Below are positions 1 to 64,000 of a DNA stretch of 64,000 bases, one piece after another. The DNA is taken from NCBI GenBank assembly GCA_026395685.1, contig JAPLYG010000013.1, positions 387 to 64,386 on the forward strand. The letters are read 5' to 3'. Within the stretch, counting starts at the first letter, position 1; every line of letters starts with the position of its first letter. The stretch comes from Candidatus Parcubacteria bacterium. GTDB lineage: Bacteria > Patescibacteriota > Patescibacteriia > CAIXNZ01. The notes under the pieces were generated by a model. That model had not been told where the DNA came from. It searched no databases and worked only from the letters and a program-made list of their open reading frames with translations. The translations under genes and the position numbers were made by a program.

Positions 1-3000
1 CATTGGCAATTTAAACATTCATTACCTGTGCTGCAGGCGCTATTATCGCAATTTTCTCCGGCTTCTACTATGCTATTGCCGCAAACCGATTGTTTCGGCG
101 TAACTGGTGGGATTACTGGAGGTATAACTTCTGAACTGACTAAATTGCTGGTTGAATTTGTTTTTAAACTGGTTATATTTGAACCGCTGACAATTGCCTG
201 ATTGGTAATGGTCTGGCCTTCGCTGCCTGTATTAACTTTGGCTTTAAAGGTAATATTTGCGCTTTCATTTATTCCTAATGCACCCACATTAAACGTTAAG
301 TTATTGCCTGTATTTGCTACTGCTACATTATTTACCTTAGAACTGCCGGATACGTATGTTAAATGGCTGTTTAATACATCTGTTACTATTATTCCTGCAG
401 CAGCGGCTGTGCCGTTATTTGTCAGATCTATGCGGTAGCTTAAAATATCATCCACATCTGCCGAACCGCTTTGCGCATAAGGTGCGCTTTGCGCTGAACT
501 AAAATGATTGAGGCCCAAAAGTCCGCCCATCATTACAAATAGAACTAAAGCTTTCAAAACTCCGGCAGCTAAAATTCCCTGCAAAGAAGCTTTGCTGATG
601 CTATGCATTTTCTTGTGTTTGGCATATGACACCTGGCTATATACTCCGTTATTATTTTGCACTGCAAGAGCTTCATAAACATGCTGCGGTTTTTGAAAAA
701 TCAAACTGTCAATTATGGCCAAAGCCATACTTAAGTTGTAATCTTTACGCAGATGCTTGACTGTGCTGACAATACCGATTATAAAAAATATTCCCAAGAT
801 CAATAACGCAATATTTAAAAGCCAGGATAAGCCGTTTAAGACATATCTTTGATTATTATTTAAATCTATACTGGCAAAGGCTGTATTAAACAAAGTAAAT
901 CCCCAATTCTTCGCCAGATTTACAGCCACGCCCTTAGTAGCTACAATATTTGGCTTAATAGCTGCTGGTGCTGGCTGACCATTTCCTGCTCCTAAATCCG
1001 TTTCTACTCCATCGCCGTTTCTGGCTTTGGCTGCCAGATTATATGGGTCACTGCTGGTTAAAGCTATTTGCACGGCCGGGACTGGCTTGCCAATGACTGC
1101 TATGCCGGCTGCTCCTCCCCAGGCTTCATAGGTTTGCCAGCTTTCCACATCGCTAAAATTACCATCTGACTGCAGATACTTGCCCGTGGTTATTTCCTTG
1201 ATTGCATATTCGGTATTCGCCGGATTTCCGTCATTGGGATCCAGTTTTAGATTTAATATTCCTGAGCTTAAAGGTGCTATTATTACCTGCTTTGGTATAT
1301 TGGCTAGAGTATAGCAGCTGACTAAACCGGTAAATGACTCTTCCGCAGCTATATAGGCGCTGACTTTACTGATATATTCAGTATTTGTAGTTAAGCCAGC
1401 TTCGTTAATCAGCCTGCAGCTAGCAGCTGCTCCGCCAGCATAATTGCATAAATGAGTAGCATCAGTTGCCACTTCTTTGATCAAATAAGCATTTGAAGCT
1501 AAAACGCCATAAAGGCGAAATCCTATTTCATTTGTGGAATTATCATTGAAAGTCCAGTCCAGGCTGGAATTACTTATTGGCTGACAGCTTAAATTTGTCG
1601 CTGGCATAACATTATAGCCAAGGCCGCCTTCCGAAGAAGTATCATCATTTGCAATAGTACCGACTCCCTGACCATGACCAGCTAGAATTGTGGCATTCTC
1701 AGGGCTAGAAAGATTTACATAAAATGTTTCAGTTAATTCAGGATCAGTATCGCCATTAACCTCAACTTTAATCGTTTTGGTGGTTTCTCCGGGATTAAAT
1801 ATCAGCATATCCTGCGGTAACGCAACATAATCATTATCAGCTACTGTTGCCGTTCCGTCGACAACATCATATAAAACCGTAGTTTGCATCCCGGATACAG
1901 GTGAAAGCGTGACAGTAAAATTAAAATTTCGCTTACCCGAATCTCTTTCCAGTAAAGAAACATCATTTATGGACAGCGAAGGCATGGCATCAGGCGGAGG
2001 AGATTCAGTAATATTGACATCTAAAGACCCTATCCCGTTGTAATTTGGATCTGAACTTGTCATTGTGCCCCAAACCTTGCCAATATGCGGTGATGCTTCA
2101 TACATTGCGTCATCTACAGCAGTAATAATAATTTCCTGATCAGTCATCCCGTTTATTGGAGTAAATGTAAGGCTGACAGGCAATACGCTAGTCTGTCCAT
2201 CAGGAGTACTAAAATCAATAATTACGTCAGATGACGGAAGAGAGGTCAATCTAATAAATATATTATCCGAAGACGCGGTTGTTTCATCCACATCTGTCGT
2301 TCCAAATGGAGGTGGTGTCTGAGTGACAATCACGCCCGCCGTATCATTATCAGTTATATTAACAACTACATTTGGAGTGGCAACGCCATTATTCATAAAT
2401 ACAGCGGCGGGACCATTGTAATTCGGATCAGCGCTTGCTGCCGTATGAGTTATTGTTCCTGTATGCGCGCCTTCCACATAAAAATCATCAACGGCAGACA
2501 CTATTATTTCCTGAGCTTCATAATAATCTAGCCGTGAAAATATTACCTGAGCTAAATCTGTTGTCACCTGCCCATCAGCAATAAGAGATACCGTAACGCC
2601 GACATCGACGGACGGCTGTTGTCTTAAATACAAATTATAAGTATCAGTTGCCCCGCCTTCAGTAACATTTGTAGAGCCTTCAGTTTCAGCTATGATTATC
2701 TCAAAATTACTGATTAAATTATTATTAAACTTTACAAAAGCCGTTAACCCGGTCGCATCCCCCCCGCCTGCAAACTCATCCTGGTTAATATCGGCGCCAT
2801 AATTAGTTTCTCTTTCACTTTTTGTCATATCAACCAGATAATTTACATCAACTGGATCCATAAACCTGTCATTATTCAAATCGCCCATTCTTCCCGCGTA
2901 AAGCGGATTACTCATCAAAGTGTTTACATCTACAATATTAACGATAATACTAGGGATAAATATACCGCCATCATATAAAGATAAAGGATCAGCGCAACTA

Positions 3001-4889
3001 GAACTAAAACTAATATTTTCCTGGACAGTACCTTCAATAATCGAGTCATCTGGTGCTGTCACAGTTACGGTTTGCGGGGTAGCCCAATTAGCGCTGGTAA
3101 ATGTCAATGAAGATGAACTCAAAGCAATCTGCGTACTATGGCTGATATTTATAGTTACATTACCCGTAGGCAATGTTTCCAAAACAACACTAAAAGAATC
3201 ATCAGCCGCAATTCCTTCTTTGACTTCAGTCCGTCCCGGCGTAGCGCCCCCAGATTCATCAACAGTCACACCAGCCTGATCATTATCTGCGACTATTACA
3301 TCCATATTAGGAGCTAGTGAACCGTCATAATCCCCATCTCCGACACTCGTTACAGTATGAGTGATAGTACTAGTCAATTGACCTTCTGCAGTTCCGTCAA
3401 TAGGAGCAGTTATTGTTATTATTTGCGGTGTATTCCAATTTAAAGTGGTAAAGGTAATAAAGCCTCCGCTTAAAATTGGATTTAGCAGGCTATCAGTTAA
3501 ATCAATTCCTGTAGCAGAATCATCATAAGTAAAAAAGACTTTCACATCAGCTGTCGGCGCCGAAGCTAATACCACGCTATAAGAATCTGCTAATCCACCT
3601 TCACGCACAAAGGTATTACCGTTTGTAGGCGTGATTATGACGCCGCTGCGATAAACAGAAACGCTATTTCCGCTGTAAGATTTGAAGTTGAGCAGGTAAA
3701 TATTCTCATACTTATTTATACTGACAAAATCTAATTTGTTATCATTATCAAAGTCAGCTGCCGCTAAATTAATCGGACCCGGAAGAGTATTTAAAGCAGG
3801 CGCTGCAGTAAATGTAAAATTATTATTGCCATGAAATATTTTTATGGCATTATCTGCATAGCTGCTGACTGCCAAATCAACGCCAGCTATATTATCAAAA
3901 TTTCCGGATATAACCCTGGTGCTTTTCTCACCTATCGGATACGATGTCAACCGCTCAGTAAAAGTAAAAGAATTCAAGCCATTATTTTCATAAATTCTAA
4001 GTCGGCTTGCGGTAGCAGTAAAACTCACATCAATCCCCGCCAAGTCAATATCAGTATCGCCATCAAAATCACCGGCCGCAATAAAATCAATATTGCCAGA
4101 TATACCAACACCCGGAGCAAAAGTTCCATCGCCATTATTTTCTAATACTGATAAAGCTGCGGTATCGGCCGGGGCACTGCTCGAGACAACCAAATCATTA
4201 TCTCCATCACCGTCAAAATCAGCGCTAACAATCTGAAGCGGACTCCTGTCAACAGCATAATCCACTGCGGCGGCAAAAGTTCCATCGCCATTATTTAATA
4301 AAACTGATATGGAATCTGAACCGTTATACGGCTTTGTATTATTATAACTATTGGCTACCACCAAATCAAAAGATGCATTTGCATCCAATCTTGTGGCTAT
4401 AATGCCGGTCAGTCCTCTAAGCCCTAACCCTGTCGTATAGCTATCTCCTGGTGTAAATGTAAATACTCCACTGCCATCATTTCGCAAGATGACTATAGTA
4501 TCCGTAGAATAATTAGAGACTGCCAAATCAATATCAGCATCGACATCAAAATCAGCAGCGGTAATTGAATTTGTTCCTTCGCCGACAGCATCATAATTTA
4601 CTGCAGGCAAGAAGGCACCATGACCGTCATTTAATAAAATAGAAACTTGAGCTACTCTGTAATTAACCACAGCCAGATCATTATAGCCGTCACCGTTAAA
4701 ATCAGCTGTTGCTGCCTGGCGCGGATCATCAAGCACCAAATAATTTTCCGGCGCTAAATAGGGATAGGCATTAGAAGTTTTCAAAAAACTCAAACATAAA
4801 AAAAGAATGGCCAAAATAGCCAAACGCCAAGCTGGCCTAAATGTCAGTAATTTTAAGCCGATAATTCTATTTTTAAAATTTGATTTCAT
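1..4889 (-). CDS. Giant cell-surface adhesin-like protein, 3' end runs off the window (at least 1629 codons present). It has FG-GAP/VCBS-like repeats, tandem beta-sandwich domains including Calx-beta-like ones, a DUF11-like region, one TM segment and a C-terminal Cys-rich CGNxxxExGExCD...C.NCQC module.
   Basis: Manual minus-strand translation from the ATG at 4889-4887 (MKSNFKNRIIGLKLLTF...) stays open to position 1. Frame re-checked at about 4200, 2940, 1000 and 1-60. Motifs seen: ADFNGDGYNDLAV, FDGDGDNDLVV, ...TVADNDYVALPQDMLIFNPGETTKTIKVEVNGDTDPELTETFYVNLS. Absent from the ORF track because there is no stop in the window. Confidence 0.7.
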   Translation of the reverse strand, partial: MKSNFKNRIIGLKLLTFRPAWRLAILAILFLCLSFLKTSNAYPYLAPENYLVLDDPRQAATADFNGDGYNDLAVVNYRVAQVSILLNDGHGAFLPAVNYDAVGEGTNSITAADFDVDADIDLAVSNYSTDTIVILRNDGSGVFTFTPGDSYTTGLGLRGLTGIIATRLDANASFDLVVANSYNNTKPYNGSDSISVLLNNGDGTFAAAVDYAVDRSPLQIVSADFDGDGDNDLVVSSSAPADTAALSVLENNGDGTFAPGVGISGNIDFIAAGDFDGDTDIDLAGIDVSFTATASRLRIYENNGLNSFTFTERLTSYPIGEKSTRVISGNFDNIAGVDLAVSSYADNAIKIFHGNNNFTFTAAPALNTLPGPINLAAADFDNDNKLDFVSINKYENIYLLNFKSYSGNSVSVYRSGVIITPTNGNTFVREGGLADSYSVVLASAPTADVKVFFTYDDSATGIDLTDSLLNPILSGGFITFTTLNWNTPQIITITAPIDGTAEGQLTSTITHTVTSVGDGDYDGSLAPNMDVIVADNDQAGVTVDESGGATPGRTEVKEGIAADDSFSVVLETLPTGNVTINISHSTQIALSSSSLTFTSANWATPQTVTVTAPDDSIIEGTVQENISFSSSCADPLSLYDGGIFIPSIIVNIVDVNTLMSNPLYAGRMGDLNNDRFMDPVDVNYLVDMTKSERETNYGADINQDEFAGGGDATGLTAFVKFNNNLISNFEIIIAETEGSTNVTEGGATDTYNLYLRQQPSVDVGVTVSLIADGQVTTDLAQVIFSRLDYYEAQEIIVSAVDDFYVEGAHTGTITHTAASADPNYNGPAAVFMNNGVATPNVVVNITDNDTAGVIVTQTPPPFGTTDVDETTASSDNIFIRLTSLPSSDVIIDFSTPDGQTSVLPVSLTFTPINGMTDQEIIITAVDDAMYEASPHIGKVWGTMTSSDPNYNGIGSLDVNITESPPPDAMPSLSINDVSLLERDSGKRNFNFTVTLSPVSGMQTTVLYDVVDGTATVADNDYVALPQDMLIFNPGETTKTIKVEVNGDTDPELTETFYVNLSSPENATILAGHGQGVGTIANDDTSSEGGLGYNVMPATNLSCQPISNSSLDWTFNDNSTNEIGFRLYGVLASNAYLIKEVATDATHLCNYAGGAAASCRLINEAGLTTNTEYISKVSAYIAAEESFTGLVSCYTLANIPKQVIIAPLSSGILNLKLDPNDGNPANTEYAIKEITTGKYLQSDGNFSDVESWQTYEAWGGAAGIAVIGKPVPAVQIALTSSDPYNLAAKARNGDGVETDLGAGNGQPAPAAIKPNIVATKGVAVNLAKNWGFTLFNTAFASIDLNNNQRYVLNGLSWLLNIALLILGIFFIIGIVSTVKHLRKDYNLSMALAIIDSLIFQKPQHVYEALAVQNNNGVYSQVSYAKHKKMHSISKASLQGILAAGVLKALVLFVMMGGLLGLNHFSSAQSAPYAQSGSADVDDILSYRIDLTNNGTAAAAGIIVTDVLNSHLTYVSGSSKVNNVAVANTGNNLTFNVGALGINESANITFKAKVNTGSEGQTITNQAIVSGSNITSLKTNSTSNLVSSEVIPPVIPPVTPKQSVCGNSIVEAGENCDNSACSTGNECLNCQ

Positions 4890-4999
4890 ATTACAACAAA
4901 TAAAATAGCAAATTTAAAAAAATGCCTCGAGTTTTGCTTTTATCTCCTGATTTAATTATATCAAATTTTATCTTACTTTAGCAGTCAAACTGGGGATAA

Positions 5000-5317
5000 C
5001 TAATAGCGGAAATTGCCCCTCATTTTTTCCTTATATTTTTTGATTTGGCGTTCCAGTTCCTCCCTGGCCTCATTTATAGCCACATACAAATCATCTCTGG
5101 TGGCTTCAGCCCGTAAAAGATGTTTCTGCGGCACTTCCAGATTTATTTCCGCCCGAAAAACATTGCCTTTTTGATGATGTTTAGTGGTTAAGCCGACGTC
5201 GACTCTGGCGATTAACGCCTGTTCAAAAAATTTTTCCAGACTGCCGACTTTTTCATTGACATAGTCTTTGAGAGCGTCGGTAAGCTCCAAATTTGTTCCT
5301 TTGATCTCGATTTGCAT
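5000..5317 (-). CDS. hpf: Ribosome hibernation promoting factor / RaiA family (short form)
   Basis: N-terminus MQIEIKGTNLELTDALKDYVNEKV is typical of HPF/YfiA. About 105 aa. Confidence 0.75.
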   Translation of the reverse strand: MQIEIKGTNLELTDALKDYVNEKVGSLEKFFEQALIARVDVGLTTKHHQKGNVFRAEINLEVPQKHLLRAEATRDDLYVAINEAREELERQIKKYKEKMRGNFRY

Positions 5318-5360
5318 AGTATAAGTAAATTAGTTATTAGCTTATTAGTAATCAGATGGT

Positions 5361-7433
<2,073 letters not shown>

Positions 7434-7523
7434 TTAAAAATTCAAAATGCAAAAATCAAAATTACAAAGCAAAAATCAAAATTTAGGTATTTTTAAAATA
7501 AACTTTCCAAAATTTAAAATTAT

Positions 7524-7560
7524 AAACTGTAACTTTAAACTTTGCACTTTAAACTTTAAG
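7524..7560 (+). repeat. Intergenic repeat family Y, copy 1 (AACTGTAACTTTAAACTTTGCACTTTAAACTTTAA)
   Basis: Near-identical 33-38 bp sequence recurs at 19028-19067 and, inverted, at 60566-60598. Confidence 0.6.
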
Positions 7561-7565
7561 CTTTC

Positions 7566-8312
7566 TTAAACGCCCAGCAGCCACTTCAGCAGCAAATTCC
7601 CGTATAGCAAAACAGCAATCCCCGCGCCAGCCAGAAAACTTCCCATAGGCAATAAATCGCCGAATTTTTTCTTTTTCGTTATTATTAATCCCAAAGCAAA
7701 TAATCCGCCCAGGATATAAGCCATTAAAAGCGTTATAATCAGATATTCCAAGCCCAGCATAATACCCAAAACAAAACCTAACTTCACGTCACCAAACCCG
7801 ATCCATTTGCCCCTTGACGCCAGATGCTGGATATAAAAAAATCCGCCGCCGACCAAAGAAGCAAAAACTAAGCCCTGCCACTGATAACCCAAATAAATAT
7901 TGACAATAAAACTGATAATCAAAGCCGGCCAGAGTATCGCATCTAAAATCGTTAAATATTTCAAATCAAAAATTAAAATAAATAAGAGCACAAAAACATA
8001 CAATAAATCGCTGAGCATCATTAAATTAATTGCATGATAATTTAAATAAATTAAGGCAAACAGCAAACCAGTCGCAATTTCAACAGCAAAATATTCCCAG
8101 CCGATAAATTTTTTACAGAATCTGCATTTACCGCGCAAGAAAATAAAGCTGAATAAAGGGATTAAATCACGCTTTAAAAGCTGCTGCTGGCAATGAGGGC
8201 AAAGAGAGCGCTTCCAGAGAGGCATTTTCTTTGACAAGCGATAAACCAATGAATTCATAAAACTGCCCATAACCAAGCCGATTATGAAGATAAAAATCAA
8301 TTCAATTAACAT
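7566..8312 (-). CDS. pilD: Prepilin peptidase (A24 family)
   Basis: N-terminal CPHC...CRFC zinc-binding pairs, multi-TM, GFGDVKL motif. Confidence 0.8.
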   Translation of the reverse strand: MLIELIFIFIIGLVMGSFMNSLVYRLSKKMPLWKRSLCPHCQQQLLKRDLIPLFSFIFLRGKCRFCKKFIGWEYFAVEIATGLLFALIYLNYHAINLMMLSDLLYVFVLLFILIFDLKYLTILDAILWPALIISFIVNIYLGYQWQGLVFASLVGGGFFYIQHLASRGKWIGFGDVKLGFVLGIMLGLEYLIITLLMAYILGGLFALGLIITKKKKFGDLLPMGSFLAGAGIAVLLYGNLLLKWLLGV

Positions 8313-8410
8313 AAGTTTTTATTAAATTATTATATGGTTAATTATACCAATTATTCAGCCAAAACAAAACAGCGCCTGAATTAAGACGCTGCCTATGATT
8401 TAAATTCCTT

Positions 8411-8890
8411 TTATTTATTACCTGCCTGTCGGTCAATCGCTTGCGAATGGGCGTGATAAGTCCCGGCTTCACCCAAACTGCTGGGCTTTTCAGTAGTAAA
8501 AACTATATCATAGCCTTCCGCAATCCCGGTATAGCTGTATTTTCCCGACGCCAAGGGATCTTTAGGGACAAGCGGCATATACGGATTAGCCTGATCACAG
8601 GGAGTTTCTGCTGGTAAAAAAGCTCCTGCTTTTTTAGAACAAAGTTTTTGAGCGCTAATATCGCCTAAAATAATCGGCGTAATGGTAACGGGATATTCAT
8701 TTTCATCGCTGTAATAAAATTCCAAAGCAGTGCGAACCTGACGGATATCGCTGATGCGCTTGGCATCTCTGGCTTTGCCGCGCTGATCATTAAGCGCTAC
8801 CACGGAAATTATACCCAACAAAATAATGATCGCAATAACAATTAAAAGCTCAATTAGAGAAAATCCCCTTTGACTTTTATTTTTTGTCAT
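8411..8890 (-). CDS. Type IV pilin-like protein with prepilin N-terminal methylation domain
   Basis: QRGFSLIELLIVIAIIILLGII N-terminus (G/F cleavage site followed by a hydrophobic helix). Confidence 0.75.
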   Translation of the reverse strand: MTKNKSQRGFSLIELLIVIAIIILLGIISVVALNDQRGKARDAKRISDIRQVRTALEFYYSDENEYPVTITPIILGDISAQKLCSKKAGAFLPAETPCDQANPYMPLVPKDPLASGKYSYTGIAEGYDIVFTTEKPSSLGEAGTYHAHSQAIDRQAGNK

Positions 8891-8905
8891 AAATTTATTT
8901 TTAAG

Positions 8906-9388
8906 TTATTGAAAAGCGCAAGGCTGACTTAATATTTGGATGCTGCTTGCGCAATTAATTCCTTTCTTTAGACCCAAATCTTTAAAATTTGTTTTTAATT
9001 CAAATTCTAACTGATAATCAAGGCCAATACTAATCGTCTGAAAATAATAAGGCTTTTCGTTTGCGTTCTGATACTGGCTAAAAGGCATATAATTAAATAT
9101 TATTTTGCTGCATTTATCATCATAACGTTTAAATCCGTCAGTGCATAATTTTTCCGTACCGAGATAATTATCATTAAGAGGCACCTTGCCGTTTGTTTCC
9201 GGATAGGTTGTATTATTTGCCAGATATAAATCCAAGCCGTTTTGAATTTGTTTAATGTCGCTTAAAACCTGGATATCCCTGCTTTTTTGATTTAAATACA
9301 AAACAAAAACAATGTCAAGGACAATCATAAAAAGAATCAGTATGATTACAACCAATAATTCAATTTTTGTGAATCCGTTTTGCTTCAT
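8906..9388 (-). CDS. Type IV pilin-like protein
   Basis: NGFTKIELLVVIILILFMIV N-terminus. Confidence 0.7.
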   Translation of the reverse strand: MKQNGFTKIELLVVIILILFMIVLDIVFVLYLNQKSRDIQVLSDIKQIQNGLDLYLANNTTYPETNGKVPLNDNYLGTEKLCTDGFKRYDDKCSKIIFNYMPFSQYQNANEKPYYFQTISIGLDYQLEFELKTNFKDLGLKKGINCASSIQILSQPCAFQ

Positions 9389-9423
9389 TGGCCTAAAAGC
9401 TAAATTCTTAAATGGAGAGTGAT

Positions 9424-9810
9424 TTATTTATGCTCTTTGAGAATCTTTTTTATTTTATCAACAACTTCGGACGGCATAAAATGAGCCTTGATCAGATAAC
9501 CGACTGCTCCTTTTTCAAAACCCTTTTTCACATCGTCTTTCTGGCCCAAATTGGTAAGTAAAACAACAGGAATGTTAGCCAGTTCCTTATCCTTTTTCAA
9601 AGCATCCAAGACTGCAAAACCATCCATTTTCGGCATTAAAATATCAAGCAATATGATATCCGGTTTCTCTTTTTTTGCCATGTCCAAACCTTTAAGCCCG
9701 TCTTCAGCCGCAACCACGCCAAAACCTTCCAGTTCAAATTTAGTGGTGTACATTTCCACTAGGAATGTATCGTCTTCGACTAATAGAATTTTTATTTTTT
9801 GATCTGCCAT
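9424..9810 (-). CDS. Stand-alone response regulator receiver (CheY-like) protein
   Basis: KILLVEDD ... DIILLDILMPKMDGF ... K layout of REC domains. 128 aa. Confidence 0.8.
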   Translation of the reverse strand: MADQKIKILLVEDDTFLVEMYTTKFELEGFGVVAAEDGLKGLDMAKKEKPDIILLDILMPKMDGFAVLDALKKDKELANIPVVLLTNLGQKDDVKKGFEKGAVGYLIKAHFMPSEVVDKIKKILKEHK

Positions 9811-9891
9811 AAAATAAAATTAAATGTTAAATCTCAGCCCAAGGCTGTCCCGTCTCTGGCGGGAAAAATTAAAAAATTAAATATATTTGAT

Positions 9892-10923
9892 TTATTTATA
9901 TGTTAAATATTCAGCTTCACTCAGGACTCTGGGATCCCAATCTACATAACCGCTGACTTCCTTTGCCTGCCGTATACTGCGGAAACGGTCATTTATTGTA
10001 TAAATTGAACCGGGATCAATTTTTGATATTGCCAAACCATTGCTGAAAACAACTGAATTTACGTCTATTTTTCTTAAAACTCCGCCCCAATCAATTAAGT
10101 ATAAAGTGGAATCAGCGGCAAATTTTACCACAGTGCCCCGCAATGGAGCTAAATCAGTATCCGGCAAAATAATATCTTCACAACGGCAATTTTCACAAGC
10201 TTGATTTTCCGAGCATCCCGCCAGATCACATTGTTCAGTTGCTTCAATTTTTCCATTGCCGCAAATTGGCGCAATAATTACCTGCCGGCATTGGCAATTA
10301 TTACAGACTTGATTTTCCGCACATCCCTGTAAATCGCACGCTTCGCCGGTTTCAATCACTCCATTACCGCAAATTGAAACTGCTTCAATTTGGCACAAGC
10401 CGGAACAGCCATCGCCATTTTCACGATTACCATCATCACAGCTTTCACTGCCCTCAATTTCTCCATTGCCGCAAATTGGCTCAATACTTACCTGCTGGCA
10501 TTGGCAATTATTACAGACCTGGTTTTCAGCACATCCTTGTACATCGCACTGTTCATTGAATTCAATCAAGCCATTGCCGCAAATCAACGCCTGTGGCGGC
10601 TTATTTTCGTTTATTACAATTTTTGGAGGACGAGTCAAAAGGTAATACGTTCCCAGAATTATCAGAGAAAAAACAAACAGTAAAATTATAATAATAACTA
10701 TTTTCTTTTTGAATAAATACGATTTTAATGAAGTAACCAGATTGACTTCGCCTAGCGGCTCCTCACTAAATTTCTCTGCCGGTTTTTGCGCTGGCTCAGG
10801 CTTTTTCTCACTGATTACTTTTTCAGAAGTAATATTTTCCAAAACCGGCTCATGCATTTGTACCGGCACTTTTGGGGGCGGCATTTTTTTATCCGGACCT
10901 TTGCCTAAAAAATCTATGGCCAT
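9892..10923 (-). CDS. Membrane-anchored protein with four tandem myxo-type Cys-rich repeats (ICGNGxIExxExCDxxGCxENQxCNNCQC)
   Basis: Four copies of the CGNG...CD...C..C.NC.C module. One copy reads CGNGEIEGSESCDDGNRENGDGCSGLC, matching the Myxococcus cysteine-rich repeat pattern. N-terminal TM helix. The DNA also shows about 120-bp tandem repeats across 10190-10570. Confidence 0.65.
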   Translation of the reverse strand: MAIDFLGKGPDKKMPPPKVPVQMHEPVLENITSEKVISEKKPEPAQKPAEKFSEEPLGEVNLVTSLKSYLFKKKIVIIIILLFVFSLIILGTYYLLTRPPKIVINENKPPQALICGNGLIEFNEQCDVQGCAENQVCNNCQCQQVSIEPICGNGEIEGSESCDDGNRENGDGCSGLCQIEAVSICGNGVIETGEACDLQGCAENQVCNNCQCRQVIIAPICGNGKIEATEQCDLAGCSENQACENCRCEDIILPDTDLAPLRGTVVKFAADSTLYLIDWGGVLRKIDVNSVVFSNGLAISKIDPGSIYTINDRFRSIRQAKEVSGYVDWDPRVLSEAEYLTYK

Positions 10924-10927
10924 AAAA

Positions 10928-12007
10928 TTAAATAATATCCCTCATCGCCAGACCCAAAGCTACTGCAAAACGGGGTCCGACTTCAGTCAAAACCGGACGC
11001 AATTCTTGTGGATAAATCACTCTTGCCCAAGGATCGCCGATATATGCGCGTAAATTCAGGACATTAGTTAAATATTTATCCAGATAATTACCGAGCAATG
11101 ATCCGCCTCCGGTTAAAATCACTTTGTCAAGTATTTTCTGCTGTCCCATCTGGTCATAATAAGTCTTCAGCAAATACTTGATTTCTGAAACTAAAGGCGC
11201 TAAAGCATCTTCCACCAGCTGAGGATAATTACTGAGATTCTCTTGCTGCATTAAAATTGCCATATCTAACTTATAATTTTCTGCTTCAGCAATTGTAATA
11301 TTTAAGGTATCGGCAATTTTCTTGGTAATTACGCCGCCGCCATAATTAATGGTTCTGTTTAAAAGCGGCATGGCATAATTGACAATTGATAAAGTCGTTA
11401 AATTCTCGCCGATATCTACTAATAAAATCAAAGATTTATCTGTACCGACCAAAGAACGCACTAAAGCAAAAGTTTCAATATCTAAATTTGTAAGCTGAAA
11501 ATTTGACTGCTTGAAAATATCCACATAAGTTTTAACAACTTCTAAAATAGAGGCGGTGACTAAATATCTGGCCACTGGAATTTTTGGGCCAGAATCAGGA
11601 TTTTCAATTTCTTCATCAACGATCAAATTGAAATCAAAAATTACTTCCTCTATCGGCCGGGGCATAATCTTTTTCAGCTCTTCTATTAATAAGGGCTTGA
11701 TCTTGGCCTTATTTTCCAAATCACGGCGCTGTAAGTTTGACAATTTAATCACTGTTGAAAAAACAGAAGAAATAGGCAGGGCAGCCGACGCAAAATTTGT
11801 CGTTACCTTTGCACGGTCAGCGACTTCTTTTAATAAAGTGCTTGTTAAATTTCTATTATTGATAAAGTCGCCTCTTAAAACATCACTGCGGGATTCCGTA
11901 TAACCATAAGTCACTAATTTTGGCTTGCCGGCTTCTACGGTCAACTCAACAATTTTGATGGAATCAGGCGACAAATCAACACCTAAATAACTATAGGGTT
12001 TTGCCAT
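10928..12007 (-). CDS. pilM: Type IV pilus assembly protein PilM (actin-like ATPase fold)
   Basis: N-terminus LGVDLSPDSIKIVEL and overall PilM-like length and motifs. Confidence 0.7.
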   Translation of the reverse strand: MAKPYSYLGVDLSPDSIKIVELTVEAGKPKLVTYGYTESRSDVLRGDFINNRNLTSTLLKEVADRAKVTTNFASAALPISSVFSTVIKLSNLQRRDLENKAKIKPLLIEELKKIMPRPIEEVIFDFNLIVDEEIENPDSGPKIPVARYLVTASILEVVKTYVDIFKQSNFQLTNLDIETFALVRSLVGTDKSLILLVDIGENLTTLSIVNYAMPLLNRTINYGGGVITKKIADTLNITIAEAENYKLDMAILMQQENLSNYPQLVEDALAPLVSEIKYLLKTYYDQMGQQKILDKVILTGGGSLLGNYLDKYLTNVLNLRAYIGDPWARVIYPQELRPVLTEVGPRFAVALGLAMRDII

Positions 12008-12084
12008 TTTTAAAATTTTTTAATTTTTAAATCATCCTTCTTAGTTGTGAATATATTATACCACAAAAAAAGCCAAAAATATAC

Positions 12085-12492
12085 CTATGTATGGTTATCC
12101 AATTCCTGATTTAATAATTCATCTGCTTCTTTGTTCAATTCCCTGGGAATATGCTTAAATTTTACCGTGCCTAAATTTACCGTTAAATTCCAAACTTTAA
12201 TAAATAATGGCTGGAGGTCTTTATCTTTTACCCGGTATTCCTGCTTCATTTGCTTAACTACAAGTTCAGAATCCAAAAAACAATTTACCTCAGAGGGCTT
12301 AAATTCTTCAGCCAATTGTAAAGCTTTGATTAATGCCCTGTATTCAGCTTGGTTGTTCGTAGTCTCCCCGATATATTCAGCATGGGTTTTCAAAACTTTA
12401 TCATTATCATCTTTAATAACAATACCAATTGCCGCCGGTCCGGGATTGCCGCGGGCTCCGCCGTCAGTAAATATTTTTAATATTTTAGCCAT
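12085..12492 (-). CDS. rnhA: Ribonuclease HI
   Basis: FTDGGARGNPGPAAIGIVI ... EYRALIKALQLA. RNase H type 1 catalytic motifs. Confidence 0.8.
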   Translation of the reverse strand: MAKILKIFTDGGARGNPGPAAIGIVIKDDNDKVLKTHAEYIGETTNNQAEYRALIKALQLAEEFKPSEVNCFLDSELVVKQMKQEYRVKDKDLQPLFIKVWNLTVNLGTVKFKHIPRELNKEADELLNQELDNHT

Positions 12493-12569
12493 AAAAATTT
12501 TTATTAATAGCCTTTAATCATTAGCTATGTTTTATTCCATATTCCAACCAATTATATCATTTATCCTGT

Positions 12570-12596
12570 TGATAGAAAAGCCCACTAGGAGTGGGC
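12570..12596 (-). terminator. Hairpin AAGCCCACT-agg-AGTGGGCTT at the 3' end of the PilZ gene
   Basis: Perfect 9-bp stem immediately after the stop at 12585. Confidence 0.5.
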
Positions 12597-13073
12597 TTGA
12601 GGGATTGAAGGCAGTTCTTTTAAAAACAATTTAAAAACTGCCCAATCAGTACAACTTTCGATATACATCCCGGTTAAATTCCACAAACCTCTTTCTGCGC
12701 CATCTTCATGATGATATTTAACCTCGCAAATCAAGGTAAGTCCTTGTAATTTTTCTCCACAAATTCCCGCGGGAATCTGGAAAAAAATTCCGACTTTCTG
12801 GCCTTTGACCAGGTTCAAACGGCTCATGATGCTAATACCGTGTTCTGAAATATCATGAATACGGCATTGAACCTCATGAGATGAAAGAACATGCGACGAA
12901 ACAGTGCTGGGAACACTCTTTACCAATTCCTCCTTCCGCTGATAAAGCACTCCAGTATGATCTACCAGAATCGGAAATTCTGACGGAACACTTTTCCGTA
13001 CTGACTTTCTATTGTCAACAGCAACGGGCAAATTTTTTTCTTTCTCACTATCCGTCATAACTCCTCCTTCCAC
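12585..13073 (-). CDS. PilZ domain protein
   Basis: RKSVRKSVP (RxxxR) and DISEHGISI (DxSxxG) motifs. Confidence 0.6.
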   Translation of the reverse strand: MEGGVMTDSEKEKNLPVAVDNRKSVRKSVPSEFPILVDHTGVLYQRKEELVKSVPSTVSSHVLSSHEVQCRIHDISEHGISIMSRLNLVKGQKVGIFFQIPAGICGEKLQGLTLICEVKYHHEDGAERGLWNLTGMYIESCTDWAVFKLFLKELPSIPQAHS

Positions 13074-13222
13074 AAAAATTTTCAGAATTCAATAATACTT
13101 CCCAAAGAAAAAATTGCCCTAATCAGGCAATCAACCTCCCTTTCTATGTATAATTTTAGCAAAAATTTTATATTTAACCAAATTTACCTTGTTGATAAAT
13201 AATCAAAGGATACCCCGCCACC

Positions 13223-13251
13223 TTGACAAAATGATATAAATATGCTATTAT
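13223..13251 (+). promoter_or_regulatory. Sigma70-type promoter TTGACA-N17-TATTAT
   Basis: TTGACA 13223-13228, 17-nt spacer, TATTAT 13246-13251. Sits 60 nt upstream of the 13313 ORF. Confidence 0.6.
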
Positions 13252-13312
13252 TATATATCCTGGAAAATGTTCCCATTTAACCAATAACAACCTTTTAACA
13301 AAGGAGCAAAAG

Positions 13313-13651
13313 ATGCACGGCTTTACTGATTCTATCGTCATTATCCAGGCAGCCGGAACCGGCAGCTACACTACCGGAATCGGATTCAACTTCCTGACCA
13401 TTTTCAGCCCCGGGCTGAAAGAACCGGCGCAGATACGGGTGCAGGATCTCAAGCTCTTCGTGAGCAACGAAATTGGCAGGGGCACTTCCTTGCCCTGCTA
13501 CAGCGCCGCACACCAGATGATCGGCTTTTCCTCGGAAGAGTCGCTCGTCTACTACCTGAAGCTCTGGAGAATCGGTCTGGATCTAATCCAACCCGAAACA
13601 AACCAGGCGCCGAAGGTAAACCGGGCCGCGACCGCGATGGTCACCGCCTAA
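13313..13651 (+). CDS. Hypothetical protein, GC-rich cassette gene (about 55% GC)
   Basis: AAAGGAG Shine-Dalgarno 8 nt before the ATG. Composition differs strongly from neighbours. No recognisable domain. Confidence 0.5.
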   Translation: MHGFTDSIVIIQAAGTGSYTTGIGFNFLTIFSPGLKEPAQIRVQDLKLFVSNEIGRGTSLPCYSAAHQMIGFSSEESLVYYLKLWRIGLDLIQPETNQAPKVNRAATAMVTA

Positions 13652-13706
13652 ACGACAACCAACGCCACAACCACAAAAGGGAGCATTAGTATGAACCATT
13701 GAATTT

Positions 13707-13750
13707 TGGGGGCAATCCGCATATAGCGAGAGGCCCCCCTTTTTAATTTG
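13707..13750 (+). terminator. GC hairpin GGGGGC...GCCCCC followed by a T-run
   Basis: ttttgggggcaatccgcatatagcgagaggccccccttttta. Confidence 0.4.
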
Positions 13751-13841
13751 GTAATTTGTTAACTGGTTTTGATATGCGCATATTTATTTGTTTAAAATTA
13801 GCCAAAAAATTATATATATTCGCTTAAATTAATCCAAGATA

Positions 13842-13870
13842 TTGACAAAAATGACGCAATATGCTATAAT
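13842..13870 (+). promoter_or_regulatory. Sigma70 consensus promoter TTGACA-N17-TATAAT
   Basis: Exact consensus hexamers with a 17-nt spacer. About 90 nt upstream of the 13963 ORF. Confidence 0.65.
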
Positions 13871-13962
13871 AATATATTGAAATTGATTATATTAGGAATT
13901 CAATCTTGTAGTTTGTCAACACAAAACAACCTGATTGATTACAGGAAAAAAGGAGATAAGCC

Positions 13963-14292
13963 ATGTGTTTCAACGATTGCTGGGTGGTTGTTTCCGTCCG
14001 CGACGAAGGCGACTACTATGCCTTCGAGTTCATGGGACGGCCGGGTCTGTCAGTCAGAAAAGAAGACTGTCAGATCGTGATCAACACCGAGCTCGGGGAC
14101 AAGATCCTGTTCTATCCCGAGCGCATCCCGGAGATCTGGGCCAACGACATCTGGGCGCTGATGGATGTGTTTGACGGGATCAAAATCCCGGACAAGACCC
14201 ATCCCTGCACCGGCTGCCACGGCACCAAGTGTTCCGTGGTCTGCCGTAACGACCAGCCCCCTCCCTCAGCCGCGGCCGCGTTCGCGTGCTGA
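13963..14292 (+). CDS. Hypothetical Cys-rich protein, GC-rich cassette gene
   Basis: AAAGGAGA Shine-Dalgarno. C-terminal PCTGCHGTKCSVVC cluster. Overlapping ORFs in other frames are likely artefacts of GC-rich DNA. Confidence 0.5.
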   Translation: MCFNDCWVVVSVRDEGDYYAFEFMGRPGLSVRKEDCQIVINTELGDKILFYPERIPEIWANDIWALMDVFDGIKIPDKTHPCTGCHGTKCSVVCRNDQPPPSAAAAFAC

Positions 14293-14302
14293 AAAAAAGA
14301 CC

Positions 14303-14335
14303 CCGCCAAAGGACATTGATCCGGCGGGGCTTTTT
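14303..14335 (+). terminator. Intrinsic terminator CCCCGCC-loop-GGCGGGG followed by CTTTTT
   Basis: gaccccgccaaaggacattgatccggcggggcttttt. Confidence 0.55.
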
Positions 14336-14385
14336 AAAACCACGGATTTTGCTCACTGATAACACTGATGTTTGGCGTCATCGGG

Positions 14386-14419
14386 ATATCAGTGTAATCT
14401 GTGAATAAAATCAGTGGTT
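14386..14419 (+). repeat. Repeat family X, copy A (ATATCAGTGTAATCTGTGAATAAAATCAGTGGTT), built from ATCWGTG heptamers
   Basis: Matches the reverse complement of 16415-16449 and 16868-16889. Preceded by two CACTGAT heptamers at 14355-14368. Confidence 0.6.
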
Positions 14420-14430
14420 CTGTTCTTCCT

Positions 14431-16197
14431 TTATAGAATCTTCTTAGCCAAATCAGACTTCAATTCCACATCCTCAACTTTAACCTTCCTCAAATCAACC
14501 AGCCTCAATTCAAGCTTTCTTGTCCCATTAAATTCATTCAAATTAATTTCGCAGACAATATCAACCAAATCCTCATACCTTATTTCACTGATCAAATTCC
14601 CCATACCAAAACCGATTGCTTCAAAACTTTTGACCATATTGTCATGCTTTAAAAATAATTTCAGATGCTTATTATCGCCGCCGACGGTACGAACATTTTC
14701 CACCCTTAAATTTTTGACTAAAAATAAAGGCTTGGGATTTGACGCGCCAAAAGGTTCAAATTTTTCCAGCTGTTCAAATAAGTCCCAATTCAAATCTTGC
14801 AAATTTAATTCCGCCTCAATCTCCATTCTTTCTGACAAATCTTTGCCCTGCAGCTCCTGAAGGGCAATTTCAGTTATACGTTTTTTAAAATCAGCCAGAT
14901 ACTTTCGGCTCTTTAAGGTAAAGCCGGCTGCTTGAGCATGACCGCCATAAATTTTAAAACAATCAGCCACCTTATCAAGAGCTTTAATCATATTAAATTC
15001 CGGAATCGAGCGCCCTGACCCGGCAACTTTGGCAAGTGACTTGGTTATTATTAAAATCGGTCGATTGAATTTATCTTTAATCTTGCCGGCAGCTAAGCCG
15101 ATAATTCCCAAAGGCCAATTACTTCCTTCGGCGATAATCAGTAGCTGTTTATCTATATCCGCAACTTCCTTTTTGACTTCTTCCATGATTTTATCAGTCA
15201 TGGTTTGTCTTTTGCGGTTGCTCTGCTCCAGATTATCAACTAAAGTTATTGCTTCCTGCTTATCTTCAGTCAATAAAAGCTCATATGCCGAATTAGCATG
15301 ATCCATGCGACCAGCCGCATTAATGCGCGGTCCCAGAACATAACCGATATTTTCCGAATTCATTAATTCTTTTTCCGTCACCGGCCAGACTCCGGCTTTT
15401 TCCGCCAGCAGTTTCAAGCCGATTCTTTTTGTTTTATTTAATACAACTAAGCCATATTTAACCAGGGCTCTATTTTCACCGAATAATGGCATAACGTCAG
15501 TAACTGTACCAATAGCCACCAGATCAAGCAGCCATTTTTCATAACCGGCCGAAAAAATACCCTTTTTATCCCTGGCAACAATCGCTTGCGCTAATTTATA
15601 GGCGACACCGACTCCGGCTAAATCATAAAAAGGATAATTGCAGACCTTAATTTTAGGATTAATTATGGCAAAAGCTTTAGGTAATTCTAAAGGCTCTGCG
15701 TGATGGTCAGTTATAATCACATCAATCCCCTTTTCATTGGCCAGGTCAATTTCCAAAACATTGCTGATACCGCAATCAACTGTAATAATCAGTTTTACTT
15801 TTTGTTTAGCTAAATATTTGATTGTTTTTTTATTAAGCCCATAGCCTTCCTTTTCCCGATGAGGAATATACACAATAAAATCAGCGCCCAATGTTTTTAA
15901 TACATTTGCTACCACCACGCTGCTAGTCACGCCGTCAGCATCATAATCGCCATGAATGGCGATTTTTTCTTTATCGGCAACGGCCTGATAAATTCTGACC
16001 ACGGCTTTTTCCATATCAGGAAACAAAAAAGGGTCAAGAACATCTTGGCCATAATCCGGGGTCAAAAACGCGTCAATTTGCTTTTGAGTTGTTAAACCGC
16101 GGTTAAAAAGTAACTGCAAAATCACACCCGCTATTTCCGGAAAACTCTTTTTTAATTCCAAACCTACCGGCTCTTTCAGAACCCACTTTTTTGACAT
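14431..16197 (-). CDS. recJ: Single-stranded-DNA-specific exonuclease RecJ
   Basis: DHH family motifs IAIHGDYDADGVTS and VIITDHH plus a DHHA1-like C-terminus. 588 aa. Confidence 0.85.
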   Translation of the reverse strand: MSKKWVLKEPVGLELKKSFPEIAGVILQLLFNRGLTTQKQIDAFLTPDYGQDVLDPFLFPDMEKAVVRIYQAVADKEKIAIHGDYDADGVTSSVVVANVLKTLGADFIVYIPHREKEGYGLNKKTIKYLAKQKVKLIITVDCGISNVLEIDLANEKGIDVIITDHHAEPLELPKAFAIINPKIKVCNYPFYDLAGVGVAYKLAQAIVARDKKGIFSAGYEKWLLDLVAIGTVTDVMPLFGENRALVKYGLVVLNKTKRIGLKLLAEKAGVWPVTEKELMNSENIGYVLGPRINAAGRMDHANSAYELLLTEDKQEAITLVDNLEQSNRKRQTMTDKIMEEVKKEVADIDKQLLIIAEGSNWPLGIIGLAAGKIKDKFNRPILIITKSLAKVAGSGRSIPEFNMIKALDKVADCFKIYGGHAQAAGFTLKSRKYLADFKKRITEIALQELQGKDLSERMEIEAELNLQDLNWDLFEQLEKFEPFGASNPKPLFLVKNLRVENVRTVGGDNKHLKLFLKHDNMVKSFEAIGFGMGNLISEIRYEDLVDIVCEINLNEFNGTRKLELRLVDLRKVKVEDVELKSDLAKKIL

Positions 16198-16414
16198 GAA
16201 ATATGTAAGTAAATAGTAAATAAGGCAGAGACAAAGGATGAAGTAGGAATAGTTCCTAGCTTCAGTCTTCAGACTTCATACTTCGGACTTCTAATAAAGA
16301 GCTGGACCGAGTGTCCAGATCAGCATTGATAAGACAACCATGGCGGAAAGCAGAATCCAGATTGTTCTGATGATATTTTGTTTCTTCATAGTATTATAAA
16401 ATTTGAACTATATT

Positions 16415-16449
16415 AACCACAGATTTAAACTCACAGATTACACTGATAT
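16415..16449 (-). repeat. Repeat family X, copy B (inverted)
   Basis: Reverse complement CATATCAGTGTAATCTGTGAGTTTAAATCTGTGGTT aligns almost base-for-base with copy A. Confidence 0.6.
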
Positions 16450-16455
16450 GCTGAA

Positions 16456-16827
16456 TTAATTTATAATTCTTTTAATTTTAACACCATCCTTATTAAATAT
16501 TATCAATAAACCCAGCCTATATTTATTTGCCTTCAGATAACTCAGCAGCTGCTTAATATCCTTTGTATAAAAATCATTGGCAATCTTTAATTCCACTACA
16601 ACCTTATCATCAATAATAAAATCCAAATAATACTTGCCTATTAATCTATCTTTATAATATATCCTTACAGGAAATTCCGCTATAAAGTTAATGCCCTGAT
16701 CATTAAATTCTTCGATATATCCTCTCTTATAAATAATCTCCCGATATCCAAAACCGATTTCATTATACACCTTATACGAAATTCCGATAATTTTCTCTGT
16801 TAAGTCCTCATATAAATATTCCCCCAT
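16456..16827 (-). CDS. GxxExxY family small protein (PD-(D/E)xK-like fold)
   Basis: 123-aa protein with GEYLYEDL ... YREIIYKRGY. Its length and G..E..Y motif match what I recall of the GxxExxY family. Bracketed by family X repeat copies B and C. Confidence 0.6.
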   Translation of the reverse strand: MGEYLYEDLTEKIIGISYKVYNEIGFGYREIIYKRGYIEEFNDQGINFIAEFPVRIYYKDRLIGKYYLDFIIDDKVVVELKIANDFYTKDIKQLLSYLKANKYRLGLLIIFNKDGVKIKRIIN

Positions 16828-16867
16828 AAATTATATATATCTATGGTTCATCCCCGAATCTGTGTCA

Positions 16868-16889
16868 TCTGTGAATAAAATCAGTGTTT
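16868..16889 (+). repeat. Repeat family X, copy C (ATCTGTGAATAAAATCAGTGTT)
   Basis: Shares the 20-mer ATCTGTGAATAAAATCAGTG with copy A. Preceded by further ATCTGTG heptamers. Confidence 0.55.
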
Positions 16890-16932
16890 CCGTATTTCCA
16901 TTTTATCAAATTAACCAGGAAGAATCCACTTA

Positions 16933-17058
16933 ACGTTTAAGTATCTTCAAAAACGTCTCAGTCGGTATATCCACTGACCCGGCACCGATTTCCGCCATCT
17001 TCTTCTTGCCCTTTTTCTGCTTGTCCAAAAGCTTGTTCTTACGGGTAACATAATGATT
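16933..17058 (-). pseudogene. lepA: Out-of-frame remnant encoding the conserved LepA C-terminal tail ([39 protein letters not shown])
   Basis: This frame is open only from 17058. The peptide matches the LepA C-terminal signature recalled from E. coli (..[28 protein letters not shown].PQEAF..), yet the main lepA ORF stops at 17039 in another frame. Confidence 0.5.
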
Positions 17059-18607
17059 CTACAATTTCTTCAGCCACATAAATATCCAGGCGTTCCACGT
17101 CAGCTTTTTGATAACCACAAAATTCATAATTTAAAGAAGCATAACCGGATGTCAGGCTTTTTAATTTATCGTAAAAATCAGTCAGGATTGAAGACAGTGG
17201 CATTTTATAATGCAAAATTACGCGTTGGTCCATTTCTGAAACTGAGTTTAAATATTCAGTATTTATATATTCCCCTCTTTTTTCAGCAACTAATTGCATA
17301 ATTCCGCCCAAAAAATCCTTGGGTGAAACAATATCAACTTTAATCATTGGCTCTTCGATTTTTTCAATATAGTTTGGATCAGGCAGATCAATGGGACTTT
17401 TAATCACAATCTGATTAGCTTCCAAATTTTCCGCCAAAAAATCTCGGCTTTTTAAGCGGGCAGCCAATTCCTTTTTCAAACCGGCGGATTTTAAAGTCAC
17501 TTTATAACCTACGCTGGGTACGGTTACGATTAAATCCAGATTAAACTCCCTTTTTAACCTTTCCTGAAAAATTTCCAAATGTAATAGGCCCAAAAAGCCG
17601 CAACGGAAGCCAAAGCCTAAAGCCGAAGAATGTTCCGGCTCAAAAAACAAGGCTGCGTCATTTAATTTCAATTTATTGACTGCTTCGCGCAGACGGTTAA
17701 ATTCACTGCCTTCTTTGCAAAAAATTCCGGCAAAAACCATGGGGCGAACTTCTTTATAACCGGGCAAAGGTTCAACTTCTAAACCTTTCAAAGTAATAGT
17801 ATCGCCGACACGAGATTTTTCCACGTCTTTCAACCCTGTAACAATATAGCCGATCTGCCCAGCCCTTAATACATCCTCGGGCACCAGTTGAATTTTCATT
17901 TTGCCGACTTCCAAAGTTTCTGTTGTCGTCTGGTTGGCAATAAAAGTCACAGGCTGGCCTCTTTTTAATTCGCCATCAAAAACACGCACGTAACAAATCA
18001 CGCCCTTATACTCGTCATAAAAAGAATCAAAAATTAAAGCCCGGAAAGGTTCATTGATATTGAGTATCGGTTCCGGAACTTTTCTAATGACTTCATCCAA
18101 AATTTCTTTGACACCCTCGCCTGTTTTGGCAGAGCAGGTTAAAATTTCTTCTTCTTTACAGCCTAAAAGATTCATAATTTCAATTTTGGTTTTAGTCACC
18201 TGCGCGTTAGGCAAATCTATTTTATTAATTACCGGAATAATAGTTAAATTTTGTTCAATCGCCAGATATAAATTGGCAATGGTCTGCGCCTGAATACCTT
18301 GCGTCGCATCAACCAAAAGAATCGCACCTTCAACACAGGCTAGGGAGCGCGAAACCTCATAGGAAAAATCCACATGGCCGGGAGTATCAATCAAATTCAA
18401 AATATAGTCCTGATACTTCATCTGAACCGGAGTTAATTTGATAGTAATGCCCCTTTCCCGCTCCAAATCCATGGAGTCCAAAATCTGCGCCTTCATATTC
18501 CTTTTTTCAACTGTTCCAGTCAATTCCAAAAGCCGGTCAGCCAAGGTGGACTTACCATGATCAATATGGGCGATGATGCAAAAATTACGGATATTACTTG
18601 AATTCAT
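17039..18607 (-). CDS. lepA: Translation elongation factor 4 (LepA), apparently truncated and frameshifted at the 3' end
   Basis: [12 protein letters not shown]1 motif, [13 protein letters not shown], LepA-specific C-terminal domain start. The called ORF ends ...[15 protein letters not shown]. Confidence 0.8.
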
Positions 18608-18716
18608 ATGAAGTTATTTTAGCAAAATACTTAAGTTTAATCAATGCCTAAATTAGTAGATTAGTAGCCAATTCGTAGATTAGTATCAATAATAAAACCG
18701 AGCCTTGTGAGCCCGG

Positions 18717-18917
18717 TTATTTCCCTTCATGTTTACATGACGGACAAATTCTAAGAAGAATAATTGCCGGCTGTCCAGGATCATTAACTGTCCCAGTAAG
18801 CCAAACGCCACAGCCACGGCAGAATATTATTACATTTGAATTCTTTTTAAAAACTACTCTCAAAATGTCTTTTACAAAATCTAGCATTTTGACCTCCTTC
18901 ATTTCAGTTGCCGTCAT
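18717..18917 (-). CDS. Small Cys4 zinc-ribbon protein
   Basis: CRGCG ... CPSCKHEG pairs. 66 aa. Confidence 0.4.
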   Translation of the reverse strand: MTATEMKEVKMLDFVKDILRVVFKKNSNVIIFCRGCGVWLTGTVNDPGQPAIILLRICPSCKHEGK

Positions 18918-19027
18918 TTCCCCGTCTAATTATCAATTTGTCTTCAACTTATACTATATTCTCAATATTGTCAAAAAAACGAGCCTTCTGAGCTCGAATT
19001 CAAAAAATCTTCATAAATTTTAAACTA

Positions 19028-19067
19028 AAAACTGCAACTTTGAACTTTGCACTTTTAACTTTAAACT
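19028..19067 (+). repeat. Intergenic repeat family Y, copy 2
   Basis: AAACTGCAACTTTGAACTTTGCACTTTTAACTTTAAAC. Confidence 0.6.
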
Positions 19068-19070
19068 ATT

Positions 19071-20720
19071 TTAGACTTCCACATTCTCATCCATGCTTTC
19101 TTTGGGATAATTTTCCTTTTCTCTAAACATTCGCTTTTTCAAGGAATTTACAAAAGTAATCATTTCCTGAGACTTCAAGGCTAAACCAACTACAATAAAT
19201 ACCGCTATACCAACTAGACCGGAGATCAATCCCTGCAGGAAAATACCGACAAAGGTAGTTGTTCCAAAATATGGTTCAATGCCGAATTTCATAAACTGAG
19301 TCACAATAGCCATGGCCAAAGTTGCCAGGGAAATTTTAAAAACAGACCAGATCACATTTTTTTCGTCCAAACTGCCGGCTTTAATTCTTAGTCCTATCCA
19401 CAGCAACGCAAAATTCAGAATGCTGGCGAGGGAAAAGGCCAAAGCCAAACCGCTGACTCCCAAATCAAAATTATAACCTAAAAATTCAAATGGCTTGATT
19501 AAAATCAGGCTTAAAACAATATTCATCACGGCTGACACTAAACCAAGGATAAACGGCGTCAACGAATTATGAAAAGCATAATAACCGCGGATCAAAAGCG
19601 GAATCAAGGCCTGGGCAAATAAACTCAGAGTGAACATGGCCAAAGTATCAATCGTCAAAACTGTATCTTCCCAGGTAAACTGGCCAGAACCCAAAACTAC
19701 ACGGACAATCTGAGCACGTAAAACTAAAAGTAAAACTGAAGCCGGTATAATAAAAAATAAAATCTGCCGAGTGGTATTGGAAAAACTGTGAATAAATTCT
19801 TTTTTATCCTCTTTTAAAGCTAAAGCAGCCAAAGTCGGAAACGCTGCGATAGCAAAGGAAATACCAAAAATGCCAACTGGAAAAATCTGCAGATTATTGG
19901 CCAGATTAAAAACTGATAATGAACCGGCAACCAAAGTTGAAGCAATGATGGTAATTATCACTAAATTAAGCTGGTTAATCGCTAAAGTTAATGTTCTCGG
20001 CACCATAATTCTGCCAATTTTTCTAATAGCCTCATCCTTAAAATTAAAGATTAATTGATAGCGATAACCCAGCCAAGTACAAGAAGGAATTTGCACTAGT
20101 AAATGTAAAGAAGCCCCCAAAACCACGCCCCAAGCCAAACCAGTAATTCCCCACCAGGGTACAAAAACTAAGGCGCCAAAAATAATGCCCAGGTTATAAA
20201 ATATTGGCGCAAAAGAATAAACTAAAAATCTTCTAAAGGACTGCAAAACCCCGCCAAAGACGCTGCTAATACCGAGAAGCAACGGACTTAAAAACATAAT
20301 CCGCGTCAAAACAACTGTTTGAGCCATTTTGTCAGGGCTAAAACCGGGCGTTATCAATTTCATTAATTGCGGAGCAAAAATAAAAAGAAGACCGCATAAA
20401 ACCAACAAACCTATAATTAAAATATTTAAAATCTCATTAGTTAATCTCCAGGCGTTATCCTTTTCCTGTTTTTGCAGATATTGAGTAAATAAGGGAATAA
20501 ATCCTGCTGATAAAGCTCCCAGTACCAAAAGATTAAATATCAAATCAGGGATGCGAAAAGCCGCATAATAAGTGTCCAGAGAATCACCTGCTCCAAATTG
20601 ACCGGCCAAAATCCTGTCTCTGATAATGCCTAAAAAACGGCTTGCTAATGAAGCCGCGCCGACAATAATGGCTGCTGAAGTGATTGTTTTTGACTCGCCG
20701 TTAATTAAACTCTTGATCAT
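19071..20720 (-). CDS. murJ: Lipid II flippase MurJ (MviN)
   Basis: N-terminal SRFLGIIRDRILAGQFGAGDSLDTYYAAFRIPDLIFNLLV signature region and about 14 TM helices. 549 aa. Confidence 0.8.
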   Translation of the reverse strand: MIKSLINGESKTITSAAIIVGAASLASRFLGIIRDRILAGQFGAGDSLDTYYAAFRIPDLIFNLLVLGALSAGFIPLFTQYLQKQEKDNAWRLTNEILNILIIGLLVLCGLLFIFAPQLMKLITPGFSPDKMAQTVVLTRIMFLSPLLLGISSVFGGVLQSFRRFLVYSFAPIFYNLGIIFGALVFVPWWGITGLAWGVVLGASLHLLVQIPSCTWLGYRYQLIFNFKDEAIRKIGRIMVPRTLTLAINQLNLVIITIIASTLVAGSLSVFNLANNLQIFPVGIFGISFAIAAFPTLAALALKEDKKEFIHSFSNTTRQILFFIIPASVLLLVLRAQIVRVVLGSGQFTWEDTVLTIDTLAMFTLSLFAQALIPLLIRGYYAFHNSLTPFILGLVSAVMNIVLSLILIKPFEFLGYNFDLGVSGLALAFSLASILNFALLWIGLRIKAGSLDEKNVIWSVFKISLATLAMAIVTQFMKFGIEPYFGTTTFVGIFLQGLISGLVGIAVFIVVGLALKSQEMITFVNSLKKRMFREKENYPKESMDENVEV

Positions 20721-20722
20721 AT

Positions 20723-20810
20723 CGTTATTCGTTAATCGGTTTCGTTTTCCGTTACGTTAAACGTTTAACGACAAACGTAACGAATTTCGATACCGAACAA
20801 CGATAAACTT
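20723..20810. promoter_or_regulatory. Cluster of nested palindromes upstream of murJ (CGTTACGTTAAACGTTTAACG ... CGTAACG)
   Basis: Includes a perfect 14-bp palindrome GTTAAACGTTTAAC and flanking CGTTACG/CGTAACG inverted repeats. Could be an operator. Confidence 0.35.
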
Positions 20811-20819
20811 TTACAAAAA

Positions 20820-21683
20820 TTATTTCAATAATAATAAACCGATCCCAATCAATATCTGCGCAATCCCCATGGACAACTTCATCCATTTATTAAACCTCTC
20901 CTGCGCATCTTTAGCTTCAAAAATGTGATGGGTTTTAACCAAAATGGCAAAAACAATAAATAGCGGGGTAACAAACATCAAATTATAAACTAAAAGGAAT
21001 AATATTGTTTTAAAATAATGAAAAGTCTGAGTCATGATGGCAATCGAACCGATATACAAAGGCAAAGAGCAAGGCAATTCAAAAAGTGTGACAACAACGC
21101 CTAAAAGAATAGTCGCATGCCAGTCTACTTTTTTAATTAATTTTAAAAGAAAGGGAACCTCGCCCTTAGAAACTCCCAGGGAAAACCATTTGCCGTAGGC
21201 GAAAAAATCTTTAATATTTATCAGAGCTGCGACCCAGATTAAAGCAATAATTACATATTTTATAATATGGCTAACTTCCTGATACCAGGTTTGCGCCAAA
21301 AGTTGATAAATAAACTGCGAAAAAATAATACCTACTAAAAAATAAGTTGCAAAAACAGAAGCAATATATAGCAAACCCATTCTGGTCATGCGATGCGGAT
21401 CATGGGCAAAAACAAGCAGATAGCCCAAAAGCAAAATCAGCATGCCGATAGCGCAGGGATTAACGCCGTCTAAAAGACCGGCCACAACTACTAAAGCAAA
21501 GCTTAAACCCTGATTTTCCAGCATAGTCGCCAGTTGCAAGCCCTGCTCGCTACAGCCATTATTGCCAACAATGCAAACCTCGCTGTTTGGCTGTTGCGCC
21601 AAAACATGACCGATTCCCAAAAACAAGACGGGCATCATAAACAATAACAGCAGCACTAAAATGAATTTATAATAATTTTTCAT
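20820..21683 (-). CDS. CcdA/DsbD-family thiol-disulfide transmembrane protein
   Basis: Two membrane-embedded Cys motifs (VNPCAIGML and ELPCSLPLY) in a polytopic membrane protein. Confidence 0.5.
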   Translation of the reverse strand: MKNYYKFILVLLLLFMMPVLFLGIGHVLAQQPNSEVCIVGNNGCSEQGLQLATMLENQGLSFALVVVAGLLDGVNPCAIGMLILLLGYLLVFAHDPHRMTRMGLLYIASVFATYFLVGIIFSQFIYQLLAQTWYQEVSHIIKYVIIALIWVAALINIKDFFAYGKWFSLGVSKGEVPFLLKLIKKVDWHATILLGVVVTLFELPCSLPLYIGSIAIMTQTFHYFKTILFLLVYNLMFVTPLFIVFAILVKTHHIFEAKDAQERFNKWMKLSMGIAQILIGIGLLLLK

Positions 21684-21712
21684 ATTGCTACTTAATTCTT
21701 ATATTCACAAAA

Positions 21713-22843
21713 TTAGTGTGAAACTTTTTTTGCCATTGCGGCGATTAATTTTTCTTCATTTGTTGGCACGACTACAACTTTGAATTTTGGCAAATCTTTT
21801 AAAATCAGACTGCGCACAATTTCACTTCTTTCTCCTATACCGGCGGTAAAAGCAAGGGCATCAACCTTTCCTAAAATCACGCTGTAAGCTCCGATATACT
21901 TTTTAATATTATAGATAAAAATGTCTAAAGTCAACCTGGCAATTTCTTTCTCTTTTTTACTGACTTTTTTTGCTATTTTAAAATCTTTAACCGCGTAACC
22001 GGCTTTAACCAGAATTTCCCGCATATCCAGACTGCCGGACAAGCCAAACAAGCCGGAACGCTTATTTAACAAGTCATTGACTTCATCTTCAGACATTTTT
22101 AAGCGACGCATTAAATATAAAGGAATTGCAGGATCAATACTGCCGCAGCGGGTGGACATAACTAAACCTTCCAACGGCGTAAAACCCATGGAAGTATCAA
22201 TGGCCTTGCCATTTTTAATCGCCGTAATACTACAACCCGAACCTAAATGGCAGGTTATCAAATTCAACTTACTCAACGGCTTTTTTAATTTCAAAGCTGT
22301 CTGTTCAGCCACATACTGATGCGAAATCCCATGAAAGCCATAGCGGCGAATTTTATAACGCTGATAATAGCTTAAAGGAATAGCGTAAATATATGCATGC
22401 TTAGGCAAAGTCTGATAAAAAGCAGTATCAAAAACCGCGACATCAGCAGCCCGCGCTAGATATTTTTGGCTGGCTTTAATACAGCTAATTCCGACCGGAT
22501 TATGAAGCGGCGCCAGTTTATTATTAGCTTCCAGCTTAGTTAAAAGCTTTTGGGAAATTAAAGCAGGTTTGGTAAATTCCTCACCGCCGTGAACCACACG
22601 ATGTCCTACCAAAACAATTTTTGGCTTCAAATCTTCAATTTTGGAAACCATCAGCCGAAAAGCCTGTTCATGAGTTTCTACCTCATTTATATCCTTCTTA
22701 TCTCCAATTTTAATAAACGAATTCATCAGGCCAATGCGCTCCACAATCCCCTCCCTGACCAATTTTAAATCAGAAAAGTTAAAAATCTTAAACTTCAAAG
22801 TCGCGCTGCCGGCGTTGATGACTAGAATGTATTGTTGATTCAT
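21713..22843 (-). CDS. ackA: Acetate/propionate/butyrate kinase family protein
   Basis: ILVINAGSATLKFKIF N-terminal phosphate-binding motif and HLGSGCSITAI. 376 aa. Confidence 0.7.
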   Translation of the reverse strand: MNQQYILVINAGSATLKFKIFNFSDLKLVREGIVERIGLMNSFIKIGDKKDINEVETHEQAFRLMVSKIEDLKPKIVLVGHRVVHGGEEFTKPALISQKLLTKLEANNKLAPLHNPVGISCIKASQKYLARAADVAVFDTAFYQTLPKHAYIYAIPLSYYQRYKIRRYGFHGISHQYVAEQTALKLKKPLSKLNLITCHLGSGCSITAIKNGKAIDTSMGFTPLEGLVMSTRCGSIDPAIPLYLMRRLKMSEDEVNDLLNKRSGLFGLSGSLDMREILVKAGYAVKDFKIAKKVSKKEKEIARLTLDIFIYNIKKYIGAYSVILGKVDALAFTAGIGERSEIVRSLILKDLPKFKVVVVPTNEEKLIAAMAKKVSH

Positions 22844-22963
22844 AATTTTACTATTAGTGTTATGTGGACAGGTAAAGATGCTGGCAAGTGCTTAGTGCTA
22901 TATTTTATAATTACCTAACCCACTCCGATTCACATACTAGTTTCCTAACCTTTACACCCAACA

Positions 22964-23557
22964 CTATTTAACAACCTTAAACATCCCCCCATGCCCCGGT
23001 ATAATATAATCCGCTAACTTCACCACCTTCTCCTGACTTTTAATCAATTCCTTTTTGTCCTTAACAACAATATTTTTCTCTTTTTGTTTAGAAACAAATA
23101 AGTCGCCGGCAATAGCAATAATCCCCTTCTCTGTTTTGGCAATTACCGTACATTCGTCCATTTCATGTCCCGGCGTGCTGATAATATAGACATTCGGGGT
23201 AATGATATTCTTCCCCTTATACAATAAATCCAAATCAACTTTAAACAGGTCGCCTTTATAGCTGGTCAAAACATCGGTAATAATCGCCTTTTTAAATAAA
23301 TGATTATTAGCCACATGATCGGGATGATGGTGGGTCACAATGACATAATGAATATCACTTGGTTTTAAGCCTTGTTTTTTCAAAGCTGCAAGCAATTCTT
23401 TCTCAACTTCATGATTGCCCGTATCAACAATAATGTTAACTTTATTATCCCGGATTAAAGTAACAGTTGAGCTGGCTTTGAATTTATTGCGTTCCTCATT
23501 TAACCAGATAAAATATCCTGACAGAAGAACTTTTATATTAGCGAATTGTTGTTTCAT
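22964..23557 (-). CDS. MBL-fold metallo-hydrolase
   Basis: HHHPDHVANN (HxHxDH) motif. Confidence 0.7.
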   Translation of the reverse strand: MKQQFANIKVLLSGYFIWLNEERNKFKASSTVTLIRDNKVNIIVDTGNHEVEKELLAALKKQGLKPSDIHYVIVTHHHPDHVANNHLFKKAIITDVLTSYKGDLFKVDLDLLYKGKNIITPNVYIISTPGHEMDECTVIAKTEKGIIAIAGDLFVSKQKEKNIVVKDKKELIKSQEKVVKLADYIIPGHGGMFKVVK

Positions 23558-23673
23558 ATTTTATAATCATCAATAATCAAACATCAATATTCAAACAATA
23601 CCAAATAAACAAATCCAAAACTCTAAACTTTAGGAGATTGGAATTTTGAATTTAGAATTTGCTTGATGATTGA

Positions 23674-24249
23674 TTATTGGTCATTGATTATTAATTCAGC
23701 CGTCATCCCCGGCTTCCACCCGCAGGCATTGCCTTCATCAGTATCAAGCTGAAATGATTTTTTAAAGTTTTTTTCCAGACGCACAGCCACTTTGTTAAAA
23801 ACTAATCCCCGCGGTCCGGTTATTTTCATGCTGACAAACTGGCCATTTTTTACTTTTAAAACCTTGGCTTCAGCAGAAGAAACATGCAGATGCCTCTGCG
23901 CCACAATCAAGCCCTGTTTCAACGTTACTTTGCCCTTAGGACCGATTAAAACAGCACCTGGTGTACCCTTAATATTGCCGGATACTTTAAGCACCGGCTT
24001 TACTCCCAGACGATAGCAATCCGTAACCGCTAATTCCACTTGGGAATCTTTGCGCAAAGGTCCGACAATACGGACTTTAAATTCGCCTTTTGGCCCTTTC
24101 ATGGCCACCTCTTCCGCAGCAGCATACTGGCCCGGCTGGGAGATCATTTTCAGGACCTTAAATTTATGATTTTTACCAAATAAAATATCAGCGTCTTTTT
24201 GATTCAAATGGCAATGGCGAGCCGATACTTCAACTCGTATTTTAGGCAT
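23674..24249 (-). CDS. pduL: Phosphate propanoyltransferase PduL-type phosphotransacylase
   Basis: Duplicated PduL-like halves (RHCHLN ... RHLHVS His motifs). 191 aa. Confidence 0.65.
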   Translation of the reverse strand: MPKIRVEVSARHCHLNQKDADILFGKNHKFKVLKMISQPGQYAAAEEVAMKGPKGEFKVRIVGPLRKDSQVELAVTDCYRLGVKPVLKVSGNIKGTPGAVLIGPKGKVTLKQGLIVAQRHLHVSSAEAKVLKVKNGQFVSMKITGPRGLVFNKVAVRLEKNFKKSFQLDTDEGNACGWKPGMTAELIINDQ

Positions 24250-24282
24250 AATTAGAAATTACTTCTAATATTAAATTTAAAA

Positions 24283-24543
24283 CTATTTTCCTGTACGGCA
24301 ATAATACATGCGGTTTAAATCATTCTCGGCATAAACCGGACAAGTGGGGCAAACACATCCGTCAGACTTTACCTCGCAAGATGTTTTCTCCTTAGCGCAA
24401 TAAAGTAACTCTGTCTTTTGGCTCATACATTCATTGTATGAGGGACAGTTGGGGCAGGTGCATTTGACACTATTTTCTTTGTTGTCTAAAACCATAATTT
24501 TATCAAATAATTCGTTAACTTTATGTTTACAATTATACCACAA
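24283..24543 (-). CDS. Small Cys-rich protein (repeated C-x-C-P-x-C-P)
   Basis: CTCPNCPSYNEC ... CVCPTCPVY. Confidence 0.35.
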   Translation of the reverse strand: MWYNCKHKVNELFDKIMVLDNKENSVKCTCPNCPSYNECMSQKTELLYCAKEKTSCEVKSDGCVCPTCPVYAENDLNRMYYCRTGK

Positions 24544-24703
24544 AAGCCGGGTAAGAAAAAGTTTTTAAAGATAAATCATTATCTTGACAAACCCTGATTA
24601 AGTTGATACTTTTAAAAGTCAGATGGGGCTGAGATACCATAGCCGCATAATTGTTCATTTTACACAACCTAAACCTTGGTTAAACAAAAACGGAGGCCTG
24701 CTC

Positions 24704-25138
24704 ATGGACGCGAAAAAGATGGAAGAATTATTGCATCAATATCCCTTTCTTTGGGGAGTATCAAATCATTGGGATCCGGAAAGTACTGAAATCTTAGTCA
24801 CGACAATTGATGAAGAATTTCTTAAACTTCAGTGCTACGACATCCGTAATCATGTGTTTTTTAAAACTTTGAATCCTCACTGGCTACTTGGAGTTGATCT
24901 GGCAAGGTATGAGCGTGCAACTCTGGCTACCGGCATAAAAGGCACTTTAAAATGGTTCAAAGAAAAAGTGAAGTTAATGCACTTTGATTGTATTATTCTA
25001 CAAACTACCGGCAGAATCTTCAAATATACTATTTTTCTTCCTGACAAGGAAAAAACATTAGCCCAGATGATTGAAGATTCATTAGATATGTCATTTATGG
25101 CATCGCATGATGACCAAGATTCGCCAGAAAATACTTAA
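24704..25138 (+). CDS. Hypothetical protein (plus-strand cassette gene with GGAGG Shine-Dalgarno)
   Basis: Start refined to MDAKKMEELL, preceded by cggaggcctgctc. Own promoter candidate at 24584-24616 and terminator at 25151-25180. Confidence 0.45.
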   Translation: MDAKKMEELLHQYPFLWGVSNHWDPESTEILVTTIDEEFLKLQCYDIRNHVFFKTLNPHWLLGVDLARYERATLATGIKGTLKWFKEKVKLMHFDCIILQTTGRIFKYTIFLPDKEKTLAQMIEDSLDMSFMASHDDQDSPENT

Positions 25139-25150
25139 AAAAACGCAAAC

Positions 25151-25180
25151 AAAAGACCACCGCAACTGCGGTGGTCTTTT
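25151..25180 (+). terminator. Intrinsic terminator AAAGACCACCGC-aact-GCGGTGGTCTTTTT
   Basis: Perfect 12-bp stem followed by a T-run. Confidence 0.7.
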
Positions 25181-25205
25181 TCTATCTAATCAATTTTCTA
25201 ATAAT

Positions 25206-28205
25206 TTATCTTTGCACGCCAGAATAAGCAATCGTTCTAAGAATATCCCAGTTCACTGCAGTTTTAGGATAATAACCAAAGATTCCCTTGAAAATTTTAA
25301 TAGCTGCTGATTCTGAAGCCACGTTCCTGGGTTGCGGTCTCATGCCATAAGCCATAATCATAATCGCTGCTGATTCTTTAGCATTATTTAAATCTGCTGT
25401 TCGCAAGTAAACTTTTTTGAAATTTGCCTGGGCTCTAGTTTCAGCAACGGTACTTGTTTGGTTTGGCCAGCGTCCATTAGCAATCTTGATTGCATCGCGC
25501 CATTGTTCTTCTGTTTTGGGCAAACTGCCAAAAGCTGTTTTATATGAGTTCAAAACGCCAGCTCTTTCCCCGGCTCCTAATTTTAGAGTTGTTTTAGTGC
25601 CATAAGCCAAGAAATTAGTAACTGCTCTGACGCTGGATTCATTACCAGCGCTAGCCAACTTTACTTCAGGCGCCAGTAAAGCCAAATATTTTGTATTCAT
25701 GCTTTGTTCCAAGGCTAGATTGCGAGTCATGTTCATATAACCTAAAAGCAGATCAAGATCACCCGGCCAGATATAATGAGCATCATCATAGATTTCAGCC
25801 AGCTGCAATTCGCGATCTTCTACATATTTTTCTCCCAAAACTTCGCCTTCTACTGTGCCTGGATTTTCTGTGATTGCTGTTTGGCCGACAGTAATAGAAT
25901 CAGAAACAACAGCAGTTGTATTACCATAACTGTCTTTGAATTTAGCATATACATTTTTCAAGCCTTCACCGGCAGTTAAGGTCCAGGACTTGGTTGTATT
26001 ATATGCTTCCCAAGTTAAGGCGCTGAAATCTTCGGTATTACTAATCATCATTTGCAGCGGAACATTATAATCTTCAGCAAATAATGATAAAGTAACTTCT
26101 GAAGTTTGGGTAGTAGCATCGCCATTATTAATTTTAACAGAAGCATTTACCGGAGCAGTAGTATCAGAAGATCCGCCGACGCCACTAATGACCGGGCTAT
26201 AGACACTTACAGTTCTTGTTACCTGTACTGCGGCATTAGCGCTCGAATCAGAAACATTATAGGTAACAGTATAATTGCCGACAGTGCCGGTATTTACGGC
26301 AACAGCATTAATTGAAATTTTTACAGTGATATCGCCGTCATAATTATCAGCAGCAGTAGCGCCTAATTCAATATAAGGAGTGCCTAATTTTATCAATTGA
26401 GGATTTGCGCCTGTTAAAGTAATCACGGGTTTAATTGTATCAACAACATTAACAGTACGGCTTAATTGCACAGCTGCATTGCCATTGGAATCAGTTACAT
26501 CATAAGTAACATTATAACTGCCCACAATTGCGGTATTAACTGCAGCTGAATTTATAGTAATAGGAGTGATAACACCGTCAAAATTGTCAGTCGCAGTCGC
26601 GCCTAATTCTGCATAAGCATCACCAACATTTATAATCTGAGGATTTACCCCAGTTAAAGTAATAACCGGTTTAGTGGTATCAACTACATTGACAGTGCGG
26701 ATTGCCTGCACCGCTGCATTGCCATTGGAATCGGTTACATCGTATGTAACAGTATAGGTGCCTAGAACACTGGTATTTATAGCAGCTACGCCGCCAATAA
26801 CAATTTTAGCGCTTAAATCACCGTCAACATTATCAATTGCTGTTGCGCCAAGCTCCGCATACGGAGATCCATATTCAATATTTTGAATAATAGTACCTAA
26901 TAAAGTAATAATCGGACTAGTTTTATCAACAACTTTAACAGTTCGAGTAACTTGGACTGCGACATTACCATTGGCATCAGTCACATTATAAGTAACAATA
27001 TAGTTGCCTACTGTGGTAATATCAACAGCAGAAGCATCAATTACTAAAGACCCTGAAATATCGCCGTAAAAATTATCAGAAGCAGTTGCGCCTAATTCCA
27101 CATAAGAAGTATTGATTAAAATCTCTTGAGGATCACTGCCTAATAAAGCAATTACCGGAAGAGTTTTATCCTCAACTTTAACAGTTCTGGTTACTTGTAC
27201 TGCTACATTGCCATTGCTATCTGTAGCATCATAAGTGACTGTATAACTGCCAACAGCACCGATATTTACAGCAGAAGCATCAATAACAGGAGAAATTGCC
27301 ACGTCATAATTATCAGTAACAGTTACTCCCAATTCAGAATAGGCATTGCCGATTTCAATAATTTGAGGGTCAGCGCCGTTTAAAGCAATAACGGGCTTTG
27401 TTGTATCAACCACATTTACCTGTCTCAAAGCTTCAATCGCCTCATTAGTATCAGAATCCGTAACATTGTAGCGAATATTGTAAGAGCTGACTACTGCCAT
27501 ATTTAAAGCAGATGAATCAGTTTTAATTGAACCTGTTAAATCACCGTCTTTGTTATCGGTTGCAGTTGCGCCTAAGTCAGTATAAACGCTATTAACTTCC
27601 AAAGTAATAATATTTGCGCCGGTTATGGTAATTACGGGCTTAATGTAATCTACAAATGCCGGGTAACCCTTACTAACAGAAGTGACCATGGAAATATCTC
27701 CAGGTCCAATATAACCGTCTCTGTCAGAATCACCACAGATATTTGCCGGTATTCTTCCAGTCGCCATCTCCACGAGTATTCCCACGTCTTGATAATCAGC
27801 CACCAAATCGCCGTTTACATCACCATATATTGTCTGGCACCTTGGCAAACGATAGGGATTATAAAAGCTATGCTCATAAAGATGGGCGCTGGGTACAGCT
27901 AATCCGTTTTTAACATAGTTGATCAATTGCTGTAGAGCAGCTATATCCCCAGGGCCGATAAACCCATCAGCCGAAATATCTGCGCAGGCATTAAATGGGG
28001 CGAGCCCTTTTGTCATTTGCGTCATAACAGCAATATCATTAGCATTAACAAAGGAGTCATGATTTAAATCACCCATAACGCCATTCGTGGCATCACAATC
28101 TGCAGATTCAGGGAAAACAGTAACAGCTCTGGTATCTACGGCATAAAAAGAAGTTGTGAATAAAACTAAGATAAAGATAAATAAAACAATTGTTTTATTT
28201 TTCAT
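25206..28205 (-). CDS. Secreted protein with N-terminal dockerin-like Ca-binding repeats, seven or eight tandem Ig-like domains of about 80 aa (DUF5011/HYR-like) and a C-terminal domain
   Basis: Signal peptide. [32 protein letters not shown] and [16 protein letters not shown] dockerin-type motifs. Repeats of PVI(A/T)L.GA.PQ.I..G..Y.ELGATA.DN.DG ... VTY.VTDS.GN.A. Confidence 0.7.
26100..27650 (-). repeat. In-frame tandem coding repeats of about 240 bp encoding the Ig-like domains
   Basis: Visible periodicity of the GGCGCAACTGC.. / ..GTAACAGTATA.. blocks. Confidence 0.6.
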
Positions 28206-28315
28206 AAGCTAAATTTTTAATTAAATTTAAATTAATTTATTTAAAGACTTAATAGTTTAGATATAATCTTACACTTTTTTAGCAAATTTGTCAATAGCCG
28301 AGTTTTGGCTAATTT

Positions 28316-29524
28316 CTAGACAATTATTAGTAATACCAACATTACGATCAGTCCCAAGGCGGAAAAAATAAGGTGAGGATGCTGCTTTTTGATTTCAATA
28401 AAGACATTCAGCGCTAAAGAAATTACGGCAATCAGCAATAATATCATAAAATATATCTTACTGGCGCCGACTAATGATTTTACCCCCTGGGCATTGCTTT
28501 GGCTGATATATAAATACTGGCGGATTAAAGAAGGCCTGATCTGCTCAATATTTTTCCAATTAATATCAGCTGTGGAAACATTGCCGGCCTGATCATAGGC
28601 GCTTAAACTGGCCAGGACCACCGGATTAAAAAGATTTTCCTTTTCCGCAGCAGGAATAATCAGGCTACCACTCCATTTATTAACATCATTTTCAACCGGA
28701 TATAATTCAATAATATTATTCTTGTAATAAACCTCGGCCTTAACAGTATCAGCGCTTAAAAAGGCCATTACTTCAAGCACTTTATCCTTGCTGGCCACAG
28801 GCTGATGCACAAAGATTTTGGTCATTTCCAAATCAATATGAGGAGGCACATTATCAGCTTCTGTTTCAATAAATTTTTCTCCCTGGACAAGCGCAATACT
28901 TACAGCAGACCTTGTTTTTTCCGTTTTGCTGTTATTTATAGAAATATTCTGAACCTCTATTATTTTAGGCGCAGCTAAATATTGAGTAACCATTGTGGTA
29001 TCATGTCCTTTAAAGACACCGCTGACCATTGAAACGCCGATTTCTTTAAAATCTGAGTCGATTAAATTGGCATTATGAGTTTTACTCAAAGTCCAGGCCG
29101 TAAAAACTTCCTTAGCGCCGGAAAAGCCCATAGCTAAATTTTCACCGACTGCCGCATAAGAATAACCAACACCCCTGATCCAATTCAGAGCGTTTTTATT
29201 TTCCGGGCTAAGATGGGCAAAATACTGGTTAACCATCATATCCTGTGCCTTGTTATAAGCAGCCTGATTCAGCAAAGCATTTTCCTGAAGCATCGGGAGA
29301 TTTAATTTTTGACGCAGTTCATTGGTTAAAGCAATTATTTCCTTGCTTTCTGCAGTCATAACATCAGGAGTCAGCCAGGCTCTGGACGGTAAAACCAAAA
29401 GAGCCATTAAGACAAAAATCTTAATTATAACAGCAGCCGCACCGTGAAAAAACAACCTTTTGGGATGCAGAATTTTCGGCTGATAATCATTAGCCTCGTG
29501 AGGAATAAATAAGTCTTTTAACAT
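28316..29524 (-). CDS. CAP (SCP/PR-1/YkwD-like) domain protein with a C-terminal TM anchor
   Basis: Central region ...QYFAHLSPEN ... GENLAMGF ... FTAWTLSKTHNANL is typical of CAP domains. Confidence 0.6.
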   Translation of the reverse strand: MLKDLFIPHEANDYQPKILHPKRLFFHGAAAVIIKIFVLMALLVLPSRAWLTPDVMTAESKEIIALTNELRQKLNLPMLQENALLNQAAYNKAQDMMVNQYFAHLSPENKNALNWIRGVGYSYAAVGENLAMGFSGAKEVFTAWTLSKTHNANLIDSDFKEIGVSMVSGVFKGHDTTMVTQYLAAPKIIEVQNISINNSKTEKTRSAVSIALVQGEKFIETEADNVPPHIDLEMTKIFVHQPVASKDKVLEVMAFLSADTVKAEVYYKNNIIELYPVENDVNKWSGSLIIPAAEKENLFNPVVLASLSAYDQAGNVSTADINWKNIEQIRPSLIRQYLYISQSNAQGVKSLVGASKIYFMILLLIAVISLALNVFIEIKKQHPHLIFSALGLIVMLVLLIIV

Positions 29525-29586
29525 ATCAAGAAATTATAACACCAATTGACGTAAATGTCAATCTTGAAATAAAATTATTAAATAAT

Positions 29587-32205
29587 TTATTTGCTAAAAC
29601 TAGAGGTCCATTGAGGCTGACTGGGATAATTTCCAGTCTTTAACATTTCCTTCCACTTTTCATCGGTCAAACGCTCAGCCATAGGCATTTTGAATTCGTA
29701 ATAAGAGAAAACCGGTCCGGCGCCGAGCAAGATGCGGTTATCCGGCAGTTTATAGGCAACAATTAGAGTTTTAATCCAGCCGGTTGCCTCTTCCAGAACT
29801 TTTTCCGTATTGCCGTCAGTATGGACATCGACAACCAAAGTGGATTTCAGAATTTCAGGATCAACATCGCCTCCGGCCACAATGTCAATCAATCCTTTTG
29901 ATGTTTTGCCGAAACTTTCAATAAAGCTGTATTCATCATCAGTTAATTTTTCATTTGCCAGTTCTTTTTGAGAAAGTTCCAATAACTTGCTTAAAATGCC
30001 ATCAAAACGCTCCAAAGCAACAGTGATGCTCATTTTATCCAATTGCTCCTCAGGCACTAATTTTTCCATGCCTGTTTTGGTCAAACGGGTCAGATTCAAT
30101 AAACGGTTATAAAATTCAGGGTTGGGTTCAACATAGCCCACTGCCGGTAATTCCATAGCACCGCCCATTTCAGCTATTGTATAGCTTTGTTTCACATACA
30201 AAATCGTATCGTGGCGCAATTCAGTCCAGGAAGATAAAGCAGTGTTTAAATTTTTATCCTGCCAGGCAGGCTGCTGCATAAAGGTCTGATTGCCGGCTGT
30301 CGGCTTATCCAAAAGCGATTGCAGAACATAAAGCCAATTGTAATAAAGATTCTGGTACCAGGCATCATCGGGCAAAGCTTTTATTTCCTGACTTAATTTA
30401 TTAAATTTACTTTGATAATCTGAATAACTCGCATCGCCGTTTTCTTTCATTATTTCCAGTGCGCGCTCAGAACCAAAGATCGCCATAATATCCAAGCCAG
30501 TCGGAAAACCGCGGACTTCCCTGCCCTCATCACAGCCTTCAACATTAGTTTTTACCCAAGTAAAGGGGCGGCTATCCTGAGCATATTCATCATTCCAGGC
30601 AAAGGTAAACGGCTTTTTATCAGTAGGCAATTTTGTATCAGGACCTGTATACTTGCCGGTATAAGGCGAAACAATTTCCGAAAATAAATAAGAATCTACG
30701 GTAAAACGCTGCCCCATTAAACGAAAGCCTTTGGTACTTGCCAGTAATTCCTGAGCCTGTTTTTTCAAAGCCTGCAACTCCTGATCATCCAAAGGCGGAC
30801 AAGGCATTATCATTTTGCAGGCGCCTAAACCGCCGTAAATTTTCGGCCCATAAGTCATCTCATTCAGCGCTGTTTTAAATTCCTCATACTTTTCCAGCAA
30901 TTTAGCACTGGAAATTTCCTGGCCAAAAACTTTTTTCAAAGCTTGCCCATATTCATATGGCCCCAGATCATCGGCAAACCCGACCATATATGAAGTAATG
31001 GCATACATGCGCTGCCACTTATCCTGTATTTCCTGACTGGTTAAAAATTTCTTGGCAATTAAGCCTGCCTGCAAAGTCTGAAGCTTGGCATCTTCAACCG
31101 AGATGATTCCCTCAGTTGTGCATTTTGCTGTTTTCGGTGCTAAATTTGGCGAACCCTGAATTAAGGCTGTCATGCGGCCGTACCAAATCATAGCTTTAAA
31201 ATAATTCTTCAGTTTTTCAGTTTTGGTATAATGGCCGCGCGGTACATACTGGGAATAATCTTCTTTATAAACAAAAATCGGAGATTCTTTCCAGCCGGCA
31301 TGAGCTGTAATTAATTTAACTTCACTTGCCACCTGTTCTTTAACAAAATCAGGCACTGTAAATTCATATTTTTTTAAATCATCATTAGAAAAATATTTAT
31401 AACTGGCCTTGTCTCCGAATTGCTCTTTTACCCCTAAAAGCATCATGTTGCAATATTCCTCATCAGCCCCTTCATAGCAATATTCACTTCTCAAAGTATC
31501 ATCAGTAAAAACCTGATCAACTTTGGGCTTCAAAAGTTCCAGAGCCACTGCCAAATAAGCAACATTTTGCTTAGCTGCTTCTTTGATCTCGCCCTCTGAT
31601 CCGTTATAAATTTCCAGATTATCATTATATAAGTCTAGGCTCATCTGCCAGATATCATCATAGAATAAATCCCGTTCCAGTTTCATTAAAGTCGTATCAA
31701 AGAAAATATGGTAATAATGCAGCAAACTGTCCGTGGTCACAAAAAGCGGAATTTCTTTAGTTTTCAGCGTGCTGTAAAAATCAGCGAAATCATCAGCATT
31801 GCCTGTAATTTCTTTTGGGGTGTCAATTGCCACAAAGCCATTTTGCAGCAGAGTATTTTTCGCATTGCTGTCCAAGGAAATCTTTTTGGCAAAATTCACG
31901 GCATTATTAATGTCTTTTTCTGCCAATGGCAGCTTATATTGCGGGATTTGGGCATTTACCTCAATCCTCTCAGTTTTAATATCAGCGGGATCAATTAATC
32001 TTTTGGCTGCCACAGTGGCTACTATCGGAGCTGGCTTGTCCCAATCCTCATTAACTATGGGCTGGTTATTTTTATTTTCTAACACCTCAGGCGGATTGGT
32101 AACATAATTATAAACAAGATACCCTACTGCGGCTGCTAAAATTACCGCGCAAAAAATTAAAACAATTAATGTTGAATTAGAAACGCCTGCTGATTTTTTA
32201 AACAT
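29587..32205 (-). CDS. Large N-terminally anchored extracytoplasmic hypothetical protein (872 aa)
   Basis: One N-terminal TM helix. No motif I can name with confidence. Confidence 0.5.
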   Translation of the reverse strand: MFKKSAGVSNSTLIVLIFCAVILAAAVGYLVYNYVTNPPEVLENKNNQPIVNEDWDKPAPIVATVAAKRLIDPADIKTERIEVNAQIPQYKLPLAEKDINNAVNFAKKISLDSNAKNTLLQNGFVAIDTPKEITGNADDFADFYSTLKTKEIPLFVTTDSLLHYYHIFFDTTLMKLERDLFYDDIWQMSLDLYNDNLEIYNGSEGEIKEAAKQNVAYLAVALELLKPKVDQVFTDDTLRSEYCYEGADEEYCNMMLLGVKEQFGDKASYKYFSNDDLKKYEFTVPDFVKEQVASEVKLITAHAGWKESPIFVYKEDYSQYVPRGHYTKTEKLKNYFKAMIWYGRMTALIQGSPNLAPKTAKCTTEGIISVEDAKLQTLQAGLIAKKFLTSQEIQDKWQRMYAITSYMVGFADDLGPYEYGQALKKVFGQEISSAKLLEKYEEFKTALNEMTYGPKIYGGLGACKMIMPCPPLDDQELQALKKQAQELLASTKGFRLMGQRFTVDSYLFSEIVSPYTGKYTGPDTKLPTDKKPFTFAWNDEYAQDSRPFTWVKTNVEGCDEGREVRGFPTGLDIMAIFGSERALEIMKENGDASYSDYQSKFNKLSQEIKALPDDAWYQNLYYNWLYVLQSLLDKPTAGNQTFMQQPAWQDKNLNTALSSWTELRHDTILYVKQSYTIAEMGGAMELPAVGYVEPNPEFYNRLLNLTRLTKTGMEKLVPEEQLDKMSITVALERFDGILSKLLELSQKELANEKLTDDEYSFIESFGKTSKGLIDIVAGGDVDPEILKSTLVVDVHTDGNTEKVLEEATGWIKTLIVAYKLPDNRILLGAGPVFSYYEFKMPMAERLTDEKWKEMLKTGNYPSQPQWTSSFSK

Positions 32206-32226
32206 ACTTTTATTTATTGAATTAGT

Positions 32227-34005
32227 TTATTCTCGTTCTAACTTGATTATACCATTTTTCATCTCTGCGCTGATACTGGCAGATGAAATTTTGGCTAAAC
32301 TTGTTAAAAAGTAGGCTTTATTATCCCCGCTCATCAATTTCGGCTGGCTAAGTTTACTCTCAACCGGAAAAAGGCGATAAATTAATTTATCCTGATAATA
32401 TTCCAAACCAACAACCAAACCTTCCTGAGTTGCTTGAGAAAAATACTGGTCAAATATAAAATTCCCCAGAGAATAAAAAATCAATTTGCCGTGATATTCT
32501 TCAATATTCTGAATCACATGAGGATGATGTCCGATTATCAGATCGGCGCCGCTATCAATTAATAAATGCGCGGAAACAGACTGGGCTTTAGAATTAACTG
32601 CCTGATATTCATTTCCCCAGTGAATATTAACAATCAAAAATGAGGAGGGATTTTTTTGCTTTAACTTTTTTACTGCCTCGCTAATCTGAGAGTCGCTACA
32701 GCTCGTCGGATAAGTTTTATTTATACCGAAGAAAATAAATTTCCCCTTGGTCAAAGCTGAATCAACGCCGCATTTGAACGGGTCGCCAAAATATGAAAGG
32801 TTATTGTCTGCCAATAATTTCTTTGTTTCAGCCATTCCAGCCTGGCCTTTATTAAGAATATGATTATTAGCCAGGCAAAATATATTCAGACCGTTTTCCT
32901 TTAAAACTGGGATAATTTCATCATCAAAATTAAAACTCAAACTATTGGGGCCAAAGTCCTGCGGCTCTTTCACAATCGGGCCTTCTAAATTTGCCGCAGC
33001 CCAATCACTGCCTTTAAATAAAGTGCTGACCTGAGCAAAAGGATAGCGCAGGCTGTTTTTCTGCATAAGTTTTTCCACATTTCTATCAAACATCATATCT
33101 CCGCTAAAAAACAAAGTCTGACCTGAAAATTCCGGCTGTTTGCCAAAATCACCCTGTCCGAAAATTACGGAAAAATACGAAGTCGTTTCACTATCTTTAT
33201 CTGATCTGGAAAAATCAACAGAATTATTAGCGGCAATAAACTCATAATCCTCACTATTTTTCAAGCTAGCTGCCAAACGACTGGCATAAAGGCATTGCCA
33301 ACAGTCAACTTCTAAATTGGGAAAATTATCCTGCTCAAAATTTATTAACACGCGCTGGCTCATCACATCATGGAAGTCAGCAACGCTTTCCGGCAAATAA
33401 TGGGAAAAATCAGTACTGGAGACAATAAACAGATCTTCTTCATCAGCTAATATTTTTACTAAATTTTCAATTTCAACGCGGGGCATTTTGGCCGGAACAA
33501 TAATTGGCAGGATTTCAGCCTCAGGCAAATATTTTTTTATGGCCGGCAATAAATTATTAATGCCGTGCTCTAAGTTGACATAAGAATCATTGTAGACAAA
33601 ATTCAAACCAACGAGTTTAGGAGATAAATTTTCAGCAACCGACAAACCACGATAACTGACAGTACTTTTTTCCAGAGTAATAAAATCAACACCACTCTGC
33701 AAAAACGAGGCATTATAATGGTCAGGTGAAATAATCACAATAGTTTTGGGTTTATCTTGCTCTGCAACCTTTTGAAAAAAGTCCTCAATAATCTGGTTGG
33801 CCAGATCATGATGCGGCACGACTCCGCTGACCAGATGGAATTTACTTTCATTTTTAATTATCGGGGCGGACAACACATAGACAGGCTCTATTTTCTGACG
33901 GCAAGAGGCGTCAGCACTGAAAAAAACAATCAGACCTAAAAGTATGGCCTCAAAGATAACAAAGCCACAAATAACAATTACCACCTTGGTAAAACGGTAT
34001 AACAT
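32227..34005 (-). CDS. CapA-family metallophosphatase with an N-terminal MEMO1/AmmeMemoRadiSam-B-like domain
   Basis: C-terminal half has FFSGDMMFDRNVE, ANNHILN, NIHWGNEY and IIGHHPHVIQ (PGA_cap). N-terminal half has VVPHHD and VIISPDHY, reminiscent of the MEMO family. Confidence 0.6.
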   Translation of the reverse strand: MLYRFTKVVIVICGFVIFEAILLGLIVFFSADASCRQKIEPVYVLSAPIIKNESKFHLVSGVVPHHDLANQIIEDFFQKVAEQDKPKTIVIISPDHYNASFLQSGVDFITLEKSTVSYRGLSVAENLSPKLVGLNFVYNDSYVNLEHGINNLLPAIKKYLPEAEILPIIVPAKMPRVEIENLVKILADEEDLFIVSSTDFSHYLPESVADFHDVMSQRVLINFEQDNFPNLEVDCWQCLYASRLAASLKNSEDYEFIAANNSVDFSRSDKDSETTSYFSVIFGQGDFGKQPEFSGQTLFFSGDMMFDRNVEKLMQKNSLRYPFAQVSTLFKGSDWAAANLEGPIVKEPQDFGPNSLSFNFDDEIIPVLKENGLNIFCLANNHILNKGQAGMAETKKLLADNNLSYFGDPFKCGVDSALTKGKFIFFGINKTYPTSCSDSQISEAVKKLKQKNPSSFLIVNIHWGNEYQAVNSKAQSVSAHLLIDSGADLIIGHHPHVIQNIEEYHGKLIFYSLGNFIFDQYFSQATQEGLVVGLEYYQDKLIYRLFPVESKLSQPKLMSGDNKAYFLTSLAKISSASISAEMKNGIIKLERE

Positions 34006-34034
34006 GGAATTACTGCTTCTATCTAATTAAAAGA

Positions 34035-35555
34035 TTATTTTAAATTAATTATATAAGCATCTCCATCGGTAAAAAAGTAATCACCGGCAAAATTTTTATT
34101 CAATTGCGGCTCAACAAACTGTACTTTTTGCCAATTAACAATGGCTCCGGTAGCTGTCAAGTCATTAAAGATATATTCCCGTTCCTTATCCAGGTCGGGA
34201 TTAATTGTATGCGTAAGCAACCATTTCAAACCCTCGTCTAAACTGGCCGTACCCACATAAATATTTTGCCCGTCTAATAGCTGCTGATTAGTCTGCCAAA
34301 ACCTGGCATGATGGCGACTGCGCACAGTTTGGGATTCTGTCGGCTTTTCAAAACCAAAATTGTTTACATAGCCACCCCAAAATACGGGCGTAACCGGTGC
34401 ATTAACATATTCTTTATTTAATATGGCTGCTTCTCCCAATTTAAAAATCGCGCCCAAATTCGGCGAATCAGCCAAAGACCAACCAGCTGCCTTAAAAACA
34501 TTAATTAAATCACCGTCATTTTTAGCCATAATTATAAAACTAATCGGTTCTTGCTGCTTAGACGTTGGCGTCTCACTGTATTTAGACAAGCTCAAACTGC
34601 CGCTAAATAGGTCTAAGACGTCATTGGTTTTTAATACTGCCACCTTTTTCTCTTTTGATAATTGAAAAGGTGGATTATATAAAATACCATAACCCGAATA
34701 AAGGGCAATAAATGTAAAAATTAAAATGGGAGTTAGGATTCTAAACTTTTTGCCTGCTTTTATTTTATCTTTATCTACAGGCTTAATCGCCAAAAGCAGC
34801 CATTCGATTAAACTGATACCTATTAATAACCACAAAATCCCCAGTAAATATCCGCCGATAATGTCGCTTAGAAAATGAAAACCCAAGTACATGCGGGAAA
34901 AACCGATTAATAAAATTAAAACTAAATCCGCGGCCAAAATTAAAATTTTATATTTCCAGCTTTTAATTTGTTTAAAAAGAAAATAAGCAATGAATCCGTA
35001 AAAAGCCAAAGCTAATGTGGCATGGCCACTGGGAAAAGAAAAAGAACTTAAATCAAAGACCGCCACATTTTGCGGCCGCGGACGGTGAATAATCAATTTG
35101 CCTAGATAACTAAACAGAGCGCTCCCCGCCATCACCAGCCATAAAGAAAAAATATAGACTTTTTTTTGCCACAGCCAAAGAATTGCGGAAAAAATAATTA
35201 TCCCGGCCAGAATTAATTGCCAATTGCCGAGCAGAGTAATCTTTAAAAAAATAAGCGTTAAAAGCGGATTGCGGAAAGTATAAAGCAGGCTGGTTAAATT
35301 TACATCGACAAAAACAATCGGATCAGAAGATAAAATATCAGCTATTATCCCTATAAATAAAAAAAAGATGTAAATAAAGATAATAATTATAAAAGTTAAT
35401 GGCAATCCTAAAAAATCCCGCCAATGCAGCCTTTTCTTCAAAAAACCAAAAAGTTTCGGATGATTGGCCGCCTGACTTTGCACATCCGGGTTTGATTTTA
35501 TTGCCTTATAAACTGAGCCCCATACTGATTTTACGAAAGTAAAGATTTTTTTCAT
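34035..35555 (-). CDS. PAP2-family phosphatase fused to an LssY-C-like extracytoplasmic domain
   Basis: SFPSGHATLA and SRMYLGFHFLSD (PAP2 motifs 2 and 3). About 200-aa soluble C-terminal domain. Confidence 0.65.
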   Translation of the reverse strand: MKKIFTFVKSVWGSVYKAIKSNPDVQSQAANHPKLFGFLKKRLHWRDFLGLPLTFIIIIFIYIFFLFIGIIADILSSDPIVFVDVNLTSLLYTFRNPLLTLIFLKITLLGNWQLILAGIIIFSAILWLWQKKVYIFSLWLVMAGSALFSYLGKLIIHRPRPQNVAVFDLSSFSFPSGHATLALAFYGFIAYFLFKQIKSWKYKILILAADLVLILLIGFSRMYLGFHFLSDIIGGYLLGILWLLIGISLIEWLLLAIKPVDKDKIKAGKKFRILTPILIFTFIALYSGYGILYNPPFQLSKEKKVAVLKTNDVLDLFSGSLSLSKYSETPTSKQQEPISFIIMAKNDGDLINVFKAAGWSLADSPNLGAIFKLGEAAILNKEYVNAPVTPVFWGGYVNNFGFEKPTESQTVRSRHHARFWQTNQQLLDGQNIYVGTASLDEGLKWLLTHTINPDLDKEREYIFNDLTATGAIVNWQKVQFVEPQLNKNFAGDYFFTDGDAYIINLK

Positions 35556-35644
35556 TGTTATTATATTATAACAAAAATCATCCTCGATGGCGAGGACGAT
35601 TTTTCACGCTTTTAAACTCCACTGAGCAGGCGAGACTTTAGACT

Positions 35645-37399
35645 TCATATGAATCCTCCAGCCTGCAATTCCCACAATTTCTTATATATTCCCAATTGTT
35701 TAGTAATCAAGCTTTGATGTGTTCCCTCTTCAATTATTTTCCCCTGGTCAACCACAACAATCCTGTCCATTTTCCTGATCGTTGATAAACGATGGGCAAT
35801 CACAATCACGGTTTTATTTTTCATTAATTTATCTAAAGCATCCTGAATTAATTTTTCTGATTCTGAATCCAGACTGGAAGTCGCCTCGTCCAGAATCAAA
35901 ATAGGCGCATTGTGCAAAATCGCCCTGGCAATAGCCACGCGCTGACGTTCACCACCGGACAATTTAATGCCTCGTTCACCGACATAAGTATCATAACCTT
36001 CGGCCAGATTTTCAATAAACTCATGGCAATTGGCAGCGATAGCGGCGTTAATAACATCCTTTTTCGTTGCTTTAGGATTACCATAACGGATATTTTCCAG
36101 TAACGGGCGATGAAATAAAATCGGATCCTGAGGCACCAGGCTGATATTTTTCCAGATGCTTTCCTGAGTTACCTGGCTGATATTTTGCCCGTCAATTATA
36201 ATCTTACCGGCTGACAAATCGTGCATGCGTAAAAGAATCTTGGCAATGGTAGTTTTACCGGCGCCTGAGGGCCCGATTATGGCAATTCTTTCGCCGGGCT
36301 TAATAGTCAGGTTAAAATTCTTAAGCACTTCCCTAGTCTGATGATAATTAAAGCCGACTTCCTTAAATTCAATTTCACCCTTATCTACTGCCAAATTTTT
36401 TGCTTTGGGAATGTCCAGAATCTCAGGTTCAGCATTAATTATTTCAGTCATTTCTTCAGCATCTGACAAACCTTCGTAAAGCCTGACTATGGTTCTGCCA
36501 AAACTCCAAATATGATTAAAAATATTTATTAAATATGCTTGTATGAGTACAAAATCACCTAAAGTTAAAATATTTTTCTGCCACAGCCGTATTGCCATAT
36601 AAAACATGCCCAATTCCAAACTAATCATAAAAAATCCCTGAACAGCATGAAAGACTTCGCTTAAGCTCCAGGAAAACCACATTAAACTCCTGACTTTTTC
36701 CTGTTTGCCTGCGAAACCCTGCTTCTCACGTTCATAAGCATTAAATAATTTCAGGTTGGCGTTATTGGTCACTGTATCAGCCAAATAACCGGTTGATTCT
36801 GACTGGGCATCATTTCTGGCTAAATCATATTTATATTTATATTTGCTAAAAACAGTTACAATCAACAAAAAAACTATCAGCCAGATAAAAATAACTAAAC
36901 CCAAATAAAAATTTCGCCAGAAAAGTATAGCGACAATAAATACTACATTTATTAATAAAGTGCCTAAATCATAGACAATGCGATCGGAAACATTTTCATA
37001 AGCTTTGACAAACCACTGTACTCTTTTGACCAGAGTGCCGACAAAATTATTATTAAAGTAGGAAAAAGAATGCAAATGCAATTTGGCAAAACAAAAGTTG
37101 GAAAGTTCTGACATTACCTTTGAAGATAAATAAACATAAGCAAAGCCCATGGTGCGCCAGCAAAACCAGGACGAAAACGAGAGGCATCCAATGATAATCA
37201 AAATATGGATTAATTGACTTACAACTTCAGGGCTATTACCCAGCATCAGCAGGTCAAAAAATTTCTTATATAAAAGAGGCTCAATCAGCTGCAAAATAGT
37301 GGCGCAAAAAACCCCGCCCAATGTCAAAAACAGGGTCGGTTTATGGCGCCAGTTAAACTGCCAGAAAATTTTAAGCGTTTTTAGAGTATTATTCTTCAT
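35645..37399 (-). CDS. ABC transporter, fused permease/ATP-binding (MsbA-like exporter)
   Basis: Six TM helices N-terminal. GPSGAGKTT Walker A, LSGGERQR signature, ILILDEATS Walker B. Confidence 0.85.
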   Translation of the reverse strand: MKNNTLKTLKIFWQFNWRHKPTLFLTLGGVFCATILQLIEPLLYKKFFDLLMLGNSPEVVSQLIHILIIIGCLSFSSWFCWRTMGFAYVYLSSKVMSELSNFCFAKLHLHSFSYFNNNFVGTLVKRVQWFVKAYENVSDRIVYDLGTLLINVVFIVAILFWRNFYLGLVIFIWLIVFLLIVTVFSKYKYKYDLARNDAQSESTGYLADTVTNNANLKLFNAYEREKQGFAGKQEKVRSLMWFSWSLSEVFHAVQGFFMISLELGMFYMAIRLWQKNILTLGDFVLIQAYLINIFNHIWSFGRTIVRLYEGLSDAEEMTEIINAEPEILDIPKAKNLAVDKGEIEFKEVGFNYHQTREVLKNFNLTIKPGERIAIIGPSGAGKTTIAKILLRMHDLSAGKIIIDGQNISQVTQESIWKNISLVPQDPILFHRPLLENIRYGNPKATKKDVINAAIAANCHEFIENLAEGYDTYVGERGIKLSGGERQRVAIARAILHNAPILILDEATSSLDSESEKLIQDALDKLMKNKTVIVIAHRLSTIRKMDRIVVVDQGKIIEEGTHQSLITKQLGIYKKLWELQAGGFI

Positions 37400-37527
37400 A
37401 AAATAATTTTACGCCCCGCATAAACATGCCGGGCATACACTATAAAAGACGTAAAATCAGGATAATTGTTACAAATATCAGTTTTTAGCAGGCAAACGTA
37501 AATGGCGTGAAATAAATAGCCAACCCC

Positions 37528-37556
37528 TTGACAAATTATATATTTTTTGCTAAATT
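37528..37556 (+). promoter_or_regulatory. Promoter TTGACA-N17-TAAATT with a TGC extended -10
   Basis: Upstream of the J-domain gene. Confidence 0.45.
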
Positions 37557-37595
37557 AAGATAACTCTGAATGTACCTTGAAAGGAGAATATAATA

Positions 37596-37886
37596 ATGAA
37601 TGCACCTGCTGACTTGTATGAAATCATGGGTATTACCCCTAACGCATCGCTGGCTGAGATAAAAAAAGCCTACCGTGCATTAGCTTTACAGAACCATCCC
37701 GACCATAATCCGTCAGATGATGCCAAAACAAAGTGGGCTCAGATCCAAAAGGCTTATGAAATACTGGCCGATCCAGTCAAAAAACTGGAATATGATCAGG
37801 GCAAAAAAAGCGCAATTACAACCAAACCAAGGGACTTTTTACGAGACCTTTGGGATATAATGGTTAACCGAGGACTTAAAAGTTAA
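37596..37886 (+). CDS. J-domain (DnaJ N-terminal domain) protein, stand-alone
   Basis: [34 protein letters not shown] ... [16 protein letters not shown] with HPD tripeptide. Shine-Dalgarno GAAAGGAGA. Confidence 0.8.
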
Positions 37887-37911
37887 GCCTCAAAACACAA
37901 GGGAGGACCAC

Positions 37912-38406
37912 ATGATTATCAATTTCCCGAAAGATATGGGTGAAACCGTTCAACTCTGCGCCGACGCGATCGATAGCTACACTGACCCTGAAGATCCCAA
38001 AGCCCTTTCCCGTACTTGCGAAAAATTTTTCCTGGAGCTGAAAGACCAGGCTGATCTTCTACTCGAAGAACAGTCTTACGGTGTCATGACGCTTTTGGGC
38101 AAAATCAGGCTCATTAACAAAACTCAGGCAATCTTACTTTTCGAAAAGGGCTATTTGCCTTCCTGGGAGGACATCACGGTTGCGGCTTCGCGCCAGCAGC
38201 TGGTTAATGACCTCCGGACCAAAAACGACACTGTCGCCAGACAGATCATAATGATTGCCTTTTGTCTGTCCTGCGGTAGCGATATCCGCTGCGCCGGCAA
38301 AACAATCTTACGGACCTCTGGCGTTCCCAGCAACACCGAAACCCCGGTCAAAGAAGTCGGGGAAGAAAACGAAGGAGAAGAAGATGGATCAGAAGAAACC
38401 GACTGA
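37912..38406 (+). CDS. Hypothetical protein with an acidic C-terminus
   Basis: Shine-Dalgarno AAGGGAGGA. GC-rich. C-terminal EVGEENEGEEDGSEETD. Confidence 0.5.
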   Translation: MIINFPKDMGETVQLCADAIDSYTDPEDPKALSRTCEKFFLELKDQADLLLEEQSYGVMTLLGKIRLINKTQAILLFEKGYLPSWEDITVAASRQQLVNDLRTKNDTVARQIIMIAFCLSCGSDIRCAGKTILRTSGVPSNTETPVKEVGEENEGEEDGSEETD

Positions 38407-39301
38407 TCTCGTTACTTTACCTGCCGAAGAAAGAGCGAATGCGCTCAAAGTTATCACTGCCCAGTCAGGCAAACACGGCGAAAACGAGATTGAAAAACTG
38501 GCTGACACCGAAGGCGATCACTCTGCCATTGCGGTTTTGTTACGGCTCAATCCCCTGGAAATCGGCCGCCTGATCAAAACAGGCGATGTCACGGTTCCCA
38601 CCATGACCGCCATTCTGGCCAATCCTCAACAGATTGTCGAGATGCTGGCCATGGATCCGATGGCCTGGGAAAAAGAGCTCAATACGGAAAATCTTTTCGA
38701 ACTGCAGAATGAAGCGCTGGGCGTGATTTCCCAAATTCTGGCCAATACCCTTGATCGGGCCAAACAGCTTGAGATTCTAGAGGCAATCTGCGCCAACAAA
38801 AACGCTTTTTTCTATCTGTGCTTTCCCTTCATCGGGATTAACACGGACCTGGATGAAAACGAAGGCGTCAAAGGAGTCTTCCGAGAATCCAAGATTGCCA
38901 CCGAAGATCGAATTCGGGAAAAAATCCATGCTGAAACCGAACGAGTCAAGGCTGAGCTTGAAGAAAATAAAGATGAGGAGGATGAGGAGGACGACTTTGA
39001 GCCCCCTCCCAGTATCGAGACCATCGTAAGTGACGTCATCGCCAATGAACGCCAGCGAGAGCCAGTAATCGACCTCGCGGAATTCGAAGCGCGTCAAGAT
39101 CTGCTGGAGCTGATCCATGAAATCGCTCCGGAAGTTCTTACCGAAATGATGGAATTAATCTGCGAGACCGAGGATCAGGCCGGTTCCTGGGAAGGCGTCA
39201 TCAGCCAAATCAAGGAATTGCGCACCAGTGCGGAAAAACTTTTGGGACAGGAACAGGATGACGAAGAATATGTCTCCATGTTCGATCCCGAAAAGAAATA
39301 A
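38384..39301 (+). CDS. Hypothetical acidic protein
   Basis: Start refined to MDQKKPTDL after GAAGGAGAAG, overlapping the upstream stop. The EEDEEDDFEPPPS segment is acidic. Confidence 0.5.
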   Translation: MDQKKPTDLVTLPAEERANALKVITAQSGKHGENEIEKLADTEGDHSAIAVLLRLNPLEIGRLIKTGDVTVPTMTAILANPQQIVEMLAMDPMAWEKELNTENLFELQNEALGVISQILANTLDRAKQLEILEAICANKNAFFYLCFPFIGINTDLDENEGVKGVFRESKIATEDRIREKIHAETERVKAELEENKDEEDEEDDFEPPPSIETIVSDVIANERQREPVIDLAEFEARQDLLELIHEIAPEVLTEMMELICETEDQAGSWEGVISQIKELRTSAEKLLGQEQDDEEYVSMFDPEKK

Positions 39302-39320
39302 CAACCACAAGGAGGTTCCA

Positions 39321-41006
39321 ATGGCGGGTACAGCGATTGTTCGCCACGACTCCCGCCTGCTCCTCTTTCAAGCCCTCGGACATACACAGTTTGGGGGCTT
39401 ATTTTTTGACCAGGTCAAAAAAGAGGGCGCAGGCATGTCCTACGAATTTGCTAAAAAGTACTACACTGTCACTTCTGAACCATATCTGACTCGGGCTACT
39501 TACTGCGTTTTGGGCATTTGCAATCTGGGTCTGGTGCTGGCCAGCAAAAATCAGCTGGACATAGCTCTGAGCCTGATACAGAACAAAAAGCTGTTTGACC
39601 TTTTCCAGCTCGGCTGGGAAAAAATCAGCCAGCTGGTTAAGATGAAAAATTACTGCGACCAAAAAGAACTTGGCGACCAGACCTGGAACATTGAAAAAGA
39701 ATTGGCTGAAAGATTCAGCGCCGAACCAGGCAAAAACTGGATTGGTCTGGATGAATATACTAAAGCCAAGGATGAATATGAGAAAAATTATTTTACTGCT
39801 TTACTGCGGCAACACTTCAGACAGCACTTCATTGCCAAAGCCCGTGATCAGTATTCCTATGAACTGGGCGACTCTTACGTGAATAACAGCTTGTTTACCT
39901 CACTTCTGTTCAACGATAGAATGCATGCACCACTCAAACCTGAGGAATTTGCAGACCTGTACAACTGGTTTAAAAATCCTCGGGTATTGAAAATCATGCG
40001 CCTTAAGCTGAAAGACTTCAGTAAAACACTTACACAAAAACAGCGTCCCTTCTTTTGGGCAGAAGTTGAAGACAGCTTAAATTCCGCGGCTTTTGCCAAA
40101 CTGGCACTTTATGCACAGCAAGGCGACGAAGAAAGAAGCCTGAAAATTTTCTACTCCCAGTTCTATGTGGAGGCAAATCCTGATAAGATTTCTCAGGCCC
40201 GCTATGAAAAAGCCAAAGCTGAGTATAAAAGCCCTCTAAAAAACTTTGAGGATCTGCAGCTCGAGCTGGACAGGCTGAAAGAAAACATGCCTGATATTTC
40301 TGACAAACTGGCGATCATTGATGTGGTCTTAGAGCCCAGATTTGTTCCCTTGCTAACCGCTGACGACCTGACAAACATCATGGCTGCGGATAAAATGCTG
40401 TGGCAGACAAAAATCTGCTGGCCCCTTGTCAATGATCGGGTTTTTCACATTCTGCTGAAGGATAAATCCACCCAAAAGTATACCGGCCTCATGTTGGAAG
40501 ACTTTTTGGGCAATCTGCAGACGTTCACGAACAAACACATTAAAAAGCTGATTGCCAAGCTGCAGATGATGAGCAACACTCAGCTTTATAATCTGTGCAA
40601 AGAATCTGCTGATATGCGCGACTTTTTACTCAAGCACATCCGCAGAGAGCCGAACATATATGCTGATTCAATTTCAGCTGCCGACACCAACATCCTTTTT
40701 ATCCCGCCTAATGAATGGCCGCACCTGTGGCAAGTTTTTTCCTTGGAAAGCGCTGAGTTCATGTTCAAAGAATTGCGGCGTTACTACCGGGAACTAAATA
40801 TCCCCGCAGACCAGGCAGAACAAATGTTCTTCGAACGGGTAAAAATTGTTTGCCGCTTTTACCAGCGCGACAAAAAAAACCCGAAGAAAGATTATCCGAC
40901 CTGTGAAGCTCCGTATTACAATGCGGACCTGAAAAAGGCAGTGGCTCATACCCTGTCTCCCAAAAAATTTAAAGCCTTCAGCCAGAAACTGGCTGATCTA
41001 GCCTAA
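39321..41006 (+). CDS. Hypothetical large, mainly alpha-helical protein (562 aa)
   Basis: Start refined to MAGTAIVRHD after CAAGGAGG. No recognisable domain. Confidence 0.5.
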   Translation: MAGTAIVRHDSRLLLFQALGHTQFGGLFFDQVKKEGAGMSYEFAKKYYTVTSEPYLTRATYCVLGICNLGLVLASKNQLDIALSLIQNKKLFDLFQLGWEKISQLVKMKNYCDQKELGDQTWNIEKELAERFSAEPGKNWIGLDEYTKAKDEYEKNYFTALLRQHFRQHFIAKARDQYSYELGDSYVNNSLFTSLLFNDRMHAPLKPEEFADLYNWFKNPRVLKIMRLKLKDFSKTLTQKQRPFFWAEVEDSLNSAAFAKLALYAQQGDEERSLKIFYSQFYVEANPDKISQARYEKAKAEYKSPLKNFEDLQLELDRLKENMPDISDKLAIIDVVLEPRFVPLLTADDLTNIMAADKMLWQTKICWPLVNDRVFHILLKDKSTQKYTGLMLEDFLGNLQTFTNKHIKKLIAKLQMMSNTQLYNLCKESADMRDFLLKHIRREPNIYADSISAADTNILFIPPNEWPHLWQVFSLESAEFMFKELRRYYRELNIPADQAEQMFFERVKIVCRFYQRDKKNPKKDYPTCEAPYYNADLKKAVAHTLSPKKFKAFSQKLADLA

Positions 41007-41011
41007 ACACC

Positions 41012-41042
41012 AACCCTGAACCATCCGGTTCAGGGTTTTTTT
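41012..41042 (+). terminator. Intrinsic terminator AACCCTGAACC-atcc-GGTTCAGGGTTTTTTT
   Basis: Perfect 11-bp stem followed by T7. Ends the GC-rich operon. Confidence 0.8.
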
Positions 41043-41051
41043 ATTAAATCA

Positions 41052-41080
41052 AAAAAGCGCTTTGTACCAGAGCGCCTTTT
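41052..41080 (-). terminator. Hairpin GCGCT-ttgtaccag-AGCGC flanked by A/T runs
   Basis: Lies between convergent genes, likely the terminator for mscL. Confidence 0.45.
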
Positions 41081-41101
41081 ATATGTAAATTATTTGACTG
41101 C

Positions 41102-41485
41102 TTATTTTTTCAGACTGTCCCTGATTTCCCGCAATAAGACGATTTCCTCAGCCGGTTCCACGGACTTTGCCGCCTCTTTTTTCTTAAAGCGGCCAAGCTG
41201 TTTAATAACCATAAAAATACAAAAAGCAATGATAATAAAATCAATCACGGTATTTATAAACAAACCATAATTAATAGTCACAGCCGGTGCTGTTTCGCTG
41301 GCTTTTTTCAGGATAATTACCAGACTGGTAAAATCAACACCGCCCAAAAGCACCCCAATGGGAGGCATAATGATATCGGTAACAAGTGAGCTGACAATCT
41401 TGCCAAAAGCCCCGCCAATGATTATGCCGATTGCCATATCAATAACATCGCCCTTCATGACAAATTGTTTGAATTCCTTGAACAT
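41102..41485 (-). CDS. mscL: Large-conductance mechanosensitive channel
   Basis: [44 protein letters not shown] is highly characteristic of MscL. Confidence 0.9.
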
Positions 41486-41543
41486 AAATTTTGGGTTATT
41501 TTATTAATTTAAATTATTAGGACTATTTTACTAATGATGCCAG

Positions 41544-41587
41544 CCCAGCACTGTCATCCTGAGGCTCTCGAAGGATAAAGTGCTGGG
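41544..41587. repeat. Hairpin element family Z, copy 1. The stem CCCAGCACT/AGTGCTGGG displays the conserved core GTCATCCTGAGGCTCTCGAAGGA.
   Basis: The same 23-nt core recurs at 41940-41962 inside a different stem. Confidence 0.6.
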
Positions 41588-41609
41588 CAAGTCTATAATG
41601 TTTTTAAGA

Positions 41610-41909
41610 TTATCTATTCGGATGCTTACGCCTTGAATAAATTACTAATTTATCCACATTTTCTTCAATTAGAGCTTTCTTCTTGCGCCGCGACCAACCC
41701 TTAATCTGTTTTTCACGCTCAATGGTGGAATTTATATCAGTCGAATATTCGCAAAAAACCAATCTTACCGGGCGCCTTTTATAAGTATAACTTTTTTCAT
41801 TTACTTGATTATTATGTTCCCAAATCCGTCTTTCAAGATTATTTGTAACTCCCGTATAATAAGTTTTATCTTTACATTCAACAATATATACCCAATATGT
41901 TTTATACAT
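41610..41909 (-). CDS. GIY-YIG nuclease domain small protein
   Basis: YWVYIVECKDKTYYTGVTNNLERRIWEHN (GIY-YIG core with a conserved R and E). 99 aa. Confidence 0.8.
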   Translation of the reverse strand: MYKTYWVYIVECKDKTYYTGVTNNLERRIWEHNNQVNEKSYTYKRRPVRLVFCEYSTDINSTIEREKQIKGWSRRKKKALIEENVDKLVIYSRRKHPNR

Positions 41910-41924
41910 AAATAATAGTTAAGG

Positions 41925-41981
41925 ATTAAAATCCTAATGTCATCCTGAGGCTCTCGAAGGAGATCATTAGGATTTTAATCT
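41925..41981. repeat. Hairpin element family Z, copy 2. Stem GATTAAAATCCTAAT/ATTAGGATTTTAATC around the same core.
   Basis: Conserved loop with a compensatory, different stem. Confidence 0.6.
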
Positions 41982-42031
41982 CATCGTAATCAACAAAGAC
42001 AATATTTTTTTATATAACATTCCTTTTATCA

Positions 42032-42682
42032 TTATTTCAATCCCAGCACTTCCGCAAATAGGCTAAAATCCAATTCCGTGTCATAATCAATAATTTTATC
42101 CGCTTGGGAAAAATCCTGGTCTTTGGTCGCCTCATTGGGAATGACAAAACAGGTGGCGCCGCTGGCTTTGGCTGCGATCAGACCCGGATAAGAATCTTCC
42201 ACGGCCAGACATTCCTGCGGCTCAAAACCTAATTTTTCTGCCGCTCTTAAATAACAATCCGGCGCAGGTTTGCGCTGTTCACAATCCTCAAAACAAATCA
42301 GAGCCTTGAACACGCCTGCCAAGCCTGCTTTGGCCATCATTTTTTCCGTGGTGGAACGCTTTGAAGACGTTACCAGCCCCAGAGGAATATTTTCTTCCTG
42401 TAATTTCCTGATAATCGCCACTGTCTTGGAAAAAAATTCCACCTTGTCCAATTCCTGATAATAATATTCACGTTTAATTTTATTATACTCGTCAAAATCA
42501 ATATTGTATTTGGCCAGCAGGGTGTTTTTATAATCCGTGGGATGAATGCCGATAATCATTTTCTTGTCAGCCTCGTCAATTTGCACGCCCAATTTGGCAA
42601 AGGCATAAAGCGCCGAAGCCACATTAATCTTTTCCGAATCTACAATTACGCCGTCTTGGTCAAAAATTACTGCTTTAATCAT
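42032..42682 (-). CDS. HAD-superfamily hydrolase (beta-phosphoglucomutase-like)
   Basis: IKAVIFDQDGVIVDSE motif I, conserved Ser/Thr, and K...DS..G motifs. Confidence 0.7.
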   Translation of the reverse strand: MIKAVIFDQDGVIVDSEKINVASALYAFAKLGVQIDEADKKMIIGIHPTDYKNTLLAKYNIDFDEYNKIKREYYYQELDKVEFFSKTVAIIRKLQEENIPLGLVTSSKRSTTEKMMAKAGLAGVFKALICFEDCEQRKPAPDCYLRAAEKLGFEPQECLAVEDSYPGLIAAKASGATCFVIPNEATKDQDFSQADKIIDYDTELDFSLFAEVLGLK

Positions 42683-42700
42683 AAATTTAAATCAACTACA

Positions 42701-43093
42701 TTATTTTTTATGTTTATCTGTCTGCGCTAATGATTTTTCATAAGCTATGTCCTGCGCTTTAAGCTGTTCAGCCTGTGCGATAAATTTAATAACCCCGGCG
42801 CGCAGATAATCATCCCCTTTATGCATAGCGATTTGCAGCTGCTTGGATATGAATTCTGCATGTTCATCTGCGATATAACCTTCCTGAAGAAGATAATTTA
42901 AGCGTTGGCCCAATGAATCGCCTGATCCTGCCTCAGCATTTGGAATTTGTTTTTCCAGAAACTTTCTGAGTTGTTCGGGTTTAGGATACTTTTTCTTAAA
43001 ATCATCTACCCAGGCAATAAATGTATCGGGCCTAAATTCATAATGCCCCACCTGATATTTTTTTTCATCAAACGGGATAGAGGGAAATTTCAT
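42701..43093 (-). CDS. Hypothetical protein
   Basis: ORF only. Confidence 0.4.
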   Translation of the reverse strand: MKFPSIPFDEKKYQVGHYEFRPDTFIAWVDDFKKKYPKPEQLRKFLEKQIPNAEAGSGDSLGQRLNYLLQEGYIADEHAEFISKQLQIAMHKGDDYLRAGVIKFIAQAEQLKAQDIAYEKSLAQTDKHKK

Positions 43094-43122
43094 AATTCTT
43101 AGAATTATTAATTAAAATATAC

Positions 43123-43791
43123 TTATTTTTTATTTTTTAGGGCAAGAATTGCATACGATACAATTATCGTGATCATTAATCCGGCCGCAATAAATCCCGA
43201 TGCCATGGTGAGAAAAATCAACAAGATTCCCCACCCGGGATTTTCTTCTAAGTTAATGATAAATATAAGCGAACCGCTGATAAACGGCAAAATGAAAAAA
43301 AACAAAAAGGCAATCAGCACAGCCCTGAATACTTTATATTGACCCGGGGTAAAATTTGCCTTGGCAAATCCGTCCAAAGATTTGTCAGGGACGGCCTTAG
43401 CAGTCGGGTCTTTAGCCTGTTCTTTTTGGATTAAAGATGACTTGTAAAAATTGCCGATGAGCGCAATGATAAAAGTAGTAACAATAATTAAACCTATATA
43501 ACCTATCAAAACAGTAGAGTTTTTCTCCAAAGAAAATATCATCATCGCTATATTATTTAAACTTACAGGTAAAATTCCAAAAGATCCGATAAGGGACGCC
43601 AAAGCAGGAACAAACATAATTGCAAATAAGGCAAAAATAATAAAGATAAGAATCCGGGTCAAAATTCGAAAAATCATTAGTTTGCCGTTATCGGCGCCGC
43701 AAGACAAGCAGATTCCTTCAAAAAAATTCAGTTTTTTATTACATTTGTAGCAAGTATTAAAACTCGCATCAATACCTACGCCTGTGGACAT
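43123..43791 (-). CDS. Membrane protein with an N-terminal zinc ribbon
   Basis: Start refined to MSTGVGIDASFNTCYKCNKK...CLSCG. The longer ORF-track start overlaps the next gene by 280 nt. Confidence 0.45.
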   Translation of the reverse strand: MSTGVGIDASFNTCYKCNKKLNFFEGICLSCGADNGKLMIFRILTRILIFIIFALFAIMFVPALASLIGSFGILPVSLNNIAMMIFSLEKNSTVLIGYIGLIIVTTFIIALIGNFYKSSLIQKEQAKDPTAKAVPDKSLDGFAKANFTPGQYKVFRAVLIAFLFFFILPFISGSLIFIINLEENPGWGILLIFLTMASGFIAAGLMITIIVSYAILALKNKK

Positions 43792-43816
43792 AGTAAAAAT
43801 AATTAATATTAATATT

Positions 43817-44677
43817 TTAAAATTTACACACGGAAACGCACTGCAAAGTGCACATTTGCGCCTGTGGATCATGGCGGCAGGCTGATTCACATTCAGAAAA
43901 AACTCCGCCGAGCTGTTCGCACACTTGCCTGCTGATATATTCACATTCTTTATATTCAGCCAGCCAGGTGCCGTTATTTTTCTGGCAATCATTGGACTGA
44001 TCACTAACTCCCGGACACGGTGCAAATTCGCAATTCTGACCGCTGCGGCTGACAGCTGAACCATCAGGGCAAATTTTTGCTTCCTGGGTGCAGGCAATTG
44101 GCTCAGGTTCGGTATCAGAAACTACATCTGCCACAATAGAAGCGCATTGGCCGTCAACGCAGGCGCAAGTATAATTTTTCTGTTCATTCCAGGTAGCGCA
44201 ATTGCAATCTTTATCAGCCTGGCATTTTACCTCCCAGGTATTAGTTTTTTCCTCCCACGAAGGACAGCCTACTACGCATTTCTGATTATAACAAAAAGCC
44301 CGGTACGGACAATTAGAACGGGCAGCATAGTCCATAGGCAACTGGCAATCCGCGCTTTGATTACAACTTGAACCTACTGGAACTAAAACCTCAGTAAAAG
44401 TCTGGCCATTAGCTCGGCATTGCCTGGGATATGATTCCATAACCGGATTACCTGCTGCGGCACAGGATTTAAAATCAGTAATTACAGCAGCATTGCTGTT
44501 ACTCTGAGGACCTTCGGGCGCTCTGAATCGGGCAATAACAACAAAGGCAATAAGAATAGCGACAATTACGCCAAAAACAATGAATAATGTGCGCCAAGAT
44601 CCCCCTTTTGATTTAGCATATACTGTCTCTGGCTTATACGCGGACGGGTCATAATCTTTTTTTTGTTCTTCTTCCAT
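43817..44677 (-). CDS. Cys-rich membrane-anchored extracytoplasmic protein. Paralog of 52296..52910.
   Basis: Start refined to MEEEQKKDYD. Shares DFKSCAAAGNPVMESYPRQCRANGQTF and C..EAKICPDGSAVSRSGQNCEFAPCP with the paralog. Confidence 0.55.
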   Translation of the reverse strand: MEEEQKKDYDPSAYKPETVYAKSKGGSWRTLFIVFGVIVAILIAFVVIARFRAPEGPQSNSNAAVITDFKSCAAAGNPVMESYPRQCRANGQTFTEVLVPVGSSCNQSADCQLPMDYAARSNCPYRAFCYNQKCVVGCPSWEEKTNTWEVKCQADKDCNCATWNEQKNYTCACVDGQCASIVADVVSDTEPEPIACTQEAKICPDGSAVSRSGQNCEFAPCPGVSDQSNDCQKNNGTWLAEYKECEYISRQVCEQLGGVFSECESACRHDPQAQMCTLQCVSVCKF

Positions 44678-44711
44678 AAACTTAGTTGTTATTATTAAAT
44701 AAGCTTTATAA

Positions 44712-45956
44712 CTAAAATGATTTATCTTTTTGCGCTGACTGCCCTGCCACAAACCCGGTGGTCCAGCAAATCTGCAGATTAAAACCGCCGGTCGGTCCGT
44801 CCAAATCCAGAATTTCACCGCAGATAAATAAATTATTGATTTTTTTGGAACGCATGGTTTGAGGTTCAACTTCATTCAGGGCAACGCCTCCTTTGGTAAT
44901 CATGGCGCGCTCAAATCCGGCCAAACTTTTAATTTTCAGCCGCAGACCCTTTATTAATTTAACCAAGGATAATCTTTCCTGCCGGCTAATCAGATTGGAT
45001 TTTTTCTCCGGATTTATCCGGCTTAATTTCAATATTACTGACTTTAATTTTGGCAAGACAAAATTATCCAGGCTATTTTTTACCTGTTTGGAGCTGGCTG
45101 CTAAAACCTGCTGTAACTTTTTATCTAAAGACTCCAGATCAGAAAGCGGCATAAAATCAACTTCTATAAATAAATCGTTAAGTTTCCCAGCGTCAATCTG
45201 ACGGCTCAAATCTAAAGTAAGCGGTCCGCTTAAACCATTGGCTGTAAAAATTATATCGCCCTGGGCGCTAGTAATTTTTTTTGCGCCCTGATAAAGGCTG
45301 AGCTTGGCAGCTTCCACGCTCAAACCTTCCAAATCTTTAATAAAGCTTTCCGCCACGATCAGCGGAGTCAGGCTGGGTGCGGGTGAAATCACTGTATGCC
45401 CTAATTGTTTGAGCCAGCCATAGCCGTCACCGCTTGAGCCTGTCTGAGGATATGATTTTCCGCCGGTTGCCAGAATATACTTATCAGCCTCAATTTCCCG
45501 GCCGTCAGTTAAAATAATTTTTTCAATATGTTGATCCTTTTTTACCAACTTTTTTACTTCGCTTTGAGTTTCAACTTTTACCTGGTATTTTTTTAGTTCT
45601 GCTAAAAATACGGCCAGCACATCCTCTGCCTTATTACTCAAAGGAAAAACGCGCTGATCATTTTCCACTTTGGTTTTTAAACCAAGGGCATGAAAAAATT
45701 CCAGAGTATCAGCAACTCCAAAGCGGGTCAAAGCGGAAAATAAAAATTTCGCCTTTGAGCCCAGGCGAGAAATAAAAGCGCGCGAATCTGAAAGATTATT
45801 GGTCAGATTACAGCGACCGCCGCCGGTTAAAAGCAGTTTAACCCCCGGCCGCGGATTTTTTTCCAGCAAAACAACTTTAGCACCCAGTTGACTGCTGGCC
45901 ACGGCTGCCATTAATCCGGCCGGTCCCCCGCCGATAATTGCAATGTCGTATTTCAT
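44712..45956 (-). CDS. FAD-dependent flavoprotein, HI0933/BaiN-like family
   Basis: YDIAIIGGGPAGLMAA dinucleotide-binding motif. Confidence 0.65.
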   Translation of the reverse strand: MKYDIAIIGGGPAGLMAAVASSQLGAKVVLLEKNPRPGVKLLLTGGGRCNLTNNLSDSRAFISRLGSKAKFLFSALTRFGVADTLEFFHALGLKTKVENDQRVFPLSNKAEDVLAVFLAELKKYQVKVETQSEVKKLVKKDQHIEKIILTDGREIEADKYILATGGKSYPQTGSSGDGYGWLKQLGHTVISPAPSLTPLIVAESFIKDLEGLSVEAAKLSLYQGAKKITSAQGDIIFTANGLSGPLTLDLSRQIDAGKLNDLFIEVDFMPLSDLESLDKKLQQVLAASSKQVKNSLDNFVLPKLKSVILKLSRINPEKKSNLISRQERLSLVKLIKGLRLKIKSLAGFERAMITKGGVALNEVEPQTMRSKKINNLFICGEILDLDGPTGGFNLQICWTTGFVAGQSAQKDKSF

Positions 45957-45958
45957 AA

Positions 45959-46495
45959 TTAAATTTTTGTATTAATAGGATTATTTTGATCCTCTGCCCA
46001 TTTGGCTGGATTGGCGAAAATATAATCTCGAATTTTGGATAATTCATCGTCATTGCGGATAACACGGTCGTGGAATGATTTCTGCCAGGCGAAATTTATT
46101 TTGAATTGATTATTAATCCTCCTGGTTACGGATGATTTATATTGGAGGATTATTTTTGGTAAAACCATTTTGGTGTTCCGTAGGGAACGCAGATCTGCGT
46201 TCCCTACATTTTTACGGTATTCATCTTCATTATTATAAAATATATACAATATTCCATGAATATGGTTCGGCATCACAATAAATTCATCCAATTCACAATT
46301 TTTAAAATGTTTTGGAATTTCCTGCCAATAATCATGGGCGATCTTGCCTAAATCGTTCAATGCCTTTTCAAAATCTTTAATTTCACCAAAAAATGGCCCC
46401 CTGCCTTTTGTACATATCGTCACAAAATAATATCCAGGAAATGAATAATCATACCCCTGCCAACGATTTAATTTACGATCCTTTTTCAAAACCAT
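45959..46495 (-). CDS. REP-associated tyrosine transposase-like protein (IS200-like HuH Y1 family), copy 1
   Basis: RKLNRWQGYDYS..YYFVTICT, HuH motif MPNHIHGIL, C-terminal AWQKSFHDRVIRNDDELSKIRDYIFANPAKW with catalytic Tyr. Confidence 0.75.
   Translation of the reverse strand: MVLKKDRKLNRWQGYDYSFPGYYFVTICTKGRGPFFGEIKDFEKALNDLGKIAHDYWQEIPKHFKNCELDEFIVMPNHIHGILYIFYNNEDEYRKNVGNADLRSLRNTKMVLPKIILQYKSSVTRRINNQFKINFAWQKSFHDRVIRNDDELSKIRDYIFANPAKWAEDQNNPINTKI
46180..46207. repeat. REP-like perfect palindrome GTAGGGAACGCAGATCTGCGTTCCCTAC inside RAYT copy 1
   Basis: 28-nt perfect inverted repeat. Encodes ..VGNADLRSLRNT.. . Confidence 0.7.
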
Positions 46496-47106
46496 TTTTT
46501 ATTCATCTTCTTGTTAAAATCTTTTTCCGTATTAACCACCATAAATTTATATTTTCTGGCTTCTTTTTCAATACACCTGCTTTCATACTGAATCATGGCG
46601 CTGGCTTTATCCAATCTGCCAGGCAAATCTATCCCCCCGGCCAAAAGCCAGTCCAGCTTGTCTTTTTTATTTTTGGGAATGCCCTCTTTAATTTTGGCCA
46701 AATCGGTTTTAACCAGATAAACAACCCCGATATCTTTCCAGCAAGCTGTCTTTTTCAGCTGATTGACTAATTTGGGCAATAAATGAACGCCCTCAATTAT
46801 AAAATCCTGATTATATGCCACCAATGCCTTGATCAGTCCCCGCACACCCGGCCAGATAGATTCGGATTCAATCAGCTCATTTTGCCAAAGGGTCTTGGGG
46901 CTATGAATTTCAAAAGCATAGCTACCGGCCTTTTTGAACAAAAAGAAACCTGGAAATTTTTTCTTTAATTGTGATTTTGGGGTGCTATTGAAAACAACTG
47001 TCCAAAGCCTGTCCGTAGAAAGCCAACCAATCTTTTTTCTGCTGGATATTTTCTTGGCCAATATAGATTTTCCGCACCTGGGCGCACCGCCGATTAAATA
47101 AATCAT
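46486..47106 (-). CDS. P-loop NTPase / kinase-like protein, overlaps the RAYT start by 10 nt
   Basis: LIGGAPRCGKS Walker A. Confidence 0.55.
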   Translation of the reverse strand: MIYLIGGAPRCGKSILAKKISSRKKIGWLSTDRLWTVVFNSTPKSQLKKKFPGFFLFKKAGSYAFEIHSPKTLWQNELIESESIWPGVRGLIKALVAYNQDFIIEGVHLLPKLVNQLKKTACWKDIGVVYLVKTDLAKIKEGIPKNKKDKLDWLLAGGIDLPGRLDKASAMIQYESRCIEKEARKYKFMVVNTEKDFNKKMNKKWF

Positions 47107-47119
47107 AATATAATTTAAA

Positions 47120-48067
47120 TTATTCCGCTCTGATTAATTTAAAATCTGCCCATTCGGTAATTGCGCCTGACCCGGCATTATTATAGGAAGTAATCCTGAT
47201 TTTAACAGTTTTGATTTTTGTCTTATCAATCCCGCTTAAATCCGTATCTAATAATTCTTTGAGATTTACGGTTTTTGTCTGCCATTCAAACATGGTGCCG
47301 GGTTCATCATGGCAAATAAACTGTTTGGGGCCAAGTACAGATTCTTTATACATGCGCGGACAATTATATAGTTCGAAATCACCGGTATGGCGCATATAAT
47401 GATAATGCCCCAATAAATTATTGGCATCTGTCTGTCTGGTGGTATGTTCGTCTGAACTATAGAATGAAATACTGAAATATACCGCGCCATATGGCCTGGC
47501 AATCTCTGTTTGCTGCCAGGACCAGATCAAATTATAATTAAAATCCGCTTTCAGATCAGCCGCACTGATATAATAGCTTTTTTCCATATAATAATTTCCG
47601 CCGTCCATGGAATTCATCAGCAAAATATCCTTCTTATTAAAAACTGACTGTTCTTCCTTGCCTGACAAAAGCCCGGGACCGCTGCTTTCATCCTGCCATT
47701 TTCCGAATTTTAAATAATGAATCTCTTCAGGCTGAACCTTTGGTTCTTCAGCAATAACATCATTAGTATTTTGATTTTCTTGCGCGACAGCAACACATTT
47801 TAATGTTGCAGCCGGACAATCACTCATACCCGCCTCAGGACACGCTCCCCACCCCATGGAAACAATCTTAAACTCATAACCGCTGGGACATTTGCAGGGA
47901 ACGGGATTAACAGCATCACGCTCATATTCCTTGCCGATTTCACAGTCATTTTTTGCTACCACATTTTTATTATCATTTTTTATATTATTAACAATTTGAG
48001 GGCCGCTACAACCGCCGATTGCGATGGCTAATAAAATAAGCCCGACGAATAATGTGATTTTTTTCAT
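47120..48067 (-). CDS. Lipoprotein, hypothetical
   Basis: Start refined to MKKITLFVGLILLAIAIGGCSG (lipobox). The ORF-track N-terminal extension overlaps RAYT copy 2. Confidence 0.55.
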   Translation of the reverse strand: MKKITLFVGLILLAIAIGGCSGPQIVNNIKNDNKNVVAKNDCEIGKEYERDAVNPVPCKCPSGYEFKIVSMGWGACPEAGMSDCPAATLKCVAVAQENQNTNDVIAEEPKVQPEEIHYLKFGKWQDESSGPGLLSGKEEQSVFNKKDILLMNSMDGGNYYMEKSYYISAADLKADFNYNLIWSWQQTEIARPYGAVYFSISFYSSDEHTTRQTDANNLLGHYHYMRHTGDFELYNCPRMYKESVLGPKQFICHDEPGTMFEWQTKTVNLKELLDTDLSGIDKTKIKTVKIRITSYNNAGSGAITEWADFKLIRAE

Positions 48068-48077
48068 ACGATAAATA

Positions 48078-48635
48078 TTATTGATTAAAATTTTTAGGAT
48101 TATTCCGATCCTCCGTCCATTTGGCGGGGTTGCCGAAAATATAATCGCGAATTTTGGATAATTCATCGTCATTGCGGATAACACGGTCGTGGAATGATCG
48201 TTGCCATGCAAATTCCGTATGACCAATCTGGTGAATAAATTTTGATGATGTGGTTTTGAATGCGCCGATGATGTCGTAAATTGGTTTCCCTTGTAGGGAC
48301 AGGTCGCGACCTGTCCCTACAGATTTACCGTCATTGCCATCATCGGCGTAACCTGTTTTATCATTATTAAAATTATAATTAATTTCCAAAATCATATGAA
48401 CATGATTGGGCATCACCACCCATTCGTCTAATCGTATGTGCGGAAAATGTTTGTGCAACCATAATAATTGCTGTTTCACAATTTCGCCAATAGGGTTCAA
48501 TTTCATTTCGCCCCCGACAATTTCACCGAATCGGGGCTGACGGTGGTGGGTGCAAATGGTGATAAAATATAATCCGAGATATTTATAATCATATCCTTGC
48601 CACCTGTTTAATTTTCTGTCACGTTTTAAGAACAT
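48078..48635 (-). CDS. REP-associated tyrosine transposase-like protein, copy 2
   Basis: HuH MPNHVHMIL. C-terminus AWQRSFHDRVIRNDDELSKIRDYIFGNPAKW. 3' about 110 nt nearly identical to copy 1. Confidence 0.75.
   Translation of the reverse strand: MFLKRDRKLNRWQGYDYKYLGLYFITICTHHRQPRFGEIVGGEMKLNPIGEIVKQQLLWLHKHFPHIRLDEWVVMPNHVHMILEINYNFNNDKTGYADDGNDGKSVGTGRDLSLQGKPIYDIIGAFKTTSSKFIHQIGHTEFAWQRSFHDRVIRNDDELSKIRDYIFGNPAKWTEDRNNPKNFNQ
48293..48320. repeat. REP-like perfect palindrome GTAGGGACAGGTCGCGACCTGTCCCTAC inside RAYT copy 2
   Basis: 28-nt perfect inverted repeat. Same stem as the intergenic copy at 50753-50781. Confidence 0.7.
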
Positions 48636-48788
48636 TTTGTTTTTATTTTTTCGCTTAAAATCGTTTATGTAAATGTTTTAAATCCGCGGACAATTTGGGA
48701 TTTAAAATCTATTTATGGCTTGAAATTTGTTATTTGGAATTTACCTTTATACTCTAATTTTACCTCTAATCTCAACCCAAGTCAAAGC

Positions 48789-48816
48789 TTGACAAAAAGG
48801 TAAAAAGTGCTAAAAT
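48789..48816 (+). promoter_or_regulatory. Promoter TTGACA-N16-TAAAAT with a TGC extended -10
   Basis: About 60 nt upstream of the 48878 ORF. Confidence 0.5.
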
Positions 48817-48877
48817 ATGCTATTAGCTGTTCTTTCCCAAAATGCTAGATTTCATTCCAAACAATGAGGAGGATACT

Positions 48878-50233
48878 ATGACGCAGATAAGCTGGCCGAT
48901 TCGTTTACCGAAATTGATCGCTGATTTGCACCTCAAATCCGAGGTGGCGCGCCTGGTGCGTAAGGCTAATTTGGACACTGTCCAGGCAGACAATTTTGCG
49001 GAAAAAATTTTCCAAAAATATCTGCGGGATAAAAATTTCAAGGAAGCCCTGCAAATATTTCTGGATCTGGCCATTTCTATCGATATTGCCAAGAAGCTGA
49101 CTATCGGCCCAAACGGTTCGACCAGAAACAGCAATTTCATCATTCAGATTATTGCCGCTTATTTTGCCAGGCGAATATCATATACTGAGCAGGACCTGAC
49201 ATATTTAAAAGCTTTTTCTGCCCAATTAGAATCCCTGGAAACTGAGGAAAATTGGTTTTTTGCCAAAACCTTAGTTCTCCAGGAATATATGGAAAGAATA
49301 ATCGGGGCCAGACTGTATATTAAGGGTCTCAAGATCCTTAACCCTCAACTGTTTATGGAACTGAGTGCCAAAGCATTGCCTGACTTAGCCCAAGACCTGG
49401 AAGCAACTATGAAAGAGCTGACCATTTTGAAACGATATGGCATTAAAACCAGTTTTTTCCAGGACGGAGTTCTTCACGGAATAAATGAGGTTTGGGTTTT
49501 TACTGATTATCGCGACATTATAGCGGCAACCTCTTTTAAAATTTTGGAGGGAAAACCCCTGGCTCTAGTAAGCCTGGCTACCATAGCAGCGATGAAAAAT
49601 CCCTTGTCCTTGAAGGTCAGGGAGGTTGTTACCAGCGATTCTAAGGTTACCCTGGCCGGCTATGAATTAGAAGGGTTTTTATCCTGGTCAATGGATGAAA
49701 AAGCTGAATTTGACGCTTCCAGCGGACTCGGTTTATTGCCGGTCCGTGAAATATTCAGCCAGGCACAAAAATCCGACATCTACGAGATCTTCCGGCTGAC
49801 CCAGGTAATGCGGCTTTATGACCTGATTGTGCCGCTGACAGTCGTGGAACAAATGCCCAAATTGCCCAGGGTAGAAAGTTCCACCCTTAAGAACATCGTC
49901 AACCGTTTCCGGACAGCAGCCAGGCCGTTAAATCCGGACTTGCTGGTACCGCGCATCAGGACAATGGAAAATCCCAGGCATCTGATTGAGGAGCTGGAAA
50001 AAGAGGTGGAAATTGCGGAGCAGGAAACCAAAAAACGCACGCATTGCCATCATGAAGTAATTGATTTCATCCGCCGTCTGCCTCAAGGGTACAAACCTTC
50101 AGCCCGAGCCAGAGCTTTAGCAAAAGAACATCTGGGAATTGAACTGGCTGACAACGAGACTTATGTCAAAAAGCACGAAAGAGGCAAGGGATCTTCCAAT
50201 GCCGGAGTCCATCAGGCCAAACACCGGGAATAA
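48878..50233 (+). CDS. Hypothetical protein (452 aa), GC-rich cassette gene
   Basis: Start refined to MTQISWPIRL after AATGAGGAGG. No recognisable domain. Confidence 0.5.
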   Translation: MTQISWPIRLPKLIADLHLKSEVARLVRKANLDTVQADNFAEKIFQKYLRDKNFKEALQIFLDLAISIDIAKKLTIGPNGSTRNSNFIIQIIAAYFARRISYTEQDLTYLKAFSAQLESLETEENWFFAKTLVLQEYMERIIGARLYIKGLKILNPQLFMELSAKALPDLAQDLEATMKELTILKRYGIKTSFFQDGVLHGINEVWVFTDYRDIIAATSFKILEGKPLALVSLATIAAMKNPLSLKVREVVTSDSKVTLAGYELEGFLSWSMDEKAEFDASSGLGLLPVREIFSQAQKSDIYEIFRLTQVMRLYDLIVPLTVVEQMPKLPRVESSTLKNIVNRFRTAARPLNPDLLVPRIRTMENPRHLIEELEKEVEIAEQETKKRTHCHHEVIDFIRRLPQGYKPSARARALAKEHLGIELADNETYVKKHERGKGSSNAGVHQAKHRE

Positions 50234-50242
50234 CCCAAAACA

Positions 50243-50280
50243 CAAAGGCGCTCCCCGCTCAGCGGAGAACGCCTTTTTTA
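50243..50280 (+). terminator. Hairpin followed by a T-run after the 48878..50233 gene
   Basis: aaaggcgctccccgctcagcggagaacgccttttttat. Confidence 0.55.
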
Positions 50281-50284
50281 TTTG

Positions 50285-50310
50285 AAATTTTTAGGGTTAT
50301 TCGGATCCTC
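50285..50310 (-). mobile_element. Remnant of a RAYT 3' end (AAATTTTTAGGGTTATTCGGATCCTC)
   Basis: Aligns with the last about 26 nt of both RAYT genes (48088-48113, 45962-45990), but no ORF is attached. Confidence 0.55.
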
Positions 50311-50342
50311 TACCCACTTAATTGATTCTTCTTTAAATGGTT

Positions 50343-50660
50343 TTATTGATTATACATCCTGTCAAAATTTTCATCTGTCATTGTTAATAAAATAATAGCG
50401 TCAACAAGGGCGACTATTGCAGGGATAAAAGTCCAGAAAAAAATCAGGTAAAGAACGCCTATTGATTTGCCGAGATAAAATTTATGGATGCCGAGACCTC
50501 CCAAGAATAAAGCCAAAAGGCCTGCTGTAATTTTGCTTTTACCCTGACCAGAAGAGCTGCTTCTTCTAGGAGGCTCCTGGGCATAAAGATTACTACCGCA
50601 ATGTTTGCATTTGATCGCCGAATCCTGGATTTCTTCGGCGCAAAACGGACATTTTTTCAT
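50343..50660 (-). CDS. Zinc-ribbon plus TM2-domain small membrane protein
   Basis: CPFC...CKHCG ribbon. GLLALFLGGLGIHKFYLG is the TM2 signature. Confidence 0.6.
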   Translation of the reverse strand: MKKCPFCAEEIQDSAIKCKHCGSNLYAQEPPRRSSSSGQGKSKITAGLLALFLGGLGIHKFYLGKSIGVLYLIFFWTFIPAIVALVDAIILLTMTDENFDRMYNQ

Positions 50661-50715
50661 AGATTATAAATTTAATTTTAAAAATATTTTGATTATAATT
50701 GTTTATGTAAATGAT

Positions 50716-50799
50716 TTAAATCCGCGAACAATTACTGATAACCCACGTAATGTAGGGACAGGTTTCAAACCTGTCCCTACGGTCCCCGCGGATTTAAAA
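50716..50799. repeat. Composite REP element. The 12-bp inverted repeat TTTAAATCCGCG/CGCGGATTTAAA flanks the REP hairpin GTAGGGACAGGTTTCAAACCTGTCCCTAC.
   Basis: Nested perfect palindromes. The outer-arm sequence tttatgtaaatgNtttaaatccgcgNacaatt also occurs at 48658-48700. Confidence 0.7.
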
Positions 50800-50970
50800 C
50801 TCTCCTTGCGATTAGTTTCAACAATCAAACCTATTTTAAAGAATATTTTTTGCCTGCCCCTTTTGGGATAAAATTATTATTAGTTTTGATTTTTTTCGCG
50901 ATTCAAACAATTCTGTATCATAATGTTGGCGCTATAAATGTTTTGGCAAGGTGTCCCAGCTGCGCCTAAA

Positions 50971-51375
50971 TTACCTGTTTAAATAAGTGATAGTCAGTTG
51001 CAGACATGTAGCAAATGTCCCCCACAAAAGATATGGTAGATTGGCATAGACAACCCAACGAAGCTCAGGTGCGGCCTGCCAGATAGCCAGGAGAGCCCAG
51101 ATCAACGTACCAACAACGAGCAGGATATCAAGCGAAGCCAGGAGATTATTTTTAAGCCCAAACTGGATTGGAGTGAAAGCCAGATTAAAAACAAGGTTAA
51201 GAGCAAACGGTAAGGCGACTAACCAGGCCAGCTTGCCGGTAAAAACTTTATAAAACACTGTGCCAAAAGACACGATAATAATCGCATAAAGAACTGTCCA
51301 GACCGGGCCAAAGAGCCAGGCTGGTGGTGACCAAAATGGTTTAATTAATTGTGAATACTGTGTTGGTTCATTCAT
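50971..51375 (-). CDS. tspO: TspO/MBR family tryptophan-rich sensory protein
   Basis: PPAWLFGPVWTVLY signature. Five TM helices. Confidence 0.7.
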   Translation of the reverse strand: MNEPTQYSQLIKPFWSPPAWLFGPVWTVLYAIIIVSFGTVFYKVFTGKLAWLVALPFALNLVFNLAFTPIQFGLKNNLLASLDILLVVGTLIWALLAIWQAAPELRWVVYANLPYLLWGTFATCLQLTITYLNR

Positions 51376-51385
51376 AAAATTTAAA

Positions 51386-51889
51386 TTATTTTATATAACT
51401 ATCAAAATAAATAGCATGACAAGTATAGCCGCCAGGGTTTTTTTGCAAATAGTCCTGATGATACTCTTCAGCCGGCCAGAACTTGGTAAACGGCTCCAGG
51501 GTGGTAACCACCGGCTTTGGCCACCTTTGGGAATCATTAACTATTTTTATAAAATCCTGGGCCTGTTTTAACTCCTGCTTATTTTGGTAAAATATAGCGC
51601 TTCTGTATGATGGGCCTTTATCATTGCCCTGTTGATTGAGTGTAGTCGGATTATGAATCCTAAAAAATAAATCCAAAAGCTGCCTAAAGCTGATTATCTT
51701 GGGATCATATTCGATTTCCAGGGCTTCAGCATGGCCGGGATGATTTTCATAAGTCGGCTTGGCGTTTTGACCGCCGGTATAGCCGGCTGTAATATTCAAA
51801 ACACCGGGCTGTTTTCTCATCAATTCTTCCAAGCCCCAGAAACACCCGCCTGCTAAATAAGCTTTACTGATCATATTATTTTTTGGCAA
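51386..51889 (-). CDS. msrA: Peptide methionine sulfoxide reductase A
   Basis: [13 protein letters not shown] catalytic motif. Confidence 0.85.
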
Positions 51890-52238
51890 TAAATTTTAAG
51901 GAGATGGAATTGACGCAATGGCGGATATTTTTCGGAGTCAGCTGCTCGCCTGCAAATACATGCCCCAAATGCGCGCCGCAACGAGCGCAGGTAATTTCTG
52001 TCCGAATGCCGTCAGCATCGGGTGTGCGTTTGACTGCCCCGGGTATTTCATCATCAAAGCTCGGCCAGCCGCAAGCGCTGGCAAATTTAGCCTGGGAATT
52101 ATATAACGCTGCATTGCATTGCCGGCAGACATAGACACCAGGGGCTGTGTTGTTTACATACTCGCCGATAAAAGGCGCTTCAGTGCCTTTGTCAATTATT
52201 ACCCGCTTTTCAGCTTTGGATAGTTTATTTAATTGCAT
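51876..52238 (-). CDS. msrB: Peptide methionine sulfoxide reductase B
   Basis: CRQCNAALY ... [12 protein letters not shown] zinc CxxC pairs and RHCVNSISL active site. Confidence 0.85.
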
Positions 52239-52295
52239 AAAATGTTTTAGACTGCACCTTTTGGGGATGAGATTTTATTTTTGGATTTTTAGATT

Positions 52296-52910
52296 TTATC
52301 TAATCCCTGAATCGCAGGAAAAATCAATTTTTAAATTTGCTGCTGAAGTCACTGTCACATCCTGAGCTTCACAACGAGGCAAAACTCTGCCGCCACTGGG
52401 CTGAAAATTATATTCGCCCACCGGTAAAACAACCTGATATCTGCCCTGTTCATCTGTTTGAATAACTTTATAAGGCGCGCCAGCCGGGCTATTACGATCA
52501 ATGATTTGAATGCCGGTTTGATATGGTTTATCAGCGCAAGCCGGATCAGGCGGATTTTTCATGACCGGACAAGTCGGTTCCAATATAACCTGACCGCTGA
52601 CAGTGCCTGTCTTGGATTCTGTGGGACAAGCGCTAAACTCGCAATTGGGACCTGTACGACCGACTGCCGAACCATCAGGACACAGTTTGGCTTCCATGCT
52701 ACAGGCTATTTGGTTTGTATTGTTTAAATTACCATCAATAAGCTCCACAAAATTCTGGCCATTGGCTCGGCATTGTCTGGGATATGATTCCATAACAGGA
52801 TTACCTGCTGCAACGCAGGATTCAAAGTCAGTGACTTTAGCTGGCGTTTTAAAAAGGCTGCAAGCGGAAAGTAAAAACGCTAACGATAAAACGAAAAAAA
52901 CTTTTTTCAT
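52296..52910 (-). CDS. Cys-rich lipoprotein. Paralog of 43817..44677.
   Basis: Lipobox LLSACS. DFESCVAAGNPVMESYPRQCRANGQNF. About 55 nt of near-identical DNA with the paralog (52756-52811 versus 44402-44458). Confidence 0.55.
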   Translation of the reverse strand: MKKVFFVLSLAFLLSACSLFKTPAKVTDFESCVAAGNPVMESYPRQCRANGQNFVELIDGNLNNTNQIACSMEAKLCPDGSAVGRTGPNCEFSACPTESKTGTVSGQVILEPTCPVMKNPPDPACADKPYQTGIQIIDRNSPAGAPYKVIQTDEQGRYQVVLPVGEYNFQPSGGRVLPRCEAQDVTVTSAANLKIDFSCDSGIR

Positions 52911-52920
52911 ATTGATTAAA

Positions 52921-53268
52921 TTAATTAGTATAGACTTTAAAAACCTTCTGCATTTCTTTTATCCAGCATTTTAATCTTTCATCTTCGTTCGCGTCAGCAT
53001 CTAATTTTCCCAATTCAACCGCGTATTCAAAAAATCCTTCAGCCGGCTGATTAGCTTCTCGCAGGGTAACTAAAGAGGAAAGCATGACATCATCTTTATC
53101 TAAAGTTAAGATGTTAATTTCCCCCAGCATGTGGGAGCCCGTATTCCTATCCTTGGGATTTTCGCAATTCAGCCCTATTTTGTCATATAAATCCTTATAA
53201 TAAATTGCCTGTTTATTTCTGGCGCAATTTTCTAAAATTTGCAAAGCTTTTAATGCTTTAGCGTTCAT
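52921..53268 (-). CDS. Small hypothetical protein, last gene of the lexA restriction-modification operon
   Basis: 115 aa. Same strand, 43 nt after the hsdS-like gene. Confidence 0.4.
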   Translation of the reverse strand: MNAKALKALQILENCARNKQAIYYKDLYDKIGLNCENPKDRNTGSHMLGEINILTLDKDDVMLSSLVTLREANQPAEGFFEYAVELGKLDADANEDERLKCWIKEMQKVFKVYTN

Positions 53269-53311
53269 AAATTTAATAATATTTAATTTAAAAATATTTT
53301 AGATGAGATTT

Positions 53312-54640
53312 TCATTTTTTCTTCTCAATCTCCTCCTCCACCCTCTTTTTCGCCTCCTCCAATAATTCTTTAGCTTCTTTTCTTAATTTAAAAGATTCAT
53401 TGACCAAATCAGCGATTTTTTGCTGGGTTTTAAGGGGTAAAATTGGGATAATTGTATTTTCAACCTGATCAGGCCGCCAATGGATAATAATTGAACCGCC
53501 AGCGTCTCGTTCAATTTGCATTTGGCAAATCAAAGAATTTAATACTAACGATAAATATTGAGGGACTAAATTTTTATCCTTAATTTTGAGTCGTAAGATT
53601 CCACCCGAAATTATGCCTTCAACATCTCGCCCTAATAAAACCGTGATGCCCGGAGTCGCATCCTTGCTTAATAAAATCTCGCCTTTTTGCGGCTGATATT
53701 TATCTTTCAATTCATTATACAATTTTTCGCTCAAAAACTGCTGATTATTGTCATTCAAGCCGAATTTAGACATATTAGAAACGCGAATAAAGGGTTTCCC
53801 TTCCTCCACATATTCTTCACTACCAGGCTCAATCCCCTTTTGCCAGGAAACCAAATCGCTTAATTTTTCCTTCTTAACTTTTATTTTACTTAAAATATTT
53901 TCGTACTTCGGCTGAAAAAATTCCGCATCAATGCGCTCAGATCGCAAGCAATCCTTTAAAGTAGTTGTAAATGACAAATCTTCTTCCGATTTTAAATCCT
54001 TAATGCCTAATTCTTCAAGCAGCAAATCTTCGGCTTGAGCGTACTGTGAGTTTGACTTTTCAAATATTTTATCTGCTTTAACATATAATTTTTCAAAAAT
54101 ATCAAGATTTTTCAATAACGGCATTACAATATTTTCGACATTACCAGTGTTTAAATGTAATTGACCTGTCGCGCCGGTAATTTCACGATTAATTTGAAAT
54201 TGTCCATACTTACTCTTTAAAAAAGCCCAAATGTAAAAGGAATTAATTTTTGATTCTCTTATTACTGTAACTTCTGACACAGTGCCCTTTGAATCATTAG
54301 CACCTGTAAAAATATTAACCTTACCTATTGAACCAAAACCTATCGATGAAATTAAAATATCATTCTTCCTCAGGTAAAAAATATTATCGTCTTTTGCGTT
54401 CAACAAATCCCCACTAAGAAAGAAATTAGAGTCTAAATCCCCTGATCTGACAATTGGCACCTCAAAATCGCCGTATTCCTTAGGCGTATTTCCCCGCAAA
54501 ATAGAGGCGGCATCGCCTAGTGAAATAACTTTAAATTTTTTTATTTTATTTAGATATTCCAAATACTCCGGTTGATAGTATTCCGGGTCTAGGCGCAGGG
54601 CGCCTTCGAGGTGGGATTTGGGGATTATTGAGTAGGTCAT
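53312..54640 (-). CDS. Restriction-modification specificity subunit (HsdS-like, two target-recognition domains). Likely the S/B subunit of a BcgI-like Type IIB system.
   Basis: Internal duplication RLDPEYYQPEY / RIDAEFFQPKY at the TRD starts. Conserved ILPLKTQQKIADLV (PLxEQxxI) regions. Confidence 0.7.
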   Translation of the reverse strand: MTYSIIPKSHLEGALRLDPEYYQPEYLEYLNKIKKFKVISLGDAASILRGNTPKEYGDFEVPIVRSGDLDSNFFLSGDLLNAKDDNIFYLRKNDILISSIGFGSIGKVNIFTGANDSKGTVSEVTVIRESKINSFYIWAFLKSKYGQFQINREITGATGQLHLNTGNVENIVMPLLKNLDIFEKLYVKADKIFEKSNSQYAQAEDLLLEELGIKDLKSEEDLSFTTTLKDCLRSERIDAEFFQPKYENILSKIKVKKEKLSDLVSWQKGIEPGSEEYVEEGKPFIRVSNMSKFGLNDNNQQFLSEKLYNELKDKYQPQKGEILLSKDATPGITVLLGRDVEGIISGGILRLKIKDKNLVPQYLSLVLNSLICQMQIERDAGGSIIIHWRPDQVENTIIPILPLKTQQKIADLVNESFKLRKEAKELLEEAKKRVEEEIEKKK

Positions 54641-54649
54641 ATTACTATT

Positions 54650-55558
54650 TTATTTTATTACATCTTCTGATTCTAATTTAACGCCATTGGAGTATATCGT
54701 TCCAACATTCTTAAGAAATTCCACAAAAGACTTATCATTTACAATAAAAGTAGTTCTGTTTTCAGAAGATATTGTTATTGAATCTCTAATAACCCCATAA
54801 TTAATAAAATCTGGTAAGGGGAACTCATATGATAACCATTTCTTTTCTTCCATATCTATATCTTTAAAATTAACATCCCCATTTTGTATTTTCTTGTAAT
54901 CCAATTTTGTTAAATAGAGATTGGCGGTTGTTACCACTACTGGTAAATAAATAAAATGTTTAAACTGTAAAAAATTCACTTTATTACTAATTCCTTCAAT
55001 ATATTTTGGGATTTTATTTTCCAGCGCATATGAACCATGAGCTGCTTGTCTAATAGCTTTATAAATCTTATCGTCCTGATTTCTATTAATAGTAGTGAGC
55101 TTATCATTAGTTTCAATAGATTGATTGCAATAATTGAAATCACCAATCAAGCGATACCCTAAATCGGGAAACGTGAGTTGCCTCGTTAAATACTTCCTTT
55201 CATACATTAAATTATTATCGATTATATCTGAAAAAATAAAAAGCGGCTTTTTGTCTAAACTTTCGTTTAAAAATATCCAATTTTTGATATTACTATTTGC
55301 CTTTTTACATTCTATTATTAGAAATAATAAAGTTTTTTCTTCAATTCCTTTTACACCCCTGACGGCCACAATATCAATACTACCATGAGCGCCTAAAATG
55401 GGACCATTTGAACTCGGATGTGTATAGGGAAACTCGGATACTGCTTTAAATATCCATGATCCATGATCTTGATCACAATTTCTAATAGTATCTAGACACC
55501 ATTTTTGAAATGGATATCCCGTTTCATTTAATAATTTTACTGCTTTCTCTTTTTCCAT
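54650..55558 (-). CDS. PD-(D/E)xK nuclease-like hypothetical protein
   Basis: Start refined to MEKEKAVKLL, 1 nt after the upstream stop. GSIDIVAV ... LFLIIECKK matches the hD...ExK core. Confidence 0.45.
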   Translation of the reverse strand: MEKEKAVKLLNETGYPFQKWCLDTIRNCDQDHGSWIFKAVSEFPYTHPSSNGPILGAHGSIDIVAVRGVKGIEEKTLLFLIIECKKANSNIKNWIFLNESLDKKPLFIFSDIIDNNLMYERKYLTRQLTFPDLGYRLIGDFNYCNQSIETNDKLTTINRNQDDKIYKAIRQAAHGSYALENKIPKYIEGISNKVNFLQFKHFIYLPVVVTTANLYLTKLDYKKIQNGDVNFKDIDMEEKKWLSYEFPLPDFINYGVIRDSITISSENRTTFIVNDKSFVEFLKNVGTIYSNGVKLESEDVIK

Positions 55559-55559
55559 A

Positions 55560-56126
55560 TTATTTATTTTCTCTAATTTTCTTCCTTTCGTCTGCAATTG
55601 AGGGTGCCACATAAAGAACCTGACAAAATTGTTTAAGTAATTCTAATATATCCTCTGCATCAGATTTATTTATATCAGTATCCGTACCTGGTTTTCTAGG
55701 ATGCGCCGCATCATTCCCTACCAACCGCACTTCATGAGCCCAATCTTTTAAATCTTTAGTTATAATACCTTGAGAAAATAGCCATTCGATTTGTTTTTCC
55801 AGTTTATCCTTTTCATCTGCTCCTTTATCTAGACAAATATTCTGTATAGCTCTTCTTGCCATCACAGAGGCAGCCCTGAATGCACTAGCAGAAAAGCAAA
55901 TATTCGCCTCCTCAAAATCTTTTCTTATTGGTTCTAATATCCTAGAATCTATGGGCTCAGGTAATGGCATAGGATATTTTTCACTACTGTGATTATTTAC
56001 TAAAATTACTTTCTGACAAGAATTGCACTGCCCCATCCAATATTCACCGTGTATAGAATTAAAGCCGCCCCGATTTGATAGTTCTACATATTTATGACAA
56101 TAAGGACAATAAATGGATGTATTCAT
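55560..56126 (-). CDS. DUF4145-like protein with an N-terminal zinc ribbon
   Basis: CPYCHKYV...CNSCQ ribbon plus a C-terminal ...RLVGNDAAHP... helical domain, as seen in R-M/abortive-infection neighbourhoods. Confidence 0.55.
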   Translation of the reverse strand: MNTSIYCPYCHKYVELSNRGGFNSIHGEYWMGQCNSCQKVILVNNHSSEKYPMPLPEPIDSRILEPIRKDFEEANICFSASAFRAASVMARRAIQNICLDKGADEKDKLEKQIEWLFSQGIITKDLKDWAHEVRLVGNDAAHPRKPGTDTDINKSDAEDILELLKQFCQVLYVAPSIADERKKIRENK

Positions 56127-56139
56127 AATTTTAAATAAA

Positions 56140-58083
56140 TTAAAAATTTAAATTTTCCTTTTTCGCAAACTTCAAAAATTCTTCGGCAATTTCATCCAAA
56201 TCATGATCTAAAACCTTCTTGCCCTTCATATCAACCGCCAATTTTCCTTCGGCATCTTTTTTATAAACATAATCCCCTGAATTGTCTTTGCCTGACTTTT
56301 GAGATACGGCCATGAAAATATTATAATCCTTAGGCGCTTTTTCCTTCTCTTTGAATTTCTGCAAAAATAAAACCGAAGTTTTGGTGCCGGTATGCGGTTT
56401 AAAAGTGTTTACATTCAACCCGACTACGGCTAAAATTCTCGCCTTGTCCATTAAAAATTGCCGCACGTGTTGCATGTTAGTATTATTAAAAACGCCTTGG
56501 GGTAAAACAATAGCTAGTCTGCCACCCGGCTTAACCAATTGTACTGAACGCTCAATAAATAAAATATGGCGTTCCATTTTATTTTTTAATTTACCAGCTT
56601 CATTTTTTGACAATTCATACTGATTTAAAAGCGTCTTCTCGATTATTTCTCCCGCAAACGGAGGATTTGATAGCAATATATCATAATCAAAGAACCTGAA
56701 GTTCTCCTGATTATCTTTATTTTTATCATAGTCATCAAATTTATGCAGCAAATTTCTTAATTCGCCTCTGGCCCTTTCCTTTTCAGCCTCATTCCCCATC
56801 CAATCCCTAGGATTTAAAGAATTTAATTTAAAAATATGGGTTTTACCATCACCGGCAATCAGCATTAATGCTCGTGAAATTTTAACTGATTTATCGTCAA
56901 AATCAATGCCAAACAGATATTTTTTCGCATAATCGCTCATAGCCTCTCGATCCATATGCAAGTAATTATCATAAACATAACGCATGGCGTGGATTAAAAA
57001 TCCGCCGGAACCGCAGGCAGGGTCAATAACATATTCATTCGGCTGAGGGCTTAGCATTTTTACCGCCATATTAATTACATGGCGAGGCGTAAAATACTGC
57101 CCCTTTTTACCTTTAGCAACATCGGGCAATAAATACTCGAAAGCCGAATCAATGACTTCAAGATTAGCATCATATAATTTAATTTTTTCCAATTGCCCCA
57201 CGCAGACGTCCAGATGATTGGGTGACAGTTCTATTTTCTCATAATCATTAAAAATCCCCGGCCATTCTTTCCTGGCTGAATCAAATAATTTGCTGACTTG
57301 CGCCATGGTCAATTCAGGATCCTTATACTGTCTGAAATATAAAATCTTTTTTTCACGCTTTTTAGCTTCTTTTTCATCAAAAAGTTTGGCGTATATCAAT
57401 TTAAAAATTTCATTAAAACTATCCACGCCGGAATTTGCCAGAACTAATTCTTCTAAGATTTTAATAATATCCACCAAATCGAATTCGCTTTCAAGGTCGG
57501 ACAAAGTCACATCCTCAGTCAAAACATCCTCAATTGACTGATCGGCTCTGGGAATATCCCTTAAGGTATTTTCAAATTCATGCGGGTGAGATCGGTATAA
57601 AATGACTCTTTCATTGCCATTTGACCAGACTCCGATTGGCGCTCCCTCAGAATTTACATAGCTTTTTAATTGTTCCAAGCCTTTCTTCTCATCCGGGCTT
57701 TTTAACTCAATAATCACCCAAGGAGTCTCCTTATCTTTTTGATAAATTACAATATCAGCGGCTTTACCATGTATTTCTCGGCCAAAATGGATATCCTTTT
57801 CAATTCCAATGCGGTCTATCGGGTAACCATAATCCTTAATAATCTTATGAAGCCACAGCTGGCGGATAATTTCCTCCGGTTTACTTAAATTTTTTTCCTC
57901 ATTATAAACTAAAATATCCTTAGCGCGCACAGGATCCTTGATATAATACTTCCCCTCTTCAACTTCAAAAATATCCAAAACATCGCCAAGCTTAATGCCC
58001 TTAAATTCTTTTAACCCATACTGAACATCGGGATCTTTAAAAATTTTACTTATGATTTGATTGGATAACTCTTTCTTAAGCAT
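56140..58083 (-). CDS. Fused restriction endonuclease / N6-adenine DNA methyltransferase (BcgI A-subunit-like, Type IIB/IIG). N-terminal HsdR-N-like PD-(D/E)xK domain plus a gamma-class MTase.
   Basis: GKAADIVIYQKDKETPWVIIELKSP (D...ExK), motif I VIDPACGSGGFL, motif IV LLSNPPFAG. 647 aa. Confidence 0.75.
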   Translation of the reverse strand: MLKKELSNQIISKIFKDPDVQYGLKEFKGIKLGDVLDIFEVEEGKYYIKDPVRAKDILVYNEEKNLSKPEEIIRQLWLHKIIKDYGYPIDRIGIEKDIHFGREIHGKAADIVIYQKDKETPWVIIELKSPDEKKGLEQLKSYVNSEGAPIGVWSNGNERVILYRSHPHEFENTLRDIPRADQSIEDVLTEDVTLSDLESEFDLVDIIKILEELVLANSGVDSFNEIFKLIYAKLFDEKEAKKREKKILYFRQYKDPELTMAQVSKLFDSARKEWPGIFNDYEKIELSPNHLDVCVGQLEKIKLYDANLEVIDSAFEYLLPDVAKGKKGQYFTPRHVINMAVKMLSPQPNEYVIDPACGSGGFLIHAMRYVYDNYLHMDREAMSDYAKKYLFGIDFDDKSVKISRALMLIAGDGKTHIFKLNSLNPRDWMGNEAEKERARGELRNLLHKFDDYDKNKDNQENFRFFDYDILLSNPPFAGEIIEKTLLNQYELSKNEAGKLKNKMERHILFIERSVQLVKPGGRLAIVLPQGVFNNTNMQHVRQFLMDKARILAVVGLNVNTFKPHTGTKTSVLFLQKFKEKEKAPKDYNIFMAVSQKSGKDNSGDYVYKKDAEGKLAVDMKGKKVLDHDLDEIAEEFLKFAKKENLNF

Positions 58084-58699
58084 AATTTCTTGATAAATTT
58101 TTAATTAATTTACCTAAAATATAAGTTTCCTCAGTCACCGGTATTCTTTCATATTTAGGATTTTCAGGCTGAAAATATGTTTTTTTATCACGATTTATTA
58201 ATCTTTTAACGGTGGTTCCATCCATGGTTCTGGCAAGAACGATTTCATTATCTTTAAATTCCTTGGCTTTAGTAAAAAGCAGCAAATCGCCGTCCAAAAT
58301 ATTGGCGCCTATCATGGAATCCCCATAAGCCTTTATAATTATTAAGTCACAAGAAAACTGATGAACTTCCGGTGATAGTTCCATCCAAACATCTCTTTGC
58401 TCAAATAATTCTACCAAAGGCCCGCACGAGCCCAGACCAGCCACATTAACTAAGGGCATAACATCTAGTGATTCAAACCCCCGTTGTAAAATATTAATAG
58501 ATCTGGCCAGGCCTTCATTGCGCTTAATCATTTTTTTGTCTTCTAATTTCTCCAACAAATCCAAAACCGCCTGGTTTGAGCTGACACCAAGTTCTTTTTT
58601 CATTTCTTCAAATGACGGGATATTGCCTTCAGCTTTAAGCCAATCGTAGATAATTTGAAGTAATTGCTTTTGTCTGTGGGAGATAATTGAGGTTTTCAT
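58076..58699 (-). CDS. lexA: LexA repressor (winged-helix N-terminus plus S24 autopeptidase)
   Basis: N-terminal RQKQLLQIIYDWLKAEGNIPSFEEMKKELGVSSNQAVLDLLEKLEDKKMIKR. C-terminal VAGLGSCGP cleavage region, GDSM Ser motif and TVKRL Lys. Confidence 0.8.
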   Translation of the reverse strand: MKTSIISHRQKQLLQIIYDWLKAEGNIPSFEEMKKELGVSSNQAVLDLLEKLEDKKMIKRNEGLARSINILQRGFESLDVMPLVNVAGLGSCGPLVELFEQRDVWMELSPEVHQFSCDLIIIKAYGDSMIGANILDGDLLLFTKAKEFKDNEIVLARTMDGTTVKRLINRDKKTYFQPENPKYERIPVTEETYILGKLIKNLSRNYA

Positions 58700-58707
58700 A
58701 TACTTAT

Positions 58708-58736
58708 ATTCTACTGACCATTTAGTCAGCCGTCAA
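58708..58736 (-). promoter_or_regulatory. lexA promoter TTGACG-N17-TAGAAT (minus strand)
   Basis: -35 at 58736-58731, -10 at 58713-58708. ATG at 58699. Confidence 0.55.
58714..58729. promoter_or_regulatory. Candidate LexA operator CTGAC-N6-GTCAG occupying the promoter spacer
   Basis: Perfect 5-bp inverted arms, located exactly between -35 and -10. Confidence 0.45.
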
Positions 58737-58791
58737 CTAATGTTATCCACAAAAAAATACCGGCTAACCAGTATTTAATTATAATCTCAAA

Positions 58792-59010
58792 TTATTTGAT
58801 TTTCGCCTTAACTTTCGCCTCCACCTTAGCCTTTTTCACTTTCTCCGCATGACAGTGATACTTCCCATTTTTTAGTCCCCAACTTTTACAATTCGTCTTA
58901 CAAACATGACAACCTGAAGCATTGGTCCTGCCCGGATGCGCGTAGGCGCCGAAAGGCAGAATCAAAGCCAATACTAATATTATTAATAAAAATTGTATTT
59001 TTCTGGTCAT
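58792..59010 (-). CDS. Small secreted YHYH-motif protein
   Basis: Start refined to MTRKIQFLLIILV (signal peptide). HPGRTNASGCHVC ... GKYHCH. Confidence 0.45.
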   Translation of the reverse strand: MTRKIQFLLIILVLALILPFGAYAHPGRTNASGCHVCKTNCKSWGLKNGKYHCHAEKVKKAKVEAKVKAKIK

Positions 59011-59014
59011 ATTT

Positions 59015-59287
59015 TTAATAATTTTCTTCAACATATGCCTGGCATCCTTCAATAAAAGACTGAGACTTTCCGCTACAATCATCAACGTCATCAATCCCCT
59101 TTTCTTCAGCCCAATCATAACCAGCTTCATGTCCGCTACAGTCGTCTGTACATTCATAACCGTAAAAAGTATTTTCATCTGAAGAATAATCCACTGAATC
59201 GTAACTATCACCAGTAGAAGAACAGCCACTTAAAATCAAAAGTAAAGATACTACAAATAGCAAATTTTGGATGCTGGATTTATACAT
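59015..59287 (-). CDS. Small acidic lipoprotein
   Basis: LLLILSGCSS lipobox. Four Cys residues. Confidence 0.45.
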   Translation of the reverse strand: MYKSSIQNLLFVVSLLLILSGCSSTGDSYDSVDYSSDENTFYGYECTDDCSGHEAGYDWAEEKGIDDVDDCSGKSQSFIEGCQAYVEENY

Positions 59288-59288
59288 A

Positions 59289-59510
59289 TTATGGCATGAT
59301 TGTTACTATAATTACAGCCGCAGAAGCAATTATCACAACGGACAAAAGTACCACCACTCCCCAATTCTTGTTTTTAATCTCTTCCCACTCGTTAATCGGA
59401 GTCAGCCAGGCAAAAATTTTCAGCATAATGCCCAAAGAAATGGCCATGGAAATCGCGCCGGTCAAAGCCCAGCCAAATGTAATTAAATACTGTTTTAAGA
59501 TGAATAGCAT
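59289..59510 (-). CDS. Small two-TM membrane protein
   Basis: Hydrophobic 73-aa ORF. Confidence 0.4.
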   Translation of the reverse strand: MLFILKQYLITFGWALTGAISMAISLGIMLKIFAWLTPINEWEEIKNKNWGVVVLLSVVIIASAAVIIVTIMP

Positions 59511-59550
59511 AAAATTTATCTCAATATTATTTATAGGTTGGTTAACATTG

Positions 59551-59620
59551 ATATTGAGGTTTTATGAGGTTCTATGAGGTTATATTAAGTTGGATGAGGT
59601 TGCTGGAGAAGGATGAAGGG
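59551..59620. repeat. Seven 10-bp phased repeats wwwTGAGGTTn (helical periodicity)
   Basis: TGAGGT at 59555, 59565, 59575, 59595, with degenerate units at 59585, 59604 and 59613. Confidence 0.6.
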
Positions 59621-59728
59621 TGGAGTTGAAAGTTCAAAATTAAAAATTTCCGCTATGGTCTTTAGTTTAAACTTAATAATTTTATTTTACGCTATATTTA
59701 CACTAAATTCAATATCTTGAAAATGGGC

Positions 59729-59817
59729 GAAAATGGCTGTGTAATTAGGGATCCAATTCCCTCGGGGATTGGATTCCGTTGCTCGCGGTCCCTGACATCA
59801 TCAATACAGCCATTTTC
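59729..59817 (-). other. Long hairpin (12-bp perfect outer stem GAAAATGGCTGT/ACAGCCATTTTC enclosing an imperfect 14-bp inner inverted repeat). Possible leader RNA structure.
   Basis: Seen directly in sequence. Lies between a terminator and the upstream region of the small membrane gene. Confidence 0.35.
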
Positions 59818-59825
59818 TCTCAAAA

Positions 59826-59866
59826 AAAAAGCGCCCCGAGTCCCGCAATGCGGGACGAGGGGCGCA
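59826..59866 (-). terminator. Intrinsic terminator GCGCCCC-g-AGTCCCGC-aat-GCGGGAC-g-AGGGGCGC followed by T9 on the minus strand
   Basis: Strong GC stem followed by the A9/T9 run at 59818-59826. Confidence 0.75.
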
Positions 59867-59884
59867 GGAATGGTGCGCTGGATT

Positions 59885-60292
59885 TCAGCACTTAACTTGT
59901 AAGTCAGCTGGCTGGCGACGATTGCCCATCCAAAAGCCGATGGCCATGAAAAAGACCTGGGGCGCAGCCATGACGATCATCAGATCATACCATTGGTACG
60001 GCATCTGCTGGCAGAACCTGGCCGTCAATACTGCTGTCGACGCGGCGATGATAACCATCACACACCCGAATCCCAAATCCCAAGCCGCGGGCAGGCTAAG
60101 GCCGAGCAGGAAAGCGGCGACCGTGAACATGCCCAAAGCCGTTCCCACATCCAGCCAGGGATGCTGAGCCAATAGTCCTCCTTTGGTGAAGGCAATGACC
60201 TGAAACGAAAAGAGCCACAAACAAATACCAAGTAACCGCGAATTTTTCAACATTCTCCCTCCTCCTTGCCCAGAACCTATGCGCAAACGCAT
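59885..60292 (-). CDS. GC-rich small membrane protein
   Basis: Four predicted TM helices. About 55% GC. Confidence 0.5.
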   Translation of the reverse strand: MRLRIGSGQGGGRMLKNSRLLGICLWLFSFQVIAFTKGGLLAQHPWLDVGTALGMFTVAAFLLGLSLPAAWDLGFGCVMVIIAASTAVLTARFCQQMPYQWYDLMIVMAAPQVFFMAIGFWMGNRRQPADLQVKC

Positions 60293-60435
60293 GGCTCTGG
60301 ACTGGTTAAGTTGTTGTTTCCTGGTCTGTGTAGCCCAGACAATTTAAAACCGCGCTTGCAATACGATGCATATTAAACACATTGCCACTGAGACTCTTTA
60401 CATCTCATTCTAGACTTTTGGCAAGAAAAAATCAA

Positions 60436-60525
60436 GGGGGCGAAAAGGGCATTGTTCCCGGACGGTAGAGACATGGCATGCCATGTCTCTACCAATGGGT
60501 GTAACCCATACAGCCCTTTTCGCCC
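60436..60525 (-). other. Nested palindrome element. The 13-bp outer stem GGGCGAAAAGGGC/GCCCTTTTCGCCC encloses a perfect 30-nt palindrome GGTAGAGACATGGCATGCCATGTCTCTACC and a third small hairpin.
   Basis: Seen directly in sequence. Candidate structured RNA or recombination site. Confidence 0.35.
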
Positions 60526-60532
60526 TACAAAA

Positions 60533-60556
60533 AAATCTTTCCGCGGGGAAAGATTT
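60533..60556 (-). terminator. Terminator AAATCTTTCC-gcgg-GGAAAGATTT followed by a T-run on the minus strand
   Basis: Perfect 10-bp stem. Downstream of the M23 peptidase gene. Confidence 0.65.
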
Positions 60557-60565
60557 CTTGAATTA

Positions 60566-60598
60566 AAAGTTCAAAGTGCAAAATTTAAAGTTACAGTT
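60566..60598 (-). repeat. Intergenic repeat family Y, copy 3 (inverted)
   Basis: Reverse complement AACTGTAACTTTAAATTTTGCACTTTGAACTTT. Confidence 0.6.
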
Positions 60599-60656
60599 AA
60601 TAATTTAAATTTTTGGAACATTTAATTTTAAATAAAAAATACCTAAATTTTTAAAT

Positions 60657-61679
60657 TTATCTCGCAGACAAAACCGGCTCCCCCATTTTATAATTGATGA
60701 AAAAAGCATCAGATACATCATCAATTTTATTTTTCCAATATGTTCCATAAAGCGCAGTCGCAGTATCAGCAGATTCAATCCAGCGCAAGACTCCTCCATG
60801 CTCAACAGCATAAACTTTGGTATCGGATTGAATCTTGACCATTTTAATGCCCGGACGATAAGTCACATTGCCGCCCAGAGGTATATTAGCCAGCTGCTCG
60901 GCAGTGACAACAGTTACTCCGCTGAAACTGCTAAACCAGGTGTAATAAACCTTGTCAGTGGGAAAAACATAACGCTTAGCGTCTGCCCCGCAAAAATAAA
61001 CCGTGGTAGACCCGCTAAGCTTGATTCTGGAACCGGAAACACAAGTCGCGGGCGTGGCACCAACAACCAAGCTCTTGTCAGTATTGATATCAGGACTGGC
61101 ATTTAATGAATCAGTAATGCTATAACTGCCGGGATAACGCGCGTTAACTAGACTTAAATAAGGATTAATGGCAGTGTTGTCAGGCAAGCGAATCTCAAAA
61201 TGCAAATGCGGGCCGACATTTTCAGCATTGCCGCTATCACCCATCCAGCCGATTAGCTGTCCTTTGGTAACTGTTGCTCCATGGACAATGCCCGGCGCAT
61301 AAGCATTGGCTATGCCGCCCAGACCGTCATCAGTGCCGGGCGTATCATTGTTAACATGCAAATAATGATAAGTATAATGATCGCTGTCTTCCAAAGAAAT
61401 GGCATAGCCGTAGTCAGCTTCGGGATCAACAACATAGCGCACTCGCCCGTCAATGCAAGAATATAAGGGCATCATTTTCGTGCCCATCAGATCAATACCT
61501 TCATGCAGATGACCACTCCGGGCATCGCCGAAACTGTCAGTAAAAGTCACTGACTGTTCAGTCGGAAAAAAGATTGATCGCGTTTCCTGAGCCGAAGCAT
61601 TGGTGCCGATAAAAATTAAAACTAAAACAATGACGGGAATTATGGTAAACAGCATTTTTTTAGTTAGCTTTTTTTTCAT
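60657..61679 (-). CDS. M23-family (LytM-like) metallopeptidase with a C-terminal extension
   Basis: HLHEGIDL ... D ... HLHFEI motifs. Signal peptide. Confidence 0.7.
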   Translation of the reverse strand: MKKKLTKKMLFTIIPVIVLVLIFIGTNASAQETRSIFFPTEQSVTFTDSFGDARSGHLHEGIDLMGTKMMPLYSCIDGRVRYVVDPEADYGYAISLEDSDHYTYHYLHVNNDTPGTDDGLGGIANAYAPGIVHGATVTKGQLIGWMGDSGNAENVGPHLHFEIRLPDNTAINPYLSLVNARYPGSYSITDSLNASPDINTDKSLVVGATPATCVSGSRIKLSGSTTVYFCGADAKRYVFPTDKVYYTWFSSFSGVTVVTAEQLANIPLGGNVTYRPGIKMVKIQSDTKVYAVEHGGVLRWIESADTATALYGTYWKNKIDDVSDAFFINYKMGEPVLSAR

Positions 61680-61690
61680 ATAGTAAAAAA

Positions 61691-62083
61691 TTACATATCT
61701 TTTTTAAGACGGGAGATGTAAAGACCAAGAAAAAGGATGATGCCGGCACTAACCGGTAAAAATACCTGCCAGACAAATAATTTGTAACAGACAAAAATCA
61801 CCATTACACTGACCATAATAAGCCAGGCCTGGATTTTTACCTGAGGCTTTGCCCCGGATAAATCATAGACTTTGCCGTCATTCATGACTAAGGTCAAAGT
61901 AGTTTGCTGACATTTGGGGCAAGTATTGCTGCCAGAATATTTCTTCATATATTCAGTTGAAAGTTCCTCAAACCCGCAGCTTTTACAGCGGATTTTCACA
62001 ATGGCTTTATCCCAATTGCCAAGATTGTTTAAAATATTCATATACTCTAATTTTATGCTTTTCAAAGCTTTTAAGCAAGGCAA
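61691..62083 (-). CDS. Zinc-ribbon membrane protein
   Basis: CKSCGF ... CPKCQQ ribbon plus a C-terminal TM. Confidence 0.4.
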   Translation of the reverse strand: MPCLKALKSIKLEYMNILNNLGNWDKAIVKIRCKSCGFEELSTEYMKKYSGSNTCPKCQQTTLTLVMNDGKVYDLSGAKPQVKIQAWLIMVSVMVIFVCYKLFVWQVFLPVSAGIILFLGLYISRLKKDM

Positions 62084-62216
62084 AAAAGGCTGTAAATTAC
62101 CGACAATAGAAACTCTGCAAAGCAGGGTGTCTGCGTATTGATGTCACCTCTGCCAGCTTTTTGTTCCAACAAAAAAAGCCCTGCGCAGGCAGGGCTGTAG
62201 ACTTTTAAATTCACAA

Positions 62217-62684
62217 TTAATACGGCTTCCCTATCCGCCGGCTGAAAATACCGCCGATGACAGCCGGATAAGCGAATATAAAACCGATTACGGCTCCGGA
62301 TAAAATGCGAGCATCTTCCGGCTTGAATATTAAGTTTCCCGGAGAGTTCATAAAATCAGCTCCAATATACTTGCCCTGCAGCCCGCCAATTATTGCTCCG
62401 GCAATACCAGGCAGTAAAAGAACACCCAGCTGAGACTCAAAAATTGAGCCGACAAATTTTGCGCACTCAGCCGAGAATCCAAGTGCTAATCCAGTCAAAA
62501 TTATGAGGACAACCTGCTGACCTGTAATAACAATCGTTGAAGGTCCCATTGCCACCCAATCCAGGCACAGCAGATAAGCATGCACCGGCCCGGCGCTGAT
62601 ACACCACAAGACCCCGCCAATAATTGCTGAATTGACAAAAGGTCTAAATCCTTCATCTTTCATGGCAAATCCTCCTTTTCTCAA
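62217..62684 (-). CDS. Integral membrane protein
   Basis: Four or five TM helices, Gly-rich. Confidence 0.4.
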   Translation of the reverse strand: MRKGGFAMKDEGFRPFVNSAIIGGVLWCISAGPVHAYLLCLDWVAMGPSTIVITGQQVVLIILTGLALGFSAECAKFVGSIFESQLGVLLLPGIAGAIIGGLQGKYIGADFMNSPGNLIFKPEDARILSGAVIGFIFAYPAVIGGIFSRRIGKPY

Positions 62685-62913
62685 AATTGAACTCTAAACT
62701 CTATTGCTCAAATAATAAACATTTTGTAAGTAAATGTCAACCCTCTGCGCTCTCATGTGCTTTGCGGCTCGCTAACGGCGCGAACACATTAGTGTTCGCG
62801 CACATTCATCCCCGCCTTCGGTCGCGACTTACTTCTCGCCGCTCCTTCAAGCAGGGGTTTCCTGTTAGGATAAAAAAAACCGTTTAAAGTATTACTTTAA
62901 ACGGTCGTGCTGA

Positions 62914-63438
62914 CTATTTTTTAATCTCGGCAATAAGGTCTATCACATAGTCGAAATCCGCGCCAATAAGCACATAACGCAGGTACGCACCGACATCAAT
63001 CATAAGTGCCGGATCAACTCCGTCAACATCGTTGAAAATTCCAAATACACATCCCAGTTTTCTCAAAGTAGAATCCGGGGGGAAACCTTTACTTGGCAAA
63101 TCAGCCTCAATCGCCTGCTTCATCTGCAAAGGTGTTTTGTCTCCGACCTTTAAAAAAACAGCCACCCCTAATTCCGATGACATAAACTGCATTAGCTGAT
63201 TAAGAGATTCTTCCGTGTAGTCCATCAGCATAAAATTAAGTTTGCCTATGACACGGAACAAAATACAGGAGATCATAGTTTCCTTATCAACCAGGTGATA
63301 CGCGTCCCATTGACCGATACTGACATAGTTATTAGTGTGAAATCCCGCCGAATGAAGCTTTTCACACATTTCATCAATAACCTGCTGGTATGTTTTACCT
63401 TTGGTCATAATGATAACGGGCGGTACTTGTTGACTCAT
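62914..63438 (-). CDS. Hypothetical protein
   Basis: ORF only. Confidence 0.4.
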   Translation of the reverse strand: MSQQVPPVIIMTKGKTYQQVIDEMCEKLHSAGFHTNNYVSIGQWDAYHLVDKETMISCILFRVIGKLNFMLMDYTEESLNQLMQFMSSELGVAVFLKVGDKTPLQMKQAIEADLPSKGFPPDSTLRKLGCVFGIFNDVDGVDPALMIDVGAYLRYVLIGADFDYVIDLIAEIKK

Positions 63439-63564
63439 CTTTTCCTCCTATAAAGGACTGATGGTTAAACTAACTTAACAACTATTATTTAATTTGTCAA
63501 TAAGCCCGACAAAGCCTCGCACAATAAAAAAACGCTCCGCAGACGGAACGCTTTTTTATAATTC

Positions 63565-63850
63565 ACGATGGCTATGAACCAGAGCAAAGCTCGATTTATG
63601 GCTCCGGGACAGGGATTCGCCCAGCACCACGCAGGGTGCTGGGCGGCCCGAACCCTATGTGGTTCGGGCCGAACTAAAGATTGCTGAACAGTCAGGTCTA
63701 GAACCTTCGTTATAGGGATATTGTAAGGGATTTTGAGCTTCTTTACAAGAGCTGGTTTAAGGCACTCGGGTCGTGCTTGTCAGCACAAAATGAGACAAAT
63801 GAGACAGTCCTTAAGGCCATTTAAAGTGTCTCATTTGGGGCGTTTTGGGA
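63565..63850. other. GC-rich structured intergenic region with multiple hairpins (CGCCCAGCACC-acgcagg-GTGCTGGGCG, GCCCGAACC-ctatgt-GGTTCGGGC, GAGACA...TGTCTC)
   Basis: Seen directly in sequence. No match to any RNA family I can recognise. Confidence 0.25.
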
Positions 63851-64000
63851 CACGGTGTTGCCTAGCATACTCCTCTAGGAGTTCGGGGTGATTCTGGAAC
63901 AAATTAGAGAAGAATTCGGCGAGCTTATCGGCTACTATAGATTGGTTGAAAGATTGGTCGGATGACATAGTTGCATTTAGATTAATACTTTTAAAATAAC

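Follow-up and report, generated by a model that had tools for sequence, protein, structure and literature searches.

Two GC-rich single-gene cassettes beside recJ in a Parcubacteria genome, probably part of an old and variable clade-restricted islet

Small genes of deviant composition that come as self-contained units are best known from phage morons, which carry a strong promoter and a terminator of their own, and from the genomic islets and islands of Patescibacteria, many of which have been reported (PMC12455944), with atypical GC content, patchy presence and accessory gene content. Other described systems share some of these traits: type II toxin-antitoxin (TA) pairs and orphan immunity arrays are made up of small, adjacent, rapidly diverging genes that form paralogue arrays, possibly with protease-labile tails; GC-rich structured RNAs of AT-rich genomes appear as a GC spike between promoter and terminator; and integron cassettes each carry one gene, all in a single orientation. 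The genomes of CPR bacteria are small and their lineage-specific genes mostly uncharacterised.

Here, we analyse a 64-kb stretch of a Candidatus Parcubacteria genome (hereafter, the window), in which two small genes share these traits, including, in relatives, a VIT-VWA surface-type neighbour like those of patescibacterial islands, but differ from each of the systems. Unlike morons, they have neither a prophage context nor a phage homologue (no PHROG match), are flanked by core genes, and belong to a type of unit that occupies a fixed chromosomal slot conserved across species. Unlike patescibacterial islands, the islet is only 1.2 kb long, has no mobility genes, tRNAs or repeats at its borders and is GC-rich in the coding parts only, its regulatory DNA being native-looking and conserved between species. 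In contrast to TA pairs and immunity arrays, the two genes are separated by a terminator and a second promoter, their partners vary between genomes and no sequence similarity to such systems was detected; in contrast to structured RNAs, they display codon periodicity and protein conservation and have no Rfam match. We rejected an integron, having seen neither an attC-like site nor an integrase; moreover, the cassettes described here have promoters of their own.

Transcription units, coding capacity and composition

The two genes, ORF1 and ORF2, lie between a PilZ gene (PF07238) and a RecJ gene (domains DHH, DHHA1 and RecJ_OB), and the Pfam domains agree with the position given in an initial annotation of the locus. 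The features are as follows.

13153..13167, + strand: upstream box ATTTTAGCAAAAATT, consensus AAATT(T)TAGCCAAA, about 55 nt 5' of the -35 element of P1
13223..13251, + strand: promoter P1, TTGACA-17-TATTAT with a TGn extended -10 element
13300..13306, + strand: Shine-Dalgarno site AAAGGAG of ORF1, 6 nt 5' of the ATG, read from the sequence
13313-13651, + strand: ORF1 (NTZ49_03570), 112 aa, family A; predicted soluble, near-neutral, with an Ala-rich C-terminus (...RAATAMVTA)
13691..13702, + strand: three-codon mini-ORF ATG AAC CAT TGA, following AAGGGAG in the conserved 3' region of cassette 1
13708..13745, + strand: intrinsic terminator of ORF1, GGGGGC/GCCCCC stem followed by U5; -19 kcal/mol
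13795..13809, + strand: second copy of the upstream box, AAATTAGCCAAAAAA
13842..13870, + strand: promoter P2, TTGACA-17-TATAAT, 12/12 consensus matches, with TGn
13950..13955, + strand: Shine-Dalgarno site AAGGAG of ORF2, 7 nt 5' of the ATG
13963-14292, + strand: ORF2 (NTZ49_03575), 109 aa, family B; acidic (pI 4.7), with an Ala-rich tail (...SAAAAFAC)
14294..14337, + strand: intrinsic terminator of ORF2, CCCCGCC/GGCGGGG stem followed by U5; -22 kcal/mol, z -4.95

Judging by these signals, ORF1 and ORF2 are each a transcription unit of their own, composed of a near-consensus sigma-70 promoter, a leader, a ribosome-binding site (RBS), the ORF and an intrinsic terminator, and thus possess the private promoter and terminator expected of a moron. 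The promoters, strong Shine-Dalgarno sites and GC-rich hairpin terminators described in the initial annotation are all present, in keeping with its picture of stand-alone, apparently highly expressible genes of foreign composition. Only seven sites in the 64 kb (both strands) match the promoter consensus at 11 or more of 12 positions, against 2.6 expected; P1 and P2 are among them, and they account for two of the only four that have an extended -10 element. Seven further promoters of cassettes in relatives can be aligned with P1 (consensus TTGACAAA...ATATGcTATaaT), and a 20-nt stretch across the -10 element of P2 (repeat D1) is 90% identical to P1. A similar upstream box, a motif also written as the AAATTTAGCCAAA box, precedes six cassette promoters in the window and the related loci L050 and L002; its enrichment in the window is modest (5 matches versus 1.8 expected).

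The leaders of the two cassettes are 55-90 nt long, that of ORF2 (86 nt) including a long hairpin 5' of the Shine-Dalgarno site. Downstream of ORF1, the terminator loop of 19 nt, with an inner hairpin, is conserved: its counterpart in L050 retains the loop and shows a compensatory stem change from G:C to A:U. At the place equivalent to the mini-ORF of cassette 1, L050 likewise has a mini-ORF, ATG AGG AAC TGA. The CCCCGC...GCGGGG terminator that follows ORF2 closes the array in the same way in L050, L052, L002, L001 and L003.

The estimate by eye of about 55% GC in AT-rich surroundings was borne out by computation. ORF1 and ORF2 have GC contents of 0.560 and 0.591, whereas 330-nt windows across the 64-kb stretch average 0.392 (sd 0.050), and only 0.45% and 0.07% of these are as GC-rich as ORF1 and ORF2, respectively. 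The two genes are the two GC maxima of the stretch, with the overall peak inside ORF2. The surrounding intergenic DNA has a GC content of 0.25-0.32, so that the compositional steps fall on the start and stop codons. At codon positions 1, 2 and 3, GC amounts to 0.51, 0.43 and 0.73 in ORF1 and to 0.55, 0.44 and 0.79 in ORF2, with C alone at 0.45 and 0.50 of third positions, respectively. For comparison, third-position GC (GC3) is about 0.37 in the adjoining genes and 0.24-0.46 in most other genes of the window, four further atypical genes reaching 0.50-0.62; at the amino acid level, second-position GC (GC2) of 0.43-0.44 compares with about 0.32. Both the composition and the codon usage of ORF1 and ORF2 deviate from those of the host. 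Overlapping ORFs in other frames are also present, as previously noted, and are a usual by-product of high GC.

Together, the three-base GC periodicity, an RBS and ATG for each ORF, and protein-level conservation in relatives indicate that ORF1 and ORF2 are real protein-coding genes. Structured non-coding RNAs with incidental ORFs would be compatible with the folding of the predicted transcripts, which exceeds that of shuffles (z -3.6 and -4.9), and with the slightly better folding of the family coding sequences compared to synonymous-codon shuffles (mean z -1.8). However, the whole-transcript scores are inflated by the mixture of an AT-rich leader with a GC-rich ORF, GC3 far exceeds GC2 in a strong codon periodicity, each ORF has its RBS and ATG, amino acid sequences are conserved despite nucleotide divergence and Rfam provides no match, and hence we regard this explanation as highly improbable. 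Because control genes have a mean z of -0.58 (sd 1.31), the folding excess of the coding sequences is only about 2 sigma, giving weak support to selection for mRNA structure.

The initial annotation had further placed the two cassettes in one family with others at 24.7, 37.5 and 48.9 kb of the window. This grouping did not hold, as there is no sequence similarity between them. The gene at 24.7 kb is not GC-rich (0.38), a comparable promoter is found only at the 48.9 kb gene, and the 37.5 kb "cassette" is an atcJ/B/C-like co-chaperone operon. The rest of the window contains no paralogue of either ORF, nor do the small proteins resemble the products of its other GC-rich genes, the VIT-VWA protein or the 833-aa protein in sequence.

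The slot and its gene families in related Parcubacteria

Lack of conservation, which according to the initial annotation would speak against the cassettes, was not what we found: homologues of both ORFs are present in relatives, in the same slot. Where enough flanking DNA is available, the homologues are without exception located in the PilZ/RNase H-recJ slot of related Parcubacteria, with type IV pilus, PilZ and RNase H genes on one side, the 3' end of recJ on the other and the small genes pointing to recJ. Between none and four small genes, drawn from four families (A-D) in varied combinations, occupy the slot; their arrays share promoter and terminator modules and are often accompanied by a GC-rich VIT-VWA gene and a gene for an 833-aa protein. 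The version in the genome analysed here is minimal and consists of a single gene each of families A and B. The gene order is PilM, RNase H, PilZ, VIT-VWA, small genes, P0004, RecJ and LepA in L050 and L051; VWA, A, D, B, an 837-aa gene and recJ in L002; and VWA, D, C, the 833-aa gene and recJ in L001. A single C gene adjoins recJ in L003, L042 and L004, and the contig encoding P0003 has RNase H, P0003, a gene for a 99-aa protein and finally, in opposite orientation, a truncated gene. The comparison of presence and absence among relatives, which had been proposed at the outset, thus revealed a patchy pattern: the slot is empty in L005, and its contents differ among L001-L004, L042, L050 and the window.

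The same architecture recurs in separate assemblies, including JGI 3300037810, Logan SRR18595301 and a Lac Pavin MAG, among others. An assembly or binning artefact, in which GC-rich foreign fragments were spliced into a Parcubacteria contig, might be suspected from the sharp composition jump in a metagenome-assembled genome, but its probability appears negligible given this identical architecture in assemblies from different samples and the coincidence of the junctions with functional promoter, RBS and terminator boundaries.

ORF1 is 39% identical over 95 aa to L002_A, which occupies the same position (tblastn E 9e-22). For ORF2, the sole matches among 1.84 billion representative proteins were P0003, P0004 and P0005 (E 2e-14 to 8e-4), and a further homologue, L002_B, is located at 10700-11008 of L002. 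Searches of 5.8 billion and 1.84 billion proteins yielded self-matches and three relatives and nothing else, and scans of JGI metagenomes (with family A and family B alignments) and of IMG/VR added no members. The homologues are all encoded either at syntenic loci of Parcubacteria or on short contigs whose GC resembles that of the host. Within the reach of these searches, families A-D are confined to a narrow clade of Parcubacteria, the relatives being labelled Falkowbacteria, Buchananbacteria or Parcubacteria. Pfam, NCBIfam, PHROG and PADLOC provided no meaningful match for ORF1, ORF2 and ten relatives, and profile searches of PDB sequences with families A, B and C gave nothing below E 0.01. 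Pfam did not support a likeness of family C proteins to KTSC domains or one between ORF1 and cold-shock RNP motifs, and pilin-like N-termini were ruled out because the G-F motif is not followed by a hydrophobic segment.

Profile comparisons between the families with hhalign gave E values of 5e-4 for A versus C, 0.033 for B versus D, 0.038 for A versus B and 0.1 for B versus C, and families A and B were also linked by BLASTP (E 9e-5) in a single comparison. A single A-D superfamily is weakly supported by these values, and families A and B may not share a common fold.

Within the slot, A/C-type and B/D-type genes recur side by side (A and B in the window, C and B in L050, D and B in L002, D and C in L001, an A/C-like fragment and B in L052), and some relatives have bicistronic pairs. 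Such an arrangement, along with degron-like Ala-Ala ends, fast divergence and the variability of the islet, could be that of a toxin-antitoxin-like or immunity module of two proteins, one of them labile, with the paralogue array resulting from an arms race. This interpretation is nonetheless unlikely: the partners are mixed, with lone genes in L003, L042 and L004; ORF1 and ORF2 are not bicistronic in the window because each has its own promoter and terminator; and no defence model (Pfam, NCBIfam, PADLOC) was matched, nor was any toxin or antitoxin domain found in the 15 family members with these databases.

Age and origin of the islet

The two cassettes are probably an old and variable accessory islet of real, clade-restricted genes that entered the lineage before the sampled species diverged. 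Because the homologues in related Parcubacteria share slot, order, orientation and regulatory modules, the islet predates the split of several species-level lineages. The relatives that share these traits, including AT-rich promoter and terminator modules, have RecJ proteins 80-84% identical and a synonymous divergence of roughly one substitution per site, with four-fold-site identity between RecJ orthologues of 0.38-0.51 versus 0.27 expected from composition. VIT-VWA orthologues have a four-fold-site identity of 0.60-0.66 and thus are less diverged than RecJ at these sites, although more diverged as proteins, which may mean that the islet moved between lineages later than the core genome split.

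The initial annotation had instead suggested insertion from a higher-GC donor, such as a host bacterium, or moron-like genes from mobile elements. A recent acquisition of this kind would account for the strongly atypical GC, GC3 and GC2, for the promoter and terminator private to each gene and for a variable slot that is empty in L005, and genomic islands are frequent in Patescibacteria (PMC12455944). It is contradicted by at least 6 independently assembled relatives, which have the homologues in the same slot, order and orientation and with homologous AT-rich regulatory DNA of native appearance, and by a GC-richness that ends exactly at the start and stop codons. Furthermore, no homologue outside the clade, and hence no donor lineage, emerged from the 1.84 to 5.8 billion proteins searched. 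The moron proposal found no backing: phages (50,697 records), plasmids and IMG/VR provided no match, and neither an integrase nor convincing flanking direct repeats were detected at the borders, nor a tRNA or other Rfam match in the window. The "recent" part of this explanation is therefore largely refuted, and we judge the explanation as a whole improbable. What stands of the earlier proposal is that a higher-GC origin is plausible, given that the islet in relatives also carries a GC-rich VIT-VWA gene resembling proteobacterial TIGR03788 (E 3e-80, below the family cut-off), and that the slot is variable; the insertion is neither recent nor private to this genome. More generally, a sharp GC anomaly combined with a private promoter and terminator mimics a fresh insertion, and it is synteny that shows an age beyond several species.

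If the islet is indeed old, it would have been gained ahead of the divergence of the sampled species, with a gene pool of higher GC as the probable source. It would since have been reshaped as entire promoter-gene-terminator modules were duplicated, genes were lost and the proteins diverged fast, while GC- and C-ending codon usage would not have decayed to the level of the host. GC3 is 0.70-0.83 in families A and B, 0.56-0.64 in C and D and 0.37-0.45 in distant C members, compared to 0.36-0.41 or 0.22-0.28 in host recJ. The excess consists mostly of C-ending codons, with C/(C+T) of 0.80 versus a background of 0.29-0.35. By our estimate, amelioration should about halve the GC3 offset over the observed core divergence, so that slow amelioration does not by itself readily account for a GC3 of 0.73-0.83 in an old islet; the other candidate causes are selection on codon usage or mRNA and an exchange of the islet among relatives. 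A GC3 of 0.7-0.8 persists in these genes although their regulatory DNA is host-like.

Possible roles of the small proteins

ORF1 and ORF2 belong to an array whose position is conserved but whose contents are rapidly reshuffled; it has very strong expression signals and adjoins pilus genes thought to mediate host contact. It is therefore reasonable to consider their products as candidate abundant proteins with a part in the lifestyle, and they can easily be targeted by metatranscriptomics or proteomics. The proteins of families A-D are predicted to be soluble, cytosolic and abundant, lacking a signal peptide or membrane segment; families B and C have a pI of 4.5-5.5 and no strongly hydrophobic stretches. 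ORF2 has a predicted beta-rich N-terminal domain and a conserved C-terminal HPCxxCxxxxCxxxC motif. In family B, a metal, most likely zinc, might be held by the predicted C-x2-C-x4-C-x3-C site, which is the best conserved block of the family and is kept in ORF2, P0003, P0005 and L002_B, although absent from P0004; it matched no known zinc-finger model. The AlphaFold2 model of ORF2 was of low confidence (pLDDT 43 for the sequence alone and 53 with a five-sequence alignment) and had no Foldseek match in PDB at E <=0.001; the five-sequence alignment (A2) was also too divergent for pattern searching.

Ala-Ala forms the C-terminus of six of the 15 family proteins (MALAA, LADAA, TQIAA, LANAA, LAQAA and SKAA). 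Among 134 further ORFs of 100 aa or more from the window and close loci, it occurs once, in an ORF that itself turned out to be a family member (0/133 among unrelated ORFs). Ala-Ala after a non-polar residue, as in ssrA-like -LAA or -AA ends, reportedly serves as a C-terminal degron of the ClpXP type. The frequency of such ends is the basis for our guess of abundant, possibly short-lived proteins, in which strong production would be coupled to a short life by Ala-rich or Ala-Ala tails resembling degradation tags. Since ORF1 itself ends in -MVTA and ORF2 in -AFAC, the degron idea derives from the relatives. As a tentative suggestion, then, these could be abundant, soluble, cytosolic and short-lived proteins, metal-binding in family B, that take part in a fast-evolving interaction with a host, phage or competitor, whether as adaptors, as regulators or as antagonists.

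A bolder and rather doubtful proposal is that families A-D form a new clade-specific system of diversifying small proteins with an episymbiotic role, combining overproduction from consensus promoters, turnover through Ala-Ala ends and actively kept GC- and C-rich codons. Maintained in an AT-rich genome by selection (on translation or on the stability of mRNA) or because relatives repeatedly exchange the islet, such codon usage would not be a fading trace of foreign origin. The episymbiotic role might be, for example, an interaction with host, phage or competitor that is tied to the neighbouring genes for the type IV pilus and the VIT-VWA surface protein.

It is very unlikely that ORF2-type genes encode precursors of modified peptides, with a long leader and a Cys/Ser/Thr-rich core. 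They are small paralogues with apparently strong expression signals, and the last 30 residues of ORF2 are rich in Cys, Ser and Thr; however, no syntenic locus contains a gene for a modifying enzyme, the Cys block is absent from P0004 and from family A and, where present in family B, this block is the most conserved rather than the most variable part of the protein.

Composition and coding capacity of the gene pair

Two GC-rich ORFs in AT-rich DNA between the PilZ gene and recJ had been reported in the initial annotation, and computation bears out both their position and their composition. The pair is real and compositionally unusual, and is arranged as follows:

12585-13073, minus strand, PilZ-domain gene, flanking the pair
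13223-13251, plus strand, promoter P1 (TTGACA-17-TATTAT, TGn extended -10)
13313-13651, plus strand, ORF1 (family A, NTZ49_03570), 112 aa, GC 56.0%
13842-13870, plus strand, promoter P2 (TTGACA-17-TATAAT, TGn extended -10)
13963-14292, plus strand, ORF2 (family B, NTZ49_03575), 109 aa, GC 59.1%
14431-16197, minus strand, recJ, the other flank

The window as a whole has a GC content of 39.2%, and among all 330-nt windows of the 64-kb stretch only 0.45% reach the GC of ORF1 and 0.07% that of ORF2, within which the maximum falls. The inter-ORF and surrounding DNA is 25-32% GC, so that the GC steps fall at the start and stop codons. GC at the three codon positions is 0.51/0.43/0.73 in ORF1 and 0.55/0.44/0.79 in ORF2, compared with a GC3 of 0.24-0.46 in most other genes of the window and 0.50-0.62 in four other atypical ones. 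C-ending codons account for most of the excess (C3 of 0.45-0.50 in the pair versus 0.14-0.17 in neighbor genes; C/(C+T) of 0.80 versus 0.29-0.35). In the hibernation-factor gene at 5000-5317, which is likely highly expressed, C/(C+T) is only 0.49.

Each ORF has a near-consensus promoter, a Shine-Dalgarno site and a hairpin terminator, as had been claimed. Seven sites in the 64 kb, both strands included, match the promoter consensus in at least 11 of 12 positions (2.6 expected), and only four of these have TGn, P1 and P2 among them. AAGGAG lies 6-7 nt ahead of the ATG in both ORFs, and a stable hairpin followed by U5 lies behind each (-19 kcal/mol for ORF1, -22 kcal/mol for ORF2); a simple terminator scan missed both hairpins solely because their loops exceed its limit.

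Three-base periodicity, the ribosome-binding sites and amino-acid conservation indicate that ORF1 and ORF2 are translated. Homologs of both exist in relatives: ORF1 is 39% identical over 95 residues to a gene in locus L002 of a related genome (tblastn, E 9e-22), and ORF2 is 35-40% identical to three proteins, P0003, P0004 and P0005 (E 2e-14 to 8e-4 among 1.84 billion proteins). The predicted transcripts do fold better than shuffled sequences (z -3.6 and -4.9), in a control in which AT-rich leaders and GC-rich ORFs are shuffled together; when only synonymous codons are shuffled, the excess of six family coding sequences (mean z -1.8) over 30 control genes (z -0.58, sd 1.31) is weak. A structured RNA is opposed by the same three lines of evidence for translation and by Rfam, which gave no match for the pair at gathering thresholds and nothing beyond noise at E up to 1.

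The slot next to recJ in related genomes

Loci from the nearest genomes, fetched through RecJ (67-84% identical), vary in the contents of this slot, where four small-protein families, A-D, occur, all of them orphans restricted to a single clade and to this slot.

Gene content of the slot between PilZ/RNase H and recJ in related loci
L002: VIT-VWA, A (11988-11641), D (11339-11028), B (11008-10700), 837-aa unknown protein, recJ
L001: VIT-VWA, D, C, 833-aa protein
L050: VIT-VWA, 10-codon mini-ORF, 102-aa A-like gene, 81-aa C gene, P0004 (B)
L003, L042, L004: a single C gene each, adjoining recJ
L005: recJ followed directly by RNase H; slot empty

The P0004 contig (466 kb) has the order PilM, RNase H, PilZ, VIT-VWA, small genes, P0004, RecJ, LepA. 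P0003 has RNase H on one side and a truncated opposite-strand gene on the other, with another 99-aa gene following, and P0005, on a contig of 821 bp, is preceded by a gene end with the family A/C motif in its tail. The arrangement is absent from the more distant CPR genomes examined. A chimeric assembly is excluded, because independent assemblies carry the same architecture.

The regulatory parts recur as well. An alignment of eight cassette promoters, drawn from five genomes, gives TTGACAAA...ATATGcTATaaT, and six of these promoters have a box, AAATT(T)TAGCCAAA, 30-55 nt upstream, the enrichment of which inside the window is modest. The terminators of ORF1 and of the L050 102-aa gene have a 19-nt loop sequence in common and differ in their stems, where a compensatory change turns G:C into A:U, and an array-ending terminator, CCCCGC...GCGGGG, is common to the window, L050, L052, L002, L001 and L003. 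These common promoters and terminators indicate that entire promoter-gene-terminator modules were duplicated and inherited; between species, the AT-rich regulatory parts are better conserved than the proteins.

Several smaller features accompany the slot. The 3' region of cassette 1 (window 13675-13745, L050 7440-7515), with interspecies conservation far above that of the protein, holds an SD-like AAGGGAG, a three-codon ORF (ATG-N6-TGA) and the terminator. Directly 5' of the P1 -35, positions 13205-13220 (AAAGGATACCCCGCCA) repeat the left arm of the ORF2-type terminator at 14293-14308 (AAAAAAGACCCCGCCA), the matching right arm being absent; a cassette since lost from upstream may have left it as a scar, or the match may be chance. 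At L050 6898-7030, a consensus promoter (TTGACA-17-TATACT) and a ribosome-binding site serve nothing more than a Phe-rich mini-ORF of 10 codons (MYGFFSGFVF), the start of which resembles ORF1 (MHGF...). The hairpin behind it is akin to the ORF1 terminator, and the mini-ORF represents either what is left of a truncated family A gene or a leader peptide. In the more distant relatives L003 (4260-4400, minus strand) and L042 (8256-8400, minus strand), the family C leaders contain a short upstream ORF of ~30 codons and are conserved at the nucleotide level between the two (TATCGG.T.TGGAGCGG.TTTAA...), which could point to a small ORF upstream or to structure in the leader.

The GC-rich VIT-VWA gene of the relatives (L050 3808-6840, L001 11667-13757, L002 12431-13762) is absent from the window. 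Adjoining recJ at 16456-16827 (minus strand) is a PD-(D/E)XK nuclease family gene (PF13366, E 2e-30), which deviates in composition the opposite way to the two cassettes (GC 0.28, C3 0.06). An 86-nt imperfect hairpin (14336-14421; -38.5 kcal/mol, z -8.3) separates the ORF2 terminator from the stop codon of recJ and may be the recJ terminator; one of its arms is copied beyond recJ at 16417-16447, right after the nuclease gene, so that recJ is bracketed by related sequences.

Age and origin of the islet

Among the window, L001, L002 and L050, RecJ orthologs share 80-87% identity, with a four-fold-site identity of 0.38-0.51 versus 0.27 expected from composition, that is, about one substitution per synonymous site (Jukes-Cantor estimate). 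The islet, i.e. the gene set of the slot, was thus in place before several species-level divergences, which excludes a recent insertion. In every genome, GC3 of the families is far above that of the host.

GC3 of the small-protein families and of host recJ
A and B: family 0.70-0.83; recJ 0.36-0.41
C and D: family 0.56-0.64; recJ 0.36-0.41
C in L003, L042 and L004: family 0.37-0.45; recJ 0.22-0.28

Under a simple two-state relaxation, the GC3 offset is expected to be roughly halved over the observed divergence. The GC3 of the VIT-VWA gene (0.61) agrees with this; the 0.75-0.83 of the small genes is hard to square with it. VIT-VWA orthologs are less diverged than RecJ at four-fold sites (identity 0.60-0.66 versus 0.46-0.50 in this comparison) and have lower protein identity, which hints at islet exchange among relatives or at synonymous-site constraint.

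Of the proposed acquisition from a higher-GC donor, the recent event falls away and an ancestral origin in a higher-GC pool stays plausible in view of the resemblance of the VIT-VWA protein to the proteobacterial family TIGR03788 (E 3e-80, under the cut-off of that family). No donor of the small genes is visible in searches of 5.8 and 1.84 billion proteins. The alternative of moron-like genes from mobile elements found no support: 50,697 phage records (one chance match, E 0.6), 72,556 plasmids and IMG/VR gave no match, and the islet showed neither an integrase nor a tRNA nor direct repeats at its borders. According to the literature, Patescibacteria commonly carry genomic islands and exchange genes within the phylum; the genes described here are not mentioned there (PMC12455944).

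The pair fits best into an already known class of feature, the small accessory islet with orphan genes and atypical composition. What goes beyond the routine is that the islet is modular and keeps its position across species, and that GC- and C-rich codon usage persists amid host-like regulatory DNA.

Protein families and other loci of the window

Families A-D match no model in Pfam, PHROG, PADLOC or NCBIfam, and PDB profile searches with families A, B and C were empty. A word-indexed search of 5.8 billion proteins returned only self-matches, which a Candidatus Parcubacteria MAG lists as hypothetical proteins (NTZ49_03570, NTZ49_03575); the three ORF2 relatives were added by an exhaustive HMMER search of the 1.84 billion proteins. 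ORF1 and ORF2 match each other with a BLASTP E of 9e-5, and hhalign gives E values of 5e-4 (A/C), 0.038 (A/B), 0.033 (B/D) and 0.1 (B/C). As these links are weak, we keep four families, which may have a common origin.

No signal peptides or membrane segments were found in the small-family proteins. Families B and C are acidic (pI 4.5-5.5), ORF1 is near neutral, and a low-confidence model predicts a beta-rich, five-stranded N-terminal domain for ORF2. The best conserved block of family B, IP-x3-(H/K)PC-x2-C-x4-C-x3-C(R/T), occurs in ORF2, P0003, P0005 and the L002 member and is missing in P0004; family D has PC-x3-C-x2-C-x3-C. The simplest reading of the Cys block is a putative small metal-binding knuckle. 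Six of 15 family members, with all four families represented, end in Ala-Ala. In the window and close loci, 134 ORFs reach 100 aa or more, and a single one of these ends in Ala-Ala, itself a family member; the tails of ORF1 (...AATAMVTA) and ORF2 (...SAAAAFAC) are Ala-rich, not -AA-terminal. C-terminal -LAA and -AA are reportedly classic ClpXP recognition signals. With consensus promoters and degron-like tails, the proteins would be abundant yet short-lived, and fast divergence, copy-number variation and the nearby pilus and VIT-VWA genes would suggest that the proteins take part in some interaction subject to diversifying pressure, a functional reading in which we have low confidence.

The cassettes at 24.7, 37.5 and 48.9 kb, which the initial annotation had grouped with the pair, have no sequence resemblance to ORF1 or ORF2:

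24623-25138: GC 38%, no strong promoter, no family match
37596-41006, plus strand: J-domain-only protein (PF00226), then AtcB-like and AtcC-like proteins (NF047889, E 6e-16; NF047890, E 3.5e-14; both under NCBIfam cut-offs); GC moderate, GC3 ~0.55
48842-50233: 463 aa, GC3 0.50, promoter TTGACA-16-TAAAAT with TGn, no family match

By these sequence matches, 37596-41006 is an atcJ/B/C-like cold-adaptation co-chaperone operon in a Parcubacteria genome.

A third GC-rich spot, at 59885-60292 (minus strand; GC 0.54, GC3 0.62), encodes a hydrophobic protein of ~120-135 aa with several apparent membrane-spanning segments by eye, has its own GGAGG ribosome-binding site and GC hairpin terminator, matches no family and is unrelated to ORF1 and ORF2. 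Upstream of it, a GC-rich multi-branch element of ~90 nt (60437-60524) is flanked by A/T runs and closed by a stem of 13-14 bp (GGGCGAAAAGGGC/GCCCTTTTCGCCC), and contains a perfect inner hairpin of 13 bp and a shorter hairpin of 6 bp (-55 to -58 kcal/mol, z -8 to -9, on either strand); Rfam assigns it to no family (best IS128, E 0.049, far under the gathering score) and finds no rRNA or tRNA in the whole 64 kb. A greedy ORF listing gives only three short ORFs (78-119 aa) in positions 1-5000, and the window probably starts inside a very long gene running off its edge.

Follow-up and report, generated by a model that had tools for sequence, protein, structure and literature searches.

A Divergent Operon of atcJABC Homologs in a Candidatus Parcubacteria Bacterium

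The block of four genes described here is very likely a divergent but complete atcJABC ("adaptation to cold") operon, carried chromosomally by a member of Candidatus Parcubacteria (CPR/Patescibacteria), an old resident of its clade in which AtcJ-AtcC-DnaK would act on an AtcB-RNA polymerase (RNAP) complex. The window is the whole 64,000-nucleotide stretch that was analysed (GCA_026395685.1 JAPLYG010000013.1:387-64386), and all coordinates are counted from its first letter. The homology of all four proteins, the gene order, and the motifs are established here by sequence comparison. The contacts between the proteins, RNAP as the target, and a phenotype in the cold are inferred from the homologous system of Shewanella oneidensis, for which the Atc mechanism and the motifs HPD, PX7W, and D37/D60 have been published (PMC6715715; preprint 10.64898/2026.09.07.749886). 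A sequence-only reading of the window had picked out the same block as a horizontally acquired module; the observation was real, and the interpretation was mostly wrong and in part supported.

Four Atc Homologs in Canonical Order

The four co-directional ORFs span positions 37596–41006 of the plus strand in the order J-A-B-C, with 25 nt between atcJ and atcA, an overlap of 23 nt between atcA and atcB, and 19 nt between atcB and atcC. They are bracketed by a single promoter and a single terminator and are predicted to form one operon, in agreement with the self-contained four-gene unit of the sequence-only reading. The view that this is the only multi-gene plus-strand unit in the window is essentially right, apart from two doubtful plus-strand ORFs at 13.2–14.3 kb; those called at 1–4.9 kb are spurious, since the minus strand there carries an ORF of at least 1637 aa that extends past the left edge. 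The proteins match the NCBIfam Atc families in the canonical order, with E values of 9e-14 (AtcJ), 9.3e-8 (AtcA), 3e-16 (AtcB), and 4.4e-14 (AtcC). The corresponding scores of 51.7, 32.1, 59.6, and 52.7 bits lie far under the equivalog cut-offs of 150, 200, 440, and 370, and the proteins are therefore distant homologs for which orthologous function is not guaranteed. All four genes being homologs of the chromosomal atcJABC, the earlier statement that the block does not resemble a host pathway is not supported.

The first gene, atcJ (37596–37886, plus strand), encodes a short J-domain protein of 96 aa, stand-alone as had been proposed, that matches PF00226 over residues 6–67 (E 1.1e-22) with the HPD tripeptide at residues 34–36. 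The match to NF050028 (cold adaptation protein AtcJ, printed "ActJ") covers model positions 5–91 of 93 and is accompanied by weak NCBIfam matches to J-domain families. A PX7W motif is present at the C terminus (P78...W86), its Pro and Trp align with those of Aeromonas AtcJ (BLASTP 4e-19), and residues H34, P35, D36, P78, and W86 are invariant in seven loci. In the characterized Atc system, the Trp of this motif is essential for AtcC binding (PMC6715715; 10.64898/2026.09.07.749886). The second gene, atcA (37912–38406, plus strand), encodes 164 aa comprising a globular N-terminal part and an acidic C-terminal tail, and NF047888 is its sole NCBIfam match. AtcA is 32% identical (1e-29) to a protein of locus L001 that is labelled PF27445 AtcA, and the clade profile aligns with Aeromonas AtcA with an hhalign probability of 97.8% (E 9.6e-13). 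It ends in the acidic run EENEGEEDGSEETD, and 10 of its final 18 residues are Asp or Glu.

The 305-residue AtcB (38384–39301, plus strand; NF047889) comprises a helical-repeat N-domain that includes Asp45 and Asp68, a loop insertion at approximately residues 152–232, and a C-terminal domain. The insertion consists of a long helix and an acidic loop with the run EEDEEDDFEPPPS; this run and that at the end of AtcA are the two acidic runs noted previously. The only other NCBIfam match of AtcB has an E value of 0.076, and a precomputed label, PF27450 AtcB_C, is attached to this exact protein. In a BLASTP alignment (4e-15) with P0025, an equivalog-level AtcB (444.9 bits, cut-off 440), Asp45 and Asp68 correspond to Asp37 and Asp60, the residues needed for RNAP binding by S. 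oneidensis AtcB (10.64898/2026.09.07.749886). Among 106 members of the AtcB family, Asp45 is kept in 105 and Asp68 in 96, and no other positions are as well conserved in the members with a residue aligned there. The pair Asp45/Asp68 is a candidate RNAP-binding site on the strength of this alignment. Apart from the protein itself, a word-indexed homology search with AtcB alone matched a single relative, at 87%.

The last gene, atcC (39321–41006, plus strand), encodes the long helical protein that had been predicted, with a length of 561 aa rather than 562. NF047890 is its sole significant NCBIfam match and covers residues 29–174; the protein also aligns with the 298-aa AtcC of locus L011 (BLASTP 9e-13, hhalign 97.9%). 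By these comparisons homology to canonical AtcC is confined to the N-terminal ~180 aa; the ~380 aa toward the C terminus have no similarity to it and are an extension specific to the clade. In the Shewanella protein, the C-terminal region of AtcC has been proposed to hold the site that binds AtcJ (10.64898/2026.09.07.749886), and the dissimilarity of this region counts against the same function. An AF2 model consists entirely of alpha-helices, but its quality (pLDDT 57, pTM 0.32) is too low for a fold search. DUF6178 was considered for the C-terminal region and rejected; the weak matches span only residues ~63–130 of relatives. AtcB and AtcC profiles had no match among PDB sequences, and an exact-sequence look-up with AtcC and with P0001 found no record. 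Searches of Pfam, PHROGs, and PADLOC yielded nothing useful for atcA, atcB, and atcC, the Pfam set searched being without the newer Atc families.

Expression Signals and an RNA Element in atcC

A sigma-70-type promoter on the plus strand at 37528–37556 includes TTGACA, a 17-nt spacer, and the extended -10 element TGCTAAATT (TAAATT with TG), and scores 10 of 12 in a consensus scan. Its -35 hexamer and the sequence TGCTAAR are invariant across six Parcubacteria-type loci; CTTGAC and TGCTAA are constant there within intergenic DNA that is otherwise unconserved. The leader TACCTTGAAAGGAG (37571–37595, plus strand), which includes the Shine-Dalgarno (SD) site of atcJ (AGGAG), is near-identical in five of the six loci. 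At the other end of the block, the intrinsic terminator (41012–41042, plus strand) comprises an 11-bp stem with six GC pairs and a 4-nt loop, followed by TTTTTATT; the stem and T-run occupy 41012–41037. The TTGACA-N17 promoter and the terminator of the sequence-only reading are both confirmed. A separate hairpin at 41057–41075 fits a terminator for mscL, which is convergent with the block.

The three 1-kb windows at 38–41 kb have GC contents of 0.493, 0.471, and 0.448 and are the top three of 64, the fourth being 0.444. The elevation over the flanks that had been claimed is therefore real, the block having a GC content of 0.45–0.49, but the value of 36% given for the flanks is slightly low as compared with a window mean of about 0.38–0.39. 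A codon-usage comparison of the kind then suggested gives GC3 values of 0.558 for atcA, 0.556 for atcB, and 0.530 for atcC versus a mean of 0.383 (sd 0.066) for the 50 other genes, equivalent to z scores of 2.2–2.6; unlike these three, atcJ has a native-like GC3 of 0.381. All four genes have strong SD sites, as had been noted, with matches to AGGAGGT of 5, 5, 5, and 7 nt for atcJ, atcA, atcB, and atcC, whereas 45 of the other 50 genes, with starts taken from the longest ORF, have no 4-nt match and the remainder have matches of 4 nt (three genes), 5 nt (one), and 6 nt (one). The Atc identification leaves the raised GC3 and the SD sites unaccounted for, and they are counted against it. The codon bias of highly expressed genes was considered as a possible cause of the high GC3; ribosomal or similar genes for comparison are absent from the 64-kb window.

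The first ~115 nt of atcC contain an over-stable RNA element (39355–39434, plus strand) that was identified by folding and recoding tests and is conserved. It comprises a closing stem, a 12-bp hairpin (39370–39400) followed by a U-run, and a U/A hairpin (39402–39423), with the stem-loop and U-run ~50–115 nt into the gene. The fold has a z score of -4.2 relative to shuffled sequences, and in each of the five Parcubacteria-type loci tested the native element is more stable than 299–300 of 300 recodings that leave the protein unchanged; two canonical atc operons have no such excess stability in the same test. In an operon-wide scan of four loci it is the only consistently extreme window, and none of 113 windows in flanking genes is as extreme. 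RNAalifold gives a three-helix consensus without covariation among about four independent lineages, and the Rfam families include none that is relevant. A short construct had suggested sequestration of the SD site, or an RNA thermometer, at atcC; this was rejected because the SD-CUCCU pairing is lost when the downstream partner is included and because there is no change between 4 and 37 °C.

The structure is a new point that synonymous recoding in five loci, rather than covariation, supports, and it may set the dose of AtcC. More tentatively, and with less than even probability, the Parcubacteria-type atc operons could be a distinct subfamily with its own conserved expression logic: a promoter and leader that do not vary, initiation that depends on SD sites in an SD-poor genome, a globally over-structured GC-rich mRNA, and the stem-loop and U-run of atcC. 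The last would serve for attenuation or processing within the gene and so fix, perhaps only under certain conditions, how much AtcC (the DnaK recruiter) is made relative to AtcB (the RNAP inhibitor). If true, this would be a layer of RNA-level control undescribed for Atc, and CPR bacteria with reduced genomes would keep a module that connects a chaperone to transcription.

Relatives, Neighboring Genes, and Origin

Five other independent assemblies carry this operon together with its GC shift, a recurrence that makes a chimeric join less likely. These five Parcubacteria-type loci also share the SD sites and the promoter, and their proteins are 29–89% identical to those of the window, with 31–59% in all loci but L006, a close relative. 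The relatives have precomputed Pfam labels for AtcA, AtcB_N, and AtcB_C in the same order. In the window the block is placed between an ABC exporter gene and mscL. The orientation opposite to the neighbors recurs in all four loci with flanking sequence, and neighboring genes are common to the window and three loci: an HI0933-like gene (67% identity, L012), a PGA_cap gene (47%, L013), and a GIY-YIG gene (L003 and L013). Among 1.84 billion proteins the AtcB family counts 102 representatives, seven of which form a clade set off from the others by a gap, and detection was limited to 2 of 185,579 species genomes.

Several features of the block would be expected of a recent island of phage, plasmid, or other mobile origin, with a J-domain protein that hijacks the host Hsp70 for takeover or anti-defense: the GC3 of 0.53–0.56 against 0.38, strong SD sites in a host nearly devoid of them, a strand opposite to the neighbors with its own promoter and terminator, and the presence of J-domain proteins in several PHROG families. 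However, PADLOC had no matches for the block proteins, PHROGs gave only generic J-domain matches, and no relatives were found on 2.9 million viral contigs or in 50,697 phage records; the sole match in the plasmid collection is a mislabelled 4.9-Mb Aeromonas chromosome. Flanking att-like repeats, tRNA, and integrase genes were not found around the block, and all four genes are homologous to a chromosomal regulatory system. Recent transfer cannot explain a signature that recurs in five loci at mostly 31–59% identity. This signature and the common neighbors therefore identify the block as an old resident of a small clade, recent horizontal acquisition is unlikely, and the phage or plasmid takeover module of the sequence-only reading is very improbable.

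An ancient horizontal transfer into the ancestor of the clade, from an SD-using donor richer in GC, has a considerably better chance of being correct, although it falls short of being the favored account. The donor traits would have been kept because the expression logic needs them. The AtcB family is tiny and patchy, detections in species genomes are very few, and the raised GC and the SD features of the Parcubacteria-type loci are absent from the two canonical loci, all of which is consistent with such an event. On the other hand, silent sites should have equilibrated at divergences down to 31% protein identity, and retention of the composition therefore requires selection in any case. In addition, no donor lineage was identified, and in other phyla the inheritance of Atc is reported to be mainly vertical (10.64898/2026.09.07.749886). 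This explanation concerns origin only and is compatible with an Atc function.

Proposed Mechanism and Relation to Known Systems

As an Atc system, the block would operate as follows. AtcJ would have two partners, DnaK for its J domain (HPD) and AtcC for the PX7W peptide at its C terminus; AtcC would bind AtcB, and AtcB would bind RNAP through Asp45 and Asp68. Recruitment of DnaK by AtcJ-AtcC would then limit or remodel the AtcB-RNAP complex, and by bringing DnaK to this complex would couple chaperone activity to transcription, probably as a means of adapting to cold or to a similar stress. The operon would be expressed from its own conserved sigma-70-type promoter, with SD-led translation and raised GC3 in an otherwise SD-poor genome. 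The genes dnaK and rpoC are absent from the 64-kb window. The earlier proposal that the J-domain protein recruits the host Hsp70 (DnaK) gains support from the analogy with Atc. The cold-growth role has been established only in S. oneidensis, where expression of atc is barely temperature-dependent (PMC6715715).

The S. oneidensis AtcJABC proteins are SO_1850, SO_1849, SO_1848, and SO_1846, and homologs occur in Aeromonas, Moritella, Janthinobacterium, and others. The window and the Shewanella-type systems have in common the four genes, their order on one strand with tight spacing, an AtcJ of ~95 aa with HPD and PX7W, the acidic tail of AtcA, an AtcB Asp pair 23 residues apart, and the N-terminal region of AtcC. 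They differ in that the identity to canonical Atc is only 23–35%, the AtcB of the window has an ~80-residue loop insertion unlike canonical AtcB, and its AtcC has an unrelated C-terminal region as compared with the 298-aa Shewanella protein, although long AtcCs are reported in other lineages. The raised GC3, SD-led translation, and atcC RNA structure are likewise peculiar to the window type relative to the two canonical operons tested. The host belongs to the Parcubacteria (CPR), a group unmentioned in PMC6715715 and 10.64898/2026.09.07.749886.

In other dedicated short or specialized J-domain co-chaperones of bacteria (DjlA, CbpA/CbpM, and HscB), a J domain with HPD likewise sends DnaK/Hsp70 to a specific client or site, a likeness that the weak NCBIfam J-domain matches support. 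These have other client-binding domains and other operon partners, and none is known to be encoded with homologs of AtcA, AtcB, or AtcC. In TAC modules, a SecB-like chaperone is combined with a classical toxin-antitoxin pair, and a toxic protein is held in check with chaperone help. The likeness of the block to these modules and to RNAP-binding growth regulators would be that a potentially toxic protein is restrained via a chaperone; the SecB-like and toxin-antitoxin domains of TAC are absent from it by Pfam and PADLOC.

A toxin-chaperone arrangement had been raised by the sequence-only reading, and part of the idea stands. Over-production of AtcB in Shewanella is toxic through a block of RNAP and is relieved by AtcC, AtcJ, and DnaK, also in Escherichia coli (10.64898/2026.09.07.749886). 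The RNAP-binding Asp residues are kept in AtcB of the window, and the conserved RNA element could limit the synthesis of AtcC relative to AtcB. AtcB might then be a growth-arresting RNAP inhibitor with AtcJ-AtcC-DnaK as antidote, a module that serves dormancy or abortive responses instead of cold adaptation. Nevertheless, cold growth of Shewanella depends on the AtcB-RNAP contact, which does not serve killing (10.64898/2026.09.07.749886). Pfam and PADLOC gave no matches to toxin-antitoxin or defense families, and the conserved chromosomal neighborhood has no defense genes, so that a toxin/antidote-like module is an improbable reading of the block.

As a probable atcJABC operon, an orphan block of a J-domain protein and three unknowns becomes a testable member of a characterized system. 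The Atc system, reported mainly from Beta- and Gammaproteobacteria, would be extended to the Patescibacteria/CPR, bacteria whose very small genomes encode few regulators. The clade signature of GC3, SD sites, promoter, and RNA element offers a natural comparison for the control of Atc stoichiometry and for SD-led genes in SD-poor genomes. For genome scans it is also a caution that a compositionally odd block framed by a promoter and a terminator need not be a recent mobile acquisition.

The operon and its surroundings

The plus-strand block comprises four genes: atcJ (37596–37886, 96 residues), atcA (37912–38406, 164 residues), atcB (38384–39301, 305 residues), which overlaps atcA by 23 nt, and atcC (39321–41006, 561 residues). 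A promoter of the form TTGACA-17-TAAATT with a TG extension (37528–37556) precedes them, and an 11-bp hairpin followed by a T-run (41012–41037) terminates the operon. Directly after it lies a second hairpin (41057–41075) that on the minus strand reads GCGCTCTGGTACAAAGCGC and then a T-run; this is the putative terminator of the convergent mscL gene, which places the two terminators back to back. The flanks are ordinary chromosomal genes, encoding an ABC exporter and PAP2/LssY, PGA_cap, and DUF3160 proteins upstream and MscL, GIY-YIG, HAD, and HI0933-like flavoprotein downstream. Searches at the operon for flanking repeats, tRNA genes, and Rfam families gave none, and neither dnaK nor rpoC was found within the 64-kb window.

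Two other regions of the window deserve mention. A minus-strand ORF of at least 1637 residues (1–4911) continues past the left edge and probably encodes a giant surface protein. ORFs called on the plus strand in the same interval are spurious. The region 13100–14430 is GC-richer and has no clear gene, containing overlapping ORFs of 65–138 residues on both strands, of which the two at 13235–13648 and 13960–14289 might together make up another small unit on the plus strand.

Relationship to the Atc system

The first protein has a J domain (PF00226, E 1.1e-22), and the other three gave no matches in the Pfam, PHROGs, and PADLOC libraries searched, the Pfam copy being one without the newer Atc families. 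A search of 5.8 billion proteins with the fourth one returned only four; the two long relatives are encoded in the same four-gene arrangement, along which the precomputed Pfam assignments are DnaJ, AtcA, AtcB_N/AtcB_C, and, weakly, DUF6178. In NCBIfam, the first protein matches AtcJ (NF050028, spelled "ActJ" in the library; 9e-14) through its C-terminal extension, the second has AtcA (NF047888, 9.3e-8) as its sole match, the third has AtcB (NF047889, 3e-16) as its sole significant match, and the fourth matches AtcC (NF047890, 4.4e-14) over residues 29–174. All four scores are far under the equivalog cut-offs, and the proteins are therefore distant homologs.

Comparisons with individual Atc proteins gave the same assignments. 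The window AtcJ aligns with that of Aeromonas caviae (4e-19), with Pro78 and Trp86 on its PX7W motif, and the AtcA clade profile matches Aeromonas AtcA (hhalign 97.8%, E 9.6e-13). AtcB aligns over nearly its full length (4e-15) with protein P0025, which at 444.9 bits scores above the equivalog threshold for AtcB of 440. The N-terminal ~180 residues of AtcC, which is predicted to be all-helical in a poor model, match the 298-residue AtcC of the canonical-type locus L011 (9e-13; hhalign 97.9%). Judged by homology, the block is a new, divergent member of the known Atc system, of which there is no report in this phylum in PMC6715715 or preprint 10.64898/2026.09.07.749886.

In the characterized system, AtcJ binds DnaK via its HPD motif, and its 21-residue C-terminal peptide binds AtcC via PX7W, in which the Trp is essential; AtcB is a binding partner of AtcC and contacts RNA polymerase, probably on RpoC, through Asp37 and Asp60; AtcA has an acidic, disordered tail, and the length of AtcC is lineage-dependent (PMC6715715; preprint 10.64898/2026.09.07.749886). 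The window proteins share these motifs with canonical Atc. In AtcJ, the HPD sequence (residues 34–36), Pro78, and Trp86 are invariant in seven loci, and the AtcA tail is 56% Asp/Glu. Asp45 and Asp68 of AtcB align with Asp37 and Asp60 of equivalog-level AtcB in both the family-wide and pairwise alignments and are the most conserved positions of the family (105/106 and 96/106, respectively). The window operon differs from canonical Atc in an ~80-residue helix-plus-acidic loop insertion in AtcB and in the C-terminal ~380 residues of AtcC, to which nothing was matched in the comparisons made.

What is observed directly is the homology of all four proteins and their motifs, the order of the genes, and the presence of a promoter and a terminator; the Shewanella work suggests how such a module would act. 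AtcJ would recruit DnaK and dock through its PX7W peptide onto AtcC, AtcC would form the bridge to AtcB, and AtcB would contact RNA polymerase through Asp45 and Asp68, so that the module may adjust transcription in cold or related stress. By this analogy, the sequence-only reading would be right that the operon recruits the host Hsp70, and its suggestion of a toxin-chaperone arrangement survives as an echo of the known toxicity of over-produced AtcB.

Composition, distribution, and origin

The three 1-kb windows at 38–41 kb have the highest GC of the 64 (0.493, 0.471, and 0.448). GC3 is 0.558, 0.556, and 0.530 in atcA, atcB, and atcC versus 0.383 ± 0.066 in 50 other window genes, and the composition shift is therefore located at silent sites; atcJ (0.381) is native-like. 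Two other high-GC3 genes without a Pfam match, 59885–60292 (minus strand, 0.625) and 48842–50233 (plus strand, 0.50), are compositional outliers like atcABC, yet unrelated to them. All four atc genes are preceded by properly spaced 5–7-nt matches to AGGAGGT, whereas 45 of the 50 other genes lack even a 4-nt match and follow A/T-rich sequence. With gene layout, promoter, terminator, and ordinary flanks as described, these values confirm what had been observed from the sequence alone in nearly every detail.

The interpretation placed on that observation, a phage, plasmid, or anti-defense module, found no support. Atc relatives are absent from 2.9 million viral contigs and 50,697 phage records, and atcA, atcB, and atcC drew no PADLOC match. 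The plasmid collection gave a single match, a 4.9-Mb Aeromonas caviae replicon (L015, NZ_AP026896.1) entered as "plasmid pKAM479_3". This replicon is evidently a chromosome, and its atcJABC operon is canonical.

An exhaustive profile search of 1.84 billion proteins returned only 102 representatives of AtcB-type proteins at 50% identity, among which seven form a tight clade with a gap to the remainder. One match, P0104 (816 residues), has an AtcB-N-like region (residues 2–160, E 2.2e-4), which may reflect a fusion or distant kinship with the AtcB N-domain. When 185,579 species genomes were scanned by pattern, just two loci emerged, one in a Candidatus Falkowbacteria MAG (L003) and the other in a Parcubacteria MAG from Lac Pavin sediment (L001); additional relatives (L006, L012, and L013/L014) came from metagenome contigs.

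The expression features recur in these relatives. Operon GC exceeds that of the flanks by 4.5–8 points in L001, L003, L012, and L013, whereas the two canonical-type loci have no such rise (operon versus flanks, 0.344 versus 0.391 in L007 and 0.464 versus 0.472 in L011). The −35 CTTGAC and extended −10 TGCTAAR are invariant in six of six loci, five of which retain the leader TACCTTGAAAGGAG. Strong Shine-Dalgarno (SD) sites precede the atc genes of the Parcubacteria-type loci, and their neighbors have almost none. Nearly all native genes, both in the window (the exceptions being the atc genes and 62914–63438) and in the flanks of L001, L003, L012, and L013, have no SD match and an A/T-rich upstream region (e.g. 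AAATTT), which suggests that initiation is mostly SD-independent in these Parcubacteria.

Some neighbors are also shared with the window: the downstream HI0933-like gene in L012 (67% identity), PGA_cap upstream (47% identity) and GIY-YIG downstream in L013, and GIY-YIG copies downstream in L003. The last form a tandemly repeated module (L003 11814–12974) of three 60-residue GIY-YIG-like fragments, 39% identical to window 41610–41909, interleaved with two 43-residue ORFs. Neighbors and Atc proteins agree in ranking L012 nearer the window than L013. Apart from L006 (AtcB 87–89%), the Atc proteins are only 29–59% identical to those of the window, so silent sites should be saturated, and a recent transfer into this genome thus cannot account for the retained GC3 rise and SD sites. 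The operon has long been resident in a small clade, whose ancestral copy may have been acquired by ancient transfer.

A candidate RNA element early in atcC

Between loci, DNA identity over the first ~130 nt of atcC is 83–93%, and the AtcC proteins are 30–47% identical overall. This stretch has a predicted folding energy of −47.9 kcal/mol (z = −4.2) and includes, within its first ~115 nt, a conserved three-helix RNA element of unusual predicted stability (39355–39434), also present at the matching place in L001, L003, L006, L012, and L013. Because the region is coding, stability was compared with a protein-preserving null of 300 recodings, each drawn from the codon usage of the operon concerned. 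In all five Parcubacteria-type loci, the native sequence was more stable than 299–300 of these recodings (z −3.1 to −5.8); in neither of the canonical operons, of which there were two, was it more stable (z +2.0 and −0.7). In operon-wide scans of four Parcubacteria-type loci, the first atcC window alone was extreme in every locus, and none of 113 windows in native flanking genes reached its level. Structure is also predicted to be stronger over the whole atc mRNA than in the flanks (mean z −0.81 versus −0.23, p = 0.007).

The RNAalifold consensus consists of a closing stem and two hairpins, the first of 12 bp with a U-run after it and the second of the U/A type, and shows essentially no covariation; the U-run is kept despite differing encoded residues (LFF, SFL, and FSL). 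Sequestration of the atcC SD site was considered, and the helix predicted from a short construct vanished once its partner downstream was folded with it. Between 4 and 37 °C, the predictions showed no effect of temperature. We therefore claim neither SD occlusion nor an RNA thermometer. A reasonable hypothesis is that the element may serve as an internal attenuator or processing site and so would set the level of AtcC against that of AtcB. Besides this candidate RNA element, the operon carries the conserved expression signature described above.

Follow-up and report, generated by a model that had tools for sequence, protein, structure and literature searches.

Two paralogous RAYT genes in a Parcubacteria contig

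We analyzed a 64,000-nt stretch of DNA from a Candidatus Parcubacteria bacterium (assembly GCA_026395685.1, contig JAPLYG010000013.1, positions 387-64,386 of the forward strand), referred to below as the window. It carries two RAYT (TnpA_REP) genes, copy 1 and copy 2, along with several palindromic and repeated elements (Table 1). A first-pass annotation had recognized both ORFs by their HuH motif and tyrosine tail, and both are as it described, with MPNHIH and DYIFANPAKW in copy 1 and MPNHVH and DYIFGNPAKW in copy 2. The two proteins are 53-55% identical, and the copies are therefore old paralogs. A window-wide search for further RAYT copies or remnants returned only these two genes and the short tail at 50281-50322.

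Table 1. Positions of the RAYT genes, REPs and related elements in the window.
Feature	Position	Strand	Description
RAYT / TnpA_REP paralog 1 (copy 1)	45959..46495	-	178 aa; HuH motif NHIH, WQ, Tyr in DYIFANP
Copy 1 3' segment	45976..46079	-	104 nt, 92% nucleotide identity to copy 2 segment
In-ORF double-foot REP 1	46180..46207		GTAGGGAACGCAGATCTGCGTTCCCTAC, perfect 28-nt palindrome; codes for VGNADLRSL
RAYT / TnpA_REP paralog 2 (copy 2)	48078..48635	-	185 aa; NHVH, WQ, DYIFGNP
Copy 2 3' segment	48095..48198	-	Partner of the copy 1 104-nt segment
In-ORF double-foot REP 2	48293..48320		GTAGGGACAGGTCGCGACCTGTCCCTAC, perfect 28-nt palindrome; codes for VGTGRDLSL (copy 2 residues 106-114)
47-nt segment upstream of copy 2	48649..48695		Second occurrence (50687-50733, 87% identity) lies upstream of the TM2 gene
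Third RAYT gene remnant	50281..50322	-	Last 13 codons and stop, KWVEDPNNPKNFK*
Nested palindromic element	50715..50798		12-bp outer stem TTTAAATCCGCG / CGCGGATTTAAA around a REP and a small side hairpin
Intergenic double-foot REP	50752..50780		GTAGGGACAGGTTTCAAACCTGTCCCTAC, 29 nt, odd centre
Second nested intergenic element	60438..60525		13-bp outer stem around a GTAGAGAC-type double-foot REP (60465-60492)

Searches of sequence families, profiles and structures support the earlier assignment of both proteins to RAYT/TnpA_REP-type Y1 HUH enzymes. Both exceed the Pfam Y1_Tnp gathering score of 23 (28.2 bits for copy 1, 25.6 bits for copy 2), and their sole NCBIfam match is REP_Tyr_transpos, at 59-61 bits, under the 80-bit equivalog cut-off (E about 1e-16 for both; E=1.4e-16 for copy 1). 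Profile comparison with solved structures gave a single match, TnpA_REP (4ER8; E=4.8e-6). The AF2 model of copy 2 (pLDDT 84.3, pTM 0.80) has the HuH/Y1 fold on which the assignment depended: its best Foldseek match in the PDB is 4er8_A (E=3.7e-6, 21% identity), followed by the IS608 and ISDra2 TnpA proteins. At least 29 PDB entries match at E<=1e-3, and among the matches listed all are TnpA_REP, IS200/IS605-family TnpA or putative transposases. H78, H80 and Y165 are invariant among 38 aligned sequences, and W144 and Q145 are likewise invariant in the homolog alignment.

The near-identity of the 3' ends of the two genes holds over 104 nt at 92% identity. Among codons for identical residues, third positions agree at 86% in this tail vs 63% elsewhere in the gene, and the segment is probably a gene-conversion tract, in which the paralogs would have swapped about 100 nt. 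The 26-nt RAYT 3' remnant annotated at 50285-50310 (92% identity) is also real and extends to about 42 nt; it is what is left of a third RAYT copy.

Palindromes within and outside the reading frames

Each gene contains one in-frame double-foot REP, with a 5' GTAG foot, its 3' complement CTAC and three G-C pairs at the base of the stem. As had been noted before, each is a perfect palindrome of 28 nt whose position falls after the HuH motif and before the tyrosine. Both are read in the same frame, and both are GTAG-footed REP-type hairpins; that of copy 2 can be extended to 30 nt (48292-48321). The pattern GTAGGG-N8-30-CCCTAC occurs three times in the window vs 0.00 times expected from shuffles, and all three hairpins, of the form GTAGGG...CCCTAC, have the three G-C pairs at the base of the stem. 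Sequence shuffles rule out a chance origin of the palindromes. As single-stranded DNA, in-ORF REPs 1 and 2 are predicted to fold with z-scores of -5.5 and -5.0, respectively.

In the structural model, the peptide coded by the REP falls in the loop that joins the HuH strand (beta3; residues 78-85) to helix alphaC (residues 118-136). Residues 106-114 of copy 2 have pLDDT<50 and form the sole low-confidence internal loop of the model. The REP-coded peptide is a peripheral loop, predicted to be disordered, and the enzyme appears to tolerate it. In homologs, the HxH motif is separated from the alphaC motif by about 31 to 76 aa, and those with short linkers lack the palindrome segment altogether. 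This absence and the low pLDDT agree with the earlier suggestion that the segment is an insertion forming a surface loop.

Outside the ORFs, the intergenic REP reported earlier at 50753-50781 exists, though its real span is shifted by one nucleotide (Table 1). Its stem had been equated with that of copy 2; the outer 12 nt of each arm are indeed common to both, but the centers differ (TTTCAAA vs TCGCGA). In sequence it is closest to the in-ORF REPs of two homologous loci, L053 and L055. The nested element surrounding it has a predicted ssDNA folding energy of -26.1 kcal/mol (z = -7.6), and the second nested element one of -33.9 kcal/mol (z = -9.4). A CCCGGACGGTAGAGAC... hairpin in locus L001 is related to the latter. 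We distinguished REP arms of the types GTAGGGAACGCAGA, GTAGGGACAGGTCG, GTAGGGACAGGTTT and GTAGAGACATGGCA.

None of the four double-foot hairpins found by a window-wide scan (<=2 mismatches) flanks either gene; a related intergenic REP is 2.1 kb away. The two in-ORF REPs are therefore the only gene-associated REPs in the window, and the canonical REPtron layout is missing here. We also compared the region upstream of copy 2 with the REP-bearing region upstream of the TM2 gene, as a potential pair of empty and filled sites. On the left side of the REP, homology is clear over ~55 nt; on the right side it is unconvincing, so no insertion boundaries can be called.

In-gene REPs across homologous loci

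We surveyed 80 homologous loci from many phyla for GC-rich hairpins of >=9 bp within the ORF. Such a hairpin is present in 60 of them, mostly at the site corresponding to that in the window genes. A hairpin inside the gene, which the first-pass annotation had called odd, is thus the norm in this clade and a published hallmark of TnpA_Y1 subclass 2.4 (PMC6006769). Across the 80 loci, hairpin density is 1.54 per kb within ORFs vs 0.17 per kb outside; hairpins are most frequent at +200..+400 and show further, flanking maxima at -300..-1 and +500..+700, and most of the loci have flanking REPs. At the protein level, a REP-derived peptide is present in 96 of 120 homologs.

The in-ORF hairpins are related to others nearby. 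In 27 of 53 loci the in-ORF arm equals the arm of a hairpin elsewhere in the locus (permutation expectation 2.7, maximum 8), and these matching hairpins lie mostly <1 kb from the gene. One REP doublet in L059 is found both upstream of the ORF and within it. The GTAGGGAACGCAGATCTGCGTTCCCTAC palindrome recurs unchanged in the ORFs of L041 and L060, in the latter locus with a further occurrence upstream of the gene, and the GTAGGGACAGGTCGCGACCTGTCCCTAC 28-mer is found unchanged within the ORF of many homologs. A scan of 2.9 million viral contigs for the 28-mer gave four solo matches, none with a RAYT homolog, and hence no link to phages.

Two observations argue that the constraint acts on the DNA rather than on the peptide. 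First, the same 28-mer yields VGTGRDLSL in one reading frame and RDRSRPVPT in a second (L011, L048, L052). Second, all nine codons of VGTGRDLSL are invariant in 8/8 occurrences, while other conserved residues use 2-6 synonymous codons. In addition, the homologous loci contain 37 distinct REP arms with compensatory changes. The in-ORF REP is thus a DNA-level element rather than a conserved peptide motif.

The site also turns over. L056, which has no REP, and L016, which has one, share 75% core identity; the frame of the REP differs between L052 and L002 at 70% identity; tandem partial arms are present in L002, L030, L036 and L037, and decayed relics in L050 and L042; and in L019, L028 and L054 REPs occupy another site of the ORF. 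That close relatives differ in REP presence, frame and copy number indicates recurrent insertion into, and decay within, RAYT genes.

We consider it probable, taking the explanation as a whole, that the window genes are paralogous RAYTs of TnpA_Y1 subclass 2.4 (Bertels group 4); that double-foot REPs have been recurrently inserted in frame at a permissive loop; and that the adjoining genes are ordinary neighbors rather than cargo. By analogy with characterized enzymes, the protein would bind the folded single-stranded REP through its GTAG foot and stem, and would cleave and rejoin DNA near the REP, an activity that the enzymes of E. coli, S. maltophilia and Marinomonas show in vitro. Cognate single-stranded REPs are processed in vitro, and the GTAG motif has a role in this (Corneloup 2021, PMC8266576). 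REPs would thereby have been repeatedly inserted into, duplicated in and lost by decay from the permissive site of the enzyme's own gene. A likely, if conjectural, reason is a cis preference, with the enzyme acting preferentially near its own gene and existing REPs; likely too, only in-frame insertions in the loop would outlive selection. The flanking REPs of most homologous loci are missing at the window genes, which counts against this account.

The perfection of the palindromes and their identity across phyla could also have arisen because the in-ORF hairpin has a selected function, and not through neutral tolerance and homogenization. We nevertheless think it unlikely that selection keeps the in-ORF REP as a functional cis element, serving either self-recognition and autoregulation or as a protected master copy that reseeds extragenic REPs. 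Under the first version, the enzyme would repress its own expression by binding the hairpin, either in the RAYT mRNA or in the RAYT gene while this is single-stranded in replication or transcription; under the second, enzyme and recognition sequence would be tied together as one heritable unit. The high prevalence at one site fits this reading, as do the perfect palindromes and invariant codons across phyla, the compensatory changes by which in-ORF arms follow other hairpins of their locus (mostly ones beside the gene), the strong predicted hairpins, and the status of the in-ORF copies as the sole REPs at the window's two genes. Set against it, about a quarter of the homologs have an intact ORF and flanking REPs with no in-ORF hairpin (L027, L032, L034, L038, L045, L056), and relatives vary in the presence, frame, position and copy number (0-3) of the REP and retain relics, a pattern more like insertion debris than like a regulatory site under conservation. 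The presence/absence variation among close relatives disfavors an essential role in particular. On the sense strand, G-T and A-C stem mismatches are balanced at 12:12 in ORFs (15:12 in flanks), a test of low power because many scored mismatches fall beyond the true REP; within that limit there is no bias and no sign of RNA-level selection.

A mobile-element explanation, in which an IS200/IS605-like or composite element uses the RAYT copies to mobilize the P-loop, 463-aa and TM2 genes as cargo, is highly improbable. In its favor, a stretch of 4.4 kb contains two RAYT copies and a remnant, the 47-nt repeat is found upstream of copy 2 as well as of the TM2 gene, and the remnant lies downstream of the TM2 gene. 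The P-loop ORF (46486-47106), upstream of copy 1, overlaps the start of copy 1 by 10 nt, an overlap from which translational coupling of the two may be proposed. However, the age of the paralogs speaks against such an element, and the window-wide scan found no subterminal hairpins beside the genes. The P-loop, 316-aa, 463-aa and TM2 proteins had no relevant tblastn matches in 81 other RAYT loci, and the closest ortholog (74% identity) has a different neighborhood of unrelated genes. We therefore do not retain the earlier proposal of RAYT-mediated cargo mobilization. Its description of a GC-rich cargo gene was overstated, since the difference is small (about 44% GC vs about 39% locally). The 316-aa and 463-aa proteins match no family in NCBIfam or Pfam.

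Finally, we give almost no credence to VGTGRDLSL as a conserved functional peptide motif with incidentally palindromic DNA: many homologs keep the peptide in protein alignments, but others read the identical DNA in a different frame, its codons do not vary although synonymous differences would be expected, its changes (TG..LS, NG..RS, NA..RS) are exactly those dictated by compensatory changes in the arms, and the segment is predicted to be disordered and is missing from short-linker homologs.

Comparison with known REP systems

REPs within tnpAREP genes were described in 2018 as a unique and predominant feature of TnpA_Y1 subclass 2.4, which corresponds to RAYT group 4 of Bertels et al. 2017 (Quentin, Siguier, Chandler, Fichant 2018, BMC Genomics 19:475; PMC6006769). 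The phenomenon has thus been known since then, and the Parcubacteria genes are fresh examples of it. Our survey leaves the classification unchanged and adds evidence for DNA-level constraint and site turnover: two frames per palindrome, invariant codons, arms matching nearby REPs, and presence or absence among relatives. A literature search for RAYTs in Patescibacteria returned nothing relevant. The Parcubacteria pair is a compact case, with adjacent paralogs, different cognate palindromes and almost no extragenic REPs, and could be used to test the in-ORF REP as neutral debris against a self-recognition element. If the element were functional, this would explain how perfect palindromes with fixed codons last at one site across many phyla, even in streamlined CPR genomes with hardly any extragenic REPs left.

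The published in-gene REPs of subclass 2.4 are double foot, in frame and between HuH and Y, and were modeled as a peripheral extension; the subclass motifs are NH[IFV]H, WQ and YIxNNP (Table 1 of PMC6006769). The window genes share the NH[IFV]H and WQ motifs, a YIxxNP tyrosine motif, a length of about 180-195 aa without a C-terminal extension, an insertion of variable length separating beta3 from alphaC, and long double foot REPs (5' GT[AG]G, 3' C[TC]AC, three G-C pairs at the stem base) located in frame in the HuH-to-Y interval. They differ in taxon (Parcubacteria, of the CPR, vs mainly Cyanobacteria and Bacteroidetes), in lacking flanking REPs, and in a tyrosine motif that reads YIF[AG]NP, with A or G rather than N at position 4. 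This departure from the published YIxNNP, together with NCBIfam scores of about 60 bits against a cut-off of 80, weighs against our explanation; the homologs aligned with the window genes show YIxNNP, YIQQNP and similar motifs.

The E. coli TnpA_REP/REPtron system (4ER8; Messing 2012, Ton-Hoang 2012, Corneloup 2021) is the best structural and profile match, sharing the fold, conserved WQ/Y residues and a GTAG-footed hairpin substrate, the last predicted for the window enzymes. In contrast, the E. coli enzyme belongs to subclass 2.2, with DHLH and WE motifs, bulged imperfect REPs and a C-terminal tail; its REPs flank the gene with none inside, whereas those of the window genes are in the ORF, and identity is only 21%. 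TnpA proteins of IS200/IS605 elements (IS608, ISDra2, IS200) share the HUH/Y1 fold and recognize ssDNA hairpins through a 5' guide tetranucleotide. Their hairpins are subterminal and flank the gene, while the window hairpins lie inside ORFs with no element ends, and insertion sequences form many near-identical copies, unlike the diverged window pair. Rickettsia palindromic elements and intragenic GTAG/CGTC REPs (Di Nocera et al. 2013) are likewise in-frame palindromes tolerated as loop residues. Those, however, are scattered over unrelated host genes, whereas here the REP lies in the gene of its own transposase, and the site is a single one that recurs in different phyla.

Two RAYT genes and four REPs in the window

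The window comes from a 107-kb contig in a MAG of Candidatus Parcubacteria and carries two paralogous RAYT genes (NTZ49_03720 and NTZ49_03735), whose proteins are 53-55% identical. Both proteins exceed the gathering threshold of Pfam Y1_Tnp, and REP_Tyr_transpos is the only NCBIfam family that they match (E about 1e-16, below the equivalog cut-off). A profile of 38 homologs matches only one solved structure, 4ER8, a complex of E. coli TnpA_REP with a REP hairpin. The copy 2 protein modelled with AlphaFold2 (pLDDT 84.3, pTM 0.80) likewise returns 4er8_A as its top Foldseek match, followed by IS608, ISDra2, and IS200 transposases. An alignment of homologs shows no variation at the HuH histidines, the WQ pair, or the Tyr. 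These matches support the first-pass annotation's identification of the genes as RAYTs, and the HuH/Y1 fold on which its reading depended is present in the copy 2 model. Copy 1 is squeezed between an HI0933-like flavoprotein gene and a P-loop ORF, the end of which overlaps the copy 1 start by 10 nt.

RAYT genes, REP hairpins, and a RAYT remnant in the window
Feature	Position	Strand	Description
RAYT copy 1	45959-46495	minus	ORF, 178 aa
RAYT copy 2	48078-48635	minus	ORF, 185 aa
In-ORF palindrome of copy 1	46180-46207		GTAGGGAACGCAGATCTGCGTTCCCTAC; perfect, 28 nt
In-ORF palindrome of copy 2	48293-48320		GTAGGGACAGGTCGCGACCTGTCCCTAC; perfect, 28 nt; 30 nt at 48292-48321
Intergenic palindrome	50752-50780		GTAGGGACAGGTTTCAAACCTGTCCCTAC
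GTAGAGAC-type hairpin	60465-60492		Fourth match of relaxed scan
RAYT 3' tail of third gene	50281-50322		KWVEDPNNPKNFK*; 42 nt

The perfect palindrome reported inside each RAYT ORF was located in both genes, and we agree that the hairpins are REPs. The window contains three matches to the pattern GTAGGG-N8-30-CCCTAC, versus 0.00 expected from shuffles, and a relaxed GT[AG]G...C[TC]AC hairpin scan finds only four matches in 64 kb, versus 0.18 in shuffles. All four hairpins fold as ssDNA far better than shuffled sequence (z -5.0 to -9.4). The relaxed scan of the 64-kb window reveals no flanking REPs at copy 1 or copy 2. The intergenic hairpin at 50752 is real, with its coordinates corrected by one base. 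Its stem, described as that of copy 2, does share 12 nt of each arm with the copy 2 REP, but its TTTCAAA centre is closest to in-ORF REPs of another subclade (loci L053 and L055 of the comparison set), which leaves its link to copy 2 uncertain.

Each of the two intergenic REPs lies within a larger, nested palindromic element of about 85 nt (50715-50798 and 60438-60525; ssDNA fold z = -7.6 and -9.4, respectively), comprising a 12-13-bp outer stem around the REP hairpin and a small side hairpin. The outer stems of the two elements have unrelated sequences, and the layout is unlike the usual REP doublet (REPIN). Separately, four IMG/VR viral contigs (L082-L085) each contain a single exact copy of the 28-mer GTAGGGACAGGTCGCGACCTGTCCCTAC, with no RAYT homolog on the fetched stretch.

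In-ORF REPs among homologous loci

The first-pass annotation considered a hairpin inside a RAYT ORF odd, but it is not unusual among homologs. Among 80 homologous loci from Patescibacteria, Bacteroidota, Omnitrophota, Latescibacterota, Leptospiraceae, Chloroflexi, and others, 60 have an ORF that contains a perfect, GC-rich hairpin with a stem of 9 bp or more. Such hairpins occur at 1.54 per kb in the ORFs versus 0.17 per kb in the flanks of these 80 loci, and their positions peak at -300 to -1 upstream, +200 to +400 inside, and +500 to +700 downstream of the gene. Of the best 120 homologous proteins, 96 contain a palindrome-type peptide. The in-ORF arm shares its inner 9 nt exactly with another hairpin arm of its locus, usually one less than 1 kb from the gene, in 27 of 53 loci; random locus pairing gives 2.7 matches, with a maximum of 8. 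Distinct arms number 37, and in L059 one REP doublet lies both upstream of and inside the ORF.

As judged from sequence, the constraint is on the DNA and not on the peptide. One and the same 28-mer encodes VGTGRDLSL or, in a different reading frame, RDRSRPVPT (L011, L048, L052), and the third frame has a TAG stop. Peptide variants (VGTGRD-LSL, VGNGRD-RSL, VGNADL-RSL, VGTGLD-LSL) match compensatory arm changes exactly. VGTGRDLSL is encoded by the same nine codons in 8/8 occurrences, against two to six synonymous codons at conserved residues in other parts of these genes. Sense-strand stem mismatches are unbiased (G-T versus A-C, 12:12), so nothing in this low-powered test points to RNA-level selection.

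Probable insertion and turnover of the REP

Hairpin-free homologs have short linkers (for example, HIHGILEINQESIAEGVKIKPLSELMGAYKTT), and they still have flanking REPs (L027, L034, L038, L045, L056). The hairpin segment therefore behaves as an insertion, and it is not conserved in homologs where the hairpin is missing. In the copy 2 model, the palindrome-encoded residues 106-114 are exactly the stretch with pLDDT<50 between strand 78-85 and helix 118-136. Together with the short linkers, this supports the earlier proposal of an insertion tolerated as a predicted loop.

We consider an independent function of the in-ORF REP improbable, given its gains, losses, and decay among close relatives. 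L056 (no REP) and L016 (REP) share a 75% identical core, L052 and L002 are 70% identical yet read the REP in different frames, and L019 carries two in-ORF REPs whereas its relative L042 retains only relics. Decayed copies also occur in L050. This turnover fits better with a tolerated insertion at a hot spot than with an essential element. A second insertion site lies near nt 110-150 of the ORF in three flavobacterial homologs, in addition to the beta3-alphaC site in L019 and as the sole site in L028 and L054. In L002 (about 4104-4691), L030, L036, and L037, the left REP arm alone is tandemly repeated in the loop (for example, VGTGRDAAS three times, then full VGTGRDLSL), which suggests that partial duplications or aborted insertions have recurred at this REP.

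Paralogs, neighbours, and published RAYT systems

Near their 3' ends, copies 1 and 2 share 104 nt at 92% identity (45976-46079 and 48095-48198), including about 70 nt with 2 differences, versus about 55% nucleotide identity in the rest. Third-position identity at identical residues is 86% in this tract versus 63% elsewhere, so the paralogs have probably undergone recent gene conversion at their 3' ends. Upstream of copy 2 is a 47-nt segment that is found again, 87% identical, at 50687-50733, upstream of a TM2-domain gene. This TM2/zinc-ribbon gene (50343-50660, minus) lies between that segment and the third RAYT tail. It looks as though the gene either sits where a third RAYT was lost or shares that RAYT's promoter region.

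Mobilisation of neighbouring genes as RAYT cargo, as first proposed, is unsupported: the neighbouring proteins have no homologs in 81 other RAYT loci, the neighbours of the closest ortholog, which is 74% identical and has the identical in-ORF 28-mer, are unrelated, and the 463-aa gene described as GC-rich exceeds its surroundings by only about 5 points. On either side of the RAYT region, about 8 kb apart, ORFs 43817-44875 and 52296-52910 encode cysteine-rich, secreted/lipoprotein-like proteins. The two ORFs are linked by two segments (87-102 nt, 72-83% identity; within 44013-44488 and 52624-52841) and, by sequence, are paralogous, since CVAAGNPVMESYPRQCRANGQ is common to both.

We found no literature on RAYTs in Patescibacteria, and none on in-ORF REPs later than the 2018 description cited below. 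TnpA_REP enzymes process cognate single-stranded REPs in vitro, with the GTAG motif contributing to recognition and to the choice of cleavage site (PMC8266576). GTAG REPs inside other genes have been described (Di Nocera et al, 2013; PMC3733652). TnpA_Y1 subclass 2.4, equivalent to Bertels group 4, is defined by NH[IFV]H, WQ, and YIxNNP motifs, a median length of 194 aa, a beta3-alphaC insertion whose length and sequence vary greatly, and two types of REP: "canonical long" REPs, whose stems have three G-C pairs at the base, and "double foot" REPs, which carry a 5' GT[AG]G and a 3' C[TC]AC (Quentin, Siguier, Chandler and Fichant, 2018; PMC6006769). The in-ORF REP is already published as a hallmark of this subclass, and the two genes in the window are new examples of this phenomenon.
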